A stretch of DNA of 62,111 bases, counting the filler, from Hausera hauseri (lineage: Eukaryota): the NCBI GenBank assembly GCA_046269625.1. It is 11 parts of 11 records of this genome, joined end to end, with 100 filler letters (N's around TTAATTAATTAA, not from the genome) between each part and the next. Parts side by side here need not be neighbours in the genome. Positions count along the whole stretch, not along the records: positions 24,739 to 30,048 come from JBJURY010283394.1; 10 more parts are not named here. One strand, given 5' to 3'. Numbering within the stretch: position 1 is the first letter of the stretch; every line of letters starts with the position of its first letter. Positions 1 through 62,111 of this stretch are shown here, in pieces. Position numbers and translations under genes: made by a program. The notes beneath the pieces are model-generated. The model saw nothing but the letters and a program-made list of their open reading frames with translations. It had not been told where the DNA came from and made no database searches.

Positions 1-1071
1 ATTTGTTAAAGACACACCTCATAATTTAAACATTTTTGTGTTTGATTTCATTTGCAACGAGTACCTTTAATCTAACATGCATGATCTTGGTCTGGAAGAA
101 CCAGAGAAAACCATCAGATAACCATGAGTCAACAGTTTCCATGCTTTGAGGCACAAATAATGTGGGGAAAAGATGAGTAAGAAGTGAGATAAGAAAAGGT
201 TACATGCATAACAATCAGGAAGACAAACTGAATCTTAATTAAAATAAATAAATCACCCAGAAGTCATAAGTTTTTTGGAGTAGAGTGATTTTTTTGCAAA
301 TAAATCAGTTGCAATCCACTGTTTATACAGTCACAGATTCATCATTTAGCCATAAAGTGTGTTGATTTTAGTGCAAACCTGGGTATTAATTATCTTTAAT
401 TATGTTTGTTCACGTTGCGTAAAATGACGGTGTAAACTCGGTGACATTTCCATTTGTTGACAAAAAAAGTATGGCAATTGTTTTGTAAATCATTGTTTTA
501 AAATAATAATACGATATATAATAATATTGTTAAACAATGTCGTTCAGATCTATAGCAACAAGGTCAAGATGTAATTTAAACAAACGAATAACCGATTTTC
601 GTTGATAACCCTGTACATTGAACATTTCATATTTCAACAGATTCATATTGCATCAAAACTTACAATTTAACGATTTTGATACACTTTTGGTTTTGTCTAG
701 TTATTACGTACCTTTGTCATATTCATTTTATTAAATCAGCCAGTATCCCTGTTAGTACATCGCTTCTCTACCGTGCCGACCTCAACATCACTCGATAAGA
801 GATTTATTATAAAAGTTTATATAACATTTATCTCCTTCACTCATTAAATCAGTCTTATTTTGTTCTTTTTCTGAATTTCCTGACTTTCTGTTGGCTGTTT
901 ATTGAATTATCTTTGAACTAAATTTAAACGTTAATATCCGTTTCAATTCCTCCTCACAATTCCGAATTCTTATGACGAGTATATCAAATAATAAACTGCG
1001 GATGTCTTATTTTTTATATTGATTTATTTTAGATATAGAGTATCGATTGTAACATTTTCTTATTTTTTCAG

Positions 1072-1152
1072 TACGAGATCGGTTGCGAACACAAATGGAG
1101 CGAAATATCCTCGCCGCTATAAATCATCCGTTTATTGTCAAACTCATTTATG
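1072..1152 (+). CDS. RPS6KA: Internal 81-nt exon of a p90 ribosomal S6 kinase (RSK, RPS6KA family), N-terminal kinase domain
   Basis: Preceded by a T-rich tract and CAG acceptor (AG at 1070-1071), followed by a GTGAGT donor (1153). Translates as (V)[26 protein letters not shown](A), closely matching the RSK segment [28 protein letters not shown]. Too short for the ORF track. Confidence 0.88.
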
Positions 1153-1510
1153 GTGAGTTTCTAAAAAAATTTTAAGTTATCTTACGATCGAATGTATGAA
1201 TCGCAATAATTCGGTGGATTTGACCATTGTGGAATTAATCATACGAGACCATTGATTTAGTTCATGTATCGCCATTTAAAATTGTAAAATTGCTGCAATG
1301 TAATGTTTTGTTTTTAGTTTCTGATCCATAATCTAGTCACGTTTGTCAGTAGTTTTCCCTGTGTCATAAGTTTTCGAAAATTAACTTAATCATTGAACTA
1401 TTCTTACTCGTCTGGTGAAATCATACTTCTCTGTTTCCAACTTTATTCTTGTTTCCTGGTCCATTTATCCTTCGTTACAATGTAATCATATAATCACCAT
1501 ATAAAGTTAA

Positions 1511-4210
1511 CGCTAGACGGGCCCGGTTTATGTTATACCTAGAAGGACCAGAGCGGTCAAATTGACAGCTAGCTGTCCTTTAATCAGTTTCAACAACCGT
1601 TTGACTGATTTTGATGCAGATTTTTACATTTTGTTCAGAAAGTCCAGCACGCAAAGAACCGACAGTGATCACGTGACCGGAAGTAACATTAGTTAAGGCA
1701 CAGAAACTGAAATTAGCATCTAAGTGGTGCTCGTTTCGGTCAACCTGTATAGTCATGTTTTCGTGTAAGCCTATAAGAGTCACAAAAATCTGTGTCAGAT
1801 TTCAAACAATTTTCTGCTGTAACATATAAGCCTGTAAAAATAATGTTAACTTCTAATAAGCTATAATGTCAAAGAACATTTGCTATAATGCTTCTAACAT
1901 CACAGCAATTTTATCATTCTGTGCAAGACTGTTACATACACCGCGTACTGTTCCTGCCTCAAACTTCAGATGGAACAAATTGTTCAGAATAAAAGTAACA
2001 TAAATGAAAATGAAATAAAGCAAGAAATTAAATAATATTAATTAAACAATTGTTTGTCCTTACTGACAATATGTCAGTATCTGGCAGTTCTAGCTCGCGT
2101 TGCTGCTTTGACCAACTGAACAGTCCACGCACGTCAGTGGCTTTACAAAATGATCGATACAATTGCCACAGATAGCTTGGGAACACTGCGAACAAACGTC
2201 TTGTTCCTTTTACACTGTGAAACTTGACACTGACGACGTTTCCCACTGGCAGTAGAGGTGACAACGCCAGCAGTCAATGGAGTACCAATGTCATTTTTTC
2301 TGCAGTTACGTAGCTCGTTTGCCAACTGAAAAATGAACTGCCGTCTTGAGATGCGTGAACCAGTTACCAACTTGTACAACATCTGTGCATTGATAGCTGT
2401 TAGTTTGGACATCAACTGCAAACTTTGTGGTGTTGTAGAATTCAAATGTTTCAAGTTTCTTTCTCTGATCAGTCACGATGGTCACTGAACTGTGAAGTGA
2501 ACTCATTATAATGACATTCTTTGTTGGTTTGCACCTGTAGATTGTCAATGTGCAATTCTCATTTTTCAACAGTCGTATTGAATACAACTGAGCAGACGTG
2601 TTTGCAGTTGACGGTGGTAGTTCACGACGTGAACGATTGACGGTGCCAACCAAACTGGTCTTTTTATCTTGTATTTGCTTCAGCAGGTTCAGAAACGTGA
2701 AAAATTATCTATTGTGACCTTGTGACCTTTGCCGAGGTACAGATCCATTAGACGGAGAATCACACATTCAGACAACATTTGCCCTGGTGTACGTGGCTCG
2801 TCTCCCTAGATACGGAAAGCCGTTGACTAGGTATTTTGTATTTACATCAACAGCAATCCAGAACTTGATACCAAACTTGTCAGATTTATTAGCCATATAT
2901 ACTGAGTCCAGTGACAGCGAGGAATAACTCTTCGTCGATGGTTATGTTCTCACTAGGAATGTAACACATCTTGCTGTTGACTATAAATCGATTTCATATT
3001 TTTGACGCTATGGCGAACTTGTCGTTCATTATCTGTGCACCTCTTATTGATTTCATATCGAACCTCAAAAACTTAATTATCTCATTGAACCTGTTTTGAT
3101 TCATTGTAGTCTTACAAACCGACAATCCCAACTCAGTGTACCACAGGCTTTTTAGTGGTAAACCTTTAGCACCAGTAACTCCACGTACGTAGAGAATGAG
3201 TATGAATGCTTCCAATCCATGATCCATCTTGTAGTCGTCGGTGACCTTTTTCTTGTGTGCAACGCTGTATGTGTCGAAGAAGTGACTCGTCAATTATGAG
3301 TGAAAACGCGCTGAGGGCCAATCCTTCTTTCACTCAATGAGAGGCGTATGGTGTTGGTCCAGGTTTGTTTTTGAAGACATCGTGTTGTGGTCTTATACGA
3401 ACACTTTCAGTTCCAATCACACCTTCGTTCCACACAGACCCATTGCGACCTCTGTCAACATCAAACCTTTGGCTACCGTCGTCAGAATAGGAAAGGATGT
3501 TGCAACTGCTTCTATTTCCACGTCCTCGACCTCGACCTCTTACCGGATGACCACCGCGACCAGTAGATGTATGATGTCCATTACTAACTGCAGCAACAAA
3601 GTCTTTATCGTATTTGCCCTGGTAGACACGCTGTTTGTTGTACTGATGACCGAATTACTTACAGTGACAAAGGTGGCAACTTCATCAGACCCAGACTTAT
3701 TCCTTTCAATTTTTTCACTCTCAGCACTGTCTGAACTATCTTGTACGATAGGGCCATGGTTGATCTCATAGTCCAACAGTGAATCACGGCTAGTTTCACT
3801 GTCTTCTCCAGAATCATCAACGGCAATTGGTTGCATAAGCTGCAGACATTGGAGACCACTCAAACGTTGAGGTCGATACATCGTTTCACTAAAAATATGT
3901 AAGTAAACTCGACAAAATGAAGTAAATTAAAATAACACATACAGTTACATCGAAATTACATCATACAATTATGTCATTCTAAGTCACGTGATCATACCAG
4001 CAAGTAATAATTAACAGCGTTTTCTTGTCTGTACATGACAACGGTCAAATTGACCGCTATGGTCCTTCTAGGTATATCGCGTTAGACATGGCAGCCGATT
4101 AGGTGGTTTGAATAAGTTTGCACCAGTCTTCGTAGATTGGGGACATTAACAAAGTCGTAAAGTTTCATTATCCGATCTGTACAAATGTGCGCGTTGCGAA
4201 GTATCCAGTG
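1511..4210 (-). mobile_element. Degenerate piggyBac (PGBD4/Looper-like) DNA transposon, apparently intronic in the RSK gene
   Basis: TTAA at 1507-1510 and 4211-4214 with imperfect termini CGCTAGAC / ATCCAGTG. A stronger subterminal inverted repeat TATACCTAGAAGGACCA-AGCGGTCAA-TTGAC lies at 1534-1566 and about 4044-4076. Broken transposase on the minus strand (about 2143-3881): MNQNRFNEIIKFLRFD, PDKFGIKFW, LVGTVNRSRRELP, YNTTKFAVDV, and a C-terminal Cys-rich tail RRQCQVSQCKRNKT. Confidence 0.9.
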
Positions 4211-4400
4211 TTAACTATCCATATAATACTTCAACTGATTTATCAGATAAATTTAAATACATTGTAAAAAAATTGTAAAGCATCGATATTACAAAAAGTT
4301 TCAAATTTGGAAGTTATACTAAAATGGTAAATTTTTCAAATTATGGAATCGCATATGCAAGGAGTATGTTGTATTATAAAAACACTCGCATAACTATTTC

Positions 4401-4500
4401 NNNNNNNNNNNNNNNNNNNNNNNNNNNNNNNNNNNNNNNNNNNNTTAATTAATTAANNNNNNNNNNNNNNNNNNNNNNNNNNNNNNNNNNNNNNNNNNNN
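4401..4500. other. Artificial contig spacer N44-TTAATTAATTAA-N44. Also at 9671-9770, 14363-14462, 19519-19618, 24639-24738, 30049-30148, 35110-35209, 46605-46704, 52931-53030 and 57113-57212
   Basis: The same 100-nt block occurs ten times; the central 12-mer gives stops in all six frames. Confidence 0.98.
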
Positions 4501-4669
4501 ATTTGGGAAACCTTGATTTTAGAATAGTAAGTTTAAAATCATAATTTCATTTGTCTTTGGCAACTTATCAATTGTTGTTACTATATTATATAAATATTGT
4601 TTAGTTTTTCATATTGATCCATCTTCACTTACTTTAGTGTTCCTACATCATACCCAAATAAAATACTAG

Positions 4670-5050
4670 GATTACTCATGCAACTCCATAATTATGTTTA
4701 ATTCTGTTAAATTTCATAATTTTTGCACAGACTGTGAGAATAGTAAAGTAAGTGTCAATAAATGCGATTGATATTCAAGTAAAATGCAACGTGGTAAATA
4801 TTGTGTAAGATTTATCTTTGCACCATTATACGAATATGATGGCCGTCATAAAATCAATATTAAGATTACTCATATGCAACTTCATAACTATGTTTCATTC
4901 TGTTAAATTTCAGAATTTTACTGGTGATGTAAGATTACTAAAGGAGGTGTATGAATGCGAATGACCCTCAAGTAAAATGCTGTGATACATATCGTGTAAG
5001 GTTGATCTTTGAAACATTGTGCATACATGACATACTTCATAGAATTAATA
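4670..5050 (+). repeat. Two diverged tandem copies of a ~195-bp unit
   Basis: GATTACTCAT(AT)GCAACT-CATAA-TATGTTT-ATTCTGTTAAATTTCA-AATTTT...TCAAGTAAAATGC...TGTAAG-TT-ATCTTTG starts at about 4670 and again at about 4864. Confidence 0.85.
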
Positions 5051-5396
5051 CATTAATTAAATATTCATAAATTTAATTCACATTATTCAAATGACATTTA
5101 AAGCAGATTACAAAAATCTAAGACAAATTAACTTTAGTTAATATCTTGGTTTTATCAAGTGAGTTCAAATAAATAAGAAATGTGCTTTGAATAGTCGGCG
5201 AAATGCATCGCCCTTTATTCCAAAAAATATCAAGTTTTTTCTTTTATTTTTACGTTGTCATGACAATGTGACCTCAATTCTTTGACACTTTTATTTTTGA
5301 ATATTTCATGAACACTGAAATTTGATAACTATTTTTAATTTAACAGAATTGTATATTTATAAGAAAATAATGAAAATTAAATAAAAATTTACTTTT

Positions 5397-7580
5397 ATGG
5401 AAACCAACAAAACAGACGTTTCTAGCAGAATTAGTTCGTCGTTGCCATCAGAAAATCCGCCGACGTCATTTGTTTCATCGAATTTTGACAATTTAGAAGC
5501 AGCACGAGTTAAAGCTGCCGAACAAATAATCAATGTTGACCAATTTTTTCTGGACATTAACGGAGAAGTAAAAGTTTATTCGGACAAATTCTCGCTGTTG
5601 GGCGACAATTCGGAGGAGCTGAATGACGAACAAACAAGTAAATTAATGATGAATCAACGTTGTTATTTTTTGTCCATAGAATTCGATGATCAAGAGCTAC
5701 AAGGCGATGACGATTTATTGACCCATTCGACGGGGCTAGCCGAAGAATACGCTGATGAGAATGTCAATTTCGCGGCAAATTTCCTGCCGACTGCGTGGAC
5801 AACTGCGGTGATTTATTCGCTACCGACGATCCGGCAAGTGCTGGACACACGTGCCAGCGAGAAATACGCTTCAGGAATGATTGAACTGAAATGCGGCGAA
5901 TTGACAAAAGCACTCACGGCATTTACCCACTGCATTCATTTGAAGCCGAACGAACCGTCGTATTTCGCAAATCGGGCTGAAGTTTATTTCCATTTGACGG
6001 ATTTCCAATCGGCGATACTCAACTACAAACGAGCGTGCATTCTCGATCCGGACAATCGCGATTTTTTCAATCGGCTGACATTCCTCTACGTTTTCCAATC
6101 ACAGATTTTGTTTGACCAGGGAATGCATTCATCCGCACTGGCATCACTGAGTAAAGCCATTGAAATGTGTCCGGATAATCCGTCGTATCAGACACGAGCG
6201 ATCGCTTGTCTCGCTGCAATGAATCGCCATAGCGAATGTCTCGCGCTCATCGACAAACAAATCGCCGATGATAATGGCAATGCGGATTTTTTTGTCCTTC
6301 GTGCGAAATTGCATGCGTCATTTCGTAATTTTACTCTGTGCTACTACGATTTAATTGATGCGTTGAAAATCGATCCGGACCATTGCGAAGCTAAGCGAGT
6401 TCTTCAGCGAATGGCTGACGAGGCCGATATGCTGAAATGCCAGTCTGTCGAAATGGGATTGTGCAGTCGGCTGCATGAAGCCGTCAACAAAATTTCGTTG
6501 GCAATCGAACTCAATCCGATCGTTGGGGATTTCCACGTGAAACGCGGTGCATTTTATCGGCGGATGAAAAATTTTACAGCGGCGATCGACGATTTTTTGA
6601 TGGCGATGGATAAAGTTGATCATGATGAGGAACACGATACGTACCGACTAGCACAACGGCAACTCGTTCTGACTTTCAATGACTTTGCCGTTCAGTGCTT
6701 CTTCCGAGGATGCTACAATGAGGCTCTCACTCTGCTAAACAAAGCCATTCAGTCAGAAAAATCCGAACCGGGATTCTACATCAATCGCGGAGATTGTTTC
6801 TACAAATTACAACAATGGGACTTTGCACTCGCCGATTATGAACAAGCCGCTGGCATGTCGGATTTGTTCGCTTCGACGGGAAAAAGTCGAATGGCTCTTG
6901 TCCATTTCTCCACAGCCCAACGAGCATTCTCATCCGAACGGTACGTCGAAGCAAATAAATCTCTCAGCCTAGCACTAAATAATAACGCTTATCAGTCAGT
7001 ATTTTGGAATACCCGCGCTCGAACAAGGTATCTGCTGGAGGACTTTAGAGGGGCTCGTATGGATTTGATTTGCGGCATTCTACTGGCCGGCTTTGACAAG
7101 TCGATTGAATCAACTTTCCATCGACTTTTTCCTGGCAAAACAATGAACCAAGTGCTGGAATCAAAATTGGCTTCAAATGCCAAGAAAGAATTTATTCAAC
7201 TGTCGGCTAATCAGCGACACAGTCAAGGAAATACGGATGCATTAAATAAATCATTGATTCCACAGCAAACTGATAATTTTCCACACAATGATATAAATAC
7301 AGAGAAGGAACAGTTGCTCGAATCTCTTGTAGAGTGCCGATATGTTGAGCAACAAATTAAACTGATGACTGACGATAAAAGTTTTATGAAAAATAAAATC
7401 GGTGCCGTCCGTCGGTCGTCGATTGAGGATATAATACTGCCTGACAATAGACTGTTGGTTGAACGTATAGTCGGTAAAAGTGACGGAACAAAGTATTTAA
7501 TGAACAGAAATGGTTGTCTTGTTAAAGTTACTGAACCGAAAGGATGGCGAAAATTTAAAAGTGGTATTGAGAAAACATAA
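5397..7580 (+). CDS. TTC16: Tetratricopeptide repeat protein, TTC16-like, single-exon ORF of 727 aa
   Basis: Serial TPR motifs with TTC16-type segments RAEVYFHLTDFQSAILNYKRA, AQRQLVLTFNDFAVQCF, LLNKAIQSEKSEPGFYINRGDCF and GARMDL...RLFPGKTMNQVL. Uninterrupted frame, higher GC than the flanks. Confidence 0.88.
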   Translation: METNKTDVSSRISSSLPSENPPTSFVSSNFDNLEAARVKAAEQIINVDQFFLDINGEVKVYSDKFSLLGDNSEELNDEQTSKLMMNQRCYFLSIEFDDQELQGDDDLLTHSTGLAEEYADENVNFAANFLPTAWTTAVIYSLPTIRQVLDTRASEKYASGMIELKCGELTKALTAFTHCIHLKPNEPSYFANRAEVYFHLTDFQSAILNYKRACILDPDNRDFFNRLTFLYVFQSQILFDQGMHSSALASLSKAIEMCPDNPSYQTRAIACLAAMNRHSECLALIDKQIADDNGNADFFVLRAKLHASFRNFTLCYYDLIDALKIDPDHCEAKRVLQRMADEADMLKCQSVEMGLCSRLHEAVNKISLAIELNPIVGDFHVKRGAFYRRMKNFTAAIDDFLMAMDKVDHDEEHDTYRLAQRQLVLTFNDFAVQCFFRGCYNEALTLLNKAIQSEKSEPGFYINRGDCFYKLQQWDFALADYEQAAGMSDLFASTGKSRMALVHFSTAQRAFSSERYVEANKSLSLALNNNAYQSVFWNTRARTRYLLEDFRGARMDLICGILLAGFDKSIESTFHRLFPGKTMNQVLESKLASNAKKEFIQLSANQRHSQGNTDALNKSLIPQQTDNFPHNDINTEKEQLLESLVECRYVEQQIKLMTDDKSFMKNKIGAVRRSSIEDIILPDNRLLVERIVGKSDGTKYLMNRNGCLVKVTEPKGWRKFKSGIEKT

Positions 7581-7807
7581 AAAACCATTAGTAACTTCAG
7601 TTTTCTTTCTTGAACATTGATCTATTGAAACTTCGATGATGGACGAATAACGTTCATCAAATAAAAATCCACTGCATCGAGGTAATCGTATAAGTACTAT
7701 TCAATTTCAAACATCTACCATTTGTTTAATATTACACCGGCTAGTTATTGAATTATTTTTAAAGCTACGTAAATTTCAGAGAAAAGATATTTGATGAAAA
7801 TAAGAAT

Positions 7808-7860
7808 TTAACACATTGACTGCCATGGTGGTTACTGGTGACCGGCGACGCGACCAATAG
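7808..7860 (+). mobile_element. Probable piggyBac-type terminus (TTAA + CACATTGACTGCCA), other end not seen
   Basis: TTAA at 7808-7811 followed by a GC-richer terminal motif in AT-rich DNA. No partner found in this contig. Confidence 0.35.
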
Positions 7861-8829
7861 TAAAAATATCATAATTACTGATAAATTTTTCAGTAATACC
7901 ATCTTTACTATAATGGTTTGAAAAAATTAATGCCATATGGAACATAAAAATAATTTTATTAACACATGAAAAATATACATATTATCTGTCCCCACTGCGA
8001 TGAATCACCTTGGAACACTATAGTCAAAGAAAAGGGTGAACCAATAACCAGTAATCAAACCAGTAACCATATTGACGATTTGACATTACTATTCGCCTTT
8101 CGTATCTGATGAAGTGACATTAATAATTCGCTAACTCGCCTTTTAAATTCGACGTCCGGTCGACATTACCAAAATACCGACAAAACTCGTTATGACAATC
8201 TCTCTGATCGAATTATTGATAAACGTATAATCAATATTTACATTAAAGATTATGTAACTGTCATGTATTAAAGTTGCCTATGTAGATTTTTCCTGTACAT
8301 GTTTATTTAACGGATGTCATATGCCAATTATATTGTATTAAAAAGTAGTATAAATAGTGTAATGATTTTCACTAAAATACAACTTCTCTTCACGAGTGAT
8401 CACGACATTCTACGACATTGTATTATTTGTTAAAACGTGAGTATTGTTGTTATTGCATGGTTTTTAGTTTTGCATTTCTATATTTAATACATTTTTTATA
8501 TTGCTTTACGAATTTGTCCATTAACCTATCTTAATTAAGTGAGTAACTAAATAAAAAGCAAGTAATTTGGATTAACGCCGTCTAGGTCCACCCTACCTAA
8601 CGGCAGCCAGTATAACTTTCAATAATCAGTGCCAAATAACACAGTAGTAAATAAAGTAAACGCCCCACAGGCAGGATTTTCCCGCACACATTACCTATAA
8701 GATAAAGTTAAGTAAGGTAATCATCTGTCTGCAACCCCATCACGACCAACGAATTTGTTCACCCCTTTAATTCAATAAAAGACCAAGGTAAAGTCTCTCC
8801 CACCGCCGAATTAACGGGAACTGAACAAC

Positions 8830-8847
8830 TGGTGCCGTGACCCGGGA
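8830..8847 (+). promoter_or_regulatory. Primer binding site complementary to the tRNA-His 3' end
   Basis: TGGTGCCGTGACCCGGGA, 2 nt after the LTR-terminal CA. The same 18-mer occurs on the minus strand at 30225-30242. Confidence 0.85.
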
Positions 8848-8960
8848 CCTCTCGATATAAGAAAGAGAAGCTAGTATTCAAGATAACGACCAGAAGAGGG
8901 ACACCTTACCAGGTAGAAATAGAAGATAATCCACCTTTTGGATTAGAGTTCATAAACTAT

Positions 8961-9670
8961 TTGAGTGAAGAAGAAGAGGATAGAATGGCTAGAAACGACC
9001 ACGTAGTAGAGCAGGTGATACAGTCAAAAGCTGACTTCACCCTGCCAATGAAGAAATTTTCAGGGAAGGAGGATGTACAAGACTTCATCATGGAGTACGA
9101 AGTTTATTCAAAGAGCTTTGGATGGACGGACCAACAGCGAATGGAAAGATTACCTCTTCATTTAAAAGGAACAGCCTTAACCATTTACTTCCAGATGCCT
9201 GAAGACGATAAGAAAGATTGGAAAACCGTCAAAGAAAAATTGCCACAAAAGTTTTTAGTTGACCCTTCCGGAAAAGGAAGGATAGAAGAGTTCATACGAA
9301 GAAGGCAACGGAAAGACGAGACGGTTCAAGATTTTGTATGCGCACTGGAGAAATTGGCAGCTAGGGCATATCCTGATGCAACGATAAGAGGTAATGCGCT
9401 ACTGGCTCAATTCCAATATGGACTTGAAGGAAAATTAAGAACGATAATCTTACAGGCTGATCCTCCCACATTTCAGGACGCCATAAGGAAGGCACGTAAG
9501 GCAGAACGTGATGAAGAGTTGTACAAGTGGAGTAAGCCAAAAAGATATAATGGATACGATGATAAGCGAAAGAATAATAATACACAAAAATACGAAAGGT
9601 ATAATAGAAATAGAAGTCCTTCGCAAACTTCAGCCACAGAAGCTGAATCTGACGTTGAGAAGAAAGTGAG
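8961..9670 (+). CDS. gag: Retrotransposon Gag (capsid-like), 3'-truncated; first ATG at about 8985
   Basis: KFSGKEDVQDFIMEYE...WTDQQRMERLPLHLKGTA...W; RRQRKDETVQDFVCALEKLAARAYP...QFQYGL, typical Gypsy capsid motifs. Confidence 0.88.
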
Positions 9671-9770
9671 NNNNNNNNNNNNNNNNNNNNNNNNNNNNNN
9701 NNNNNNNNNNNNNNTTAATTAATTAANNNNNNNNNNNNNNNNNNNNNNNNNNNNNNNNNNNNNNNNNNNN

Positions 9771-9975
9771 AGAGAATGACTAGATGCCAGAAAAGAGATT
9801 CTTCTGCTATCGAAAATGAATCATCAAAATATCGTTACGTATTTGAATTCATTCGAAGAAGAGGGAAAATTCCATATTTTAATGGAATATTGCGAAGGCG
9901 GTGATCTGGCTAGTAGATTAGAAGCCCAGAATGGAATATTTCTAAAAGAAGATCAAATTCTAAACCATTTCGTAG
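9771..9975 (+). CDS. Fragment or exon of a NIMA-related kinase (NEK1/NEK5-like), subdomains III-VIa
   Basis: DARKEILLLSKMNHQNIVTYLNSFEEEGKFHILMEYCEGGDLASRLEAQNGIFLKEDQILNHFV resembles NEK1 [29 protein letters not shown]...QKGVLFQEDQILDWFV. Similarity stops at about 9975 (possible GT donor at 9972). Confidence 0.8.
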
Positions 9976-10630
9976 AATCTTTTGGTACCAAACACAAATC
10001 TTAAGAATGAGGTGTTTTTTGATACATATTTAGATATTTATACTAAAATTTAAATTTAATCAACAATTTCCTAAAATTGACTTTTGTGGCCTTTGCAGTA
10101 AGAAATTAGTAAATGAGTTTTAATAGGAGACACTTACCAAAACGTGGTGGAAAGGTCAAAAATAATTTTTCTGAAAGTACACCAATACAAAGGCAGAATT
10201 TAGAATCCCAAAATATTCCGTATAATCCGGTTCGCCAAAATTCAAAAAAAAAATCAAATAATTCGCAAAAGGTACCATGCTTCTCAGACTTATAATGACC
10301 CTAAGACGATTAATTTTTTATGTAAATATTACTTGGGAAACTTTGTCACTATCAAAACAGAAAATGAAGAATTTAATGGTGTATTGAAAGTAGTATCTCC
10401 AAATGGAGATTTTTGTTTAACAGAAGCTACGGTTTTTATGAATAATAATGAATATATAAACAGAATTGTATATAATACAATATAAGCTGCTAAGCAGCTG
10501 AAAGAATAATAATTGAAGGAAAATTGATTTGGAAAAAATTGAAAATTAAATGATTGTTCAAAAAGTCCTATTAAGGACCAAAACAACCAACTCAAATTTT
10601 ATATAAAATATCAGGAGAAAAGAAGAAAAA

Positions 10631-11821
10631 ATGGTATCAATAGACACAGTTGAATTCAAAAGCCATGCCTCTCAATTCTCACCTAAAAAGGTGAAAAATT
10701 CAGGCCGGGAAAGGCCTCAAAAGTACAGACGATCAAAAGTGTCCCAATCGCTTTATTTACAGAAACAAATACAACACTCTGAGATGAAAATTTTGTATTA
10801 CAAAACACAAAGGATGAATTTTATCTCCATATCTCACCGAATTTCTGAAACCAAAAAACGATTTAAGGTTGTACAACCATGTCAGAGAAATAGAACAGAA
10901 CTTGAAATGAGTGATCAGTTTGATCTATTATGCGTTCCAAAACTCATTCGTCGAGACGTGATTGCTTTATTTGGAAATCTTAGTTCTTTGGATAGTTGTG
11001 ATTTAAACGAAATTATAACAAAATGGAAAGACACACAAAACTCAAACTCAACACAGAGATGGAAACACATTGATGCTTCTACGTTTGAAGTCAGAAACGA
11101 AAATTCATCGAATACGTTTGACTTTGACTTACCACTCAGGACCAAGTTTTATTTGATCCTCCCAAAGATATTTGTGTGTTATGTAAATAAGAACGTTATT
11201 GGTTACTGTCGTTTTTTCGGTTTGATAAACCCTGCCAGGGTTTGTGCGTGTTTGTTTGTGTTTGATAAACTCTGTATGTTTGTTTATAGCCACATATCTA
11301 ATGGTGGAGAAATTCCCCCGGAGAGCAGCCCTCCGATATCAATGGCTGCGAAAATTGAAAAAATTGATTTCAAGGGTTTCATATATATGTATATTTTTGA
11401 TAAAGGGTACGGGGAAGTTATGGGAATATATAAACTGGTGGATATAAACTTGAGGTCAAATCCAAGAAGAAAAAGACATGTATGGAAAATGGACTCACAT
11501 ATATGTCGTGTTTTAATGGGGAAAAAGGGGTTTCTCGGGGAAGACAAACAAAACTCTATAAGGTTTGCTAGTTATGGGCCCAGCAAACTTCAAAATGGAG
11601 CACTTATAAAATATGGGAGATTTAATTGCAATGAGGCACCTATTTTAAACCTTTCAACAAATGGTAGCAGGGCGTGGTTTCAATCCACGAGGCTACCATA
11701 TAAATATTTTTGTGTGTATCTAACAAATGGTAGCAGAGCGTGGTTTCAATCCACGATGCTATCATTTATATACTTTGATATTGTATCTCTAACAGTCGGG
11801 TTATGTATATCGAACTGTTAA
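10631..11821 (+). CDS. Uncharacterised 396-aa ORF, basic N-terminus, no family recognised
   Basis: A 1.19-kb open frame in AT-rich DNA is unlikely by chance. The 3' end contains a ~66-bp tandem duplication (TNGSRAWFQST twice). Confidence 0.45.
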   Translation: MVSIDTVEFKSHASQFSPKKVKNSGRERPQKYRRSKVSQSLYLQKQIQHSEMKILYYKTQRMNFISISHRISETKKRFKVVQPCQRNRTELEMSDQFDLLCVPKLIRRDVIALFGNLSSLDSCDLNEIITKWKDTQNSNSTQRWKHIDASTFEVRNENSSNTFDFDLPLRTKFYLILPKIFVCYVNKNVIGYCRFFGLINPARVCACLFVFDKLCMFVYSHISNGGEIPPESSPPISMAAKIEKIDFKGFIYMYIFDKGYGEVMGIYKLVDINLRSNPRRKRHVWKMDSHICRVLMGKKGFLGEDKQNSIRFASYGPSKLQNGALIKYGRFNCNEAPILNLSTNGSRAWFQSTRLPYKYFCVYLTNGSRAWFQSTMLSFIYFDIVSLTVGLCISNC

Positions 11822-14300
11822 TCTATTTTCTAAAAATTTTTCTTTTTCTTTGACGATTTTTATGTCTACTCTTGATGAAAATTTTACTTTTTGTAATGAT
11901 GCGTTGTGATACCATGTCTGGGATTCGCACTTTTCACAACGGAATAACCTCTGCTTTGTTTTCAGTTCAAGCTGAGTGGAAGCTCATTTGTCTGTTAAGT
12001 AAGTCGTTGACTCATAAATGCCATGGTGTGAGAAGAATGACAGTAATTTTTGAAAAATCAAAAAGATTACAACAGATAAAGAGCAAATTCTGAATCAGCT
12101 GCAAGTGATTACAGGACGTTATTGCAAATATCAATCCAGTGAGAAAAGCACGTTTTCGCAGTCGGACAATGTATAATACATTGACAGGGGAATAGCATAT
12201 TTAATTCAGTAGGGAACATCTTAACTTTGAAGTGGTAGTTAATGTTTTTTATAATTTACATGTGATTATTAGTTGTTGCTTTCTCCATAATTGTAAACGT
12301 ATCCGTTAAGATGTATTAAACCAATTTTCTAATCGTTTTTATACATAAAGCAGCTACGTCAGCAGTAAATGTGCTACTATTTTTATGCTATCTATACCTT
12401 CAATAATTTGAACGTTCTAGGATTTTAATAACATTTGGTACTTTTTTTCAACCCAATTTTTGCTTTATTTATTCGTTGGTATGCCGTAGATGTGCTATAC
12501 AACTTAAAAATCTATACCAAATAAGTTTGTGCAAGAGATATTGTTAAAATTCGTTAATAAAATAAAACAACTCAAAGTACACCATAAACCCAAATATATC
12601 CCAATAAAATTCTAACAATCCCGACTCGGAAGACCGAGAACCGATTCACAGATATTGTTTCAAAACAATTTTAAAATTGATAATAACATTTGATTTTGAT
12701 ATATTGACTGTGAAACATTTCAATGTGACACAAACTGACTGCAGATAATTTATCTTTACAAAAAAACTCTTAAATGGGCTGCACAAAAATACACACATCA
12801 AAATTAAATTGGTTAATAATTATTGATTAAACATTTAAAACACATTGTTGATTAGTATTGATGATGGATTGTTGATTTGATTGAATTCGTCTTTGATATC
12901 TGATTGTGACGATCGGAAATATTGTTGACAATAGAACATGTTTGTCCACCATGTGAAAACGATGAGATGTTCATGACGGTATGACTGACCGAAATCGTAT
13001 GGTGATGAAATTTTGTCAGTTTTGATGAGACCATATGGCCCAGTCGAATCGATTAACAAATTCCATATCGAATTGATGAATAACGGGTTCGTCGTAATTT
13101 TCATAACCGTCACTACTATCAGTTGACCTTCATTTTGGGTCGTTGTTATTGTCATCGTCACTGCTGTCGCAGCCGCTGCAGTAGTGTAGAAATGCGGGTT
13201 CTGGATTATTCCCTCTCCTCCCGGCAGCCAATACGAAGCGTGCTTGATGCGTACACAGGTATTAGATTTGTCAATTCGGCGACGGAGAGTTCAAAAATTA
13301 CCGGCAAAGGTGCACTGTGCACCTCGAAAGCAGGGGAAGTGCACGAAAAATGCGGATGTTAGAAGGAAGTAGTGCACGGTCATGTGTGGCACGTAGAAAT
13401 GATGGGACAGCAATGGCGTATCGAATGAAGAAGAAAACAAGGCGATCACATGCAACGCAGAAGCACGGGGTGGTGGAGGAAAGTGATGCAGAACCGCATA
13501 TGCTTTATGGCAATTGGAAAACGGTATCGGTGAGTGGGCACCGGTTCCGTAAAAATCGGGCGATGAGTAGCCAAACGGAACCGGAAAGAAAGGTGCACGA
13601 TGCACCTATGACGGAACAGACACCCATGTGAGAGCACTAGTGACAGAATCCAGTGTCGAGTAGTACATGAAACGAAAGCCTGTGACGAACGCTATTTGAT
13701 ACTGGTGTCCGAATGGTCATCGGTTACTGACTATGCATATGTGTGTCGGAAAATTTTAAGCATGTTCATCAACGTATAGTAAAGGAAAACGAATTTTATA
13801 CGTACACGTAAACTTTGAATACATGAACTTTTATGCGGTTTTAGACAAATACCTTTGAAAAATATCGATTATTTTTTCGGTTTTATGGACGTCTTTTAAT
13901 GTACATCTTTATATGACACATACACGCACAAAAGATTAAATGAAAGGTAATATAAGGCCATAATATAATTAAACAATATGTGTGTTGAAAACATAAAATA
14001 AAAAAACAAAATCAATTACTATTATACCGTAGATAAAACGTTTACAATGACCAAAGTAAGATTAATTTCTCCATTTGATAAATTAAAAAAAATTTAGTGT
14101 GAAACGTATGCAAAATATTGTAATAACATGCAACATGAAGATTCGAAGATGTGTCATCAGGAAATGCGAAAATATTATGAATCGAAAAAAGGATATATGT
14201 ACAGTATGTCGATCTAGAAATGACATACAATACATGGAATTTTATGCCCAACATAAGTAACATTTCAATCAACTTTAAGGTATAAGCAAAATTGGTCATT

Positions 14301-14362
<62 letters not shown>
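14301..14362 (+). repeat. (ATC)n microsatellite running into the contig end
   Basis: About 20 perfect ATC units; this is the source of the poly-Met ORF in the track. Confidence 0.97.
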
Positions 14363-14462
14363 NNNNNNNNNNNNNNNNNNNNNNNNNNNNNNNNNNNNNN
14401 NNNNNNTTAATTAATTAANNNNNNNNNNNNNNNNNNNNNNNNNNNNNNNNNNNNNNNNNNNN

Positions 14463-15791
14463 TGCTTCATCATCACGGACCAGGGTCCACAGTTTGAATC
14501 CAACCTGTTCAAATCTCTTGTTAACCGATTGGGGATCCATCACATACATACTACGCTTTATCACCCCAAATCGAATGGCCTTCTAGAACGTTTCCACCGA
14601 ACATTGAAAACGTGACTAAGAATTCTGGCAGAGTCCAACAGTAGTTGGACAAATCTTCTTCCGTTCGTTCTGCTCGGCTGGCAGAAGACTCCGTCCACTT
14701 CTACAGGATGCTCACCTACTGAAGCCTTATTCGGAGCTCCTGTCTGATCATTATTCGAATTAACCGCCCTAGATGACACTGCCACAGATGAGACTATACG
14801 AACAGCGCAAAATCACTTCGTCGAGGTCAGCAAAGATTCGTTCTGCAGGTTATTTCACAATGACAAAACATACTTATCCGAAGATTTGTATTCAGCAAAA
14901 TTCGTATGGCTGAAGAATCAAGCTCCTTGCGGTTTCCAGCCACGGTATCTGGGGCACTAAAAACTGTTACAGCTACACTCGCATAACGCCATCATTTCCA
15001 AAGACGGTAAAGACTTCAAATTACACATCACCAACTTAAAGCCCGCTTTCTTTGTCGACGACACCTTACCAACCGACACATCAACCTTTTTTTTTACTCC
15101 TCCACTCCCTGCTATCACTACATTTATTGCTACACCATTTCCACCTTCCTCTTCCGCGCCTAGTCTTGCTCCATCATTTTCTACACTTTCTACTTTTATT
15201 CCTACCACTCTTCCTATCTCCACCACTACATATTTATCATTTTCCTATTCCACTCTTTCACTCAACACAACTACAATCTCTACTCCAACCTTTTCTTCAT
15301 TTCCTTTATACACCACTACACCTTTCATCACTCCTTCATCTTCTAACACTCTTTCCAATGCCGTTAACCATCCGTCTTCAACAATCCCTCTTCTTTCTTT
15401 GTCTTCTTCTCTTTATTCTGACTCATCTTCGCAGAACACAATACCTACACCAAAATCTACCATTTTTTCCCCAACCCAAGTCTCTGCAGACAAACACATT
15501 GCATAAACACACAACACGCAGAGTCACATTCAGGCAGTATAGTAGGGAAAAATCAGTCGAAAATAGTCAACATCTTATTCACACTAAGCTCAGCTAACAC
15601 ACACTTTTCGTTTTCCGTTTTTTTCTCTCTTTCTTTAATTCTTTATAGTTCGAACTTTGCCACGGGGGGGGGCTGATGTGGTGCCTGCGTTGATCGCCGC
15701 CCTCCGGCCCATTCAGTTGGGCACGGCTGGGTTTTCCTCTGCCGGCGCGTCGGGCGCATAGGCAGGCCCCGTTTTTCTGCCTTGAAAACCA
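14463..15791 (+). mobile_element. 3' part of a CsRn1/Kabuki-type Gypsy element: degenerate integrase, S/T/P-rich tail, PPT, short GC-rich terminal segment
   Basis: [17 protein letters not shown]...[24 protein letters not shown] integrase core, homologous to 48503-49186. G9 tract at 15664-15672, then TGTGGTGC at 15677. Confidence 0.85.
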
Positions 15792-15794
15792 AAA

Positions 15795-16719
15795 TATTCA
15801 AAAATGAGTCACGAAATATTTAATTTGAATTGTATTATTCAAAGTATCCCCAGACGGTGTTACGTATACCATCAATCCGGCATCTTATGTTAACAGTAAT
15901 CATCTCAGTTATTTCAAATTCGTCGGTCGATTCGTTGCGAAAGCCATATTTGACAACAAATTACTGACGTGCTACTTTACCAGAGCATTCTACAAACATA
16001 TCCTCGGCATTCCCATTCGATACACCGATTTGGAGAAAGAAGATTATCAGTTTTTCCGCGGTCTTGAATTCCTTCTGAAAAACGACGTATCGACGATGTT
16101 CCTCGACCAGACATTTTCTATTCAGATCTCAGAATTCGGCAAAACCGAAACGAGAGAACTCGTACCGAACGGGTCCCAGATAATAGTTGTTGAAGAAAAC
16201 AAACAGGAATACGTTCGACTCGTTTGTCAGGAGAAAATGACCGGGGCCATTCGACAACAGTTGAACAGTTTTCTCGAGGGATTTTACGAGATCATTCCGA
16301 AATCTTTGATATCGATCTTCAACGAAAAAGAACTGGAACTGTTGATTTGTGGTCTTCCCGAAATCGATCTCGCCGATTTGAAGGCCAATACGGTGTACAA
16401 TAAATACACACCAGCATCACTTCAGATTCAATGGTTTTGGCAGGCACTCGAATCGTTCGACCAGGAAGATCTCGCCAGATTTATACAATTCGTTACTGGG
16501 ACGAGTAAAGTTCCGCTGGGTGGTTTTGCGAAATTGGAAGGAATGAACGGTCCAACAAAGTTCCAGATTAGTCTGGCATCAACCAGCACCAATCATTTGC
16601 CTGCCGCTCACACATGTTTCAATTCCATTGATTTGCCTCCTTATGAAAGTTTTGATAAGTTACGCAATCGGCTTCTGACAGCAGTCAGAGAATGCAGTGA
16701 AGGTTATGGAATGATTTGA
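15795..16719 (+). CDS. HUWE1: C-terminal HECT domain of a HUWE1-type E3 ubiquitin ligase (terminal exon or truncated copy)
   Basis: Frame open from 15829: [44 protein letters not shown]...[25 protein letters not shown]...[23 protein letters not shown]...ECSEGYGMI. Catalytic HTCFN is present. 15795-15830 continues the similarity in another frame. Confidence 0.9.
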
Positions 16720-17110
16720 GAACAGATTCCGATTTGCTACAACACTGACATGTGTATGTATGTTTATACTTATCAATCATCCAGAGAGCCTTGCTTCTTT
16801 ATTTGACTTACTCAGCACATTTGTATATCGATAATAAATCTGTTGCATTGTAATATTCGAATGTTGGTGTTTTGCCACTGAGTCATCATATAAATATTTT
16901 GTGAGCGTTAGCGTGAGTTTGAGTGTTTGAGTGCGTGTGATTATTTTCTCATCTATCCACTTAGTGTATTGTCGTATGTTTTGGAGTTCAACTGAAACTG
17001 TTGGTTGCGCATAATGTTTTCGTGAAAACACAATACAATGTTTCTTGAGTTTATTTATTGGGTTGCGCAATGACTTTGGTGATTTAATTTGTTAAATATT
17101 TCTTTTCATA

Positions 17111-17192
17111 CAGTGACGTACGCAGAAAAATTTCTATTTTGTGAGAGGATATTGTCTATTTACCACACAAATTTTCGTTGCGCACGCCACTG
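17111..17192. mobile_element. 82-bp hAT-like MITE
   Basis: Terminal inverted repeats CAGTGACGTACGCA / TGCGCACGCCACTG; the flanking 8-mers TTTTCATA and GTTCTATA are only an imperfect TSD. Confidence 0.55.
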
Positions 17193-17199
17193 GTTCTAT

Positions 17200-18330
17200 A
17201 CTAGGTGGATCGATTTACGAAAAAAAAACCTTTTGTAGGAATCCACGAGAAATTTCAAGTAAATCCATTAAATCAATAGAAATCTGATTTTTTAAATTCA
17301 ACAACATCCGCCATTTTACAGAAATGGATAAAATTCAAATCTGTTCGGCAATCTATTATGCTTATCTGAAGGGATTGACAGCCTACGAAATTAAAAGGGG
17401 CATGGATGAAACATTATATGAGTCTACTGCATCAGATTATACTGTTTGTTTCTGTGTTAATCAGACGAAGATCGAAGTGAACGCGCAAAAGATGTAACTA
17501 GGTCAGAAAGCATCCATGATATTGTTCTAAAAGATCGCAAAATCAAGCTCCGGGAGATAACAGGTATTACAGGCATCTAATATGACAGAATTTGGAACAT
17601 ATGCTCAATTTGCATATGAAATAGCTTGTTTCGAAATGGGTGCTGCACGTGCTCACAGTCGTTCAAAAACGCGAACAAGTAACAATTTCAGAGGCCTGTT
17701 TGAAAATATTCAGTCACTACAAAAAAATTTTGCGTCGATAAATAACTGTTGGTAAAAAGTGGATCCACCATTTCACACCGGAATCTCAAAGCTATCGGCA
17801 CAGGGGATAGAACTTGGTGAAAGTCGAGGGAAGCGTCAAAAGAAAAACAGGCTGCTGGAAAGGTTGTGGTCACAATATTCTGGGATTCCCATGGTAGTCT
17901 ACTTGCTGACTTCCTTGAAAAAGGAATAACGATAAATAGCGAGTATCACTGTACATTACTAGAAAAGCTGGATGTCGCGATGAAGGTGAAACGACCACAT
18001 TTGGGGAAGAAGAAAATTCGTTTTATGCAGGATAACCGGCCCGCGTACAAGTAGGTCAAGAGCATGCCCAAAATAAATCAGCTACGCTTCGAATTATTTA
18101 TACACCCCACTTATTCTCCAGATCTAACTCGTAGCGACTATTTCCTGTTCCCGGTATTGAAAAGATGGCTGCAAGGAAAGAGATTTTCCTAAGGTAATGA
18201 CATTATCTCTGAAACAAAGGGATATATTGAGGAACTTGACAAATGCAATAAAGGCGCTACACTAAGTGTACAGGGCTAAAAGGAGACGAAGAATAAATAA
18301 AGAAATTACCAAATAATGATTTTACTTAGT
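17200..18330 (+). mobile_element. Heavily decayed mariner transposon
   Basis: Frameshifted transposase motifs: KWVLHVLT (WVPxxL), KWIHHFTPES, AGKVVVTIFWDSHGSLLADFLEKGITINSEY, FMQDNRPAYK, HPTYSPDLTRSDYFLFP. TIRs not clearly resolved. Confidence 0.85.
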
Positions 18331-19404
18331 AAACAAGGAAGCTATATGCTAAAGGCTTATATTACTACTTATCATTTAATTACATTGACGTGCCTATGAC
18401 GTCAGCTTTTTAAGCCAATTAAGTTTACAGCTTTTCAATTTTTAACAAAATTGGAGATCTGGAGAATAATGAACTTAGCCATTTAATCTGTGTATTCCAG
18501 TTGTTAATCCTGTTAATTCGGATCATGTTTAACATTTGTTTAGAAAAGTTCATTTTGTCGAAATGTCACAACTCTCCAAACAGTTTCTCTTATATATGTG
18601 AAAGCTTTGTTACAGATCAGCAAAAAGATCTATGGCACCTGCATTCAAACAAGCATATCATCTTTATTTTAATTGCTGGTTACTTCGTGTTTGTTGCATC
18701 ACTTGCTGCGTAAATGAAAAATAAACATCAGTGTCTTCTGCAGTTCAAAAGGTTTCAATTTTGCCATCTACTTTAACGTTAGGAATACGGAGGAGTTAGT
18801 TTGGACTCAAATGAATTTTTAAATGTTTTTAGCGTTAACACTAAATGAAAAGTTGTGAGCTGGACTTTGGTTTTAACCAGTGTTTATAATAAATCTTTTA
18901 TCATCCAGCGAGTTGTGTTTCCATTGTTGCTAAAGAAATTTTCAATTGAATTTGTTCACATATTGATAAACATTTAAAATAACTTTAGGAAAGATCACAT
19001 AAAAAAATCTTCAGACTTTAGCTAATGATAACAACCTTAAATTTAATATGAAAACAGATCATGGGGGCCTGTCCCATTTTGTCTGCATTCCTGGGGTGGA
19101 AAGCATACAGAATGCCAGACTTAAGAGTGAGTGAAAACAGAGATTGGTGGCTGACAAGGAGTCACTTTACATGAATCTTTTGCAGCGACTAATGTTTTAC
19201 GGAACAATTCTCTTTTCATTAATATACTCGTAGTATCCTTACCTGCTCAATCCCGACGCCAGTATTCACTCTATGCATTTATTCAAATAAATATATGACA
19301 TTTAATATTTCAAATAAAATAAAAATTGATAAGCACCAAAAAAGACGTAACGCTGTTTTGATTCACTTATGATTGATTACTTTCAAAAATTCATCACACA
19401 TCTA

Positions 19405-19518
19405 CCCTGTGATGTGGAGTCGGGGTGGGAGTCGAAGAGTCGGAGTCGCGGCATTTTGTGGGTTGCCGGAGCCAGAGCCGGAATCGGAGTCGGAGTTGGA
19501 GTCGGAGTCGGAAATTTT
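19405..19518 (+). repeat. (GGAGTC)n-rich subterminal repeat, probably the end of a hAT-type non-autonomous element
   Basis: Degenerate GGAGTC/GGAGCC hexamer array running to the contig end. Confidence 0.5.
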
Positions 19519-20952
19519 NNNNNNNNNNNNNNNNNNNNNNNNNNNNNNNNNNNNNNNNNNNNTTAATTAATTAANNNNNNNNNNNNNNNNNNNNNNNNNN
19601 NNNNNNNNNNNNNNNNNNTTGTGATTTTGACCAGAACATCACCGCAAAAACTGTAACAGAAAAACCTAATGGATTAACGACTTTACCAATTATATCGATC
19701 ATAGGTTTGCCAACTTTGTGTTCTAAATGTTAATAGCGACTTTTCGATTAGTTACCAAAAATAGCCAGTCTAAGCGCCATAAAGTCGAAAGAAGGAACTA
19801 AGGGAATTGGAACCCCGAGACGATCCCTATGATAGAATAACCTGACAATTACAGATAGGGTTATTCTATCATCAAACAAAGAATTGGTTTTATTGTTTAT
19901 TTCGGAAAACCTATTCCGAAGTAACAGGAATCAAAAAGGAAAGCCTTATACACGGCAAAGATATTAAACAGGCTCAGGTTGAAATCAATCATTGCATATA
20001 TGGATGTATCCTCGCGGGATACCGAATCCATAAACTTGTAGAATAGTTAGATTTACCCGTAACAAGCATGATAGTAATGTGAGATGGAACCGCACCCAGT
20101 GATCACAGAGCAGGTCGGGAAAATCCTATAAAAAGAAACAGTCCACTGCCTACAGTACCGGAAGGATGCTTCAAATTAATGTTAGAAGAGGTAGGCAGTA
20201 AACATACTAAAATTAGTACTGTTATCCGCAAGCCAACGTACACAGTACTTGCGAGATATTTGCGACCTTAAAATGGGACCTCGAAAGGATTCCAGAAAAC
20301 CCGAGGTAAAACTTACAGAGTTCCACTAAACCCGAAAAACTAAGTACGAAACACAGGAGACAATATAGACCCTATTCTCCAACCAGAGTGGTTAAGACCG
20401 CAGAGCAAAGCAATTTAAGAATAACTTTTCAAAGTTCGAACGCAGCGAATTCCTCAGAAAACAAGAATACTAAACCTAGCACTAGCTACGGATTCAGCTC
20501 AAAAGCCAAAACAAATTACGAAAACCAAAAGACATCCCAGATGAAATTCAAGATACCCGAAATACCCAAGAAATATAAAGAAAGAACTCCGTTAAAAACC
20601 ACGCCAATAAGACAAAAGATAGATGAAATACCATCAACGAAGAAAAAAGTATCCCTCTACGATTATTTAATAAAAAAGAAAAATGAAAAACCAAAAGACT
20701 CAACTGTTGATTTTGTATCAATGCCCAAATTTTCTGTTTTAACATTAACACGCGTATTTCAGTACAAAATAAAACATACGTATATGGGTATCCTACCTGA
20801 CATAAACCTGCCAGGGTTTCAAATACTACAAAGAAATAAATATCTCCCCAGTTATAAATCTCGTCACAAATGTCGCTAAAATCCAACATGCGAATGTACC
20901 AATCATAAATTAACCCAGAGTAAACGCCAAGAATCAAGGAAAACTATTTGTA

Positions 20953-22133
20953 TTAGGTCTATAACTTAAAACCCGCCTTCTAGCAATAAACAGCTGTAAC
21001 TTTAACAATAGTCAAATGTTATGTTTGAATAAGACATCATTGGTACTTTTGACTTTTATCAATGATATTCAATATGTAAAATTTTGTGTTAGTGACATCA
21101 ACATAGTCTTTTACTGCGAAGAAAATGTCGGAATTTCAACCAAATAAGCAGCATTTGCAAGAAGCTTTACTTTTCTGTTACAATTTGAAGAAAACCGCTG
21201 CTGAATCTCATTGAATGCTTGGTGAAGCTTATAAGGAACTTGCTTTATCGAAAAAAACTTGGAAGGAATGGTTTCGGCGATATAAACTTGGTGAATGAAA
21301 AATCACGTTCAGGCCAGCCTAAAAAATTCGAAAGTACAGAACTGCAAGCATTGATAGATAAAGATCCAAGTCAAACACAAAGTCAACTTGCAGAAACGTT
21401 GCATGTTACTCATGCAGCCATTTGCAAGCGTTTAAAAGCCATGGGAAATGTATACAAGGAAGGAAGATGGGTACCATATGAGCTGAAAGAAAGAGACATC
21501 GAAAGATGAAAAACCATCTCCGAAATGCTGCTTGCCATATTTCGATAACTCCAAACACCGAAAAACTATTTGCGACCTAGGTCAACCATCGATATCGACG
21601 CAAAAACGAAATAATCATGAGAAGAATGCCATGCTCTGTATTTGATGGGACCAGAAGGGTGTGTTATATTAGGAGATACTTAAACCTGGTCAAACAGTCA
21701 CAGGGGATCTCTACCAACAACAAATGGTTCGTTTGAGCCAAGCATTGTACGAAAAACGACAAAATCTTGCTTCATGACAACGCTCGACGTCACGTCACTA
21801 AGGTGTTCCAGGAAACATTGGAAGCACTTCGCTGGGAAGTGCTACCCATGCGGCTTATTCACCAAACTGTGCCCCTTCCGACTACGGTTGATGACACACG
21901 CATTTGCTGAGGAACACTTCAAGTCTTATGAAAACGTTGAAAAATGGGTCTCTGACTGGATAGTCTCTAAAGATGAGTCGTTTTTCGCCGTGGGATCTGC
22001 TTATTGCCACAAAGATGGAAAAACGTCATATCTAACGATGTGCAATACTTTCATTGATGTATTTTTTTCATTGGTTCTTTAAATGGAGGCTTAATTTTTG
22101 CAAAAATAGGCGGGTTTTAAGTTATAGACCTAA
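20953..22133 (+). mobile_element. Mariner transposon (Mos1-like), both ends intact, transposase disrupted
   Basis: TA TSDs at 20951-20952 and 22134-22135; perfect TIR TTAGGTCTATAACTTAAAACCCGCC; motifs RSGQPKKFESTELQALIDKDPSQTQ, GRWVPYELKERDIER, LLHDNARRH; internal deletions and stops. Confidence 0.95.
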
Positions 22134-24738
22134 TACAAAAAATATTAACGACACGACTGATAAATAGATTATTGCAAACATTATATGGCACACTTAAAAT
22201 CGAAGAAATTTTTTTGAAATGTCAAAATTTCTCTGTTTGAAATGGGGATTTTGAAAAGTGGGAAATGATGTAATATTTGCAATATTTCGTTATTTTATAT
22301 ACATTTATAATTTCTCTGTATTTAATGATTACGGAAAAATGCTCATCCGAAATAAGATCGTTTAAGAAAATAGTGAAAATTATCTTAAAATTATTGATTT
22401 TATCCTTGCACAATATTTGAAAAGAATTTATCTCTGCAAAATATTTTATATTCAACGGTTAGATAAATACTAAATCAGAGCCATATTTTAAAACCAAAAT
22501 TTAATTATTTCGCATGAAATACTGAATACGTAATGATGAGAAAATTCTATGAACGTGTTGTGTGATAAGTTCGGCTGGTGTATATGATGTAATATGAAGT
22601 ATAAAAGTTTATAAATTGCCTACTAAGGTAATTATTACTAAGGTATATAATTACTAATATTTGTATATTGTCACCATCCATAAATTACAAATTTATCGAA
22701 TATTTTTGGACGGAATAAAGATAATATTTAATTACAAAATCCTAGTATAGAATGCAGAAGAATATTACGTGAAAGGCAGCAGGAATAAGTATTGTTCTGT
22801 ATTGTACACATGGTCACTGATCGAGTATTTTATCTTAACTTGTTTTGTCTGTAATTTATGTACTATTTCGACTTGAGCTATTTATATTCTGCTACTTTGT
22901 TGACACTTGTTTATTTATCTCAATTTTGTACTCTTCCACTTGTACGGGGTTATTATACAATTGAGGTGAAGTGGAATGTACCCAGTATTTGTTTTGTCAT
23001 TTAAAACAACTTACTTCTAGTTTCACACTGTTCAGTGACGATATTCCATGGGACTTCTTACCCTAGAGATTGACAACGTGGCATAAAAGGTTATCATTCC
23101 ATTTGTCATGTCCCAATAAAAAGTAAGAAGTGGGCAATCATTTATGCTGTTTTGTTGCTACTGAGGCTCTTATATTCTTGACTGACATACGACAGATTCT
23201 TGGACAGTCCTGATCATTAAACATTGACGAGCATACAAATTTAGTAAAATGTTTATCGAGGTTCGGTTTGATCGTTAAGTAATGCGATAAACTACAGGAT
23301 GTGACACATCCATCGGTAACGGTTTAATGATATTTTATGTAAAGGTTGATTGGTTTTCTCTCGTTTTTCGTATTCCTACTGTTCCATCTCAATATCACCA
23401 CAACTTAATAATATTGAATTTTACAGGGTGTCCGAAAGGTGCTGCACAATAACGTGATTTTGATTTGAATTTACGATAAGTTAAATGATGATATCAAACG
23501 AGATTATTCACTCAAAACATTCTGTAGGTAGTGACACAAATAATGAAACTATTTAAATGGAACAATATCAATGCATCTCGTTTGGTTTTGACGTTAAAAT
23601 TTATTTTATGTAATAGCTTTACAAAGTATACATGCATTTACGTTTAATATATTAAAAGAGAGATATTAATATCCGTTAATTTAAGACAACTAATTAGGCA
23701 ATCTGACATAAAAATGTGAGGGAAACAAATAAAAGTTTAGTTAAACCATATAAAAAATACTTACAAGCAATTTTTAACTTATGTTCAACATTCAAAGCTT
23801 TATTTGCGGCTACATGGGTGACCTCGCAGATGAACCTTGTTAAATGCATCGAACGCGACACATTGCTGATTACCAAGGTACTCATTAACTTTCCACCGTT
23901 TTCTTTATTTCCAATCTAAATTCGAGCATAACATTAAAATATCTTAGTAAATTTTGGTCTCAATAAAATAAATGCAAATTTAAAATGGCATACAATGTAA
24001 GAAGATCTGAAAAAATATTTCCTAATTATTTTCCCGAGTTTTCTTTGCCGATGTATGTCCTCCTAATATTCCATAGTGATATTGTCTTAATATTGTTGCA
24101 TGATTAACTTTAGGCAATACAAATAATAATGGGTTTGTTTTTTATAGTAAAGTATATATCCAATGGTATGAATGAAATTATCTTAATAAACTCTTGTGAT
24201 TGTAGTATACTGTGAAGTATATAAGGTAGATTGTTAAATACAACGTATTCGGCGCTGCTTATCCAGAATGTGGTCATGCAAGATGTTAACATTTGTAATG
24301 ATAGTAGTATATGCGGATTACGTTGCTACGTACAGGTTATAAGGGGTTTCGGGTGATTGTTTTCTATATCGTATTCTTCCTCATCATAGTGCTTTACTGT
24401 ACAACTTAAGACATGGCGTAACATCAGTTTGAGGTATTACTATCGGAATTTTATGTGATACGTAGTCTACATATGCTTTGATTCTTCGGGTTGAACTTGG
24501 TGTTGGATGGCATTTAATGATTGGTACGTTATATTTTACTTCTGCCCTTTTCCAATTTCCACTTATTTCTCGGAATGTAGTTAAGACTAAGGTGTACCGC
24601 TGATCGAGGTGTACGGTTAGACATGTTGAATTAGTTTCNNNNNNNNNNNNNNNNNNNNNNNNNNNNNNNNNNNNNNNNNNNNTTAATTAATTAANNNNNN
24701 NNNNNNNNNNNNNNNNNNNNNNNNNNNNNNNNNNNNNN

Positions 24739-25230
24739 AAAGACCAAGAAAACTCGATGGTAAAGCCGCAATAAGTTTGAAAAGAATCTCAAGGAAAATC
24801 CGTTCATGACTGTAAGTCTAAGAACAGCGTTGTATAGCTCTTTGTAAGGATCAGGGTGTTCGAAGAGTTGTAGAAGATTGTGTATTCGCGTTTTGATTGA
24901 ATTTGGTAAATAGTAGAAAAGACTATGGGCCCTTGGAAGAGATTCGGTGATGTTTGCATATTGGAGCCAGAGACAATGAAATTGAAGCCAGGTTTGGCTT
25001 GAGTATTGACTGTCGATAAAGAATTCAGTACAGTGGTGGCCGAAAGGGAGGCCGGGAGGTGTGACTGTACCGGCGCAGCGTAATATCGGAATAGGATTTG
25101 GATTTTCAGTGGTGTCGATCGAAGGTAGCGAGTTCATGCCGCTAAGAATTTTGAAATTGATTTGAAGGAGAAAGGAAGTCTGTCTGAAAAGGAGAAGATC
25201 ATAAAAGTTTTGGATAATGAGACCATTGTA
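24739..25230 (-). pseudogene. gag: 5' part of a CsRn1/Kabuki-type gag, cut by the contig end
   Basis: FFIDSQYSSQTWLQFHCLWLQYANITESLPRAHSLFYYLPNSIKTRIHNL...DPYKELYNAVLRLT is homologous to 52073-52750 (FFLDKTNSSLIWLQFHLQWLKANHI...TPYDMLYESVLHIT). Confidence 0.8.
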
Positions 25231-25354
25231 GGATAAGAAAAAGGTAGAAGTGCCTAGAAGGTTAGCAAGGTGGTGATAGATATGTTGTGTGTGGTATGTT
25301 CTTGCATGTGCGTGTTTTTGTTATTGAGTAAAAAATGGAAGGAAAAATAGGGGG

Positions 25355-25462
25355 TATTAGCAACAGGTGGGTTTTGTGGCGCGTGACGCAAATAAACCCG
25401 GCATTCGGACGGCACTGGCGCGACAGCTCGGCGCGCGACACTACCTCGTCGGCGTGGCAACA
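25355..25462 (+). repeat. 108-bp LTR-like segment oriented opposite to the adjacent gag
   Basis: Preceded by the purine tract GGAAGGAAAAATAGGGGG; starts TATTAGC, ends GGCAACA; AATAAA at 25391-25396; followed by TC-TGG at 25463-25467. Confidence 0.5.
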
Positions 25463-25780
25463 TCTGGGTGGCCGAACTTCCGTAACCGGGTCCGGCAGCC
25501 GCTTGATGATCCATGTAATGAAAGATATTGGGGGTATCCAACTCTGCCGATTGTATTAAATCACGGATTAAGATGAAATTATTTTTTGGTTTAAGAAACA
25601 ATGCAATAATCGCATCGTGTCGGTGAATGACTTGCAAAACGTCTTTCGTCAAGTCGGTAATTGGTGTTGATGTATTGGAAAGCAGATGAGTTGCAGCACA
25701 ACTGAATATGGCATTGGTAGTGTTGTCGTGTCTTTTCTTTTTTTCTCCTTTCTCGTTTCCCCCTTTTTCCGGGGGGGGAA

Positions 25781-26415
25781 TGTGGTGCCCCCCATTTNNN
25801 NNNNNNNCATGCCCCGCGGCCGGATGGTTGGACGACGTCGGGCGCCTGACATCGCTTTAATGGCATTTCAGGCCTCCAACCGTGTCGATCTCTTGCGCCA
25901 GGTTCCGTTGCCGCGCGACAGTATGAACATTCAACCTATTTTTTTCTGGATGCTTTCTCGTTAGAAGAATATTTGTGTCTCACTGACATCAACGTTAACA
26001 ATCTCACAGAGAAAGTTGCTACTCATACCGCTGAGTCAATTCTGGTCGGTTAGATGATTTTGAGTTTGTCCGATTCCGAAGACGTTTTCTCATCAAATGC
26101 CGGCGAACTCAACGTCGGGGTTACTTTGGAATCGGACAAACTCAAAATCATCTGAACGTCCACAATTGACTCAGCGGTATGAGTAGCAACTTTCTCTGTT
26201 AGATTGTTAACGTTGATGTTAGTGAGCCACAAATATTCTTCTAACGAGGAAGCATCCAGAAAAACCTGGGTTGAATGTTCATACGGTCGCGCGGCAACGG
26301 AACCCGGCTCAAGAGATCGACACGGTTTGAGGCCTGAAACGTCATTAAAGCGATTACAGGCGCCCGACGTCGTCCAATCATCCGGCCTCGGGGCGTGCAA
26401 ACGATGGGCACCACA
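25781..26415. repeat. 635-bp imperfect palindrome (arms 25781-26081 and 26124-26415, 42-nt loop)
   Basis: The arms align as reverse complements over about 290 nt at roughly 90% identity by eye; termini TGTGGTGCCC ... GGGCACCACA; a 10-N gap lies at 25798-25807. Confidence 0.95.
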
Positions 26416-27250
26416 ATGACCTCTGAAGAAATTGCAGTTGAACATGAAATGTCTGGTGGTACCAGTGGCATTTCGAACCACCAGAATATATCTAGCACGG
26501 ATGTATTTTAAGAGTCACATGGCTGTAAGAAAGCCTTTTGTAAATGCATGGCAAGGACGGCGTGTTAAGTGTGTAAAAGATTATCTCAAAAAGCGAATGC
26601 GCTTTTGGAAAATACCTTGTTTACAGATGTGTGCTCCGTTCCGCTTTTCAATGGTGGAAGGCAGCAACGAATGTATAGAAGCCCTAATGAGGCTTTATTA
26701 CGACAGCATCTCCGACCCACTGTAAAACACGGCAGATCTGTTATGGTGTGGGGTTCGTTTTCCTACAAAAGTGTAGGACAAATGAGGATTCTTGAATCTG
26801 GATACAGGATGAATTCTGCTTGGTGTTGCTCAATCTTACAAAATGAGGTGCCCAACACCTTGGCGGAACATTTCGGTAGGTCTGCAAGAGCTAATTTTCA
26901 AGGTGATGAGCACCCTGCCATCGCTTCCGGTTGGTGAGAAGAAAGTGCAGACAGCTTTGGAGTTCACAAATGTCTTGGCCAAGGCAAAGATCCGATTATA
27001 ATCCTATTTTGAATATTTGGTCACTTTAGAAACCAATGTGCGAACTCATTGTCCACAAACTTTGGGTGAACTGAAATCAGCGATTCTACATGTGTGGTGA
27101 CCACGAGATTCCACTATGGTACTGCCAGGACCTTATAAATTCCATGCCTTCTCGACTGAAACTCGTCTAGTGACGAGGCTTCCCCACAAAATGTTAGGAA
27201 TTCATGCCTTTCTGCCTTTGTTCATTTATGCCTTAAAGATTTGCTTGTTT
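26416..27250 (+). mobile_element. 5'-truncated, decayed Tc1-family transposase
   Basis: RKPFVNAWQGRRVK, LFTD, YRSPNEALLRQHLRPTVKHGRSVMVWGSFSYKSVG, FQGDEHPA, WPRQRSDYNPILNIW. Confidence 0.85.
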
Positions 27251-27516
27251 GGTGGTTTAAATTTTCTGAGATTTAATGACCGACACTATTACAACATTCA
27301 TTTTTCATACTGTAGGAGGGCAAATTCTGCATACTTTACGGCTACTACTTTAATTTTTTGATACCTAATTAATAATAATGCTAAAATCATATGAAATTAT
27401 ATTTGTTGCTGTAGTATTTTGTGCAGATAAAATTTTTGTATTGCAGATTAAGTAAATTACTTTTATATACGTAGAGTTCTGATTGAACATTAGTAAGAGC
27501 TAGTTTTTCGAACATA

Positions 27517-28699
27517 CGTGGTGCGTTAGATAAGTCTCTGGACTCGTGTATAAATAGAATGGTGGTAATAATGGCGTTGTTACTATAACTAGCGGTCACA
27601 TTAGTGACTATAAATTTAGCGCTGTCGTGTTTGACGTTGCTTAGGTGAGAGAGTAGGCAGTTTTGTCATTTTCGTGCAAGCGATGTCGTCAAACGTGGAA
27701 TATCATGGCGTCATCAAATTCCTTGTTCCGAAAGGTACTGAGAATAAAGAAATCATCCAACAGCTACATGATGTCTACCAGAACCAGTGCCAATCACGTC
27801 CAACGATTTACAACAGGATTGGGGAGATTAAACTTTGTCGAAAGTCAGTTTTTGACCACGAAAGAGGGAAGACCGCTTGATATTTACGATTAAAAACGAG
27901 AATTGTGATAGAAAATTGTCCTCTGAATGCAGAATCAGCATTTGTGAACTGGAGGAGCGTCTCCACGTTAGTACGTTCACTATTCATGCAATCCTCGTGC
28001 GTCGTTCCCAAATCCATTTGTGGAGAAATGGCTGCTCAACGCCTGGCGTGCTGCAAAGCCAACGTGAAGCTCTACGATAAGTATGGCAATGCTTTTCTTC
28101 GAAACATTGTCACAGAAGACGAATGTCAGCTAAATCAGCTCCACGCAAGCTCCGCAGTGGGGCATTTCTCGGGCGGGCTGCCATTCTTACTGTGTTCTGG
28201 GATATTCGCGGCATTATTTAGATCGATTTCCTGGACCGACAAGCCACGATGAACTCACAGTACTACAGTGAGCTCATGCGTGATGTGCGAAAACGTCGGC
28301 GAAAATCTCCAAGCATCCCTCTCTGGTTGTTGCATGACAACGTTCCAATTTACACGTCACGCATCTCTGCCACAACAGAATAGTGTGGCTTTGAGCTTGT
28401 GGCGCACCCTCCATACAACCCGGATTTGGCTTCCAGTGATTTTGTGCTATTCCACCACTTCACGCGACATTTGAAAGGCCACCATTTTCAATCCGCAGAA
28501 GAAATGAAGGAGGAAGTGGAGCAAATCCTGACAAAATTTACTCCAAATTTCTTCGAAAATGCCTTTATGGAGCTCATTCAACACTGGAAAAGATGCGTGG
28601 AGGAAAAAGGTTCATACATTGAGAAATGAATGTATGTTGGGTTACGTAAATGTTTGTCTTCTTTTTTGTCGAGTCCAGGGACTTATCTAACGCACCACG
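27517..28699 (+). mobile_element. Mariner transposon, both ends intact, transposase disrupted
   Basis: TA TSDs at 27515-27516 and 28700-28701; TIR CGTGGTGCGTTAGATAAGTC-CTGGACTCG; motifs IVTEDE, FWDIRGII, LLHDNVPIY, HPPYNPDLASSDFVLF, WKRCVEEKGSYIEK. Confidence 0.95.
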
Positions 28700-28839
28700 T
28701 AATTTATGTTTTATAGGAATGTTAAATATCTATAATAAGAATCAATAATTATGTATATAAATCCAAAATGTATTGTATTTTTATGATTATTGAAACATTG
28801 TTTCACAACTTTTCATTCTGATCACTTTCATGGATTCAC

Positions 28840-30048
28840 TATATATCACATTCCGTTAGACTAAGAAATCTATATTTTGATGGAAGGTTTCCTCTGGTTG
28901 GGTACATTCGTGATTCTTCAAAACCTTCTTCAGTAGTCGCCTGATTAGTTTTCTGCCCCCGACTGGCATGTTTATCATGGTGAGAATGTTCGGTAGACTG
29001 ATATTTTGTGTATACGCTTTCTAACACTGGTGTAAAAGGTTTCCTTTTCTCTGTTTTCCCTTTATTAATTTAATGTGATTATAGTTTCGAAGGATTCTAA
29101 TCTTTTGTCTGTCGTAGAAAGTGATAAATGTGAAATAGCCAACCTTGGAGTCGACTCTGTATGGACCCTCAAGTTTATCGGCTAGATTTTTCCATTCGAG
29201 ATTTTGATTAATTTTCACCTTTGTTGACAACTTGGCTAAGTCTATTTTTATCATCTCATTCTCTGTCAGCGTTAATACGATTTCTGTTTTGTACTTTTAC
29301 ACGAATTGTTTTAACCATTTTCTTCATCCTGATGACATAATCACCATATCCTTGAAAATATCGGATTGCTTCAACGCTGTAATCGATGGTTGCCTTCCGA
29401 ATACTATTTCATGGGGGATGAATCATGTGGTGTATGCACGGGATTTCGAAGCCCTAATTGAATAATCGGAAAGGCTTCATTTCAATATCCCAAATGGCGG
29501 CCCTTACTGTTCTAAGCGATTGTTCAGTCATGTTATTTAATCGAGGATAGTACGGATTCTTTATATCTAAAATGACAAAAATCTCGAAAAAGATTCGATG
29601 TATAAATCGGTCCATAATAACTATTTATTCATTTTGGAATTCCAAATTTTGAAACTCTGTTTATCCATAGTATCTTTGTGATAGAAATAGCTTACATTGA
29701 TTTTAATGGGATCAGGGAAACACATTTTGAGAAATAGTTTGACTCCGAGTATATACCGATAATATGTTCTTATCACTGTAAATGGTCCCGTTATGTCGAT
29801 TCCAATTATTTCAGAATAGTCAGCTGTGATTATTTTTGAATTGGCACTTTCTGGAATGCTTACTCTGCGCAAAAAATATGACAATTAATTTGTTGAATAT
29901 TATCTGAAATCATCTTTCTCCAATACTATGTTATGTGTAAAAAGTTTTGCTTTTTCTATCCCAACATGTTCAAGGTTTTAACGAACATGTTTAGTCAATT
30001 GGAGTTTGTTCTGCTTTGAGACTACTATAGTACTGTTCTAAACATTGT
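28840..30048 (-). pseudogene. Highly decayed Gypsy integrase fragment
   Basis: IIGIDITGPFTVIRTYYRYILGV, YPRLNNMTEQ, NLADKLEGPYRV (GPY/F motif); many stops and frameshifts. Confidence 0.75.
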
Positions 30049-30224
30049 NNNNNNNNNNNNNNNNNNNNNNNNNNNNNNNNNNNNNNNNNNNNTTAATTAA
30101 TTAANNNNNNNNNNNNNNNNNNNNNNNNNNNNNNNNNNNNNNNNNNNNTCCTCTGGTTGATAAACTGTTCCTCTTCTTGTGGTAATGGTGATACTTTCTT
30201 AATCCAAAGGTCGTCAAATAATGA

Positions 30225-30242
30225 TCCCGGGTCACGGCACCA
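30225..30242 (-). promoter_or_regulatory. tRNA-His primer binding site directly after the LTR at 30246-31014
   Basis: Minus strand reads TGAACA-AAC-TGGTGCCGTGACCCGGGA. Confidence 0.88.
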
Positions 30243-30245
30243 GTT

Positions 30246-31014
30246 TGTTCAATCCTAACTAATTAGACTAAGGGTAAATGTTTAATTTCGTAAATTTGCC
30301 AATTAATGGGGAGAACAATTTTATGTGACGTATTTCAAAGTTGGAGTATCGTGTATCTTACCTAAGTGATAGTAGGTAATGTGTATCAAGCCCATAACTG
30401 TTTGATATTGCACTCACTACGGTTAAATATCTTATTGATTTATTTAGTGTGACTTGGGCCGTCGTCAGGTAGCTTTAATCTGGTCGACCAATGATCCAAT
30501 TTAATATACGCTTACTTATTTATTTATTTTACTTATTGAAAAGATTGGAAATCCGAAAATAAAATATAATCTGTGCAAAAGCAAACAATTACAAACGACA
30601 ACTTTTAGAATATAGACCAAGAAATTATAATACGTACTTACGTGAAGTCATAGGATTATCAATAACGTAATGTTCATAAAATTCAGTTCAGTTCTGCACC
30701 ACATATTATACCGTTTATATAGTCAAATCAAATTTCACAAAAACAAAAGAAATGAAAAGTAATGACCATAAGTTATAAATAAATCATAAATAACGCATGG
30801 AAACATCGTTGTAAATATACAACTGAACTGTACTCATACAATAATTACATCCTGTAATTAATTACTATATTCCATCATTCTACAGCTCGTAATTATGAAT
30901 AATTAATTCATTGTTTCTGAATAATTAATTCATTGTCTTATACACAGCAGCTCGTAATCATAAATAATTCAGCTCTCATCATTGTGTGGTACGCAGTAGT
31001 CACAGATTCTCACA
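30246..31014 (-). repeat. ~770-bp LTR (TGTGAG...TGAACA)
   Basis: TG...CA termini, AATAAA motifs, PBS on its 3' side; shares CACATTACCTA and the terminal TGAACA with the LTR ending at 8827. The 5' boundary is inferred because the PPT is atypical. Confidence 0.7.
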
Positions 31015-31339
31015 GACTCGCCGGGGGTTCAAAGAATTTGACCCCAAATTTATCAATTGTTTGGGAGAGGCATATAGACGAATTTATCTGTTGTCCGTGA
31101 TTTGTAGCGAATAGATTCCGGTTCGAATACTTCATCGTCCACAATAATGGTTTCATCCACCTATATATGTCGTTTCCGGCCACATTGAGATGTCGTTGGT
31201 GCTGTTCGCACCCCTTCGGAAGCCGCATTCTCAGTTATTAATTCATCAGTCCATTTCACCTGTTTATAGACGCATTGGAAGCACTGCACTAGGGCAGTAC
31301 TACAGAGTGGAAAACCTTTTGTATCGCAGAATTTTCTGG

Positions 31340-32290
31340 CTAACTCTTTGAAAGTGCCTGTGACTGAGTGATACTGGCGAATAATTTCCTCATGATAAAA
31401 ATGTCACGAATTCCGGCCAACCACCGGATTGAGCATTTGAAATGATTTACTACCATTTCAATAACGTCGGCTCCGATTGCAATCTTGTCTGTAAGTATTT
31501 CAGCAACCATGCGGTACAAATCCGGTGGATCCATCTGATTATTGATATTGGCTTTCATAAGGCCCGTTACGTGCGTATCAAAGTTGTTCATATGCTGTCT
31601 TGGGGTGATTATTCCATATAGTAACGTGTTCCCGTGCAAGGTCATGATTGATGCCTCGATAGGTTGGAGTTGATTCCATTGGTCATAAGCCAAGTTTACG
31701 GCCACTATGACCATATCATTATCTGTTATTTTATCGAATCTTCGAAAAGGGACACTTCTATATTTAACATAGTCCGGCTCTGGAACATTGAAGCATTTTC
31801 CGTCGGGGAGGCTTGGGCGAAATTTTTCATTCTTTATTATCTCAATGGCTAAGATGATTCGGTTAGTGTCGGAGCGGATTTTAAATGTGTTTGCGTTAAG
31901 AACATTATGGTCAAAAGAGAGACCATGTTCTTAGTCCAAATTAATGAGATCTCCTTTCAAAGAGATTTTCTTATGGGAGGTTTTAACTTGCAGTTGACCA
32001 GTAAAACAATAGAGATTCATTGAATGAAAACGTTCCGGTACGATCAGTATGTCCGAAAGATAGAAGGAGGTAGCCCTTGAGATTTGCATGAGGGCAATCG
32101 AACGATTGGCCATCCTGTAGCCTTTTATGTTATTTGGGATCTGTTGTGTCTGTGGATAATTAAGACTGATTATAGTATCGTTGTGGACTATATCATATTG
32201 ATTAAATGGATTTGCGTTTATAATGTGGTCTTCGCATTGTTATACCAATGCTTTGATCGGTTAATTGTCTAAATTTGGTGGAACGTTGAC
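31340..32290 (-). pseudogene. Unknown accessory ORF of the Gypsy element (about 315 codons, a few in-frame stops)
   Basis: Track ORFs 31931-32113 and 31340-31714 are one frame when read through stops: IFVNVPPNLDN*PIKALV*QCEDHII...MANRSIALMQ...LINLD*EHGLSFDHNVL...RIILAIEIIK...DNDMVIVAVNLAY. A TTGTTTTTTATAG acceptor-like sequence precedes it. Confidence 0.6.
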
Positions 32291-32440
32291 GAATATACTA
32301 TAAAAAACAAAGTCAATGTGATTCTATGCACGGCATTTAAATTCAACACAACGGTAATTATACACATTACTAAGGTAATCGTTGTGGTTAACATGGGGTG
32401 AATCTTTCGACTAAAGGTAACCAGGTGTTGTTTGGCTATC

Positions 32441-33238
32441 TTATTTCTTAGGGTTGCGTTGACCGCAATCCCTATATCTAATTGTCAGCTGAGATTGTCT
32501 GTATCTACCGGATTCAGTTAGATCACGCATGTTAATTCTAACCCAGCTTCTTCTGCTACGTTTACACCGCGAGTGCACGACTCTAGTTACTATTATTACT
32601 ATTATTATCAATACTATGGGCACTAATAATCCGATTAGTATCATCTCCAGACGAGAATGTTTATATGCGGCTCGGGAGGGTTTGCTAGTTACTTTATTAC
32701 TAATTGTATACTTTTTGTAATTTGATTCCCTCTTATGACTCTTTTTTGTAATTGCCGATATTATATTGGTGGAGGTTATTTTATCGTTATTATCTAATAA
32801 TTGTAGGATCACCGTATATTTTGTGTCAGGGTTTAAGGCTGCGCATGGTACTATCAAGTCGTCGGGTGTTATTACTCCCTTCGCTACTATTGCACCTTCT
32901 TTCGTACAAGTGAATCTGATTTTCATGAAATCTAGGTTTGGCTTAACAGACACGATTAAAGCCGTAGGGGCTGCTATAAGGGTTACGTTATCCCATATAG
33001 AGCTCTTTTGACGATAATAAGACGCGTAAGGTCTGATCAGAATAGTTATTTCTTTTTTGTTGGTCCAGAGATGGACCGCTGGTGTCGTAATCTTTTTCAG
33101 CAAATCATCGTATTCTTTTTTATTATTAAATCGTATAAACATGGTTGGGCCCTTGCGTTCTAATGGATGTCTGAATTTACCATTTCTTCTTCGAAATAGA
33201 AGGTAATAAACGTGGTATATTTTTCCCCGTGTAACCAT
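32441..33238 (-). CDS. Type I membrane protein-like ORF in the env position: FN3-like domain, transmembrane helix, basic tail
   Basis: AALNPDTKYTVILQLL resembles the FN3 LxPxTxYxV signature; TM segment MILIGLLVPIVLIIIVIIV followed by TRVVHSRCKRSRR. Probably extends 5' through a frameshifted stretch to about 33880. Confidence 0.6.
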   Translation of the reverse strand: MVTRGKIYHVYYLLFRRRNGKFRHPLERKGPTMFIRFNNKKEYDDLLKKITTPAVHLWTNKKEITILIRPYASYYRQKSSIWDNVTLIAAPTALIVSVKPNLDFMKIRFTCTKEGAIVAKGVITPDDLIVPCAALNPDTKYTVILQLLDNNDKITSTNIISAITKKSHKRESNYKKYTISNKVTSKPSRAAYKHSRLEMILIGLLVPIVLIIIVIIVTRVVHSRCKRSRRSWVRINMRDLTESGRYRQSQLTIRYRDCGQRNPKK

Positions 33239-33899
33239 ACAGCAAATTCTTTGTTGTTTATCTTTAAGTCTGCAAATCCTAATTTCTGCACCTATATTTT
33301 ATATTCACTTGATTGCTAACCTTCGATCGTTTTCTAATTGTATCAACGTTATAATTTCAATGCAACTTCTCTCACTCTTAAATCCCATTGACCGCACAAT
33401 CAGTTGGTTGAGTATTATTTCATCTATTAATGTCTCATTCATTTGTTGTCTCGTATGGATCACTACTGATCTATAAAATTTTGTTTTCCGACTTTTGTAA
33501 TAATTTCCCTATCTCTCTATAAGTGTAAGGTATATGTAATGAACGCCTGAACCTTGTACCCTACACTGTGTTTGATTGGTATCTGAATGGAATAAACAGT
33601 TATATTGTCGCTCGTTGGGGTCTCTTATTATCATACCATGGTATTATTTGTATCCCCATTATGTATGTTGGGGGCATTTGTTCTGGCATATTCCAGTTTA
33701 TCACTTTTTGACCTTTTTCTGAATATGTTACTCTATACTGTAGGTTTTTCATTAATAGGTCTTCTGTTATGGCTATCACGTGCCGTATTTTTGTGCCTTC
33801 AATCTCTTGGTTCGTCATTTGTTCAATCACTTTGGGCAATAACAAGATTGCCCTTAATAATAGGTACTGCATTAACCAATGGAATCTGTGAGTTGGGTT

Positions 33900-35109
33900 T
33901 ACCTTGGCTGTTTTTTCATTAATACTTAGTACTATCGCTTTTTCACGTTTTCTTGACTCACTTTGCTTGGCGGCTGGCTTACATTTATTAATGTGAACCT
34001 TCAAGGATTTATCATTCTTCTTTAGACAAATATTCGTTAGATCCACTTTTTTACTTCGTAAGGCCCTTTATATGGCCTATCTAACTTGGATGTTTTGCCC
34101 TTTTTACTTGCCGGTGAGTGCAACATTACTTGGTCGCCTATTTTAATTTTTGGCTGTTTGGTTCTCTGGTCATAGTATCTTTTATATTTCAGTTTATAGT
34201 CTTTCTGGCTATCATCAATCGTTTTGTATGCTAACTGGAGGCGTTTCTGCATTAACTGTTTATAATCTTCCATTCCATTAAGTGTGAGACTGGCTTTACA
34301 TTAAAGTCTAGATCAATTGTTAGTCTTGCATCCCATAAATACATTAAGTAGAAGGGGGTTTCTTTAGTAGCTTCATGGACTGATGTCCGATTTACGAAAA
34401 CTCATGCATTGATATATTCGTCCCAATCGTCTTGCCCAATGTTTACTACCGTTTGTAATTTCCCCTTTAAATCTTCAATATATCTCTCGACCATTCCATT
34501 ATTTTCTGGGTGGCCCGGCGTGGATCGTAGTTTTAATATCTTTAAAATATCATATATGGACTGCATTATCGTTCCGGTTAAATTTAATGCTTGATCTGTC
34601 AAGAGGATTCTCGGGGCTCCATAACTAAATACTATATATTTCGCAAATTTTTTGGCGATTGTGTCTGCCTTCATATCAGCCATTGGCAAGGCCACAACCC
34701 ATCTAGTAAAGTAGTCGATAAAGACTAGGATATATCGATTTTCATTGCGGGTTAATGGTAGTGGCCGCGTTATGTCCATTGCAGTAAACTCAAATGGTGC
34801 TGGGGGTTTATCCCATACTTTAAGAGGTGCTTTGTATTTCGTTCCCGTGTTCTTCCGGGTAGCACATAACTTGCAGCTATTGCTCCGTTCCTGCACATCT
34901 TTCGTTATGCTTGGCCAAAAGTATTTCCGTTTTAACTTATTAAGCGTTTTGTTTTCTAATTGGTGTCCACCAAGTAATCCGTCATGGCATTGAGTTAATA
35001 GAACTGCTTTGTTTTTCTGGGGAATGACCAGGGCAGATCCGTTTTGATGAACGAAGTATAAGAATCTTTCTTTTTCTTCATACGCTTCACTGAATCGAGC
35101 GAAATGGCG
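33900..35109 (-). pseudogene. pol: Ty3/Gypsy integrase, disrupted
   Basis: CHDGLLGGH...KYFWPSI...CKLC zinc finger; FTAMDITRPLP, FIDYFTRW, LLTDQALNL, GHPENNGMVER core; SKLDRPYKGPYEV GPY/F module. Confidence 0.92.
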
Positions 35110-35519
35110 NNNNNNNNNNNNNNNNNNNNNNNNNNNNNNNNNNNNNNNNNNNNTTAATTAATTAANNNNNNNNNNNNNNNNNNNNNNNNNNNNNNNNNNN
35201 NNNNNNNNNTTGTTTCAGTGTTTTTGAAATTTGTACTTTCTGATTTTCATTTGATGCTTTTTTGGAATTTTGTTCTGTGGCTTTTTAACTTGTTTTTTGA
35301 ACTGTTTCGGTTTGGATAGTTATTTTTTAATGCGGTTTTAAAATTTGCGTAGCTGGATTCCTGCTGTTCAAGTTCCTTTTCGACTTTTAGGCTTTGGGAT
35401 TTTTGCTGATTGAAGAAATGATTATTTCTCTCACAGGTTTCAAATTCAAAAAGGTCAGTTTGGGATTTGGATTGATTTTTTGACTTTTTAATTTAGATTT
35501 TTTGGTAATTAAAAGATCC

Positions 35520-36717
35520 TAACATAAGTTAATGAGAGAAGTACAGTTAAGATTAAACGAGATACGCAAAAATGTACGAAGAGCGTTCACGGTATTGTTA
35601 AATTATTGCCTTCCAGACGTCACAGTCGACTCAGGGTGGGATGCGTGTTTGGAAGATGTGTACTGCCAAAACCCAAAAACACCCATCCAACTTCAATAAA
35701 AGGATATACTTCCAACAGACCGACGATTTGATATGGAGATGCTCTTAGATCCTGCACGGACCGAGAGAATTAATTGAGCAGATTAACGTCAACATGACGG
35801 AGAGCAAACTAAGACAATGGATCCCTACACTAACCAAACTATCGAGCGAAAATACCGCTTATATCTTAGTACCCAGACTATTGCTAAAGAAATACGCTGA
35901 TTTCTTTAAAGCTAAACCCAAAACGAAGATTAAGGTGAAGATATCAGCTGAATGGATGGAAGAGAAAGAAATTGAATGCACAACGATAACATCCGTTAGA
36001 GAAATAAAGCAATGGATAGTACAAAACGGTGGGAGAGACGAAATAAAGTATCGGTTATATTTCCGAGATATGATACTGGACGAACCTAAGCTACTGACAG
36101 ATGTTGGAATTATTCCAGAGGAATCAAATCGAATAGTGGCTATAATTACCATCGAACAGACAAAAGACGAGGCTGTAAGAAAAGTGAGAGATGAACATTG
36201 CGTAGGACGCATTTTGGGAATCCGAGACCCTCTCATGTATTTTGACTACCTCCAAAGTGAGGAAGATAAGAAATAATACGATAAGAATCTAGTACCGATT
36301 AGCGAAGCAATACCAAGTGCGCCGAAACAGAAACGACCAGTTGAAAGGCCGAGGAAAATAAGATACGATATTGACCAAAGTGCAGCTTTGATACGAGAAT
36401 TAAAGCAATTATCCATGCCCGCGAATAACTCCGATAGCGAAGAATTAAACGAGTTACTAAGATACATAATTAAAATAGTGAACTATTCAGGACCAAGAAA
36501 TGAGATGGTAGACATAAAAGAGAAAGCAATATATGATGCTGCGAGGATTATGAGAACATTTCAATTCAAAATGAACAAAAGCAACTTACCTGATAAAGTG
36601 TTAATCGAGAAAGTTATGGTAGAGAATACTAAGGAAGAATTGAGGAAAGTAATATTGTACTTGGCAATCAAAACAAATCCCCTAAAGAAAATGAATTCAA
36701 TAAAACTATTGGATTGA
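35520..36717 (+). pseudogene. Accessory region of a large Gypsy element with a ubiquitin-like domain (about 35920-36160)
   Basis: KIKVKISAEWMEEKEIECTTITSVREIKQWIVQNGGRDEIKYRLYFRDMILDEPKLLTDVGIIPEESNRIVAII follows the beta-grasp pattern of ubiquitin (T-V-x-x-I-K...RLIF-G-x-x-L-D...L-x-D-Y-x-I). A homologous copy lies at 45924-46604. Confidence 0.7.
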
Positions 36718-36812
36718 TCAGAAAGGCTGCTAGAAAAATACCTAGAGAGATAAATTGGTCCTAGCTATTTGATGACGAAGATGGAAACAGGCCAACAACT
36801 AGAATTAAAGAT

Positions 36813-38795
36813 GTGGTAAGGAATTTAATACCAACTAACTCAGCGCGAGACAGTAAATCAAATTGGATGTTTAAACTAATAACTCTTATGGTGTTAGTAA
36901 AACAACTTGGTTCAATCACGGTATATGACTGTGATAAGTTTAAAATAGGTCAAAAATATTCTGTGATGGATCTGGAGTTGTGTGAGGATGCCAGACCCCA
37001 CAAGTTAGTAACCATTGAGACAAAGTATTTTTTGTACCAACAACGCAAACTAATCGCAATAGATGGAATAGAGTGCATGTTACGACGATCACAAAGCATT
37101 TTCCACTATGGAAATGTGCACGGACATTCATCAATCGTAAAGCCAACGATGCCACGAATACGTATGAATTTAGATCGACAACAATGCAAACAAGCCAAGA
37201 AAACAGGAAGATTGAGATTGGATGGGATGGCGTTAGAATCCCAGCCAGAAAGGATAATTCTGGTGTACAAAGTAGCAATTGGGAAATTTGACATTCACAC
37301 TGGATACTGTAAAGAAGGTGAATACGATACAGGAAAAGGAAGAAAATCAGGAATAATAGTAGTTGATTTCTATGAGACAAAGATGAGGAACCAAAAGATG
37401 ATGTTTTGTAGCGTTACAAAAACATATACAGAAAATCAGAAGTGTCATATCCACGACGGTGCATGTACTTTCCGAAATTCGATAGTTATTTGGACTCCGC
37501 CACCTATGAATGATTATAACTGTATTAAAATAAAAGAGGTAAATTTGAACAGAACCACGGAAAAAAAATATGTAGACAAAACCGACAATAATGCCAGGTC
37601 AAGGAAGGACGTCGCTGAGGAGTCTACACCCACGATTCTGATCTCCAAAGATCACGGATTAAAGTTCATTAAAAGGCAAATGCTTTCTAGATGTAATGTA
37701 GTAATGTGCTGACACAAATTATGGAGCCTTCTTCGTAGCAGAAGTAGCAATAACTACTTTTGCTTTGGAACACAAGATGTAAGAATAGAAGATTACTTGA
37801 AGAATAGAGATGATTACTTCTATTATAAAGGGCAAATTGGACTAGCAGACTTATATCGCAAGATGATTGCAAACGACTGTAAATTGGACATAAAAATTAT
37901 GAGAACCAAACTAGCCTTAATCTATACAAATCCAGAACTGGCGTCACCTGTAATTCCGATGAATGTAGGCATTTTCGGAAGAGTTACCAGAGAAGTTCTG
38001 TTGACCTACAAATGCAAAAAACGAAATGTATCCCTGAAAGTGGAGGAAAAACGTTGTATCCAAGAATTGCTTGTTATATATCAGAAAGTATCTCCATTGG
38101 CTATGTCACTTACAAGAGTTTTGCTAGAAAACTCGACACAGCCAACAATTTTGAAAGAATGCAAAGCAGGTTTAGGGGAACCTATGTTTAAGGGAAGTGA
38201 GACAGATTGGGTAAGCGTGCCAAATGGGGGAATAATAGCTACGCCTTGTAAATTAACTGGAACAAATTTGTTAAAAGGAATAACAGACGATAAGTTTGCC
38301 GACACTGCAAGTAAAGGGATTTACAGACCCAAGGAAATTGAAGCCTTCGGACATTTCTTAGCCTTCCCTCAACAGCGTTCGCATGAGTTAAATAGAGTCC
38401 TGTCAACGGTGATGGATGTCACCCGCTATCAAACAAAATGGGAATTTCTACTTGGCGTTAATCATTATCAAAGAGTCACTACAGAAATACTACATAAAAT
38501 CTGCGGAAGATTTTTAATTTTTGGACAAGCTGCATCAGGATTTTTCGCTATCTACTTTTCGGTACAACTCGTAAAGGCTGTAATTCAATCTATCATAAAT
38601 GACTATGAAATATTTACACTAACCGGATTTTCATGCGAAATTTTTATCGCGATCATACCGCCGTTTGGAAAATTTTTGAAGGCCTACGAAGAAAACAGAT
38701 GGAAAAGCGATGTGGAGAGACACGTTGGTTATTATAATCGGAAACGAAAGAGAAAACTTATATTTTTTATAGGACAAAGAATGACAAAAATTTGA
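36813..38795 (+). pseudogene. env: Envelope glycoprotein of the chuvirus / herpes gB-like (class III fusogen) type, interrupted by in-frame stops at about 37710-37790
   Basis: Signal-like MFKLITLMVLVKQLG, then ITVYDC...YSVMDLELC, IECMLRRSQSIFHYG...HSSIV, QQCKQAKKTG, GYCKEGEY, LYRKMIANDCKLD, EVLLTYKC, CIQELLV, ASKGIYRPKEIEAFGHFLAFP, RFLIFGQAASGFFAIYFSVQLVKAVIQSII. These motifs are colinear with chuvirus-type glycoproteins. Both track ORFs are in the same frame. Confidence 0.85.
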
Positions 38796-39329
38796 AAAAA
38801 GCTATTTGGATGATGATGAGCCTAAGGCAGGAGACGCGATCTCCAAGATAAGCAATCGTAAGACGCTTAGGCCACCTCTGCCAATGCTGCCCCCTTCCGC
38901 ACCGCAATACGAAGACAGCGATAAGAGATTTATTATCTCATATAGTTCGAAATCTACCAAAAGCCTTTGAGTAACGAAGATCCCTATGAAGGGACAAAAC
39001 AATACCGCGTGTTGCGGAAAATGTGCCAAATTAAAGAAAAATCTGATTTATGCCGCTAATCGGTGGATGATCACAGAATGACATAGTCCCCAAGGATTTC
39101 AAGGAATATAGAAACTAAATCATTAATTTGAGATAATCCACGAATGCAATCCTTCCATAACCAAAACAACCGAGAACTGCTAATGCAATACACCGAAACG
39201 AGACAACGAAAACAGTGTAAATAATGGATTATATCCCATTGAGGAATTAAGACAAGTAGCCGAGAATAAAGCACCAGTAATAAGTATAAATGGGTACAAG
39301 ATATCCGTCGTTAAACAACCTAAGATAAA

Positions 39330-41590
39330 AGAAGGTAAACCTTTCGACAAAATTAGTATTGACGATTGGGAAGTATACGCACTAGTAGATAGCGGGTCAG
39401 AGAAATAATTTATAAAGGAGGGATCGATACCAAAAACACTACGGAATCAACCACGTTTACCACAAGCAACCGACCCCGGAAGTATAGAAGCTTTCTGACA
39501 AGAATCACGACCAAAATTTAAGTGGAATCCTAATCTTAAAATAATGGGACAAACATTCCAACATGAATTTTCTATAATGGAACACCTAAACGACGACGTA
39601 GTATTAGGGTGTGATATATTAATACGTCTACCGAACGTCGCGATAGATTTGAATACCTCAAAGTTAGTCGAGCTCGGAACAATGAAAGGAACTAAGATTA
39701 ATAAGGAAAAAGAACCCAAAGAAGTATGGATTCCGGTCGAAAGGAACATTCCGCCTAGAAAGAAATTGTTTATATTCGTGCAAATCTGTCAAGAAAATGA
39801 TTTGCCAATATACTTTGATCCGGAAGAAACGCTAAATCCAAGTATAATATTAAGCAATGTAATAACTCGAGTAGCATCAGGTCGAATACCCGTAAGGATA
39901 GTGAATAATGCTCAAATTTCAGTAAGATTATATGATAACACTACTCTAGGGCATACCTACAAAGTATTAGCAACAACGGTTGAAGAGAAACCGTTTAAAT
40001 ACGCTGAATTTCCATCACACGTCGATACGAAGTTTTCACCAGAAGCTTATTGCCAGTTTTACGAATTATTATGTCGATATAAATCAATTATTGCAAAGGA
40101 CGAAGAAGGCATAGGCCGAGCAAAGACGTTAAAATTAACTATACCCCTTAAGAAAAAGCCTGGTTCCAACGATGAAATCAATCTCGTGGAACAGAAAATG
40201 CCAAAATTGTCTCCGCCGTCACATTCCCTAAGATCGGAGATAACCAAAGAGGTAGAACGTATGTTAAAGGCCGATACAATCCGACCAAGTTTCAAATCAT
40301 GGTATTCACCTATTCTTATGGTTAAAAAGAAGGGTACCACGAAACATCGATTTTGTATCCATTATAGAGCATTAAATACTCTCATGATAAAAGATTCTTT
40401 TCCCTTACCATCTGTGAAAGAGGCTCTATATAGATTATCAGGTGCAAAATGGTTTACCACTTTGGACTTACAATCCGGATACTCGCAAGTAAAGATTGAG
40501 GATGAAAATCGCTATAAAACCGCATTTAAAACTTATGACGGCGTATACAAGTTCAACGTTATGCCGTTTGGAATTACTACTGGACCAGCCATATTTACCA
40601 AGATGATGAATAAAATGTTAATGGGAATTGAACATGCATTTGCGTACTTAGATGACGTAATGATTGCATCAAAAGACGAAAAGGAGCATCTGAAGGACAT
40701 TGAAGACACTATTATAAGATTAGAACAAGCCGAGTTTAAACTAAACCCAAAAAAATGCAAATGGATCTAAAACGCCGTGCCCTATCTTGGCTATATAGTT
40801 GAAGAAGGAGGATCCAAGCCTGACAAATCATTACTGAATAAAATTTCAGATAGTATGAAACCTCGGAACCAAAAGGAATTGGGACACTGGTTAGGTATAT
40901 GTGGATATTTGCTACCTAAGTACTGGATTACTCAAAAAATTAATGCACCATTATACCGATTATTGAAAAAGGGAACGAATTGAAGATGGACCGATGTTGA
41001 ACAAAAGATGTTCGACGAAATGAAGAAGATACTAACTAGCGAACCGGTACTTAGATATCCTGACCTAACCTTACCGTTTATTATTAAAACAGACGCAAGT
41101 AAAGAAGGTATTGGATATAAATTGATACAAAAACACGAAGACGAAGAACTAGAATACCAAATCGCTTATTGAGTACGCTCCCTGAAGAAAGCAGAGAATA
41201 ACTATTCAGTGACAGAACTAGAAACATTAGCAGTAAAAGAAGTCTTAAAGCATTTTAACGTTTACGTATATGGACAGAAGATAATAATAGTTACCGATCA
41301 TAAGAGAGTTACAACTTTAAAGAGACGAGCAAACAACCCTGCGTGTAGGTTGAATAGATGGATTGAAAGGATCTCGAGATATAATATTGAATTCCAATAT
41401 AAACCTGGTGTGAAGCATGTTGATGCGGATGCGTTGTCACGACTAAAAACGAAAACAAGTGCTATTGTGACGATGAAAAAAACCAGATGGACGAGTTAGT
41501 AGATCAACAACGAACCTTAGCGTTGAACAAATTCTATTGGCCTAGTATATATATTGATGTGAAAAATTGGGTAAGCGCTTGCGAAGTGCC
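39330..41590 (+). pseudogene. pol: Ty3/Gypsy pol: aspartic protease, RT, RNase H and a remnant of the integrase zinc finger
   Basis: ALVDSGS (39379-39399), VVLGCDIL, WYSPILMVKKK...RFCIHYRALN, LDLQSGYSQV, MPFGITTGPAIF, YLDDVMI, IKTDAS, ELETLAV, YKPGVKHVDADALSR, then KFYWPSIYIDVKNWVSACEV before an abrupt join to LTR sequence. Confidence 0.95.
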
Positions 41591-41723
41591 GTAATTCTAA
41601 TAAGAGTGTTAGAATTTATCTGCTCTTATAATTGCACTTCAAACTGAAATTTGTTTATTGTTATAGTTGGGTGCTGGATAGAGCTCACCTTTAACTACTA
41701 ACATTTGGCGACCCTGGCATGAC
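41590..41723 (+). promoter_or_regulatory. Truncated LTR 3' end (ends ...CTAACA at 41703) and PBS, probably tRNA-Arg
   Basis: ACTAACA-TT-TGGCGACCCTGGCATGAC (PBS 41706-41723), followed by gag. Confidence 0.7.
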
Positions 41724-41887
41724 AGTTTGCATTTGCTGCACTTTGACTCTTAGTGAAAAGTAACGACATATTATCGGTCAGCGCTACCACATTGAATAAT
41801 TGATTATAGAATTGTATGAACTTAAATTTTGGGAATTAGAAGAAACCCTCAGTAAATTAACAAAATACTATTGAAATAAGAACGAAT

Positions 41888-44800
41888 ATGGATAGGCATA
41901 AGTCAGACGATAGCTTAAGCGTAATTCTAAACGATAAAGAAAATATTAATCTACGTGAAACGCGCAACAAAGTTTATAGACATGATAAAACGTTGAGTAG
42001 ACGTACCTTATCGGAAACGAATTTAGCTAATATTGAACCTATTGATTTAAACGTTGTTGAACAGCCTATAGGATTTAAATTTCCTTATAAAAGAATTAGA
42101 ATTCTTAAGTTAATTAAGCAAAATTTAATAAACGTCAAAACATGGTTGAGAATCAAGCAGTATCGCAGAAGCTGGACATTTTTACATTTGACTCGCTGAA
42201 TCTGCCGGCTTACAAGGGAGACACGGACGGACTTAATAAGTTCTTTTGAACCTATAAGTTACACGCAGAAGGTGCTGGACTCATATATGACGTAATGATT
42301 AAACGTTTGTCACTATATTTGAAAAATTTGGGCGCTGATGCTTACAGTGAACTCACTGATGATGAGAAGAAATCCTAATCCTCCGTGGCAGGAGCCTTAA
42401 ACCGAAAATTATTGCCGGCAGTAACTCTGCAGCAAAAACTCGTGGCCTTCCAGAAAAGCGTGCAATAGAAAGGTGAATCGACAACCCACGTAATGATGAT
42501 GATGCAGTTAATAAAGGGTACGTGGTCTAGAGACATAGTGAAACAGTTGATTTTAGCACGACCGGAAAATTTTGACAAAACCTTGCAGTTAGCCCAGGAC
42601 TTAGAAATGGCATTGGACAGATATGCTAGAAACATCGATAGAAATGCTAGAAACAATGATCGAAATGATCGCAATTATAGAAATTGGAATGATAATCATG
42701 GTAGAAATGATAGGCGATTTAATAAAAATAATGGAAATAGAAATCAGAACGGCAATAATGATTATAGAAGTAATCAATATGGTAACCGGAATTTTGACAA
42801 TGACCGAAAAAGCGCATCTAGCAAACCAAACAATAGCACTGATAGAAGTTCAGGTGGTCGCAGAAATTTTAAAAATTGAAACCGTTACAATGATAATCGA
42901 AGTTATGGTAATCGTCAGAATGGGGATACGATACTAGTTCCGTTGAATCAGAATTATAACAGAAATCCGAGCAGATCAAAATCTCCAATAAATGAGGATG
43001 GTCGACAAAGGGTTGGTAGAAATGGAAACCTAATTTGTTACACCTTTGGACAAGAAGGACACGTAGCAAGGTCTTGTCCAAATCCATGAAGCGTTTTGTT
43101 TGTTGAGCCTAACAAAACTTATGCAATTGTGAATGAAAATCTAGAAGCAATTTATTGTATCCGTAAGGACACGGGTATGATTATCGATATACAAGATTTA
43201 CGACGTTTCTTGAAGGCCCAGCCTGATACTAATGATCCCAAAGTCTTAATGGCCAGGAATGAGTATGAGCACAAATTACGATTACTAGAAGAATATCATG
43301 GCCTTCGTGACTCAGAAACTGAATATGAACGTTCTATCGCCCCACAAAGGCTTACCGATATGGGACGGAAAAAGAATGTCCCTGCGTCTAATAAAGAGAG
43401 AGAGAAACCGGAAAAATCTCAAACTTCGAATGAAGTAGATTTAGATGCAGAACCGGAATATATTGTAGAAAAAGTAATCAAAACTATAGAAGTCGACGAA
43501 GAAAAAGAATCTATAAAATCGTTAATATTTAAAATTACAAAGAATACAGGCCTCAGCCCATCGTTACAGTGAAAACGTAAAGATCGTTCACGATCTCCGA
43601 TGACTAAAGGAAAGTCACACAGAGCCAATGAAACTGAAGTAGCTTTAGGAAGCTACTTATAGTTCATATTAAATACCCCGGAAATGGGGTTAGTCGCTCC
43701 TGTTAGGATAGAACAGTTAACAAAATCGGTAAATAAAATTAATGAGATATGTCCACTACCTACTAGTGAAGAAGAGATAGAATAAAGTGAGAGGTTCGAT
43801 CAGAAACAGTGGAAAATCAGACATTCATGGAAAAATGCTAATGAAGTAAAGAAAATGAGAATTAATCGCCTCGACACAGGAATATTACAACAGATTCTAG
43901 AGAAACTTAAAGAAATAAGCGAAGAAGTAGACATTTCTGGAAAAAGCAGCAATTTGTAGAAAGATTATATAAGAAGATGAAAATATGTAGTAAAGGAAAA
44001 CTAAGCGAAGCTATAAACCTGGAGCAACCTAAGGAAGTGTCCCCAGAAATGTTAGGAAAATGGAAATACGAATTAGAAACGTAGATAAAAAATGGCGTTA
44101 AGTCTCCAGAGGCGTGGAACAAACATACAGAGAATGTCGAAGTAAAAATAAATAAAGTCCAAACATTATTAACTACATTAGAAGTCAATTTGAAACTAAA
44201 GAGGGTAACACGTAACCTGGAACGCGTCATGAATAAAATTAGATTTGGAATGATTCAGCAACTCAAGGAAAAACCGGAAAAAGAACGAAGCGAAATTGAT
44301 CTGAAAATATTGTTCACAAACTCGCTAGATATCCCACCCTTAATGGAGATGATAAAAATCGCTTCCACCGCATCAAAATAATATAAAAGTCTGGAAAACC
44401 GTATTAAGATAGAAAAGGAATATAGGTCGCAAATATACAGCTTGGGAAATAGAATTATGTGTATGAATAATAAGGAAACACAGAACGTAATTAAAGCTTG
44501 TATCGTTGAACTCGATGAGTATAAAGATGAGTTTCACTATGCCAACCAGATTATTGGCTTTATTAAAGGTCCGGATGATGAATTGGATGACGCTTACAAA
44601 ACACTAGATAAAGCAATACTGGCAAAACCGATAATCGCTAATCAGCTAAAGGAGTGGTCCCGACTAATAATGAGACTGAGTGAATTAGTAGAGAGCCGTA
44701 TAAAAGAATTTCTTGAAAGTGAACCTACAGTACAGAAGCAATTAGAAGAAAATACAAAAAAACTAGATACAATGAGAGCGGAAATAGACATCAGAACTCA

Positions 44801-46604
44801 ATTTGATGCATTATGCCAATTAAAATTTATGAAAACCAAACAAGAAATGAAGATACTGGAGAACATATACAAAATGATCGAAGAAACGAACTTTACAGAA
44901 AAGTTGAACATGATCTGTAACTTCCATCCGAGATTAAGGAATGTTTGCTTAGAAGGAATCCAACATTTGACAGCTAAACCTATCGAACAAATCACAATTC
45001 GGGATCTTGAAATCTTGGACTTTTATCCGGAACATCGATCAGCTATAAAAGAGGCAATAGAATTCCTACACAAACCCTAAGAGTGGGTGATAGGGACAGA
45101 TCAAAGATGTCATACTAAACTGACAAAAATAAAAAATGACTACCACCTCAGCTTTGAAGTAGTCAAGTTTGTAAATTGGTTGCTCGATGCTATAGATCCA
45201 GACTCAAAACTTATTAATGAGATGTATAAATTAGCACTACTAATAGTGGAAACGGCAGAAATTAGTGATGAGAAAATAAGACAAGTGATGGCTTAGATAC
45301 GATGAGTCGAAGAAACTTGTATTAAAACCAAATAGAGAGCGATAAGATTAGACGAACTAGTTAAAGAACTCGAAATTTATATAGCTAAGTATGCCCTTAC
45401 AGACTTAGAAAAAGCCAATAAGTCACAATTTGTGCAAATGTGCAAAGAGACGTAGTCTCTGAATTAATTAATTATAAAGAGAAGAAATTGATCCAGGCCG
45501 AGCAATTATGTCAGCTGTTAACATTATTGCAGCAAATGTTCGGCAGTGGACGTTGCTTTCGTACGACACAAATGGATAAAATGCAACGTAAATTACGCGA
45601 ATTAAGAGGATCAGCACGGAATTCGGAAGTGGCTTAGCTAGTGGACAGGTTAACAGTTGATTACAGACTGTCAGATAGCGAAAACGAACTAGAATGGGAT
45701 GCGTACTTAAACGCAATGATTTCTGAAAATTCGAAAACCCCCACATGTTTGTACGAGACGAAGACTTGTCCACAAGATAGGAGATTCAGTGTGGAAATGC
45801 TTCTGGATTCAGAGAAAACTGAAAAGGACTTAATTAAATTAATTAATGTAAATCTTACTTAAAATCAATTAAGGCAGCTAGTTTCTACTCTAACTAAATT
45901 ATCTAGCGAAGGTACAATCTATAGTGCCGTACCGAAACTTTTTAAGGACCAAACCCGAAGAGACAGTTAAAGTAAAAATATCGTTGGACCCGATGGACAA
46001 GAAAGCGCAAGAGTTTACTACGCGCTCTGTCGTAAGAGACGTGGTACAGTGGCTAATGAGTAACGGTTGCGCAAGTGAATTGGACTATAAACTTTACTTT
46101 AGAGGTAGAATATTAGACGAACTGGAAGAATTAATAGACGTCGGAATTATGCGAGGTGAAACAAATCGAATAGTAGTAACGGTCGCTATGGAGGAGACAA
46201 AAGAAGAAGCCACAAGGAGGGCTAAAACAGATCAGTGTGTAGGACAAATCGTGGGAGTTCGACATGTAGCAATGTACATTGAGTACTTGCAAACGGACGG
46301 AGAAAAACAGTATGATAAGAATCTAGTGTCATCTAGCGAGAACGTACCAGTTATAGAAAAACAGAAGCGTCCTGTTGGTAGACTGCGAAAGGCACGAGAA
46401 GAGACTGATTTTAACGGGGATTTAATTAGGGAGTTGACGCAATTGTTCATACCAACTTTTAGTACAGAAAACGAAGAGCTGAATGAACTTATGAAAAACT
46501 TGATACGCATAGTAAACCATTCTAGTCTCTGTGGCGATGTATTAGATAAAAAAGAGAAATCTGTATACAATTCAGCCAAAACAATGAGAAATTTCCGATG
46601 CAAA
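41888..46604 (+). pseudogene. gag: Decayed gag plus a long accessory polyprotein region (N/R-rich linker, CCHC knuckle, predicted helical/coiled-coil region, ubiquitin-like module) of a large Gypsy element
   Basis: LPAYKGDTDGLNKFF, KRLSLYLKNLGADAYSEL, ARPENFDKTLQLAQDLE; ICYTFGQEGHVARSCP at about 43035-43080; E/K/L-rich ORFs 43096-45640; Ubl-like VKVKISLD...YKLYFRGRILDELEELIDVGIMRGETNRIVV. No pol within 4.7 kb of the gag start. Confidence 0.8.
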
Positions 46605-46704
46605 NNNNNNNNNNNNNNNNNNNNNNNNNNNNNNNNNNNNNNNNNNNNTTAATTAATTAANNNNNNNNNNNNNNNNNNNNNNNNNNNNNNNNNNNNNNNN
46701 NNNN

Positions 46705-47280
46705 GCATACGCAAATTCGAAACAATTTGTACTTCGAATTTCAATATTCGAATCATCGTAACCGGAATGAACTCGCTGACCGTTATGCAGCCAATAAAAT
46801 TTGCTACTCGAATAAGTAGCCGTACATGTAAACGTTAAGCTGTCCAGAAGTTTTTTCAACATGGACTGGCAAAATATAAATTGCAGCTGAGTCATAAACT
46901 TTTAACGTAAACGTAGCTATTTTAACAGATTTATTGCCAGCCTGATATGTTCCAGAGTCCTTTTTGGAAGCGTCGAAAATCCGCAGATTTCCATTTTTGG
47001 TTGAACCACCTCGTACTTCGAATCCTTTGCATTAACGCCAACTATGATCTTCTGATCTTTGTTTAACATTTTAAACCATGTCACGTTAGCTGTCCGTGGT
47101 AATGTACACCATGGAAGTTCAATGTCAGTTCCCGATTGAACACTTATTGTTTCGCCATTGTAGGCAATTTTCATGAGATGAGTCTCATACGAGAAAGATT
47201 CGATTTGTTTGAGAAAATTGGGGACGGGATCCCACTTCTGACACCAATGTAATTCCAGCATTGTAAGCCTTAAATCCAAC
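46705..47280 (-). pseudogene. Immunoglobulin-superfamily exon(s) with apparent frameshifts
   Basis: ISVQSGTDIELPWCTLPRTANVTWFK and LTFTCTATYSSSKFYWLHNGQRV are Ig C/W motifs in different frames; an acceptor-like TTGACAG lies at about 47280. Confidence 0.6.
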
Positions 47281-47875
47281 TGTCAATAACAACAACAATT
47301 TTATTTCTTTTCTGAACTATTTTTAAAATAATAAAAAATCCATTAACAGTCAAATGTCAATTTTTCAAGTGTCTAAATTTTTTAAGGAAGTCGATTTCTG
47401 ATATCTTTCATGTATACAAAGGAGGTAGGGCAATGTAGGTTTGAGTCAATGATTCAACTGTAACCATTAGTATGATAGCGCTAAGCATCCTGAATATCAG
47501 AAGTAGTACTTGTTTGAAAGCACCAATCTTGTCAGACTTTGATAAAACCAATCGAAGAAATTTCAAGATACCGTGTCGAGACAAACTCTTCATCGTTCAC
47601 CATACATTCATAAGGCCTTTTCAAAATATAGCTGTGCCATCTTGATGCCTAACCAGTGGCAAAATTCTATTTCCTTTAAATGATTTCCAATGGAATTCGT
47701 AACTTTGACGTTTCTGATCATTGCAATTTGATTGTTTTCTGATGTTGATGTATCGTCGAATGTTGATTACAACGACAAACATAACAGAAAACTGCACATA
47801 TTATGATTAGTATTTAACTGAAATTATTGATTTGAAATTAACAACCAGATTAACAAAATTAAGAGCATATTCACA

Positions 47876-50800
47876 TGTTGAGGAAGATCTCCTCACCGAT
47901 TCGCTAAGCCCTCCAGTGCGATCTCATTTCAAGCACTACATCACCCCCAGGCAAAATGAAGACTATGAAGAAAAAAACAAATAAACGTAGATTATAGTAA
48001 GAAAAGGAAGAGCTTGTACCTATTCGGTCTTGGTACGTGTCAGACTTTGGATTCCATCTGTGAACTTCTCCCTTCTGAAAGTACTAAATGTCACTTGGCG
48101 TGACATGTTAGATATTGCTGGTGCTTGTGTAGTTGTTCGAGGAAGAGATTCTGTGGATTTTGTGGTGTTTTGGGAGGATGCTTCATTAAGAGGTGAAAGT
48201 GGAGAAGAAGCTGAAAATGGAAAAAATCACGCGAAGAAGACAAGACTGCAGATGAAATCGAATCGAGCGATGAAGGTGAAATGAGTAGTGGATGTGCAGG
48301 CGATGACGGTAAAGTAAGTGGTGAAAGAGCAGTGAAGGATGACGGAAGTAAAGAGAACTTATTGTGACGTGAGAGTAATTGCTACGACAGATCAAAATCA
48401 TCGAAGAAATTAGATGATGGCTGAAAGGGAGAGAAGTTAGAGTTAGGATTTGAAACAGAGCTGTTATCCTGGTCATCATCAACGAAGAATGTTGGTTTAA
48501 GATTAGAGATGTGTATATTTTGAGGTCTGTCCTTGCGTAAAATTGTAGCGGTGTGTGTGAAGAAAGGTTAAGTAGTTTATAAGGGCCAACGTATGAGGCC
48601 GAAAACCAGAAGATGACGGATCCTTCAGCCATACAAACTTGGCTAAGTATACGTCCTCTGGAATACATGATTTGTCTTTATTTATAAGGCGGCAAAAGGC
48701 GTTTGAGTTGACATCTACAAAGGGCGACTGTGCCGCACAAATAACTTCATCTGACGGACTTTCATAGAGATTGGAGAGCTCCAATAGGGCACGAATTTGT
48801 GTCCCAAAGAGATTTTCAGCTGGAGCACAACCTGTGGTGGTGGATGGCATGTTACGCCAACCGAGTAAGACGAGAGGAAGAACCGAGGCCCAGTTATGAT
48901 TATTTCTTGCCAAGATTTTTAAGGAAATCTTCATGGTGCGGTGAAATCTCTCAAGAAGACCATTTGCTTTGGGATGGTACGGTGTTGTATGGAAATGTGC
49001 TATCCCAAAGTGCTTTACCACAGATTTAAAAAGATCAGCTTCAAATTGCGGACCCTGGTCCGTTATAATGCCACGTGGTGAATCAAAGCGATTGATACAT
49101 ATTTTGATAAAGGCATCTTCTACCGAGTCGGTATTGGTTGATCCTAGAGGAACGGCTTCCGGCCAGCGAGAAGCGCGATCCATCATGGATAAGATATATT
49201 GATAGCAGTTGTCGCATGGTAAAGGACCGACAATATTTTAATAAACAGTGTCAAAGTGAGATATTCAACGGAAATGGTAAAGTGGTGGTTTGAGGTGTTT
49301 ATGGACCTTATATTGCTGACATGCTACACATCCCTTAATCTAGACCTGTACATCTGTACGCATAGTTGGCCAAAGAACGTGGCGTTGCAGTAAACGAAAT
49401 GTGGCTTTGAACCAGGATGAGGAAGAGAGTGAAAATGAGTGAAAGCTGTCTTTTGTAACGATAGAGCAAGAATGATTTTTACTGGTTGAGTTTGATGTGT
49501 CTTATGCGATGCCATCGATAATCTCAACAGATTTAAAAGCTTGGAGAATATAAGATGATGGCTCATTACTTCTCAGGATTTCACAGCAGAAAATTGGCTG
49601 AACTGTAACTGAGCTGACCGACCGTGACAGAAAGTCTGTTACCAAATTTTCGGTGCCTGAAATATATTTCATAAAAAAACTAAATGTCGACAGGTATGAT
49701 ATATGTCGTTCTTATCTGGGTCATGGCTGTTGTAACGTCATAATATGAAGTAGAGGCTTATGGTCGGTTTGGATTAAAATTTAGCGTGATAGAAGCAAAT
49801 GCTTGAAATGCTTTACGGCTAGAACTATGGCCAGGATATCACACTTCGAATGTTGGGTGTCGACTTTGGTTGCGTGAGTTTCGAGAATAGAATTCTAGTA
49901 GCTCATCGACACCATTGTATATTTAGTGCAATATTGCACCAGTTGCTGTGATGGAGGCATAGGTAGTTAATATTAGTTCCGCGTTGGGTTTTGGAAAATT
50001 AAGGATTTCAACGGTTTTCAGACCTTCACGAAGACAATCAAATTGGTTTACTAGAGCAGGAGCCCAGTGGATTAGTTGTCTTTTCTTCCCGGATGAGAGA
50101 TGTGCGAAAGGTGCCGTTAGTTCGAAGCACTGCGGTACGTATTTGTGTACGAAATGTAGTGTCCCTAGCAAACTCCTCATGTCCTTGGTAGTCCTTGGTA
50201 ACGTCACATTTTTCAACTATTATAAGCAATCCGGCTGGGGGGAATGACCATCGGGAGGAATTATGTGGCCTAAGAAGTTTATGCGTTTCTGGAAGAAATT
50301 GTATTTGGAGAAATTAATTTGCAGGTTGCTTTGATGCCATCTGTGGAAAATAATTCGGAGATGCTCATGATGTTGTTTGATGGAGTTCGAAGCGACTAGT
50401 ATGTCATCTATATATGAATGTGCAAAATCAAGACCTGAGAGTGCGGTGTCAATGTGGCGTTGAAAGGTCTAAGATGCGTTACGTAGGCCGAGAGGCATGA
50501 AAATGTATTCATAAAGGCCAAATGGTGTAATGACAGCAGTTTTTGGAATATCCAAAGGTGCGACAAGAATTTGATGATAGGCCTCGTGCAGATCAATGTA
50601 GAATAGGTATTGGTGTTATTGAGGCTATAAACGATATCTTTAATGAGTGGTAGTGGATAGGCATCTGTAATGAAGAGTAAAAGTCCAAAGTGAATTCGAT
50701 TTTAGAATGATGCCACACTTTTCCAGTTCATTAAATTTCTGTTTCACAGCTTTACTTATGCGTGACGACTAGGGTCTGACCTTTTGTTTGATAAACCTAT

Positions 50801-52923
50801 GATGCTTTGTTAATATGATGATAAGTTGAAGACGGAGATTTGAAATTGGTGTCTCTTTTAATTATGCGAATGCAAGATGTTGTGATGTATGATTTAAGAT
50901 CGTAGTCTACAGATAAGAATGGTTGAGGCATATCATCTGAAAAACAGTTGCAGTAATTGACAAAAAACAACTGACATTGTCACTGTCAACACCCTATTTG
51001 GATTTTTGTTTTAAAGTACACTTGTAATTGTTACTCATAATTGAAGGAATACCGACTTTATCGAACGTTTTGTCAATAGTTGACGAGACGTTCAACATAT
51101 TTACAAAGAAGTGCAAGGAATTTCTCGCTAGATTGTCTGTGAGACAAGTGATTGGATTTGCGATCGAGTTCCTGCGCAGCAAACAGCCGTATTTACAATC
51201 AACCAACAGATCGCGTGCGGCCAAAAAATCTGAGCCGATTATTGGTCAATTTATGTTAGCGATGAAGAACTTCCAAAAAAACTTGTCTTGCAAGTGATGG
51301 AAGGTAAAAGTTAGCTCTGCGGTGCCAACAATACGCAAAGGCTGTCCAATGGCTGTGAAGAGTTGAGACGAAAAAAATTGTTTGATGTGGGAGCAAAAGA
51401 TGGCGATAAAAGGGAAAAAGTGGCTGCAGAGTCAATAAAGAAATTTATATTTGAGGAATTGTAAGAGAAGATTGCAGCTTTTAAAAGGAAGACTGCAGAG
51501 GTAGTATTAAGACGTCCAGAAGAATGCAATGTTTTGCCTATATTAGAGTGTGTCGTGGAATCTGGCGGCGTTATTATTAATTTTTTAAGGATTTGGAGAA
51601 GAAGGAGAAGGGGAGAAAAAAGGAAGAAATTTATTTTGGTAATATTTGCAACCAGGCACACATAAGCTGGCCCGTGACTGGTACTTATTGTGGTAGATGC
51701 AAATAGGGTTGTCCACAGCGTATCGTTCGCTGTAGAATCGGCCGCTCAAGAAACATTTCCTTGCATCCTTTCGAAACCTCGTATGATAGAAACACGCGAT
51801 GCGTCCTCCAGGTGAAATGGATCGCGTGTAGTGTCTTGAAGTGCTTCGCTCCCTTGAAGGTCTGGTTTCACTTTGCCTAAGCCCATTAAAATTTTTCAGT
51901 TGGATGATAATGGACGAAATTGACTGCTGTAATGTATCAAATTGTTGTTGCATCATTTGCAATTGTTGAGTGAAGAATGTTGTGTCTATAGCTGGCGCAT
52001 GTGTGGTCGCAGCCGCAATTGGGAGAGAATTATTTGTATAGTGGATTTCAAAGGACTTATCAGCCATTATGGTCAGTTTTTAACAGAAGTAGACTCGTCA
52101 ACGGCAGTAAGCAAGGCTCTGATTGAGGTGGGCAAAAACGACAAAAAATAATGGCGAATTAAGTCCGCGTTATTCGGAGGAGTAACTCCTAAGGAACTCA
52201 GTTGAGAAATTGCGGTTTTAAGGAAATCAGACGGCTTTTGAGTTGCAATAGCATGCTCATTAAAGTATTTTTGTATTATGTTGTCAATTGAAGGATCGGT
52301 AATATGTAGGACCGATTCATAGAGCATGTCGTATGGAGTCGAAGAAGTGAGTATCTCTGAAAGATTGGTAATCTTTTGCTTTATTTGTGATGGAAACAGT
52401 AGTAGCAGACTGTTAGCGCACAGAAAAGAATCGTTGATATGGTTCGCTTTGAGCCATTGTAAATGAAATTGTAGCCAGATAAGGCTGGAATTGGTCTTGT
52501 CTAGAAAGAAATCTACACAAGGAAGGTTGAGGGAGGCAAGTGGTGTAGATTCAGCAGGACGACGACCAGATCTAGTCTTGATGTGGTTTTCAGCATAAGA
52601 AGGATCGTGGTCCGATCCACCTCGGATACGAAAGTGGAGAATAGGTGGATGATTGGAGAAAAAGGAAGAAAGTCGATCACAGACGTTAAGGATAGACCCA
52701 TGATGCGATAGATAAAAGTCTGAGGTGTTAAGCAAGAAGGATAAATGTGTGTAAAGACATTGTGTAGTCTCCCTGTGGGTTGCACTGAGTGTATACATGT
52801 GCTTATGGTTAGAAAAAATAAAAAGGGAAAGGGGACGTAATGCAGCGGTGGCGGGCACGCTCGGTTTCTCAGCCAGACCATTCCTTGGTTGCGCGTTCAG
52901 TTTAGGTAAAACGTCCTCTAACA
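47876..52923 (-). mobile_element. Near full-length, decayed CsRn1/Kabuki-type Ty3/Gypsy element with atypical termini
   Basis: gag 52073-52750 (PYDMLYESVL, QKPSDFL); two CxYH-type Cys/His motifs at about 51650-51800; protease FFIDSAATFSLL; RT remnants (DAYPLPLI, YIDDILVAS); RNase H; integrase [38 protein letters not shown] at 47941-47951. Confidence 0.9.
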
Positions 52924-53030
52924 TTTCATTNNNNNNNNNNNNNNNNNNNNNNNNNNNNNNNNNNNNNNNNNNNNTTAATTAATTAANNNNNNNNNNNNNN
53001 NNNNNNNNNNNNNNNNNNNNNNNNNNNNNN

Positions 53031-56000
53031 AATCAAGCATTTCAAAGAATAGAGTTAAGCCTTTTAGAATATAGAATAAAGCATTCAAAGAACAGAATCA
53101 AGAACTTCAAAATTATAGAATCAAGCATTTCAAGGAATAGAATCAAGCGTTTCAATGAATGTAATCAAGCATTGCAAAGAATAGAGTCAACCGCTTTAAA
53201 AAATAGAATCAGGGCTTTCAAAGAACAGAATCAAGAACTTTAAAATCTTAGGATCAAGAATTTCAAAGAATAGAATCAAGCCTCTCAAAGTGTAGAATCA
53301 AGCATTTCAAAAAATAGAATCATGCGCTTTAAAATATAAAATGAAGCGTTCCAAACAATAGAATGAAATATTTTAAAGTATAGAGTCAAACATTTCGAAT
53401 AAATAATTCAAGCATTTCAAAGAATAGAATCAAGTATTTCAAAGAATAGAATCAAGCGTTTCAAAGAATAGAATCAAGCTTTCAAAAGAAAAGAATGAAG
53501 TATTTGAAAGAATAGAGTCAAGCATTTCAAAGAAGTGAATTAAGCATTTCAAAGAATTGAATCGAGCATTTCGTAGTATAGAATCAAGAGTTTCAAAGAA
53601 TAGAATCAAGAGTTTCAGTGAATCGAATCTAGCGTTTCAAACTATAGAATAAAGTATTTCAAAGAATAGAGTCAAGCGTTTTACAAAATAGAATCAAGGC
53701 TTTCAAACAAGAGAATCAAGAACTTCAAAATTATAGAATAAAGCCTTTCAAAGAATAGAATTAAGCGTTTCGAAGCATGGAAACAAGCATTTTAAAAAAT
53801 CCATTCTATCGTTTCAAAGAATAGAATAAAGGCTTACAAAGAGCAGAATCCGTAGTATGAACAAATAGAATCAAGCGCCTCAAAGAATAGAATCAAGACT
53901 TTCAAAGAATTGCATGTAGCGTTTCAAACAATAGAATAAAGCATTTCAAAGATTAGAATCAAGCGTTTTAAAAAATAGAATCAAGCCTTTCAAAGAATAG
54001 AATCAAGCGCTTGAAAGTATAGAATCAAGCATTTCAAAAAATAGAATCAAACATTTCGAATAAATGATTCAAGCAATTCAAAGAAAAGAATCAAGGGTTG
54101 GGAAGAATTGAATCAAGTTTTTGAAAGAATAAAATCAAGAATTTCAAAGAATAGAATAAAGCATTTCAAAAAATAGAAACCAGCATTTCAAGGAAGTGAA
54201 ACAGGCGATTCAAAGTTTTATATCAAGTGTTTCAATGTATAGATTAAAGCATTTCAAAGAATAAAAACAATCGTTTCAAAGAAGAGAATCAAGGGTTTCA
54301 AATAATTGAATCAAGTTTTTTAAAGAATAGAATCAAGCAGTTCAAAGAATACAAGAAGCGCTTATAAGAATAGAATCAAGTATAGCAAGGAATAGATTGA
54401 AGCATTTCAAATAATAGAATCAAGCATTTCAAAGATTAGAAACAAGGGTACCAACGAATAGAATCATGCATTTTAAAGAAGAGAATCAAGCACTTCAAAG
54501 AATAGAAACAAGCGCAGCAAAGAATAGAATCAAGCATTTTTAAGAATAGAATCAAGCATTTCAAAAAATCGAATCAAACATTTCAAAAAGTAATATCAAG
54601 CGTTTCAAAGAATAGAATCAAGCATTTCGAAGAATAGAATTTATCGTTTCAAAGAATGGAATCAAGCGTTTCAAAGAATAGAAAAAAGTGTTTCAAAGTA
54701 TAGAATCAAGCATTTCAAAAAGTAGAATGAAGCTTTTCAAACAATAGAATTAAGCATTTCAAAGAATAGAATAAAGCGTTTCAAAGTATAGAATCAAGCA
54801 TTTCGAATAATTGAACCAAAGTTTCAAAAAATTGAATAAAGTGTATCAAATAATGGAGTCAAGCATTTCGAAGAGTAGAAACAAGGTTTTCAAAGAATAG
54901 AATCAAGCATTTCAAAGAAGAGAAAGAAGCAATTCAAAGTATTATAACAAGCGTTTCAATGTATAGAATCAAGCATTTCAAAGAGTAGGAAGAAGAGTTT
55001 GAAAGAATAGAATCAAGCATTTCGAAGAAGAGAATAAAGCATTTCGAATATATGGATCAAGCATTTCAAGGAATAGAATCAAGCATTTCAAGAAATGGAA
55101 ACAAACTTTTCAATGGATAGAATCAAGGATTCCAAATAAATGAATCAAGCGTTTTAAAGTATATACAATCAAGGGTTTCGAAAATAAAATCAAATATTGA
55201 AGAACAGAAACAAGCGTTTCAAAGAATAGAATCAAGTGTTTCAGAGAATGGAATCAAGCATTTCAAAGAATAGTATCAAGGTTTTCAAAGAATAGAATCA
55301 AGCGTTTCAAAGAATAGAATCAGGCATTTCAAAGAGTAGAATGAAGCATTTCAAAAAATACAACAAGCTTTTATAAGAATACATTTAAGCATTGCAAAGA
55401 ATAGATTCAAGCACTTCGAACAATAGAATCAAGCATTTCAAATAGTAGAAACAAGGGTATCAAGGAATAAAATCAAGCATTATGAAAAACGGAATAAGGC
55501 ATTTCGAATAAATGAATCAAGCATTTTAAAGTATATATAATCGAGCGTTTCAAGGAATAGAATCAAGCATTTCAAAGAGCAGAAACAAGCGTTTCAAAGA
55601 ATAGAATCAAGAATTTGAAATAAATGAATCAAGCGTTTTAAAGTTTATATGATCAAACGTTTCAAAAATAGAATAAAGCATTTCAAAGAAGAAATTCAAG
55701 ATTTTCAATTGATAGAATGAAGGATTTCAAATAAAGAAATGTAACGATTCAAAGTATATATAATCAGGAGTTTCAAAGAATATAATCAAGCATTTCAAAG
55801 ATCAGAAAGAAGCGTTTCAAAGAATGGAATCTACCGTTTTAAAGAATGGAATCAAGTGTTTCAAAGAATAGAATCAAACGTTTCAATTAATTGAATAAAG
55901 TATTTCAAAGAATAGAATCAAGCATTTTAAAGAATAGATTCAACCATTTCAAATAAAAGAATCAAGCATTTCGAAGAAGAGTCTAATGCACTTGGAATAA

Positions 56001-57112
56001 TTGGATAAGCGTTTCAAAGAATAGAATCAAGAATTTTATGGAATGGAAACAAGCGTTTCAATGGGTAGAATCAAGGATTTCAAATAAATGAATCAAGCGT
56101 TTTAAAGTATATATAATTAAGCGTTTCAAAAATACAAAAAAGCATTTTAGAGCTCAGAAAGTAGCCTATTGAAGTACATAATCAAGCATTTCAATGTATA
56201 GAATCAAGCATTTCAATGAATAAAACCAAACGTTTCAAAGAATACAATCAAGCGTTTCAAAGAATAGTATCAAGCATTACAAAGAATAGAATAAAACATT
56301 TCGTGTAAATGGATCAAGCCTTTCAAAGAATAGAATCAACATTTCGAAGAATAGAAGAAATTTGCTCAAAGAATAGAATGAAGCATTTGAAAGAATAGAA
56401 TAAAGCGTTTTAAAAAATAGAACGAAGGCACTCAAAGCATATAATCAGGGGTTTCAAAGAATAAAATCAAGCATTCGAAAGAATAAAATCAAGCGTTTCA
56501 AATAATAGATTCAAGGGCTTCAAAGAATTGAACCAATTGTTTGAAAGAATAGAATGAATCATTTCAATGAACAGAAGCAAGCGTTTCAAAGACTGGAATC
56601 AAGCATTTCGACGAATGGAATCAAGCATTTCAAATAAATGTATCAAACTTATCAAGGAATACAGTCAGGCATTTCAAAGAATAGAATCAAGCATTTCAAA
56701 AAAAAGAAACAAGAGTTTCAAAGAACAGAATCAAGCTTTTAAAGGAACAGACTCAAGCACTTCAAAAACTGAATCAAGTGTTTCAAAGAATAGAATCAAG
56801 TATTTCAAAGAATAGAAAGAAACGTTTCCAAGAGCAGAATGAAGCATTTCAAAGAAGGGAATCAAGCATTTCATCGAACATAAACAAGCGATTCAAAGAA
56901 TATAATGAAACGTTTAAAATTATTGAATCAAGTGTTTCAAAGAATTGTATCAAGTGTTTCAAAGTATAGAATCAAGTATTTCAAAGAATAGAATGAAGCA
57001 TTTCAAAGATTAGAAAGAAGCGTTTCAAATAATAGAATCAAGCATTTCAAAGAATAGAGTTAAGCCTTTTAGAATATAGAATAAAGCATTCAAAGAACAG
57101 AATCAAGAACTT
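53031..57112 (+). repeat. 22-bp satellite array, consensus GAATAGAATCAAGCATTTCAAA, filling the whole contig
   Basis: About 185 diverged tandem monomers. The first 77 nt (53031-53107) are identical to the last 77 nt (57036-57112). Confidence 0.97.
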
Positions 57113-57212
57113 NNNNNNNNNNNNNNNNNNNNNNNNNNNNNNNNNNNNNNNNNNNNTTAATTAATTAANNNNNNNNNNNNNNNNNNNNNNNNNNNNNNNN
57201 NNNNNNNNNNNN

Positions 57213-60200
57213 TAACTTGGCGTCGACTTCTGTCTGATTTCTGAAACTGACCACTATGCATCCTAATGCCATCAACAACCGATTTTGGTCACATTCCTTT
57301 CATAGTCGTGTCCGTGCTTTATTTAAACCTCCTTTCGGTTTATATTTCTGTAATAATCTCGTAATTTGTGATGAGAAGTTTCTAGCAGTTTCTGTTATGG
57401 GCTGTAATGGAACTGTAGTAATTATTGTTATCTTCTTGAGTTAATTTGGATTAGCTTTCTTGATTAATTGTTCTAGTAGTTCATGAGTTGTTAATCTTAC
57501 CTTCGGTATATCTGTCTCATTTTGATCCGATGTTCTTGTAGCAGGATTCCATTCTTGTTCATTTTCATCATCACTAATAGTGAATTGTTGGAAGTTATTA
57601 TATAATATATCTTCTAACATTTTCTATTGTTCCCTACGTTTTCGCGGCAAAGATCTTTTTTTCTGTGCCTTTTTGGATTTTCCTCTTTGGGGTTTTTTTT
57701 GTCATCGCTTATTGGTTTAAAATCACATTTGCGTGGTTTTTCTCCCTTTTTCTTAGTACCAAATTCCATAATAATCTGATGAATCTTTCCGGTAAGGAGT
57801 CCATAATCTACAACATAGTCATTATCAACGGTTAATAAACATCAGTTTTTGCTATTATATTAGTTTCTAAATCTAATTCATCTAATGCTTTCCTTCGAAG
57901 ATCTGTGAATTTAGTGAACATTCCTTCCGTTACTTTGATTAATTGTTCCCGCTTATTGGTTTTAATTTCTTTGATTATAATATATGGTTGTTTTCGTCTG
58001 TGTTTTTGTCTTAGGTCTCTTCTAAGAGTTATAAGTAACTTTCTTGCGGCAAAAATGCAGAATACGTCATCCTTTGTTAGTGGCAGGAGTAATAATGCAC
58101 AATCTATTCGATTAGTTAATTGTAGTGATTCATATTGTCGTAAAGCATTCCACACTTCATTAGGTGCTAAATCAGCCATTTGTAATTTAGCTTTAATTAT
58201 TTCAGTTACTGATTCTAGAGGTTTGTCGTATACTATAGAACCTGGTGGAATGTTCACCTCCGTAATATCTTTTGGATTTTTGATTGGTGATAGTGTAACC
58301 TCAGGATACTGCATGTCATTCGTTGTAGGTATGAGTTCGTCGTTTTCTAAAATGTCAAACACTTCGTCTTCATCTACCACTTGTGGTTCCCTTTTGGATA
58401 TACTTGGTTGTATTGAATTCCAAATATTTTCGAGTAATGCCGGTCGTTGGAGTGGAACCTTGGATTGAGGGAGTGGTGTAACTAATCTGTCATTATAAGG
58501 TTCTATCAACTCTCCAGTTGGTCTTGTTCTGATGAGTTCATGTGAATACTGATCGGAGTGTATATCGAGATGTCTCTGAGCAACTGGTTCTATTACTGGA
58601 GTTGCTCTTGCTTCATCGGTTTTTTCAAGTTTTCATATTTCTGGAAAGGCTATTCTTTATGTTTTCTGGCTTTCTATTATCCATGGTATATTATATTCTA
58701 CTAAAACTGTTTTTAAGCATTCATCTAGATATCTTTGCGCCATAATTTCTGAGTTATGACCATGGTATAGGTCTAAACATTTGTAGGTTCTGTTGGTTTT
58801 TTTCCATATCGTAGATGGAAGTTAGATTTCTTGGGTTTATCTTCAACTTATTCAGTAGTTCTGGCAATTGGCGTCCGGTGATAATTTTTCCTGGTAAATA
58901 TTTATTCATGAATTCACTCACCGATTCTTGTCGTTGGGGGTTGAATCCTCTACTATATTCGGTGTACTATGTAGTATCTGGTATGTTTGGATACACATGA
59001 ATATTAAGAATTGTTTTCGCTTCTAAATTTTTGGCCGTAACTTGAGTTAGTCCTTTCTGGTCTCCTTTGGCTATGCATCTGCCTGTAGGTATTATTTCTC
59101 CGTTCTGTGTTACAGGTTCATCCACCATTAATACGGGTGTTTCCTTAAGCAATTGTATTAAGTATATCGGGCAGTTATCCAAAGGTTAAATCTGGCAATC
59201 TCCTTTGTAGGCATAATTAAGAAGTATCTTAATTTCTTTGGAATCGATCACCGTGTTATTGTTGATTTGTAACCCAGCTTCTGCCTGATTAGTAATTGTA
59301 GCACATGGCGGGTCGTTTATTTTAATCTGGATATCGATATTCTTTAGATAGACTTTATCAATACCTTCCATACAAATTGCTCCTTGTTTGGCAATATCTG
59401 CAAACTCCAATCTGTTAGATTTCTTGTCATTGAATATTTTATCCCAATTTTGAACTATATCTATATCCATACGCTGTGGTGTTGCTTCTGGAATCATAGT
59501 AGTGTTACATTTTATCTCATGTTGTGGATGTCTATCATCTTTAAATAAGGGTCTGCTTGGAAAAATATAATATGGAGATCCCTGGCGGTTAAGTTTAATT
59601 TTGAATTCTTGTCGTAGGTTGATTAATCGCTGTGATAATATGCCTTCTCTTTTCCATTGGCAATTTGGTAAGTTGAAGTTCTGATCTGTACTAAACGTAT
59701 CAAAGATATCTGTTTCCTTTAACTGTATCTGCTTAAATAACCATGGTAAATCTATTCTAACAATAAGTTTTCCACAGTGTAGCTGTCTAAGGTTTTCGGA
59801 GCATTTCTCTTTTTCTAGGTATACGTTTTCTAACTCAACTGTCAAATCACATTCGATGTTCTATATTCTTACTCAATTGATTTCTGGTTCCTGTTCGTCT
59901 TCGATAGTTTTTTTCTACAGCTACAAATGTTAAAAGTCTTTCTCTATTTGATTATTATTATAGTCTCTGGGTGATTGATTATAGCTTTCTCTTTCTGCAA
60001 TGTTGCTTCTCTGCAATGCATAATTGCCTTGCCGATTAGGGCTTTGACTTCTCAAAGGGTCTCTGCAAGGTGAGTTGCTACGATTTGGTACATCTGGCCT
60101 TACTAATAATCGTGTCGTAGCTACTGCTGCGATCTGTGTTTGATTAGTCCATACAGGTGTTTCATCTATCCGCGTTGCCATTCATCGGGAATGTTCCATC

Positions 60201-61350
60201 AACTCGTTAATATTATTTGCTGTGTGGAATTTGACTCCTTCTCGTAAAAGTGGTAAAAGTCCAAGTATAAATTGTCTCATGATCATAGCTCCGAAGGCTT
60301 GTGCATTCCGGCCAAAGTATCTATTCATTGCTGTTTTAAATCTATTGATGTATGTCAAGACTTCTTTATTTGGTTTTTGTTTACAGTTTTGAAATTTTAA
60401 ATATCGATTTTTTTGTTTATTAACCTGTTGATTTTGTAAGATTCTTTTTCGATGTTGCGTCCAATTTTGATCGATACGTCTAGGTAAACGTGTTATTGCC
60501 ATCCTTAGATCATTATTTACATGAACTGGTAAAAGAGATATTTTTTTGCGTCATCCCAATGCATGGCGGTTGCTAACGAATCGTATTCATCTAAAAAGTC
60601 CTCTAAGTCTGATACTCGCCCTTCATGTGGTTGAAGGCGAGGAAGCATTTGGTATTTCTCTTCTCTTCTCCCTTCATTAAAGTTTAGTAGGCCATAACCG
60701 GCAGTATTATTTAGATCACAGTTACGCTCATCATGATGAGCCAACGGCTCTCGGTTTTTCCTTAGCGGCTCCATGTTGTTGCTATCGGTGTCAGAGGTTT
60801 CACAAGGAAAGGAACTTAGTTCCACTGAAAATTCTGGTAAATGTACTTCTTCCTGTCGTCCATTTAGTCGAGTTATCAATTTCTCTGCTCTTACTTGTTC
60901 GAGGCGTTCATTCAGTTGACTTATATCTCGGGCTAACTTTTCTGTTTTAGTTCTAGTATGATTGTTTTCCACTTGTACTTGTTCTTGCTGGCACACTATA
61001 ATTGCTACTTGATTTTGCATTCCATTTAACCTTTGATTCGCTTGTCTTTCGTTACTATCAATATGTTCTCTATGTCTATGTATTGTCAACAGTCTCTTGT
61101 TGTAAATTATGCATTTGTCTAGTATGGGCATTTATATTTTGTATAAGTTGGTCATTTCTCTCTTACAATTCGTTTAAACTTATGTTACTATCATTCACTT
61201 TTTGTTCTATCTGTGTAGTTCTTTCTTCGACTCTGTCTAGTCTTATACCATTATTCTTGATACTTGTCTCTATTGTGAAAATTTCTTCTTTATCGGGGTA
61301 TATCTTGTATCTCTCTAATTAACTGTCAAATGCTAACATCCGTCTGATTC
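57213..61350 (-). pseudogene. gag: Decayed gag plus unknown accessory ORFs of another large LTR retrotransposon
   Basis: Coiled-coil N-terminus; LQPHEGRVSDLEDFLDEYDSLATAMHWDDAKKYLFY; CKQKPNKEVLTYINRFKTAMNRYFG...QFILGLLPLLREGV. More than 2.5 kb of same-strand non-pol ORFs follow (59186-59845, 58967-59182, 57832-58509). Confidence 0.75.
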
Positions 61351-61693
61351 TGTCTTATTCTTAAATCATCTACATTCATTTGATGTACTTCGTAACGTGT
61401 TCGGCACTCTAGCTCCTGATTAACTATTCTCTGTGCTAATTGTCGTGAATTAGGAGCATTACGATATTGCTTTCGAGGTGGCCTTTCTTGCCCATTAAAA
61501 CCTCGTACCCAATGATGTTGTACGGGAACGGGGGATATTTACATTGGATCAATGTCAAGTAATGATTCTGGGGCTACTACCGTGCTCCGAATATCCGAAC
61601 TATTAGTGGAACTAATGTTTTTTTCATTTAAGTCAATTTCGTTATTTGCCGTTAGTTAATTCTGTGCTAATCGTCCTCGGGATCGGGTGTTGT

Positions 61694-61889
61694 ATTGATG
61701 TCCCTACGCCATTGTTATTAAAGGAGACTAAGTTGCTATCCATTTTATTATATGCATATATTACAGGATTCTCCTATGGGCAATTCACATACGGTACATT
61801 TCACTAACGTGAAATATTTAGTAACAGTTTTTACAATGAATAATGTGTACTCATGGTAAATAAATTGTATTCGATTGGTTTTTTTGACA
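61694..61889 (-). promoter_or_regulatory. Candidate short LTR (61713-61889) and PBS (61694-61711) for the gag at 57213-61350
   Basis: Minus strand reads TGTCAAA...AATAAA...TAATAACA-A-TGGCGTAGGGACATC. The tRNA identity is uncertain; only the first 8 nt resemble a Ser PBS. Confidence 0.5.
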
Positions 61890-62111
61890 GATTAAACAGG
61901 TTCAAATTGTACAATTAATGTCTCTACATCTTTGTTCCACTTTTCTTCTTTTTCTTTTAATATTGAAGTAAAGTTTTGGACTATCTGGTAGTATTCATCA
62001 TCCATCAATTGCATTTGATATATGTTGTTAATTACTGATGGCAATTTTTCATATTCGGCTTTTTCGTCAATTTTTATAGCGACCATTGTCCGATATTTGG
62101 AATACCCTAGT

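Follow-up and report, generated by a model that had tools for sequence, protein, structure and literature searches.

What is a long hairpin doing directly behind a PPT, with its far end flush against a Tc1 transposase? The locus lies in the contig at 24739–30048 of the window, by which we mean the whole stretch of DNA analysed here, 62,111 nucleotides made up of 11 short contigs of 4–11 kb that are joined via an N44-TTAATTAATTAA-N44 linker. A single public run, X1, consisting of contigs and possibly derived from the source sample, was aligned onto this contig; the summed X1 contig depth gives a rough idea of abundance and should not be read as a copy number. A parasitic flatworm is the probable host, because a HUWE1-type HECT frame in another contig, the one protein on which this assignment is based, has its top match in Schistosoma (75%, vs 69% for the next match, from fish). 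Elsewhere in the window, 5385–7580 (+) holds a 731-aa intronless TPR-repeat frame that is either a gene or a retrocopy, and the entire contig at 53031–57112 is a 22-bp satellite.

The insert and the interrupted Tc1 copy

The hairpin-bearing insert occupies 24811–26415 (1605 bp), has TG..CA ends and splits an old Tc1 copy. It is flanked by ATGAC on both sides, at 24806–24810 and 26416–26420, and two X1 contig joints (24795→26416 and 24798→26416) bypass it entirely, giving an uninterrupted Tc1. Because these joints skip the insert, the 72 bases left of 24811 are the front of the Tc1 copy that resumes at 26416. The Tc1 transposase piece ahead of the insertion (24739–24805, +) is thus joined to the piece after it (26421–27150, +), which is decayed and matches a Sleeping-Beauty-like Tc1 transposase with an E of 1.8e-5. 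The target-site duplication is 5 bp (ATGAC), or 4 bp (ATGA) if base 24810 is derived from Gag; this base fits Gag in other copies, and Gag-continuing contigs match from 24810.

Thirteen X1 contigs depart from their match at 26415. Their loose ends are mixed (agreement 0.46), and the consensus on the other strand is a T-tract and G-run that resembles a PPT, one unlike the tract at 25771 and closer to the PPT of contig 9. The proposal in the earlier note that 26415 is an integrase-type end is borne out by the duplicated ATGAC, the two joints that skip the insert and the 13 diverging contigs, and the hairpin end does abut the Tc1 transposase as described there, the right junction being crossed by an X1 contig (26310–26670) with 0 differences. 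The insert is therefore integrase-bounded. Most X1 contigs aligned on the locus are 5–20% diverged from it. Other DNA transposon remnants lie at 20947–22139, 1534–4076, ~27500–28690 and ~17200–18300; one element has perfect terminal repeats of 32 bp, another is piggyBac-like (DDE_Tnp_1_7) with repeats of 33 bp, and two copies resemble mariner by eye.

Anatomy of the hairpin

Read directly on the plus strand, a pyrimidine tract at ~25730–25770 is followed by G8-AA (25771–25780) and then by TGTGGTGCCC from 25781, and the right-hand end of the hairpin is GGGCACCACA, with its last base at 26415. The hairpin reported behind this PPT is real and spans 25781–26415 with a loop of 42 nt (26082–26123). 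The left arm (25781–26081, +) has an LTR start in the 3′-LTR context behind the PPT, and the right arm (26124–26415, −) has the same LTR start in a 5′-LTR context, with the TG at 26415 as its integrated end. Between 25808–26081 and 26124–26397, the arms are 274 nt each and 92% complementary, and align without indels over 272 pairs with 23 mismatches (arm divergence 8.5%). The left arm also holds 10 N at 25798–25807, adjoined by three mismatched bases; set in register with the right arm, this gap stands for approximately one base.

The predicted RNA fold of 25808–26397 has an energy of −489.6 kcal/mol (z −43.7), and 0 of 100 shuffles were equally stable. Perfect runs in the stem reach 36, 26, 21, and 21 bp, or 37, 36, 32, 31, and 26 bp when plus-strand G-U pairs are allowed. 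When the 11 window contigs were compared with themselves by blastn (E ≤ 1e-3), this was the sole inverted repeat longer than 35 bp. Two weak miRNA matches in Rfam fell far under their gathering scores and were taken as generic hairpin matches, and a miRNA identity was rejected.

The earlier note had seen the same PPT-TGT junction at 15664–15684 and, on the minus strand, at 47933–47951 (TGT at 15677 and 47940, respectively). The first 8 bases are common to both sites and the arm; the sites themselves lie outside the hairpin contig and belong to other families. Downstream of this match, 58 of 300 and 8 of 300 shuffles, respectively, scored as well against the arm, so that the sequences past the two junctions appear not clearly more arm-like than shuffles. 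An integrase tail, which both of these sites do have, was also considered on the plus strand ahead of the 25771 PPT and was rejected, with 221 of 300 shuffles scoring equally. At 47948–46705 (−), pol and a PPT are followed by a 693-bp LTR, a primer-binding site (PBS) and a frame that looks Ig-like by eye (0 Pfam matches), an arrangement that reflects either copies in tandem or a circular assembly that has collapsed.

Identity of the arms

The X1 contigs give a depth of ~800–1090 over the outer arm, 22–60 over the inner arm and loop, and ~80–240 over the leader described below, compared with 8–9 for single-copy pieces. By this rough measure, the outer arms of the hairpin are deep and its core and low-copy loop shallow (22 in the bin 25978–26154). 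From its depth and the loose-end contigs at 26415, the outer arm is the start of a multi-copy LTR, and since the depth of the core is far below that of the leader and outer arm, most relatives in the genome would be without the hairpin core. Both arms are the LTR start of the Gypsy family itself and not a captured gene, so that the idea of a captured-gene cassette finds no support, although the low-copy inner 100 bp of the arm could be captured sequence.

The 143-aa ORF cited in favor of capture is an open frame of which 121 codons fall within the insert (26053–26415, −), the rest being antisense Tc1. Its length was equalled in 173 of 2000 simulations, stops interrupt the same frame of the other arm, and 0 matches were obtained in Pfam or Atlas; it is no sign of a captured gene.

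Gag and leader of the insert

By its sequence, the insert is a 5′ fragment, in rearranged form, of a Gypsy family that is multi-copy and whose Gag, fused to ubiquitin, is encoded here on the minus strand. Along the Gag strand, an LTR start and the loop come first, followed by the LTR start in inverted form, the PPT and T-tract (also inverted), the leader, the ubiquitin-like domain, and the cut Gag. This reverses the orientation assumed in the earlier note: the T-rich tract and G8-AA (25700–25780, +) are inverted relative to Gag and stand where the PBS would be expected. No PBS was found within the insert, the best candidate having 7 mismatches in 18 positions. The one repeat of the insert is inverted; it has no direct LTR pair, its PPT is antisense to Gag, and pol is absent from this copy. 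Neither AATAAA, ATTAAA nor TATAA occurs in the arm and loop on the Gag strand.

The N-terminal part of Gag (25320–24811, −) contains a decayed ubiquitin-like domain and a DUF7041-type core and is cut at CA; four loose-end contigs before 24810 (agreement 0.94) indicate that other copies continue. It shares 38% identity with the Gag encoded by a nearly complete contig-9 element and matches P0122/P0123 by blastp with an E of 1e-20. A profile built from these two Gags (insert and contig 9) found 51 proteins, 32 of them with a di-glycine motif; a word search with the Gag alone among longer proteins gave 0 of 89 candidates. Among the 23 homologues scanned, DUF7041 was detected in 17 and ubiquitin in 7 at E ≤ 0.05, and four scanned homologues have DUF7041 above this cut-off. 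Homologues also carry a CxxH..C..C pattern, and the Gag of the insert ends before this knuckle. The profile matched nothing significantly among PDB sequences, and none of 142 candidates among viral contigs was a Gag relative; a single 19-mer shared with a viral contig, around which the sequences were not alike, was rejected as chance.

The leader (25257–25796, −) is a frame of 180 codons with no stop; near 25280 it overlaps Gag in a different phase, and it stays open all the way from the arm to the ubiquitin-like domain. This length was reached in 11 of 2000 simulations. The leader is multi-copy to at least 25670 (depth 170–240 at 25462, 25552, and 25667), and sequence searches returned no homologue or Pfam match for its frame.

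A Gypsy clade with ubiquitin in front of Gag is represented in the window at 52930–52076 (−) and 25350–25140 (−), and beyond it at L002:1491–1718 and in P0122–P0172; the ubiquitin of L002 is near-canonical (Pfam E 2e-25). A host deubiquitinase could release such a Gag from the sequence upstream of it. In 6 of 6 loci, the frames ahead of ubiquitin-Gag are open for 90–960 codons and, where a PBS is visible, continue across it (P0122, P0130, P0138, and P0153; L009:231–3992; L001, L002, L004, L005, and L010). Gene calls upstream of ubiquitin-Gag contain pieces of histone H2A, CNOT1/Rrp44, 5′-nucleotidase, and SCC3, which suggests frequent capture of host sequence into the LTR or leader; some of these calls may be gene-caller fusions, and P0153 is a single unbroken frame in L009. 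In the window, 15666–16720 (+) comprises integrase, PPT and ~110 bp of LTR start followed by an intronless HUWE1 HECT fragment with a stop codon, likely a retrocopy captured behind the LTR start. At 36765–41496 (+), remnants of a Chuvirus-type fusion glycoprotein (Monjiviricetes_fusion, E 1e-11 and 9e-30) lie upstream of RT and RNase H frames, and can be read as an env-like gene either within an LTR element or next to one.

LTRs of related elements

A metagenome scan for related elements yielded 11 loci out of 77 candidates, which are distant from the insert (20–38% Gag identity) and so are not representative of its exact family. None of the 11 contains an inverted repeat longer than 54 bp. 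In five loci, corresponding to four elements since L002 and L003 are the same element, an LTR start of 340–400 bp precedes TGGTGTCAGAAG, with Gag coming next, and a PPT is also visible in three of the four. We take TGGTGTCAGAAG to be a primer site of the tRNA-Leu type. A tRNA-Trp primer site was not seen, either as TGGTGACCCC in the window or as TGGTGA[CG]CCC across the 11 loci. Four related loci have too little upstream DNA to show the 5′ junction, and L009 and L010 have long leader DNA with no match to the PBS motif. L002, L003, and L005 are assembled as circular permutations (pol-PPT-LTR-PBS-gag).

The closest relative in the window, in contig 9, has an ordinary 693-bp LTR and a PBS and no hairpin, and wherever a 5′ junction is visible in the relatives, the LTRs are ordinary (340–690 bp) and a PBS is present. 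Because of these junctions and the 0 of 11 loci with a long hairpin, the hairpin is, as far as these sequences go, not general to the ubiquitin-Gag clade.

Origin of the insert

We regard it as an even call that the insert is an aberrant reverse transcript, one-off or few-copy, of the ubiquitin-Gag Gypsy that landed in a dead Tc1 and has since decayed. The starting points are observed: the anatomy of the insert, its duplicated target site, outer arms that are multi-copy, no PBS, and relatives with ordinary LTRs. From these, we infer four steps. Plus-strand DNA would begin at the PPT and copy ~334 nt of the LTR. The strand would then turn onto a same-sense template, which may have been this very strand, its PPT RNA primer not yet removed, or the partner RNA, and copy the LTR start, PPT and T-tract backwards, thus forming the hairpin and losing both the PBS and the remainder of the LTR. 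With no PBS pairing, it would re-enter the minus strand in the leader and run into Gag. The far end would be a CA inside Gag, which either served as a cryptic att site or is what a later deletion, reaching through short homology to the true LTR end, left behind; this Gag cut would be a further event.

A fold-back in reverse transcription is favored because it explains why one arm begins with TG against host DNA, why the other continues through the PPT into the T-tract, and why the PBS is missing; a right arm in host-flank context and a left arm behind a PPT are two contexts that meet in reverse transcription. The snap-back replication product, one of the options in the earlier note, thereby becomes the preferred model on the strength of the TG..CA ends, the duplication, the arm contexts, the signs of one template, the low depth of the hairpin core, and the relatives with an LTR and PBS but no hairpin, with each of its steps kept conditional. 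As to the template, both arms share a base at 26212 (paired with 25993) at which all three aligned contigs differ, and at 25849, 26220, and 26388 a single arm departs from nearly all aligned contigs. One shared and three arm-private sites, the only four that can be polarized, suggest from these thin data a single template followed by independent decay. Several points count against the fold-back: at least two rare events are needed in one copy; the 25771 tract differs from the loose-end consensus and is not established as the usual 3′ PPT of the family; among the X1 contigs listed, none bridges the loop or the N gap; and, of the relatives, which are distant in Gag, L009 and L010 have no match to the PBS motif.

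Neutral decay also fits the arm differences. Thirteen of the 23 mismatches are unable to pair on either strand, and 8 of 10 arm transitions leave plus-strand G-U pairs (p 0.11). Selection for arm pairing was rejected, since a lean toward this strand is also seen in the pair-breaking mismatches (8 vs 2 when taken as G-to-T) and strand-biased mutation explains both; combined, the lean is 16 vs 4 (p 0.012, post hoc, with polarity assumed except at two sites). Across 24811–28660, in the arms and the listed flank sites, private substitutions also seem to lean G-to-T and C-to-T on the plus strand, a weak hint of a transcription- or replication-linked asymmetry.

A genomic rearrangement is an unlikely alternative. 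Two LTR copies would have come to lie tail to tail through nesting or inversion, the center would have been deleted down to the 42-nt loop, and pol and the far LTR would have been lost later. Central deletion of a palindrome made by two different copies gives an asymmetric loop and diverged arms, in keeping with the loop seen here and with arms that differ by 8.5%; with aligned contigs mostly 5–20% diverged, two copies could have differed this much initially, and the dissimilarity of the 25771 tract to the loose-end PPT consensus would also follow. This history, however, requires three or more separate events, none of which disturbed either duplication; a second target-site duplication is not seen, and the arm allele common to 26212 and 25993 suggests one template.

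It is doubtful that the hairpin is instead the design of the family or a subfamily, with a palindromic LTR in which an inverted PPT replaces the tRNA primer site, self-RNA priming through a panhandle, and a present copy that is merely truncated to its 5′ half. One rare event would suffice, and the hairpin has perfect TG..CA ends and sits exactly at the expected position of the 5′ LTR in an insert without a PBS, with a leader frame that is unbroken between the arm and the ubiquitin-like domain just as the frames of relatives run from the LTR through the PBS. The lack of any inverted repeat longer than 54 bp in the 11 related loci, the ordinary 693-bp LTR and PBS of contig 9, and the shallow hairpin core relative to the leader all argue otherwise.

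An assembly artefact, whether an amplification fold-back chimera or a scaffold join of alleles or neighboring copies over the N gap, is very improbable: the assembly is fragmented, X1 is perhaps the source sample, the 10-N gap sits beside three mismatched bases, and among the X1 contigs listed none bridges the loop or the gap, but the arms of a chimera would be identical and here 23 of 272 sites differ, some by private alleles. The duplication and Tc1 continuity also place the sequences left and right of the gap at a single locus, one contig to the right of the gap holds both arms together with the loop, and the right junction is inside a zero-difference contig.

Silencing potential

The perfect runs of the stem would in principle be sufficient for Dicer. 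If transcribed, the hairpin would yield dsRNA against the LTR of its own family, in an animal group without the customary germline defence, and because the arms are the LTR start, the target of any siRNA would be that same LTR. According to PMC8191739, parasitic flatworms have lost Piwi, and RdRP too in the species examined; in Schistosoma, 10.1101/670372 describes an increase in retrotransposon RNA upon Argonaute knock-down. A present-day silencing function of this hairpin has only a slim chance, and the bolder readings, namely a palindromic-LTR, inverted-PPT subfamily that primes itself or a transcribed 'killer' hairpin whose siRNA would act on roughly a hundred LTR copies in a flatworm lineage devoid of Piwi and RdRP, are unlikely even when taken jointly. 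The locus is most likely a decaying accident of reverse transcription, a transposon-derived inverted duplication, and the weight of the finding is modest because it concerns a single decaying copy read from sequence. A Gypsy clade with Gag behind ubiquitin and variable host-derived frames may outweigh the hairpin in importance.

Comparison with known systems

Among the mostly open-access papers searched, judged by titles and the beginnings of abstracts, no report of a palindromic-LTR or ubiquitin-Gag Gypsy was found. The insert shares long inverted arms, a short loop and a lack of coding capacity with foldback elements and MITEs, but its hairpin is not itself flanked by a duplication, a PPT adjoins the left end of the hairpin and the arms are LTR sequence. 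A free-standing MITE or foldback was rejected on the same ground, the matching duplication being found 970 bp away, past Gag, at 24806–10. A TRIM or other non-autonomous LTR element was likewise rejected, as the insert does not contain two direct LTRs with a sense PBS and PPT. Tf1-type LTR elements self-prime, and the insert, like them, has no tRNA primer site; its relatives, however, have a PBS, and nothing indicates that the family lacks one.

Among the systems closest to the insert is the CsRn1 clade of Ty3/Gypsy (CsRn1, PwRn1, and AgCR), which has the DUF7041-type Gag core and the Cys-His knuckle pattern seen in the homologues of the insert. According to PMC2582038, this clade also has a T-tract and G-run PPT before TGT and occurs in flatworms. 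It differs in its tRNA-Trp primer site, where relatives of the insert carry TGGTGTCAGAAG, in lacking the N-terminal ubiquitin borne by the Gag of the insert family, and perhaps in its 4-bp target-site duplication, compared with 5 bp, or 4 bp and an ambiguous base, here.

For the hairpin itself, the nearest parallels come from plants. Mu killer of maize (PMC3440606) and the composite insertions of Ac/Ds (10.1101/2020.01.07.897926) are inverted duplications of a transposon's own sequence that arose via aberrant transposition, with the potential to produce hairpin RNA against the family. The insert is likewise an inverted self-duplication that could in principle give hairpin RNA against its own family. 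Both systems are plant DNA transposons with transcription, siRNA, and trans-silencing demonstrated, whereas the insert is an animal LTR element known from its sequence; it also covers the LTR start alone and is 8.5% decayed. By analogy, a Mu killer-like role is possible, and a self-made LTR hairpin offers a concrete candidate for a dsRNA trigger, the retrotransposon counterpart of Mu killer.

Follow-up and report, generated by a model that had tools for sequence, protein, structure and literature searches.

A Decayed Hausera hauseri Gypsy Element Whose pol Gene Runs On into a Putative Type I Membrane Protein with a Predicted FN3 Fold

In the DNA considered here, a Gypsy pol gene, of which the decayed 3′ end is present, runs on into the coding sequence of a putative type I membrane protein whose repeats are predicted to adopt the FN3 fold. 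The chances that this FN3 protein is a second envelope glycoprotein, attaching particles to target cells on behalf of a gB-type fusogen, are judged to be about even. The whole stretch that was analysed, referred to below as the window, comprises 62,111 nt from Hausera hauseri (GCA_046269625.1), in which 11 records are joined with filler.

State of the Window Copy

The window consists of short contigs strung together by N44-TTAATTAATTAA-N44 linkers, with eleven junctions between 4401 and 57212, and adjacency across these junctions is therefore artificial. The element under study is a broken, multi-copy Gypsy on the minus strand of a 5-kb contig (30149–35109). Since the window is a concatenation of such contigs, all parts upstream of the integrase lie off the contig. 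Read along the minus strand, the order is integrase, GPY module, signal-like stretch, beta-sandwich repeats, transmembrane (TM) helix and Arg-rich tail. From integrase to tail, this order is broken by four stops in the minus-strand translation (34404–34402, 33511–33509, 33307–33305 and 33301–33299) and by three frameshifts (near 34270, near 34055 and at 33600–33625). The window copy is dead.

The cargo clearly belongs to a repeat family whose copies have diverged. Run X1 is the one public run found to contain this DNA; 6028 of its contigs, with 80–100% likeness, map to contig 30149–35109 and cover 30 of 30 bins, cargo included, contig depth in this run not being equivalent to copy number. The interval 33280–34420 is represented by 1450 of the run's contigs, and other copies differ from the window copy at or beside several of its break sites. 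The codon positions of these differences are uninformative, because the best-supported ones are dominated by the window copy's own decay. An initial annotation of this DNA had allowed that the ORF might be unique to this copy and match a host gene; the ORF recurs throughout the run, and the homology search described below gave no host gene match. The related idea, that a host gene fragment was secondarily inserted into the window copy and serves no element function, could appeal to the stops and frameshifts that fill this copy, but it is hardly credible given that hundreds of diverged contigs cover the cargo, that intact, in-frame equivalents occur in 10 other lineages, and that a homology search found no host homologue.

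Organization of the Element

All features in this section are on the minus strand unless otherwise stated. The zinc-binding and core domains of a Gypsy integrase occupy 34405–35109 (Pfam Integrase_H2C2, E 7e-17; rve, E 1e-9), upstream of which the contig ends, and this integrase is 49% identical to that of a relative, P0003. The integrase C-terminus and GPY module follow at 33978–34404, interrupted by one stop and two frameshifts; tblastn against P0003 and a second relative, P0010, recovered them as three colinear pieces, each in a different frame. With the H2C2 zinc domain, DDE core and GPY/F module all present, the integrase is that of a Ty3/Gypsy (Metaviridae) element. The second half of the GPY module (VHINKCK, 33998–33978) is in frame with an internal, signal-peptide-like hydrophobic stretch, HWLMQYLLLRAILLLPKV, at 33828–33881. 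The motifs quoted in the initial annotation are all found on this strand where it placed them, as is the continuity of frame between the GPY end and the hydrophobic stretch. The stretch is weak in the window copy, with a best 11-mer hydropathy of 1.97 versus 1.63–3.5 in 12 relatives, and a hydrophobic stretch stands at the equivalent place in all 12 relatives examined.

Beyond it, three FN3-like units can be traced. A probable first repeat (33480–33760, bounds approximate) is broken and resembles the others in motif, with a Cys pair followed by a Y-x-hydrophobic strand; the segment VINWNMPEQ...IIPW lies at 33704–33636, and the match of this repeat to the family profile described below is not significant. 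AlphaFold beta strands and a sub-threshold profile score point to a probable second repeat at 33150–33420, which has two stops and bounds that are again approximate. The membrane-proximal domain (32747–32998), with its conserved Cys pair and LNPDTKY motif, matches the profile at E 1.9e-5, and LNPDTKYTVILQ is located at 32836–32801; significance with the profile is limited to this last domain, the two upstream repeats being recognized by motif likeness and predicted strands.

Translation of the next interval gives a Ser/Thr/Lys-rich stalk (32645–32746), similar to the stalks of relatives, then a TM helix (32585–32644; Kyte-Doolittle 19-mer, 3.57) that corresponds to helix 216–246 of the AlphaFold model, and an Arg-rich cytoplasmic tail of 47 aa, 12 of them Arg, with its stop codon (32441–32584). 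A Met ORF of 265 aa (33238–32444) ends in the helix and tail attributed to it from the start. Described at that time as Cys-poor, the product is so by count (4 Cys in 265 aa), but its domain holds an invariant Cys pair. Hydropathy and the basic tail fit a putative type I membrane protein of ~460–480 aa, in agreement with the ~480 aa originally predicted.

A probable LTR with uncertain bounds (30243–31020) is placed between the last ORF and the primer site with the help of the depth profile; within it, 30650–30980 shows low depth and short repeats. The contig 30149–35109 contains no second LTR copy, and no polypurine run of at least 9 was found upstream of the probable LTR. The tRNA-His primer binding site TGGTGCCGTGAC (30231–30242) is the exact complement of the His_GUG 12-mer in supplementary file 2 of PMC13524379. 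Lying behind the element's 3′ end, the site belongs either to the next copy of a tandem or to a permuted assembly, and it is presumably that of the window's own family. The initial reading of a tRNA-His element is thus sound as to the presence of the site, but the site stands behind the 3′ end and its link to the family is indirect.

A second tRNA-His primer site, in the interval 8830–9670 (plus strand), has 26 of 27 bases in common with that at 30242 and is followed by a Ty3-capsid gag ORF (PF19259, E 7e-6). The element there is of a related family, since its upstream LTR sequence differs. Other contigs of the window carry an intronless ORF for a 730-aa TPR protein (5385–7580, plus strand; Pfam TPR hits), an ORF that by eye resembles a HECT ligase domain (15829–16719, plus strand), and a long array of 22-bp tandem repeats (53031–57112).

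Relatives and Their Architecture

A direct homology search with the 285-aa cargo ORF matched 0 of 577 candidates, and Pfam and PDB sequence searches of the cargo returned TM-segment noise only. Because the cargo alone matched nothing, relatives were sought via the integrase. Even with these in hand, pairwise BLAST of the window cargo against P0003 or P0010 is not significant, and homology rests on the profile. Two integrase trees were built, with published gB-type errantivirus members left out. In the first (49 rows), the window falls in a clade of 12 rows with support of 97/94, and in a larger one (45 of 241 rows) in a clade of 18 rows; the window integrase is a long branch, and clade support fell to 91/92 with more rows. 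In both trees, the pol of the window groups with env-carrying members.

The order seen in the window, together with its reading frame, recurs in these relatives. In P0003 (1782 aa), the integrase frame leads through a signal-like stretch, a segment reading CAVLKPDTPY and a stalk to a TM helix and basic tail, and the L001 locus, which encodes P0010, has the same order with two repeats. Altogether, a signal-like stretch and FN3-like repeats continue the integrase frame in 10 of the 17 other clade members (P0003, P0010, P0013, P0014, P0016, P0020, P0160, P0161, P0162 and P0163), and in nine of these 10 the terminal helix is reached within a single ORF. The last helix of P0013 is only weakly hydrophobic (1.76), and in P0161 a stop interrupts the tail ahead of further repeats and a TM helix (L025). 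Another member, P0019, has a signal, a different, non-FN3 ectodomain and a TM helix in the same slot, and the ORFs of the remaining six (P0011, P0012, P0015, P0023, P0164 and P0165), most of them on short contigs, end without a signal-FN3 tail. L026, from outside the trees, is a truncated additional member with a weak profile score (E 0.033). The order PR-RT-RH-IN is visible in P0003, P0013, P0014 and P0020, and the corresponding part is off-contig in the window. Since the same order occurs in independent, intact relatives, the architecture is beyond chance. The integrase fusion with an internal signal-like stretch that had been proposed for the window is what these relatives display, and the integrase-FN3-TM order that was to be sought in related genomes is represented among them.

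Scans of IMG/VR recovered no clade member (0 loci in one scan and 2 distant loci in another), and none of 96 collected loci matched the gB env. P0020 (HBK71150.1), L025 and L026 are eukaryotic retroelement contigs filed inside bacterial MAGs, that is, bin contamination.

Signal-led tails that follow the integrase and do not match the FN3 profile were seen in P0019, P0044, P0049 and P0088, with a clear TM helix in the first three, and P0088 also has a gB-type env upstream. The slot for a second membrane protein may be wider than the FN3 clade. Extra aspartic-protease-like domains are present behind the integrase in P0016, P0012, P0013, P0015 and P0160, ankyrin repeats precede the second signal of P0016, and, ahead of RT, several members show protease duplication and C2H2-like fingers.

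The FN3-Like Domain Family

Nine repeats from six relatives went into the family profile, and the window contributed none. The motif used to choose the repeats had in part been inspired by the window, and independent checks of the profile therefore matter. When the profile was run against the six frames of the 62-kb window, the window's last domain ranked first, the best unrelated match having an E of 0.009. Leave-one-out profiles recovered P0010 and P0014 (E 1e-11 each) and P0013 (E 0.004), and were weak for P0003 (E 0.08), P0016 (E 0.58) and P0020 (E 0.09). P0160 and P0163, found later and outside the training set, scored E 8e-16 and 1e-5, and among 269 proteins, 223 of them non-clade integrases, there was no match outside the clade. 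In alignment A2, two Cys, a Leu, an Asp and a Tyr are invariant in all six rows at 14–24% identity. In FN3 domains, a conserved Leu and Tyr make up the E-F “tyrosine corner”, and the invariant L57 and Y63 of A2 have this character.

The family lies below the reach of Pfam fn3 (PF00041), which had no hit in the window and at best 12.2 bits in the relatives (cut-off 25; E 0.21). Because the gathering threshold is not reached, the domain is described as FN3-fold and not as a member of Pfam fn3. The fold assignment itself was made with Foldseek. Modelled without an alignment, the window's 285-aa ORF reached a pLDDT of 55, and its best Foldseek rows belong mostly to FN3 domains, those of monobodies, IL-2 receptor gamma, NCAM and fibronectin, the best at E 4.9e-3 and none below E 0.001. 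The tandem domains of L001, modelled with A2, gave a pLDDT of 76.5 and two seven-strand sandwiches, for which pairs of FN3 domains rank highest in the PDB (tenascin, E 4.3e-8) and 174 rows have E ≤ 0.001; the high rmsd of these rows likely reflects a hinge between the two modelled domains. FN3 topology is thus present in the predicted L001 model and weaker in the window's own, and the FN3 fold first proposed from a short FN3-like start is the one predicted for L001. Nip7, the top PDB row for profile A2 (E 0.011), was rejected as the identity of the domain, since the fold search gives FN3.

Cellular FN3 proteins such as tenascin, fibronectin, DCC/neogenin, LAR, Tie2 and NCAM resemble the cargo in their tandem FN3 folds and single TM helix, and an L-x-P-x-T-x-Y-type motif is common to the family and to cellular FN3 (contactin-1 row, E 0.21). 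The family differs from them in having 7–17% identity, scores below the Pfam fn3 threshold and, in most members, a Cys pair of its own. Sequence searches found no cellular donor gene for the FN3 protein, which the initial annotation had proposed to be captured from a host receptor.

A Fusogen Upstream of pol

Two relatives alter the meaning of the cargo. P0013 and P0020 are single ORFs comprising a gB-type fusogen, protease, RT, RNase H, integrase, signal, FN3 and TM, in which the env before pol matches PF24664 at E 1.6e-84 and 3.3e-95, respectively. P0020 starts with a Gag-type zinc knuckle. In the integrase trees, P0013 is nested in the clade and P0020 lies near its base. Judged from these ORFs, the clade has GAG-ENV-POL order. 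An upstream env is visible in two of the 17 relatives, the other ORFs, including the long P0003, beginning inside pol; both relatives whose ORF extends far enough upstream have the gB-type env as well as the FN3 tail. The FN3 protein is accordingly an additional membrane protein, since the fusogen is encoded upstream of pol in the same ORF, and the initial assignment of the cargo to the env slot, if read as a stand-in for env, is not supported. The window's own family probably encodes an upstream gB-type env too.

A decayed element on a neighbouring contig (35210–46604, plus strand) has a gB-type env at 36765–38795 (PF24664, E 1e-11 and 9e-30) upstream of a protease and RT. The best matches of its RT are clade members, with which it groups on a long branch, its place being unsure. 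A primer-like site, TGGCGACC, differing from the His site, occurs at 41706 and is followed by a second related unit, and the ORFs at 35749–36276 and 45894–46652 are related to each other and ubiquitin-like by eye.

These observations weigh on the proposal that the FN3-TM protein has replaced env in the window's family and serves adhesion or cell-to-cell passage without a fusogen. No env is visible for the window's family, the region being off-contig, and 15 of 17 relatives show none in the ORF examined, those ORFs beginning inside pol; there is also a precedent in Drosophila elements of the MDG1-group, for which transmission without env, by a small TM protein, is described (PMC11952523). The pairing of gB-type env and FN3 tail in both far-reaching ORFs, the presence in the same genome of a gB-env-pol element that groups with the clade, and a domain without a fusogen fold make replacement improbable. 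On the last point, a Pfam search found no env family in the cargo, which does not qualify as a class I, II or III fusogen, and a search of viral models with the L001 model listed FN3 proteins and phage tail proteins, none of the named rows being a fusogen.

Divergence of the Ectodomain

In pairs of relatives with integrases that are 87% and 84% identical, the ectodomains are 37% and 26% identical, and between P0013 and P0020 the env (38%) and FN3 domain (30%) have both diverged. Complete FN3 ectodomains contain 2–8 N-glycosylation sequons, and the number of FN3 repeats varies from 1 to 3 or more. Fast change, varying repeat number and sequons would, by analogy, be a signature of the kind seen in host-binding proteins.

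The tail might instead serve mainly to anchor Pol to the membrane for packaging, with an exchangeable ectodomain whose fold is of little import. The signal-like stretch and TM helix are indeed the most constant features, the ectodomain is swapped in P0019, and cleavage by signal peptidase would leave the signal on the integrase side. However, the Cys pair and the L-x-x-D-x-x-Y motif are kept at 14–24% identity and the repeats have been multiplied, which implies selection on a folded ectodomain; an anchoring role of this sort is very improbable.

Accessory ORFs

A second accessory ORF (31340–32239, minus strand), with one internal stop, has a C-terminal part that resembles a DEDDh/ISG20-type exonuclease. 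It matches the third ORF of L001 (L001:4325–6448) at E 4e-4, and a two-sequence profile of the window and L001 ORFs hits ISG20L2 at E 0.013, a weak link to that family. By inspection of alignment A4, the acidic residues of motif I are absent from both ORFs, which therefore fall outside DEDDh in the strict sense. The shared ORF possibly encodes a catalytically dead RNA-binding protein. In L001, a C3HC4 RING ORF (L001:2684–4138) separates the FN3-TM tail from the ORF that resembles an exonuclease.

Proposed Role of the FN3 Protein

If the FN3 protein is a second envelope glycoprotein, the polyprotein would thread the ER membrane twice, with the env signal and TM helix first, PR-RT-RH-IN in the cytosol, and then the second signal, a luminal FN3 ectodomain and its TM helix. 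Signal peptidase would free the FN3 protein and the element's protease would free the integrase, and both glycoproteins would be displayed on the budding particle. There, the fast-changing FN3 ectodomain would bind a host surface molecule and the conserved gB-type protein would fuse the membranes. The even odds given at the outset cover attachment and triggering of the fusogen jointly. A fuller version, in which Gypsy elements of this clade encode a two-glycoprotein entry machine, with Gag, gB-type fusogen, Pol and FN3 receptor-binding protein produced from one polyprotein, the FN3 protein setting tropism or triggering the fusogen, and RING, ankyrin and dead exonuclease as accessories, is tentative, its chances being somewhat below even.

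An unlikely but still substantial alternative is that the FN3-TM protein is a surface accessory of the expressing cell and not of the particle, acting as a decoy or receptor mimic by binding host immune ligands or preventing superinfection. FN3 repeats with a TM helix are the build of the cytokine receptors and adhesion molecules among the Foldseek rows, and a decoy would accord with the very fast divergence of the ectodomain and its 1–3 or more repeats. The slot also holds other ectodomains (P0019, and P0044 and P0049 in a separate gB-containing clade), and other accessories resemble host modulators, namely the RING of L001, the ankyrin repeats of P0016 and the exonuclease-like ORF; such accessories suit host manipulation just as well as an entry role. 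Set against this, the protein is made in one polyprotein with Gag, fusogen and Pol (P0020), which ties its amount and place to particle assembly, its tails are short with no obvious common motif, and its likeness to immune receptors is no closer than to generic FN3.

Comparison with Known Systems

The second-glycoprotein reading has a working analogy, and only that, in viruses whose fusogen is accompanied by a distinct surface glycoprotein of type I or II that varies more, namely herpesvirus gB with the receptor-binding gD, and paramyxovirus F with G/H/HN. The core of gD is an Ig-like beta-sandwich. PDB and viral fold searches did not connect the FN3 protein with gD, gH/gL or G/H/HN, whether by sequence or by fold. 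Among retroelements, Atlas virus, a nematode BEL/Pao, reportedly has a glycoprotein behind the integrase in one polyprotein, with an internal signal. Atlas virus belongs to the Belpaoviridae and its glycoprotein is a phlebovirus-like class II fusogen, whereas the present clade is Gypsy and has a non-fusogenic FN3 fold in that position. Elements of GAG-ENV-POL order with an HSV/gB-type env are said to have been described by Sacco et al. in 2022.

The GAG-ENV-POL order is documented in Nematoda, Bryozoa and Platyhelminthes (Chary and Hayashi 2026, PMC13524379). The errantiviruses treated in that source resemble the present clade in their Ty3/Gypsy pol and in the gB-type env that precedes pol in P0013 and P0020, and its lists include the His_GUG primer class found at window 30242–30231. 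Its His_GUG elements number at least 17 rows, 16 with an F-type env and 1 with a gB-type. What sets the clade apart from the errantiviruses of that source is a further, putative type I membrane protein that is encoded behind the integrase and carries FN3-like repeats. The terms “fibronectin” and “FN3” occur 0 times in its main text and seven supplementary files, as does “immunoglobulin” in the main text.

The LTR retrotransposons of bdelloids carry extra ORF3s, some of which encode small TM proteins or exonucleases of the DEDD family (Rodriguez et al. 2017, PMC5408684), and are similar to the present elements in being Gypsy-type with non-env accessory ORFs behind pol. In the passages of PMC5408684 on these elements, ORF3 is a separate gene, as opposed to a membrane protein fused to the integrase, the exonuclease is of the DEDDy type with intact catalytic residues, as opposed to ISG20-like without acidic motif I, and FN3 is not named. 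“Fibronectin” is likewise absent from the relevant passages of PMC10309623 (Cer1) and PMC12440569 (Troyka). Env-carrying Gypsy elements, GAG-ENV-POL order and extra ORFs are already known from the parts of PMC13524379 and PMC5408684 cited here. In the full-text literature searched, no FN3 membrane protein fused to an integrase is described alongside a gB-type env; mention of one is possible in Sacco et al. 2022, Repbase or bioRxiv supplements.

Implications

According to PMC13524379, herpesvirus entry takes gD, gH and gL as well as gB, and the entry of gB-carrying errantiviruses is unexplained, since the herpesvirus protein depends on partner glycoproteins; none was known from these elements. 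The present clade offers a concrete candidate for a gB partner, which shares one open reading frame with the fusogen, and the entry question is therefore testable with natural, intact genes. The FN3 module is too diverged for Pfam and would be missed by annotation pipelines. If the reading given here is true, complex, multi-accessory, “virus-like” genomes would exist among invertebrate Gypsy elements.

Follow-up and report, generated by a model that had tools for sequence, protein, structure and literature searches.

The window, a stretch of 62,111 nucleotides of an AT-rich animal genome in which 11 contigs are spaced by N's, carries on contig 8 (35210-46604; 11.4 kb) the remains of two related retroelements. 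The first of these, copy A, presents on the same strand of one contig a ubiquitin-like (Ubl) module, a glycoprotein, a linker, a protease, a reverse transcriptase (RT) and an RNase H, in the very order given by a preliminary description made from the sequence (Table 1). The DSG of the protease, the RT and the RNase H listed there are all present, and to these features is now added an H2C2 fragment of integrase, which completes the Gypsy pol order of PR-RT-RNase H-IN. Both the Pfam domains and their order support the earlier view of a Ty3/Gypsy pol with env upstream of the protease. We consider it quite probable that copy A as a whole (35520-41594) is a decayed Ty3/Gypsy retrotransposon with an env, its gB-type fusogen being placed after the accessory domains and ahead of protease-RT-RNase H-integrase, that it is likely a Burro-like element with a flatworm host, and that it likely descended from one giant gag-accessory-env-pol frame.

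Table 1. Features of the two retroelement copies on contig 8, with positions along the window
Feature	Position	Strand	Evidence and remarks
Copy A accessory-region tail, decayed	35520..35790	+	tblastx to copy B ~45650-45940, 42-59% identity, frame change between pieces
Copy A Ubl-like + helical module	35749..36717	+	stop at 36274; Pfam ubiquitin E 0.089; 47% identity to copy B module
Copy A predicted gB-type (class III) envelope glycoprotein	36765..38795	+	PF24664 E 2.5e-41; stop at 37710
Copy A decayed linker between env and protease, frame changes present	38796..39330	+	three-frame translation
Copy A aspartic protease with DSG at 39388 and two stops	39331..39690	+	RVP E 0.08; tblastn colinear with P0034, P0181
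Copy A protease-RT interval, at the position of the Burro dUTPase-like domain	39691..40209	+	Pfam: no match
Copy A reverse transcriptase, YLDD at 40645	40210..40980	+	RVT_1 E 5e-30; 46% identity to P0032
Copy A Gypsy-type RNase H containing stops	40984..41496	+	PF17919 E 1e-17, PF17917 E 9e-18
Copy A integrase H2C2 zinc finger fragment, integrase cut off	41511..41594	+	PF17921 E 3.7e-6 over 41511-41591
Copy B putative LTR-like stretch, 97 bases, TGTTAG...CTAACA	41607..41703	+	sequence; partner LTR absent from contig
Copy B PBS-like 12-mer	41706..41717	+	2 bases past CA end; reverse complement = PBS of two rotifer errantiviruses
Copy B gag, CCHC knuckle near 43035, decayed	42142..43086	+	zf-CCHC E 0.0015; tblastn P0049 gag E 1e-7
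Copy B long accessory region, charged, likely coiled-coil, stops and frame changes	43087..45890	+	continuous low-stop frames
Copy B Ubl-like + helical module, truncated by contig end	45894..46604	+	47% identity to copy A module, E 3e-74

Two decayed copies on one contig

Copy A is dead, its frames being broken by stops and by frame changes that lie upstream of env, downstream of env and inside the linker. Stops number one in the 676 codons of env, one in the 322 of the Ubl module and six in the 771 of pol (39187-41499). The lower count in env than in pol could mean that the host has retained the glycoprotein as a domesticated fusogen, the remainder being left to decay; however, the one stop of env sits in the middle of the ectodomain, the Ubl module is equally open and the family exists in many diverged copies, and such domestication appears extremely improbable. 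No copy of the very same family with intact frames was seen. The earlier statement that the features follow one another without a non-coding gap holds, as a low-stop frame (at most four stops) is found in each 300-base bin from 35510 to 41500. Copy A itself has lost both ends and lacks LTRs and a PBS, and no LTR, PBS or repeat was found at the borders of env on contig 8. A single-sequence search of 39691-40050 for a dUTPase gave no PDB match below E 1.3. While the Ubl module and pol share a frame, env is read in a different one; the frame changes are scattered, occur throughout copy B as well, and look like general decay.

Copy B starts at about 41.6 kb, directly after the point at which the integrase of copy A is cut. 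By its sequence it is a related element, lying in or next to the copy A integrase and giving a view of the 5' half, and the join may represent either an insertion of B into A or a deletion that brought the two together. The modules shared by the copies are 47% identical over 226 aa, with identities of 0.66, 0.72 and 0.40 at the three codon positions, third positions being the most diverged. The accessory sequence of copy B amounts to some 900 codons and matches no Pfam family at cut-off (43087-45890), and a long direct repeat that could serve as the second LTR is absent from contig 8. The 14-base PBS pattern has one exact site in the whole window, and its PBS-like 12-mer corresponds to two rotifer errantivirus entries in supplement 1 of Chary and Hayashi (2026, PMC13524379).

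A further view of the family came from contigs of run X1. This run, which is possibly the source sample itself or another from the same species, is not independent of the window. The contigs cover 30 of 30 bins, with 13,915 pieces aligned, 11,268 of them less than 95% alike; since pieces cover every bin and most fall below this level, the element family is repetitive. Of the 31 length differences between X1 and contig 8, 12 are listed, and several of these lie close to frame changes in copy A or copy B; they fit the view that the frame changes may be decay private to the present copy. No X1 contig among those listed spans the entire element stretch.

As for the host, a TTC16-like gene, carried by contig 2, shares 44-49% identity with sequences from many marine invertebrates and groups with Macrostomum (SH-aLRT 99; quick tree, 42 rows). 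A flatworm host is likely on the evidence of this one gene, which lies on another contig than the element, and its quick tree.

The label given to the module in front of env deserves caution. The preliminary description called it Ubl, and a Pfam ubiquitin match does fall on the copy A module, although at a weak score; the copy B module has Atlas leads of 0.81-0.83, with Rad60-SLD among them, and its single-sequence model (pLDDT 36) was too poor for a fold search. The ubiquitin-like label of both modules should therefore be read as a weak one. Helical, Bcl-2-like stretches that end in a BH2-like motif lie directly upstream of env in four relatives (P0031, P0033, P0043 and P0049), and a 4-row profile of these (BH1-BH2) placed Bcl-xL first in the PDB (E 7e-4). 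The profile matched neither copy A nor copy B, but elsewhere in the window it matches contig 11, a close homologue of P0043. The Bcl-2-like part of P0049, searched against the Atlas, gave no usable match.

The envelope glycoprotein and its relatives

Residues 35-640 of the copy A env match PF24664 (Monjiviricetes_fusion) in Pfam. A signal-like stretch near the start of the glycoprotein had been proposed, and a hydrophobic stretch of this kind does open with the Met at 36867, an in-frame ATG. Further hydrophobic stretches lie at residues 589-611 and 616-634, and env has a C-terminal membrane anchor; a furin motif was not found in the copy A env. Compared singly with the PDB, the env sequence found no match. 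A profile of 95 aligned sequences, built from the window ectodomain, its stop written as X, together with 94 of the 150 relatives listed, gave herpesvirus gB in 33 of 33 matches, the best at E 0.002. The AlphaFold (AF2) model of env has a mean pLDDT of 84 and a long central helix, and with Foldseek it retrieves gB of HSV, VZV and other viruses at E 1e-12 (TM about 0.4) and chuvirus-like glycoproteins at E 1e-28 (TM 0.65), the latter being the closest fold among viral models. The structure check proposed for the gB-like fusogen has thus been run, and family, profile and model all come out gB- or chuvirus-like; on the predicted structure, env is of the class III, gB-type fusogen fold.

A scan of viral contigs with env found no relative. 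A word-indexed protein search found nothing within the near-length range, because the relatives of env are long polyproteins. These emerged from a full HMMER search, which returned 282 relatives, 150 of them listed; the best 17 comprise four short fragments and 13 proteins of 748-3243 aa, and a domain scan covered these 13 together with six other long matches and three cluster members. The closest relatives, at E 1e-80 to 1e-27, are polyproteins of retroelements. Among the 13 long top relatives, a Pfam protease lies downstream of env in 10, or in 11 with the protease motif of P0037, RT follows env and protease in five (P0032, P0034, P0039, P0044 and P0047), and a CCHC knuckle precedes env in five. 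Env lies behind integrase in none of the 13, a placement that the preliminary description had named as refuting its own reading. Among weaker relatives, P0064 has DUF5641 (BEL/Pao type) and P0075 an RT-like stretch upstream of env.

The open frames of these relatives bear directly on how the element may have been expressed. P0032 and P0047 run unbroken in one ORF from CCHC through env, PR, RT and RH to IN; P0181 is a single ORF of 4,844 aa with env, proteases, ankyrin, RT, RH and IN; and P0049 holds gag, CCHC, a weak ubiquitin match (E 0.03), a weak Bcl-2 match and env within one ORF. Identity of env to the open-frame relatives is 22-30%, and by tblastn the relatives found with env are colinear with both env and pol of the contig. 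The single polyprotein claimed earlier is thus upheld by the unbroken ORFs of relatives but not by copy A itself, broken as it is. Similarly, the gag-accessory-env-pol layout finds its ancestry in the relatives, but gag was not found within 35520-41590 and is present only in the adjoining copy B. Several relatives have repeated protease domains, and P0032, P0034, P0044 and P0181 carry a signal-like and anchor pair 3' of integrase; comparison of the post-integrase ORFs of contig 7 with the C-terminal extensions of the relatives yielded nothing significant.

It could be argued that env, in this same order, forms an ORF of its own, translated from a spliced or internally started message, with gag-accessory and pol joined by splicing or programmed frameshifting. 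Such an arrangement would avoid the 1:1:1 stoichiometry that a single ORF imposes, and it is in keeping with the frame of env, which differs from that common to Ubl and pol, and with the ATG that opens the signal-like stretch. However, relatives pass through both junctions in one ORF, the frame changes are scattered and occur also inside the linker and in copy B, and other copies in X1 differ in length near them. A separately expressed env is rather unlikely, and descent from a single frame remains the preferred reading.

Whether env belongs with this pol at all can be judged from the RT. The RT matches are Gypsy-type pol proteins, the named ones being, for example, Tf2-6 and opus polyproteins, and the relatives found with env are the six best of 37 RT BLAST matches. 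The window RT groups with them and with the env-less P0014 (SH-aLRT 91) in a quick tree in which the window branch is long, the group is not starred, and Copia, BEL and retrovirus references are not included. An RT search among proteins of 742-2115 aa gave distant Gypsy pols only, and 69 metagenome loci related by RT (34-54% identity; generic Gypsy contigs, many of them short) all lacked env. In the RT-based locus scan, profile matches were confined to pol columns.

A glycoprotein that arrived separately, as a chuvirus-derived EVE or a BEL/Pao piece inserted in a Gypsy element, or one joined to it by misassembly of the contig, would accord with the patchwork nature of the contig, where the integrase of copy A is cut at copy B, with a fold nearest to chuvirus-like glycoproteins among viral models, and with the want of a listed X1 contig over the whole stretch. 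Yet the closest env relatives are retroelement polyproteins of the same order, which also hold the closest RTs, and env is bordered by neither LTR, PBS nor repeat. As the RTs nearest to that of the window belong to relatives found with env, nesting or misassembly of env is unlikely; this concordance largely refutes the idea, which we regard as very improbable. Env and pol appear from these comparisons to travel together, and a chance insertion of env is unlikely.

Relation to known env-bearing elements

The layout had been presented as a departure from the known position of env, but it is already in print (PMC6431247; PMC13524379, as far as these texts describe it). The planarian Burro/GYPSM1 element (Jurka, 2007; Grohme, 2018), as told by Arkhipova and Yushenova (2019, PMC6431247), encodes Gag, Ubi/SUMO-like, BCL2-like, Env and PR-RT-RH-IN in one ORF of 4,873 aa, with env in frame between gag and pol and the Ubi2/SUMO-like and BCL2-like domains in front. 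In the same account, the ORFs range over 4,873-5,140 aa and the elements over 25-30 kb, MATH, BIR and ankyrin cargo occurs also, a dUTPase-like domain lies between PR and RT, the domain calls required HHpred, and Env is likened to that of gypsy. Burro is de-repressed in planarians under smedwi-2 RNAi (PMC8532177). The present element resembles Burro in its CCHC Gag, long accessory region, a module whose Ubi/SUMO-like label is weak, and env with a mononegavirus-like fusion protein before PR-RT-RH-IN, and the present family does so in its giant single ORF (the relative P0181), its many decayed copies and its likely flatworm host. It differs in that no BCL2-like domain was detected in copy A or B and single-sequence searches of contig 8 showed no MATH, BIR, ankyrin or dUTPase-like domain, in that the present copy is broken, and in its length, estimated from copies A and B at about 3,500 codons to the integrase end. 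Env is here class III (gB-like) by its model, whereas that account draws the comparison with gypsy Env; Burro was compared by its published description. As a BCL2-like domain was sought and not found, the element is filed as Burro-like and not as Burro proper.

Elements of the GAG-ENV-POL order with a gB-type ENV are described from Nematoda, Bryozoa and Platyhelminthes by Chary and Hayashi (2026, PMC13524379), with six Schmidtea elements of 1 to 215 copies among them and intact elements catalogued. Copy A shares with these errantiviruses a Ty3/Gypsy pol, a gB-type ENV and ENV before POL; their ORFs are intact, whereas copy A is a decayed copy with stops and frame changes. The gag-env-pol order is seen across the two copies, copy A showing env-pol and copy B showing gag upstream of the module that both carry. 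In supplement 2 of that paper, the ENV rows of the six Schmidtea elements share motifs with the top relatives when compared by eye. Four short env motifs had no match in this supplement, whose rows as displayed cover the first ectodomain domains only. The main text of PMC13524379 does not mention polyprotein, ubiquitin or Burro, so that it treats neither the accessory cargo nor a link to Burro. Judged by its architecture, the present element belongs to the GAG-ENV-POL gB-type Gypsy elements, and its predicted working is like that of a Burro element.

For nematodes, PMC13524379 cites Sacco (2022) for elements with a flipped env-pol order and an RNA-virus-type glycoprotein, and for BEL/Pao elements with a chuvirus glycoprotein it cites Dezordi (2020), with env after pol. 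The BEL/Pao elements share with copy A the glycoprotein family PF24664; there env follows pol (compare P0064), whereas here a Gypsy-type pol follows env. A BEL/Pao identity of copy A was rejected on its Gypsy-type RNase H and H2C2, the absence of any BEL-associated Pfam family, and env before protease. The NERV element of Sacco and colleagues, in J Gen Virol in 2022, reportedly has one continuous gag-env-pro-pol ORF. Compared by description only, it resembles the present element in its env before pol and its RNA-virus-type glycoprotein, its hosts being nematodes.

A possible working of the polyprotein and its meaning

How such a polyprotein might function can be outlined by analogy with the flavivirus-type polyproteins, from which the whole scheme is drawn. 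Gag and the accessory domains would remain cytosolic, the internal hydrophobic stretch would thread the ectodomain into the ER co-translationally, and signal peptidase would free the ectodomain; the membrane anchor would then bring the chain back to the cytosol, where the element's own aspartic protease would cut PR, RT-RH and IN from the tail of Env. A trimeric class III Env, again by analogy, could let particles fuse with other cells and spread from cell to cell.

It is tempting to go further and to regard Burro, the gB-type errantiviruses of Schmidtea and the present elements as one flatworm-wide infectious enveloped lineage, of which the window would provide a host outside planarians. Its hallmark would be one membrane-threaded polyprotein comprising Gag with swappable Ubl/Bcl-2-like cargo, a class III fusogen, repeated proteases, Pol and a second signal-plus-anchor protein after integrase, an arrangement that would leave Pol on the cytosolic side, looped between two membrane modules in the manner of flaviviruses. 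We put this forward tentatively, as a possible but doubtful unification.

Overall, what is new here is a further family, likely from a further flatworm host, for an env-before-pol layout already published, together with a direct structural call of class III and gB-like for a Burro-like Env. The finding also connects the literatures on Burro and on gB-type errantiviruses, which in the available text of PMC6431247 and PMC13524379 do not cite each other. The intact planarian Burro copies would be better material for probing the production of Gag, Env and Pol from a single ORF and the movement of such elements from cell to cell.

Contig 7 and proteins among the relatives

The integrase of contig 7 shares 39-43% identity with those of P0032, P0034 and P0181, polyprotein relatives of the decayed Burro-like Ty3/Gypsy element on contig 8. 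More open reading frames follow it, and one of these, ending in a hydrophobic anchor, may be the counterpart of the membrane protein that the relatives carry after integrase. A search for significant matches between the post-integrase frames of contig 7 and the C-terminal extensions of the relatives found none.

P0181 is a single frame of 4,844 aa with ankyrin repeats and C2H2 fingers, up to seven protease-like stretches, and three signal-like or anchor segments in addition to those of its env. P0032 is a complete env-pol polyprotein of a retroelement; its database entry (HBK71150.1) places it, as a hypothetical protein, in a genome bin of Flavobacteriaceae, where it is likely animal contamination. 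Separately, the 1,000-aa P0123 carries immunoglobulin domains N-terminal to a PF24664 fusion glycoprotein, a join that may be a gene-model fusion.

Repeats and neighbouring genes

Contig 8 starts with a repeat of very high copy (summed depth by contigs of sequencing run X1, 128,610, against ~400-21,000 elsewhere), and contig 10 is a diverged tandem array throughout. The self-complementary stretch of contig 6 directly follows a 10-N gap and is possibly an assembly artefact. On contig 2 gag adjoins a TTC16-like frame, and on contig 4 ~1.1 kb separates a HECT domain from an integrase fragment; the HECT domain may be a retrocopy or cargo captured by the element.

Features by contig
Feature	Contig	Coordinates	Strand	Remarks
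TTC16-like ORF	2	5385-7577		731 codons, uninterrupted
gag	2	8841-9668		54% identity to gag of P0049
Gypsy integrase fragment	4	14469-14735		
HECT ubiquitin-ligase domain	4	15829-16716		uninterrupted; E 3e-89
Self-complementary stretch	6	25808-26397		~590 bases, 87% identity
Integrase and ORFs following it	7	31340-35109	-	
Anchor-ending ORF	7	32441-33298		
High-copy repeat	8	35210-35589		
Tandem array	10	53031-57112		entire contig
Accessory/Ubl-like/Bcl-2-like stretch	11	57213-59902	-	
gag-like ORF	11	near 60520-61131		upstream of preceding stretch

Contig 11 and the contig-8 lineage

The minus-strand stretch of contig 11 is 51-79% identical to the relative P0043 across the accessory, Ubl-like and first part of the Bcl-2-like module. 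Judged by sequence, it represents another family of the same lineage as the contig-8 element.
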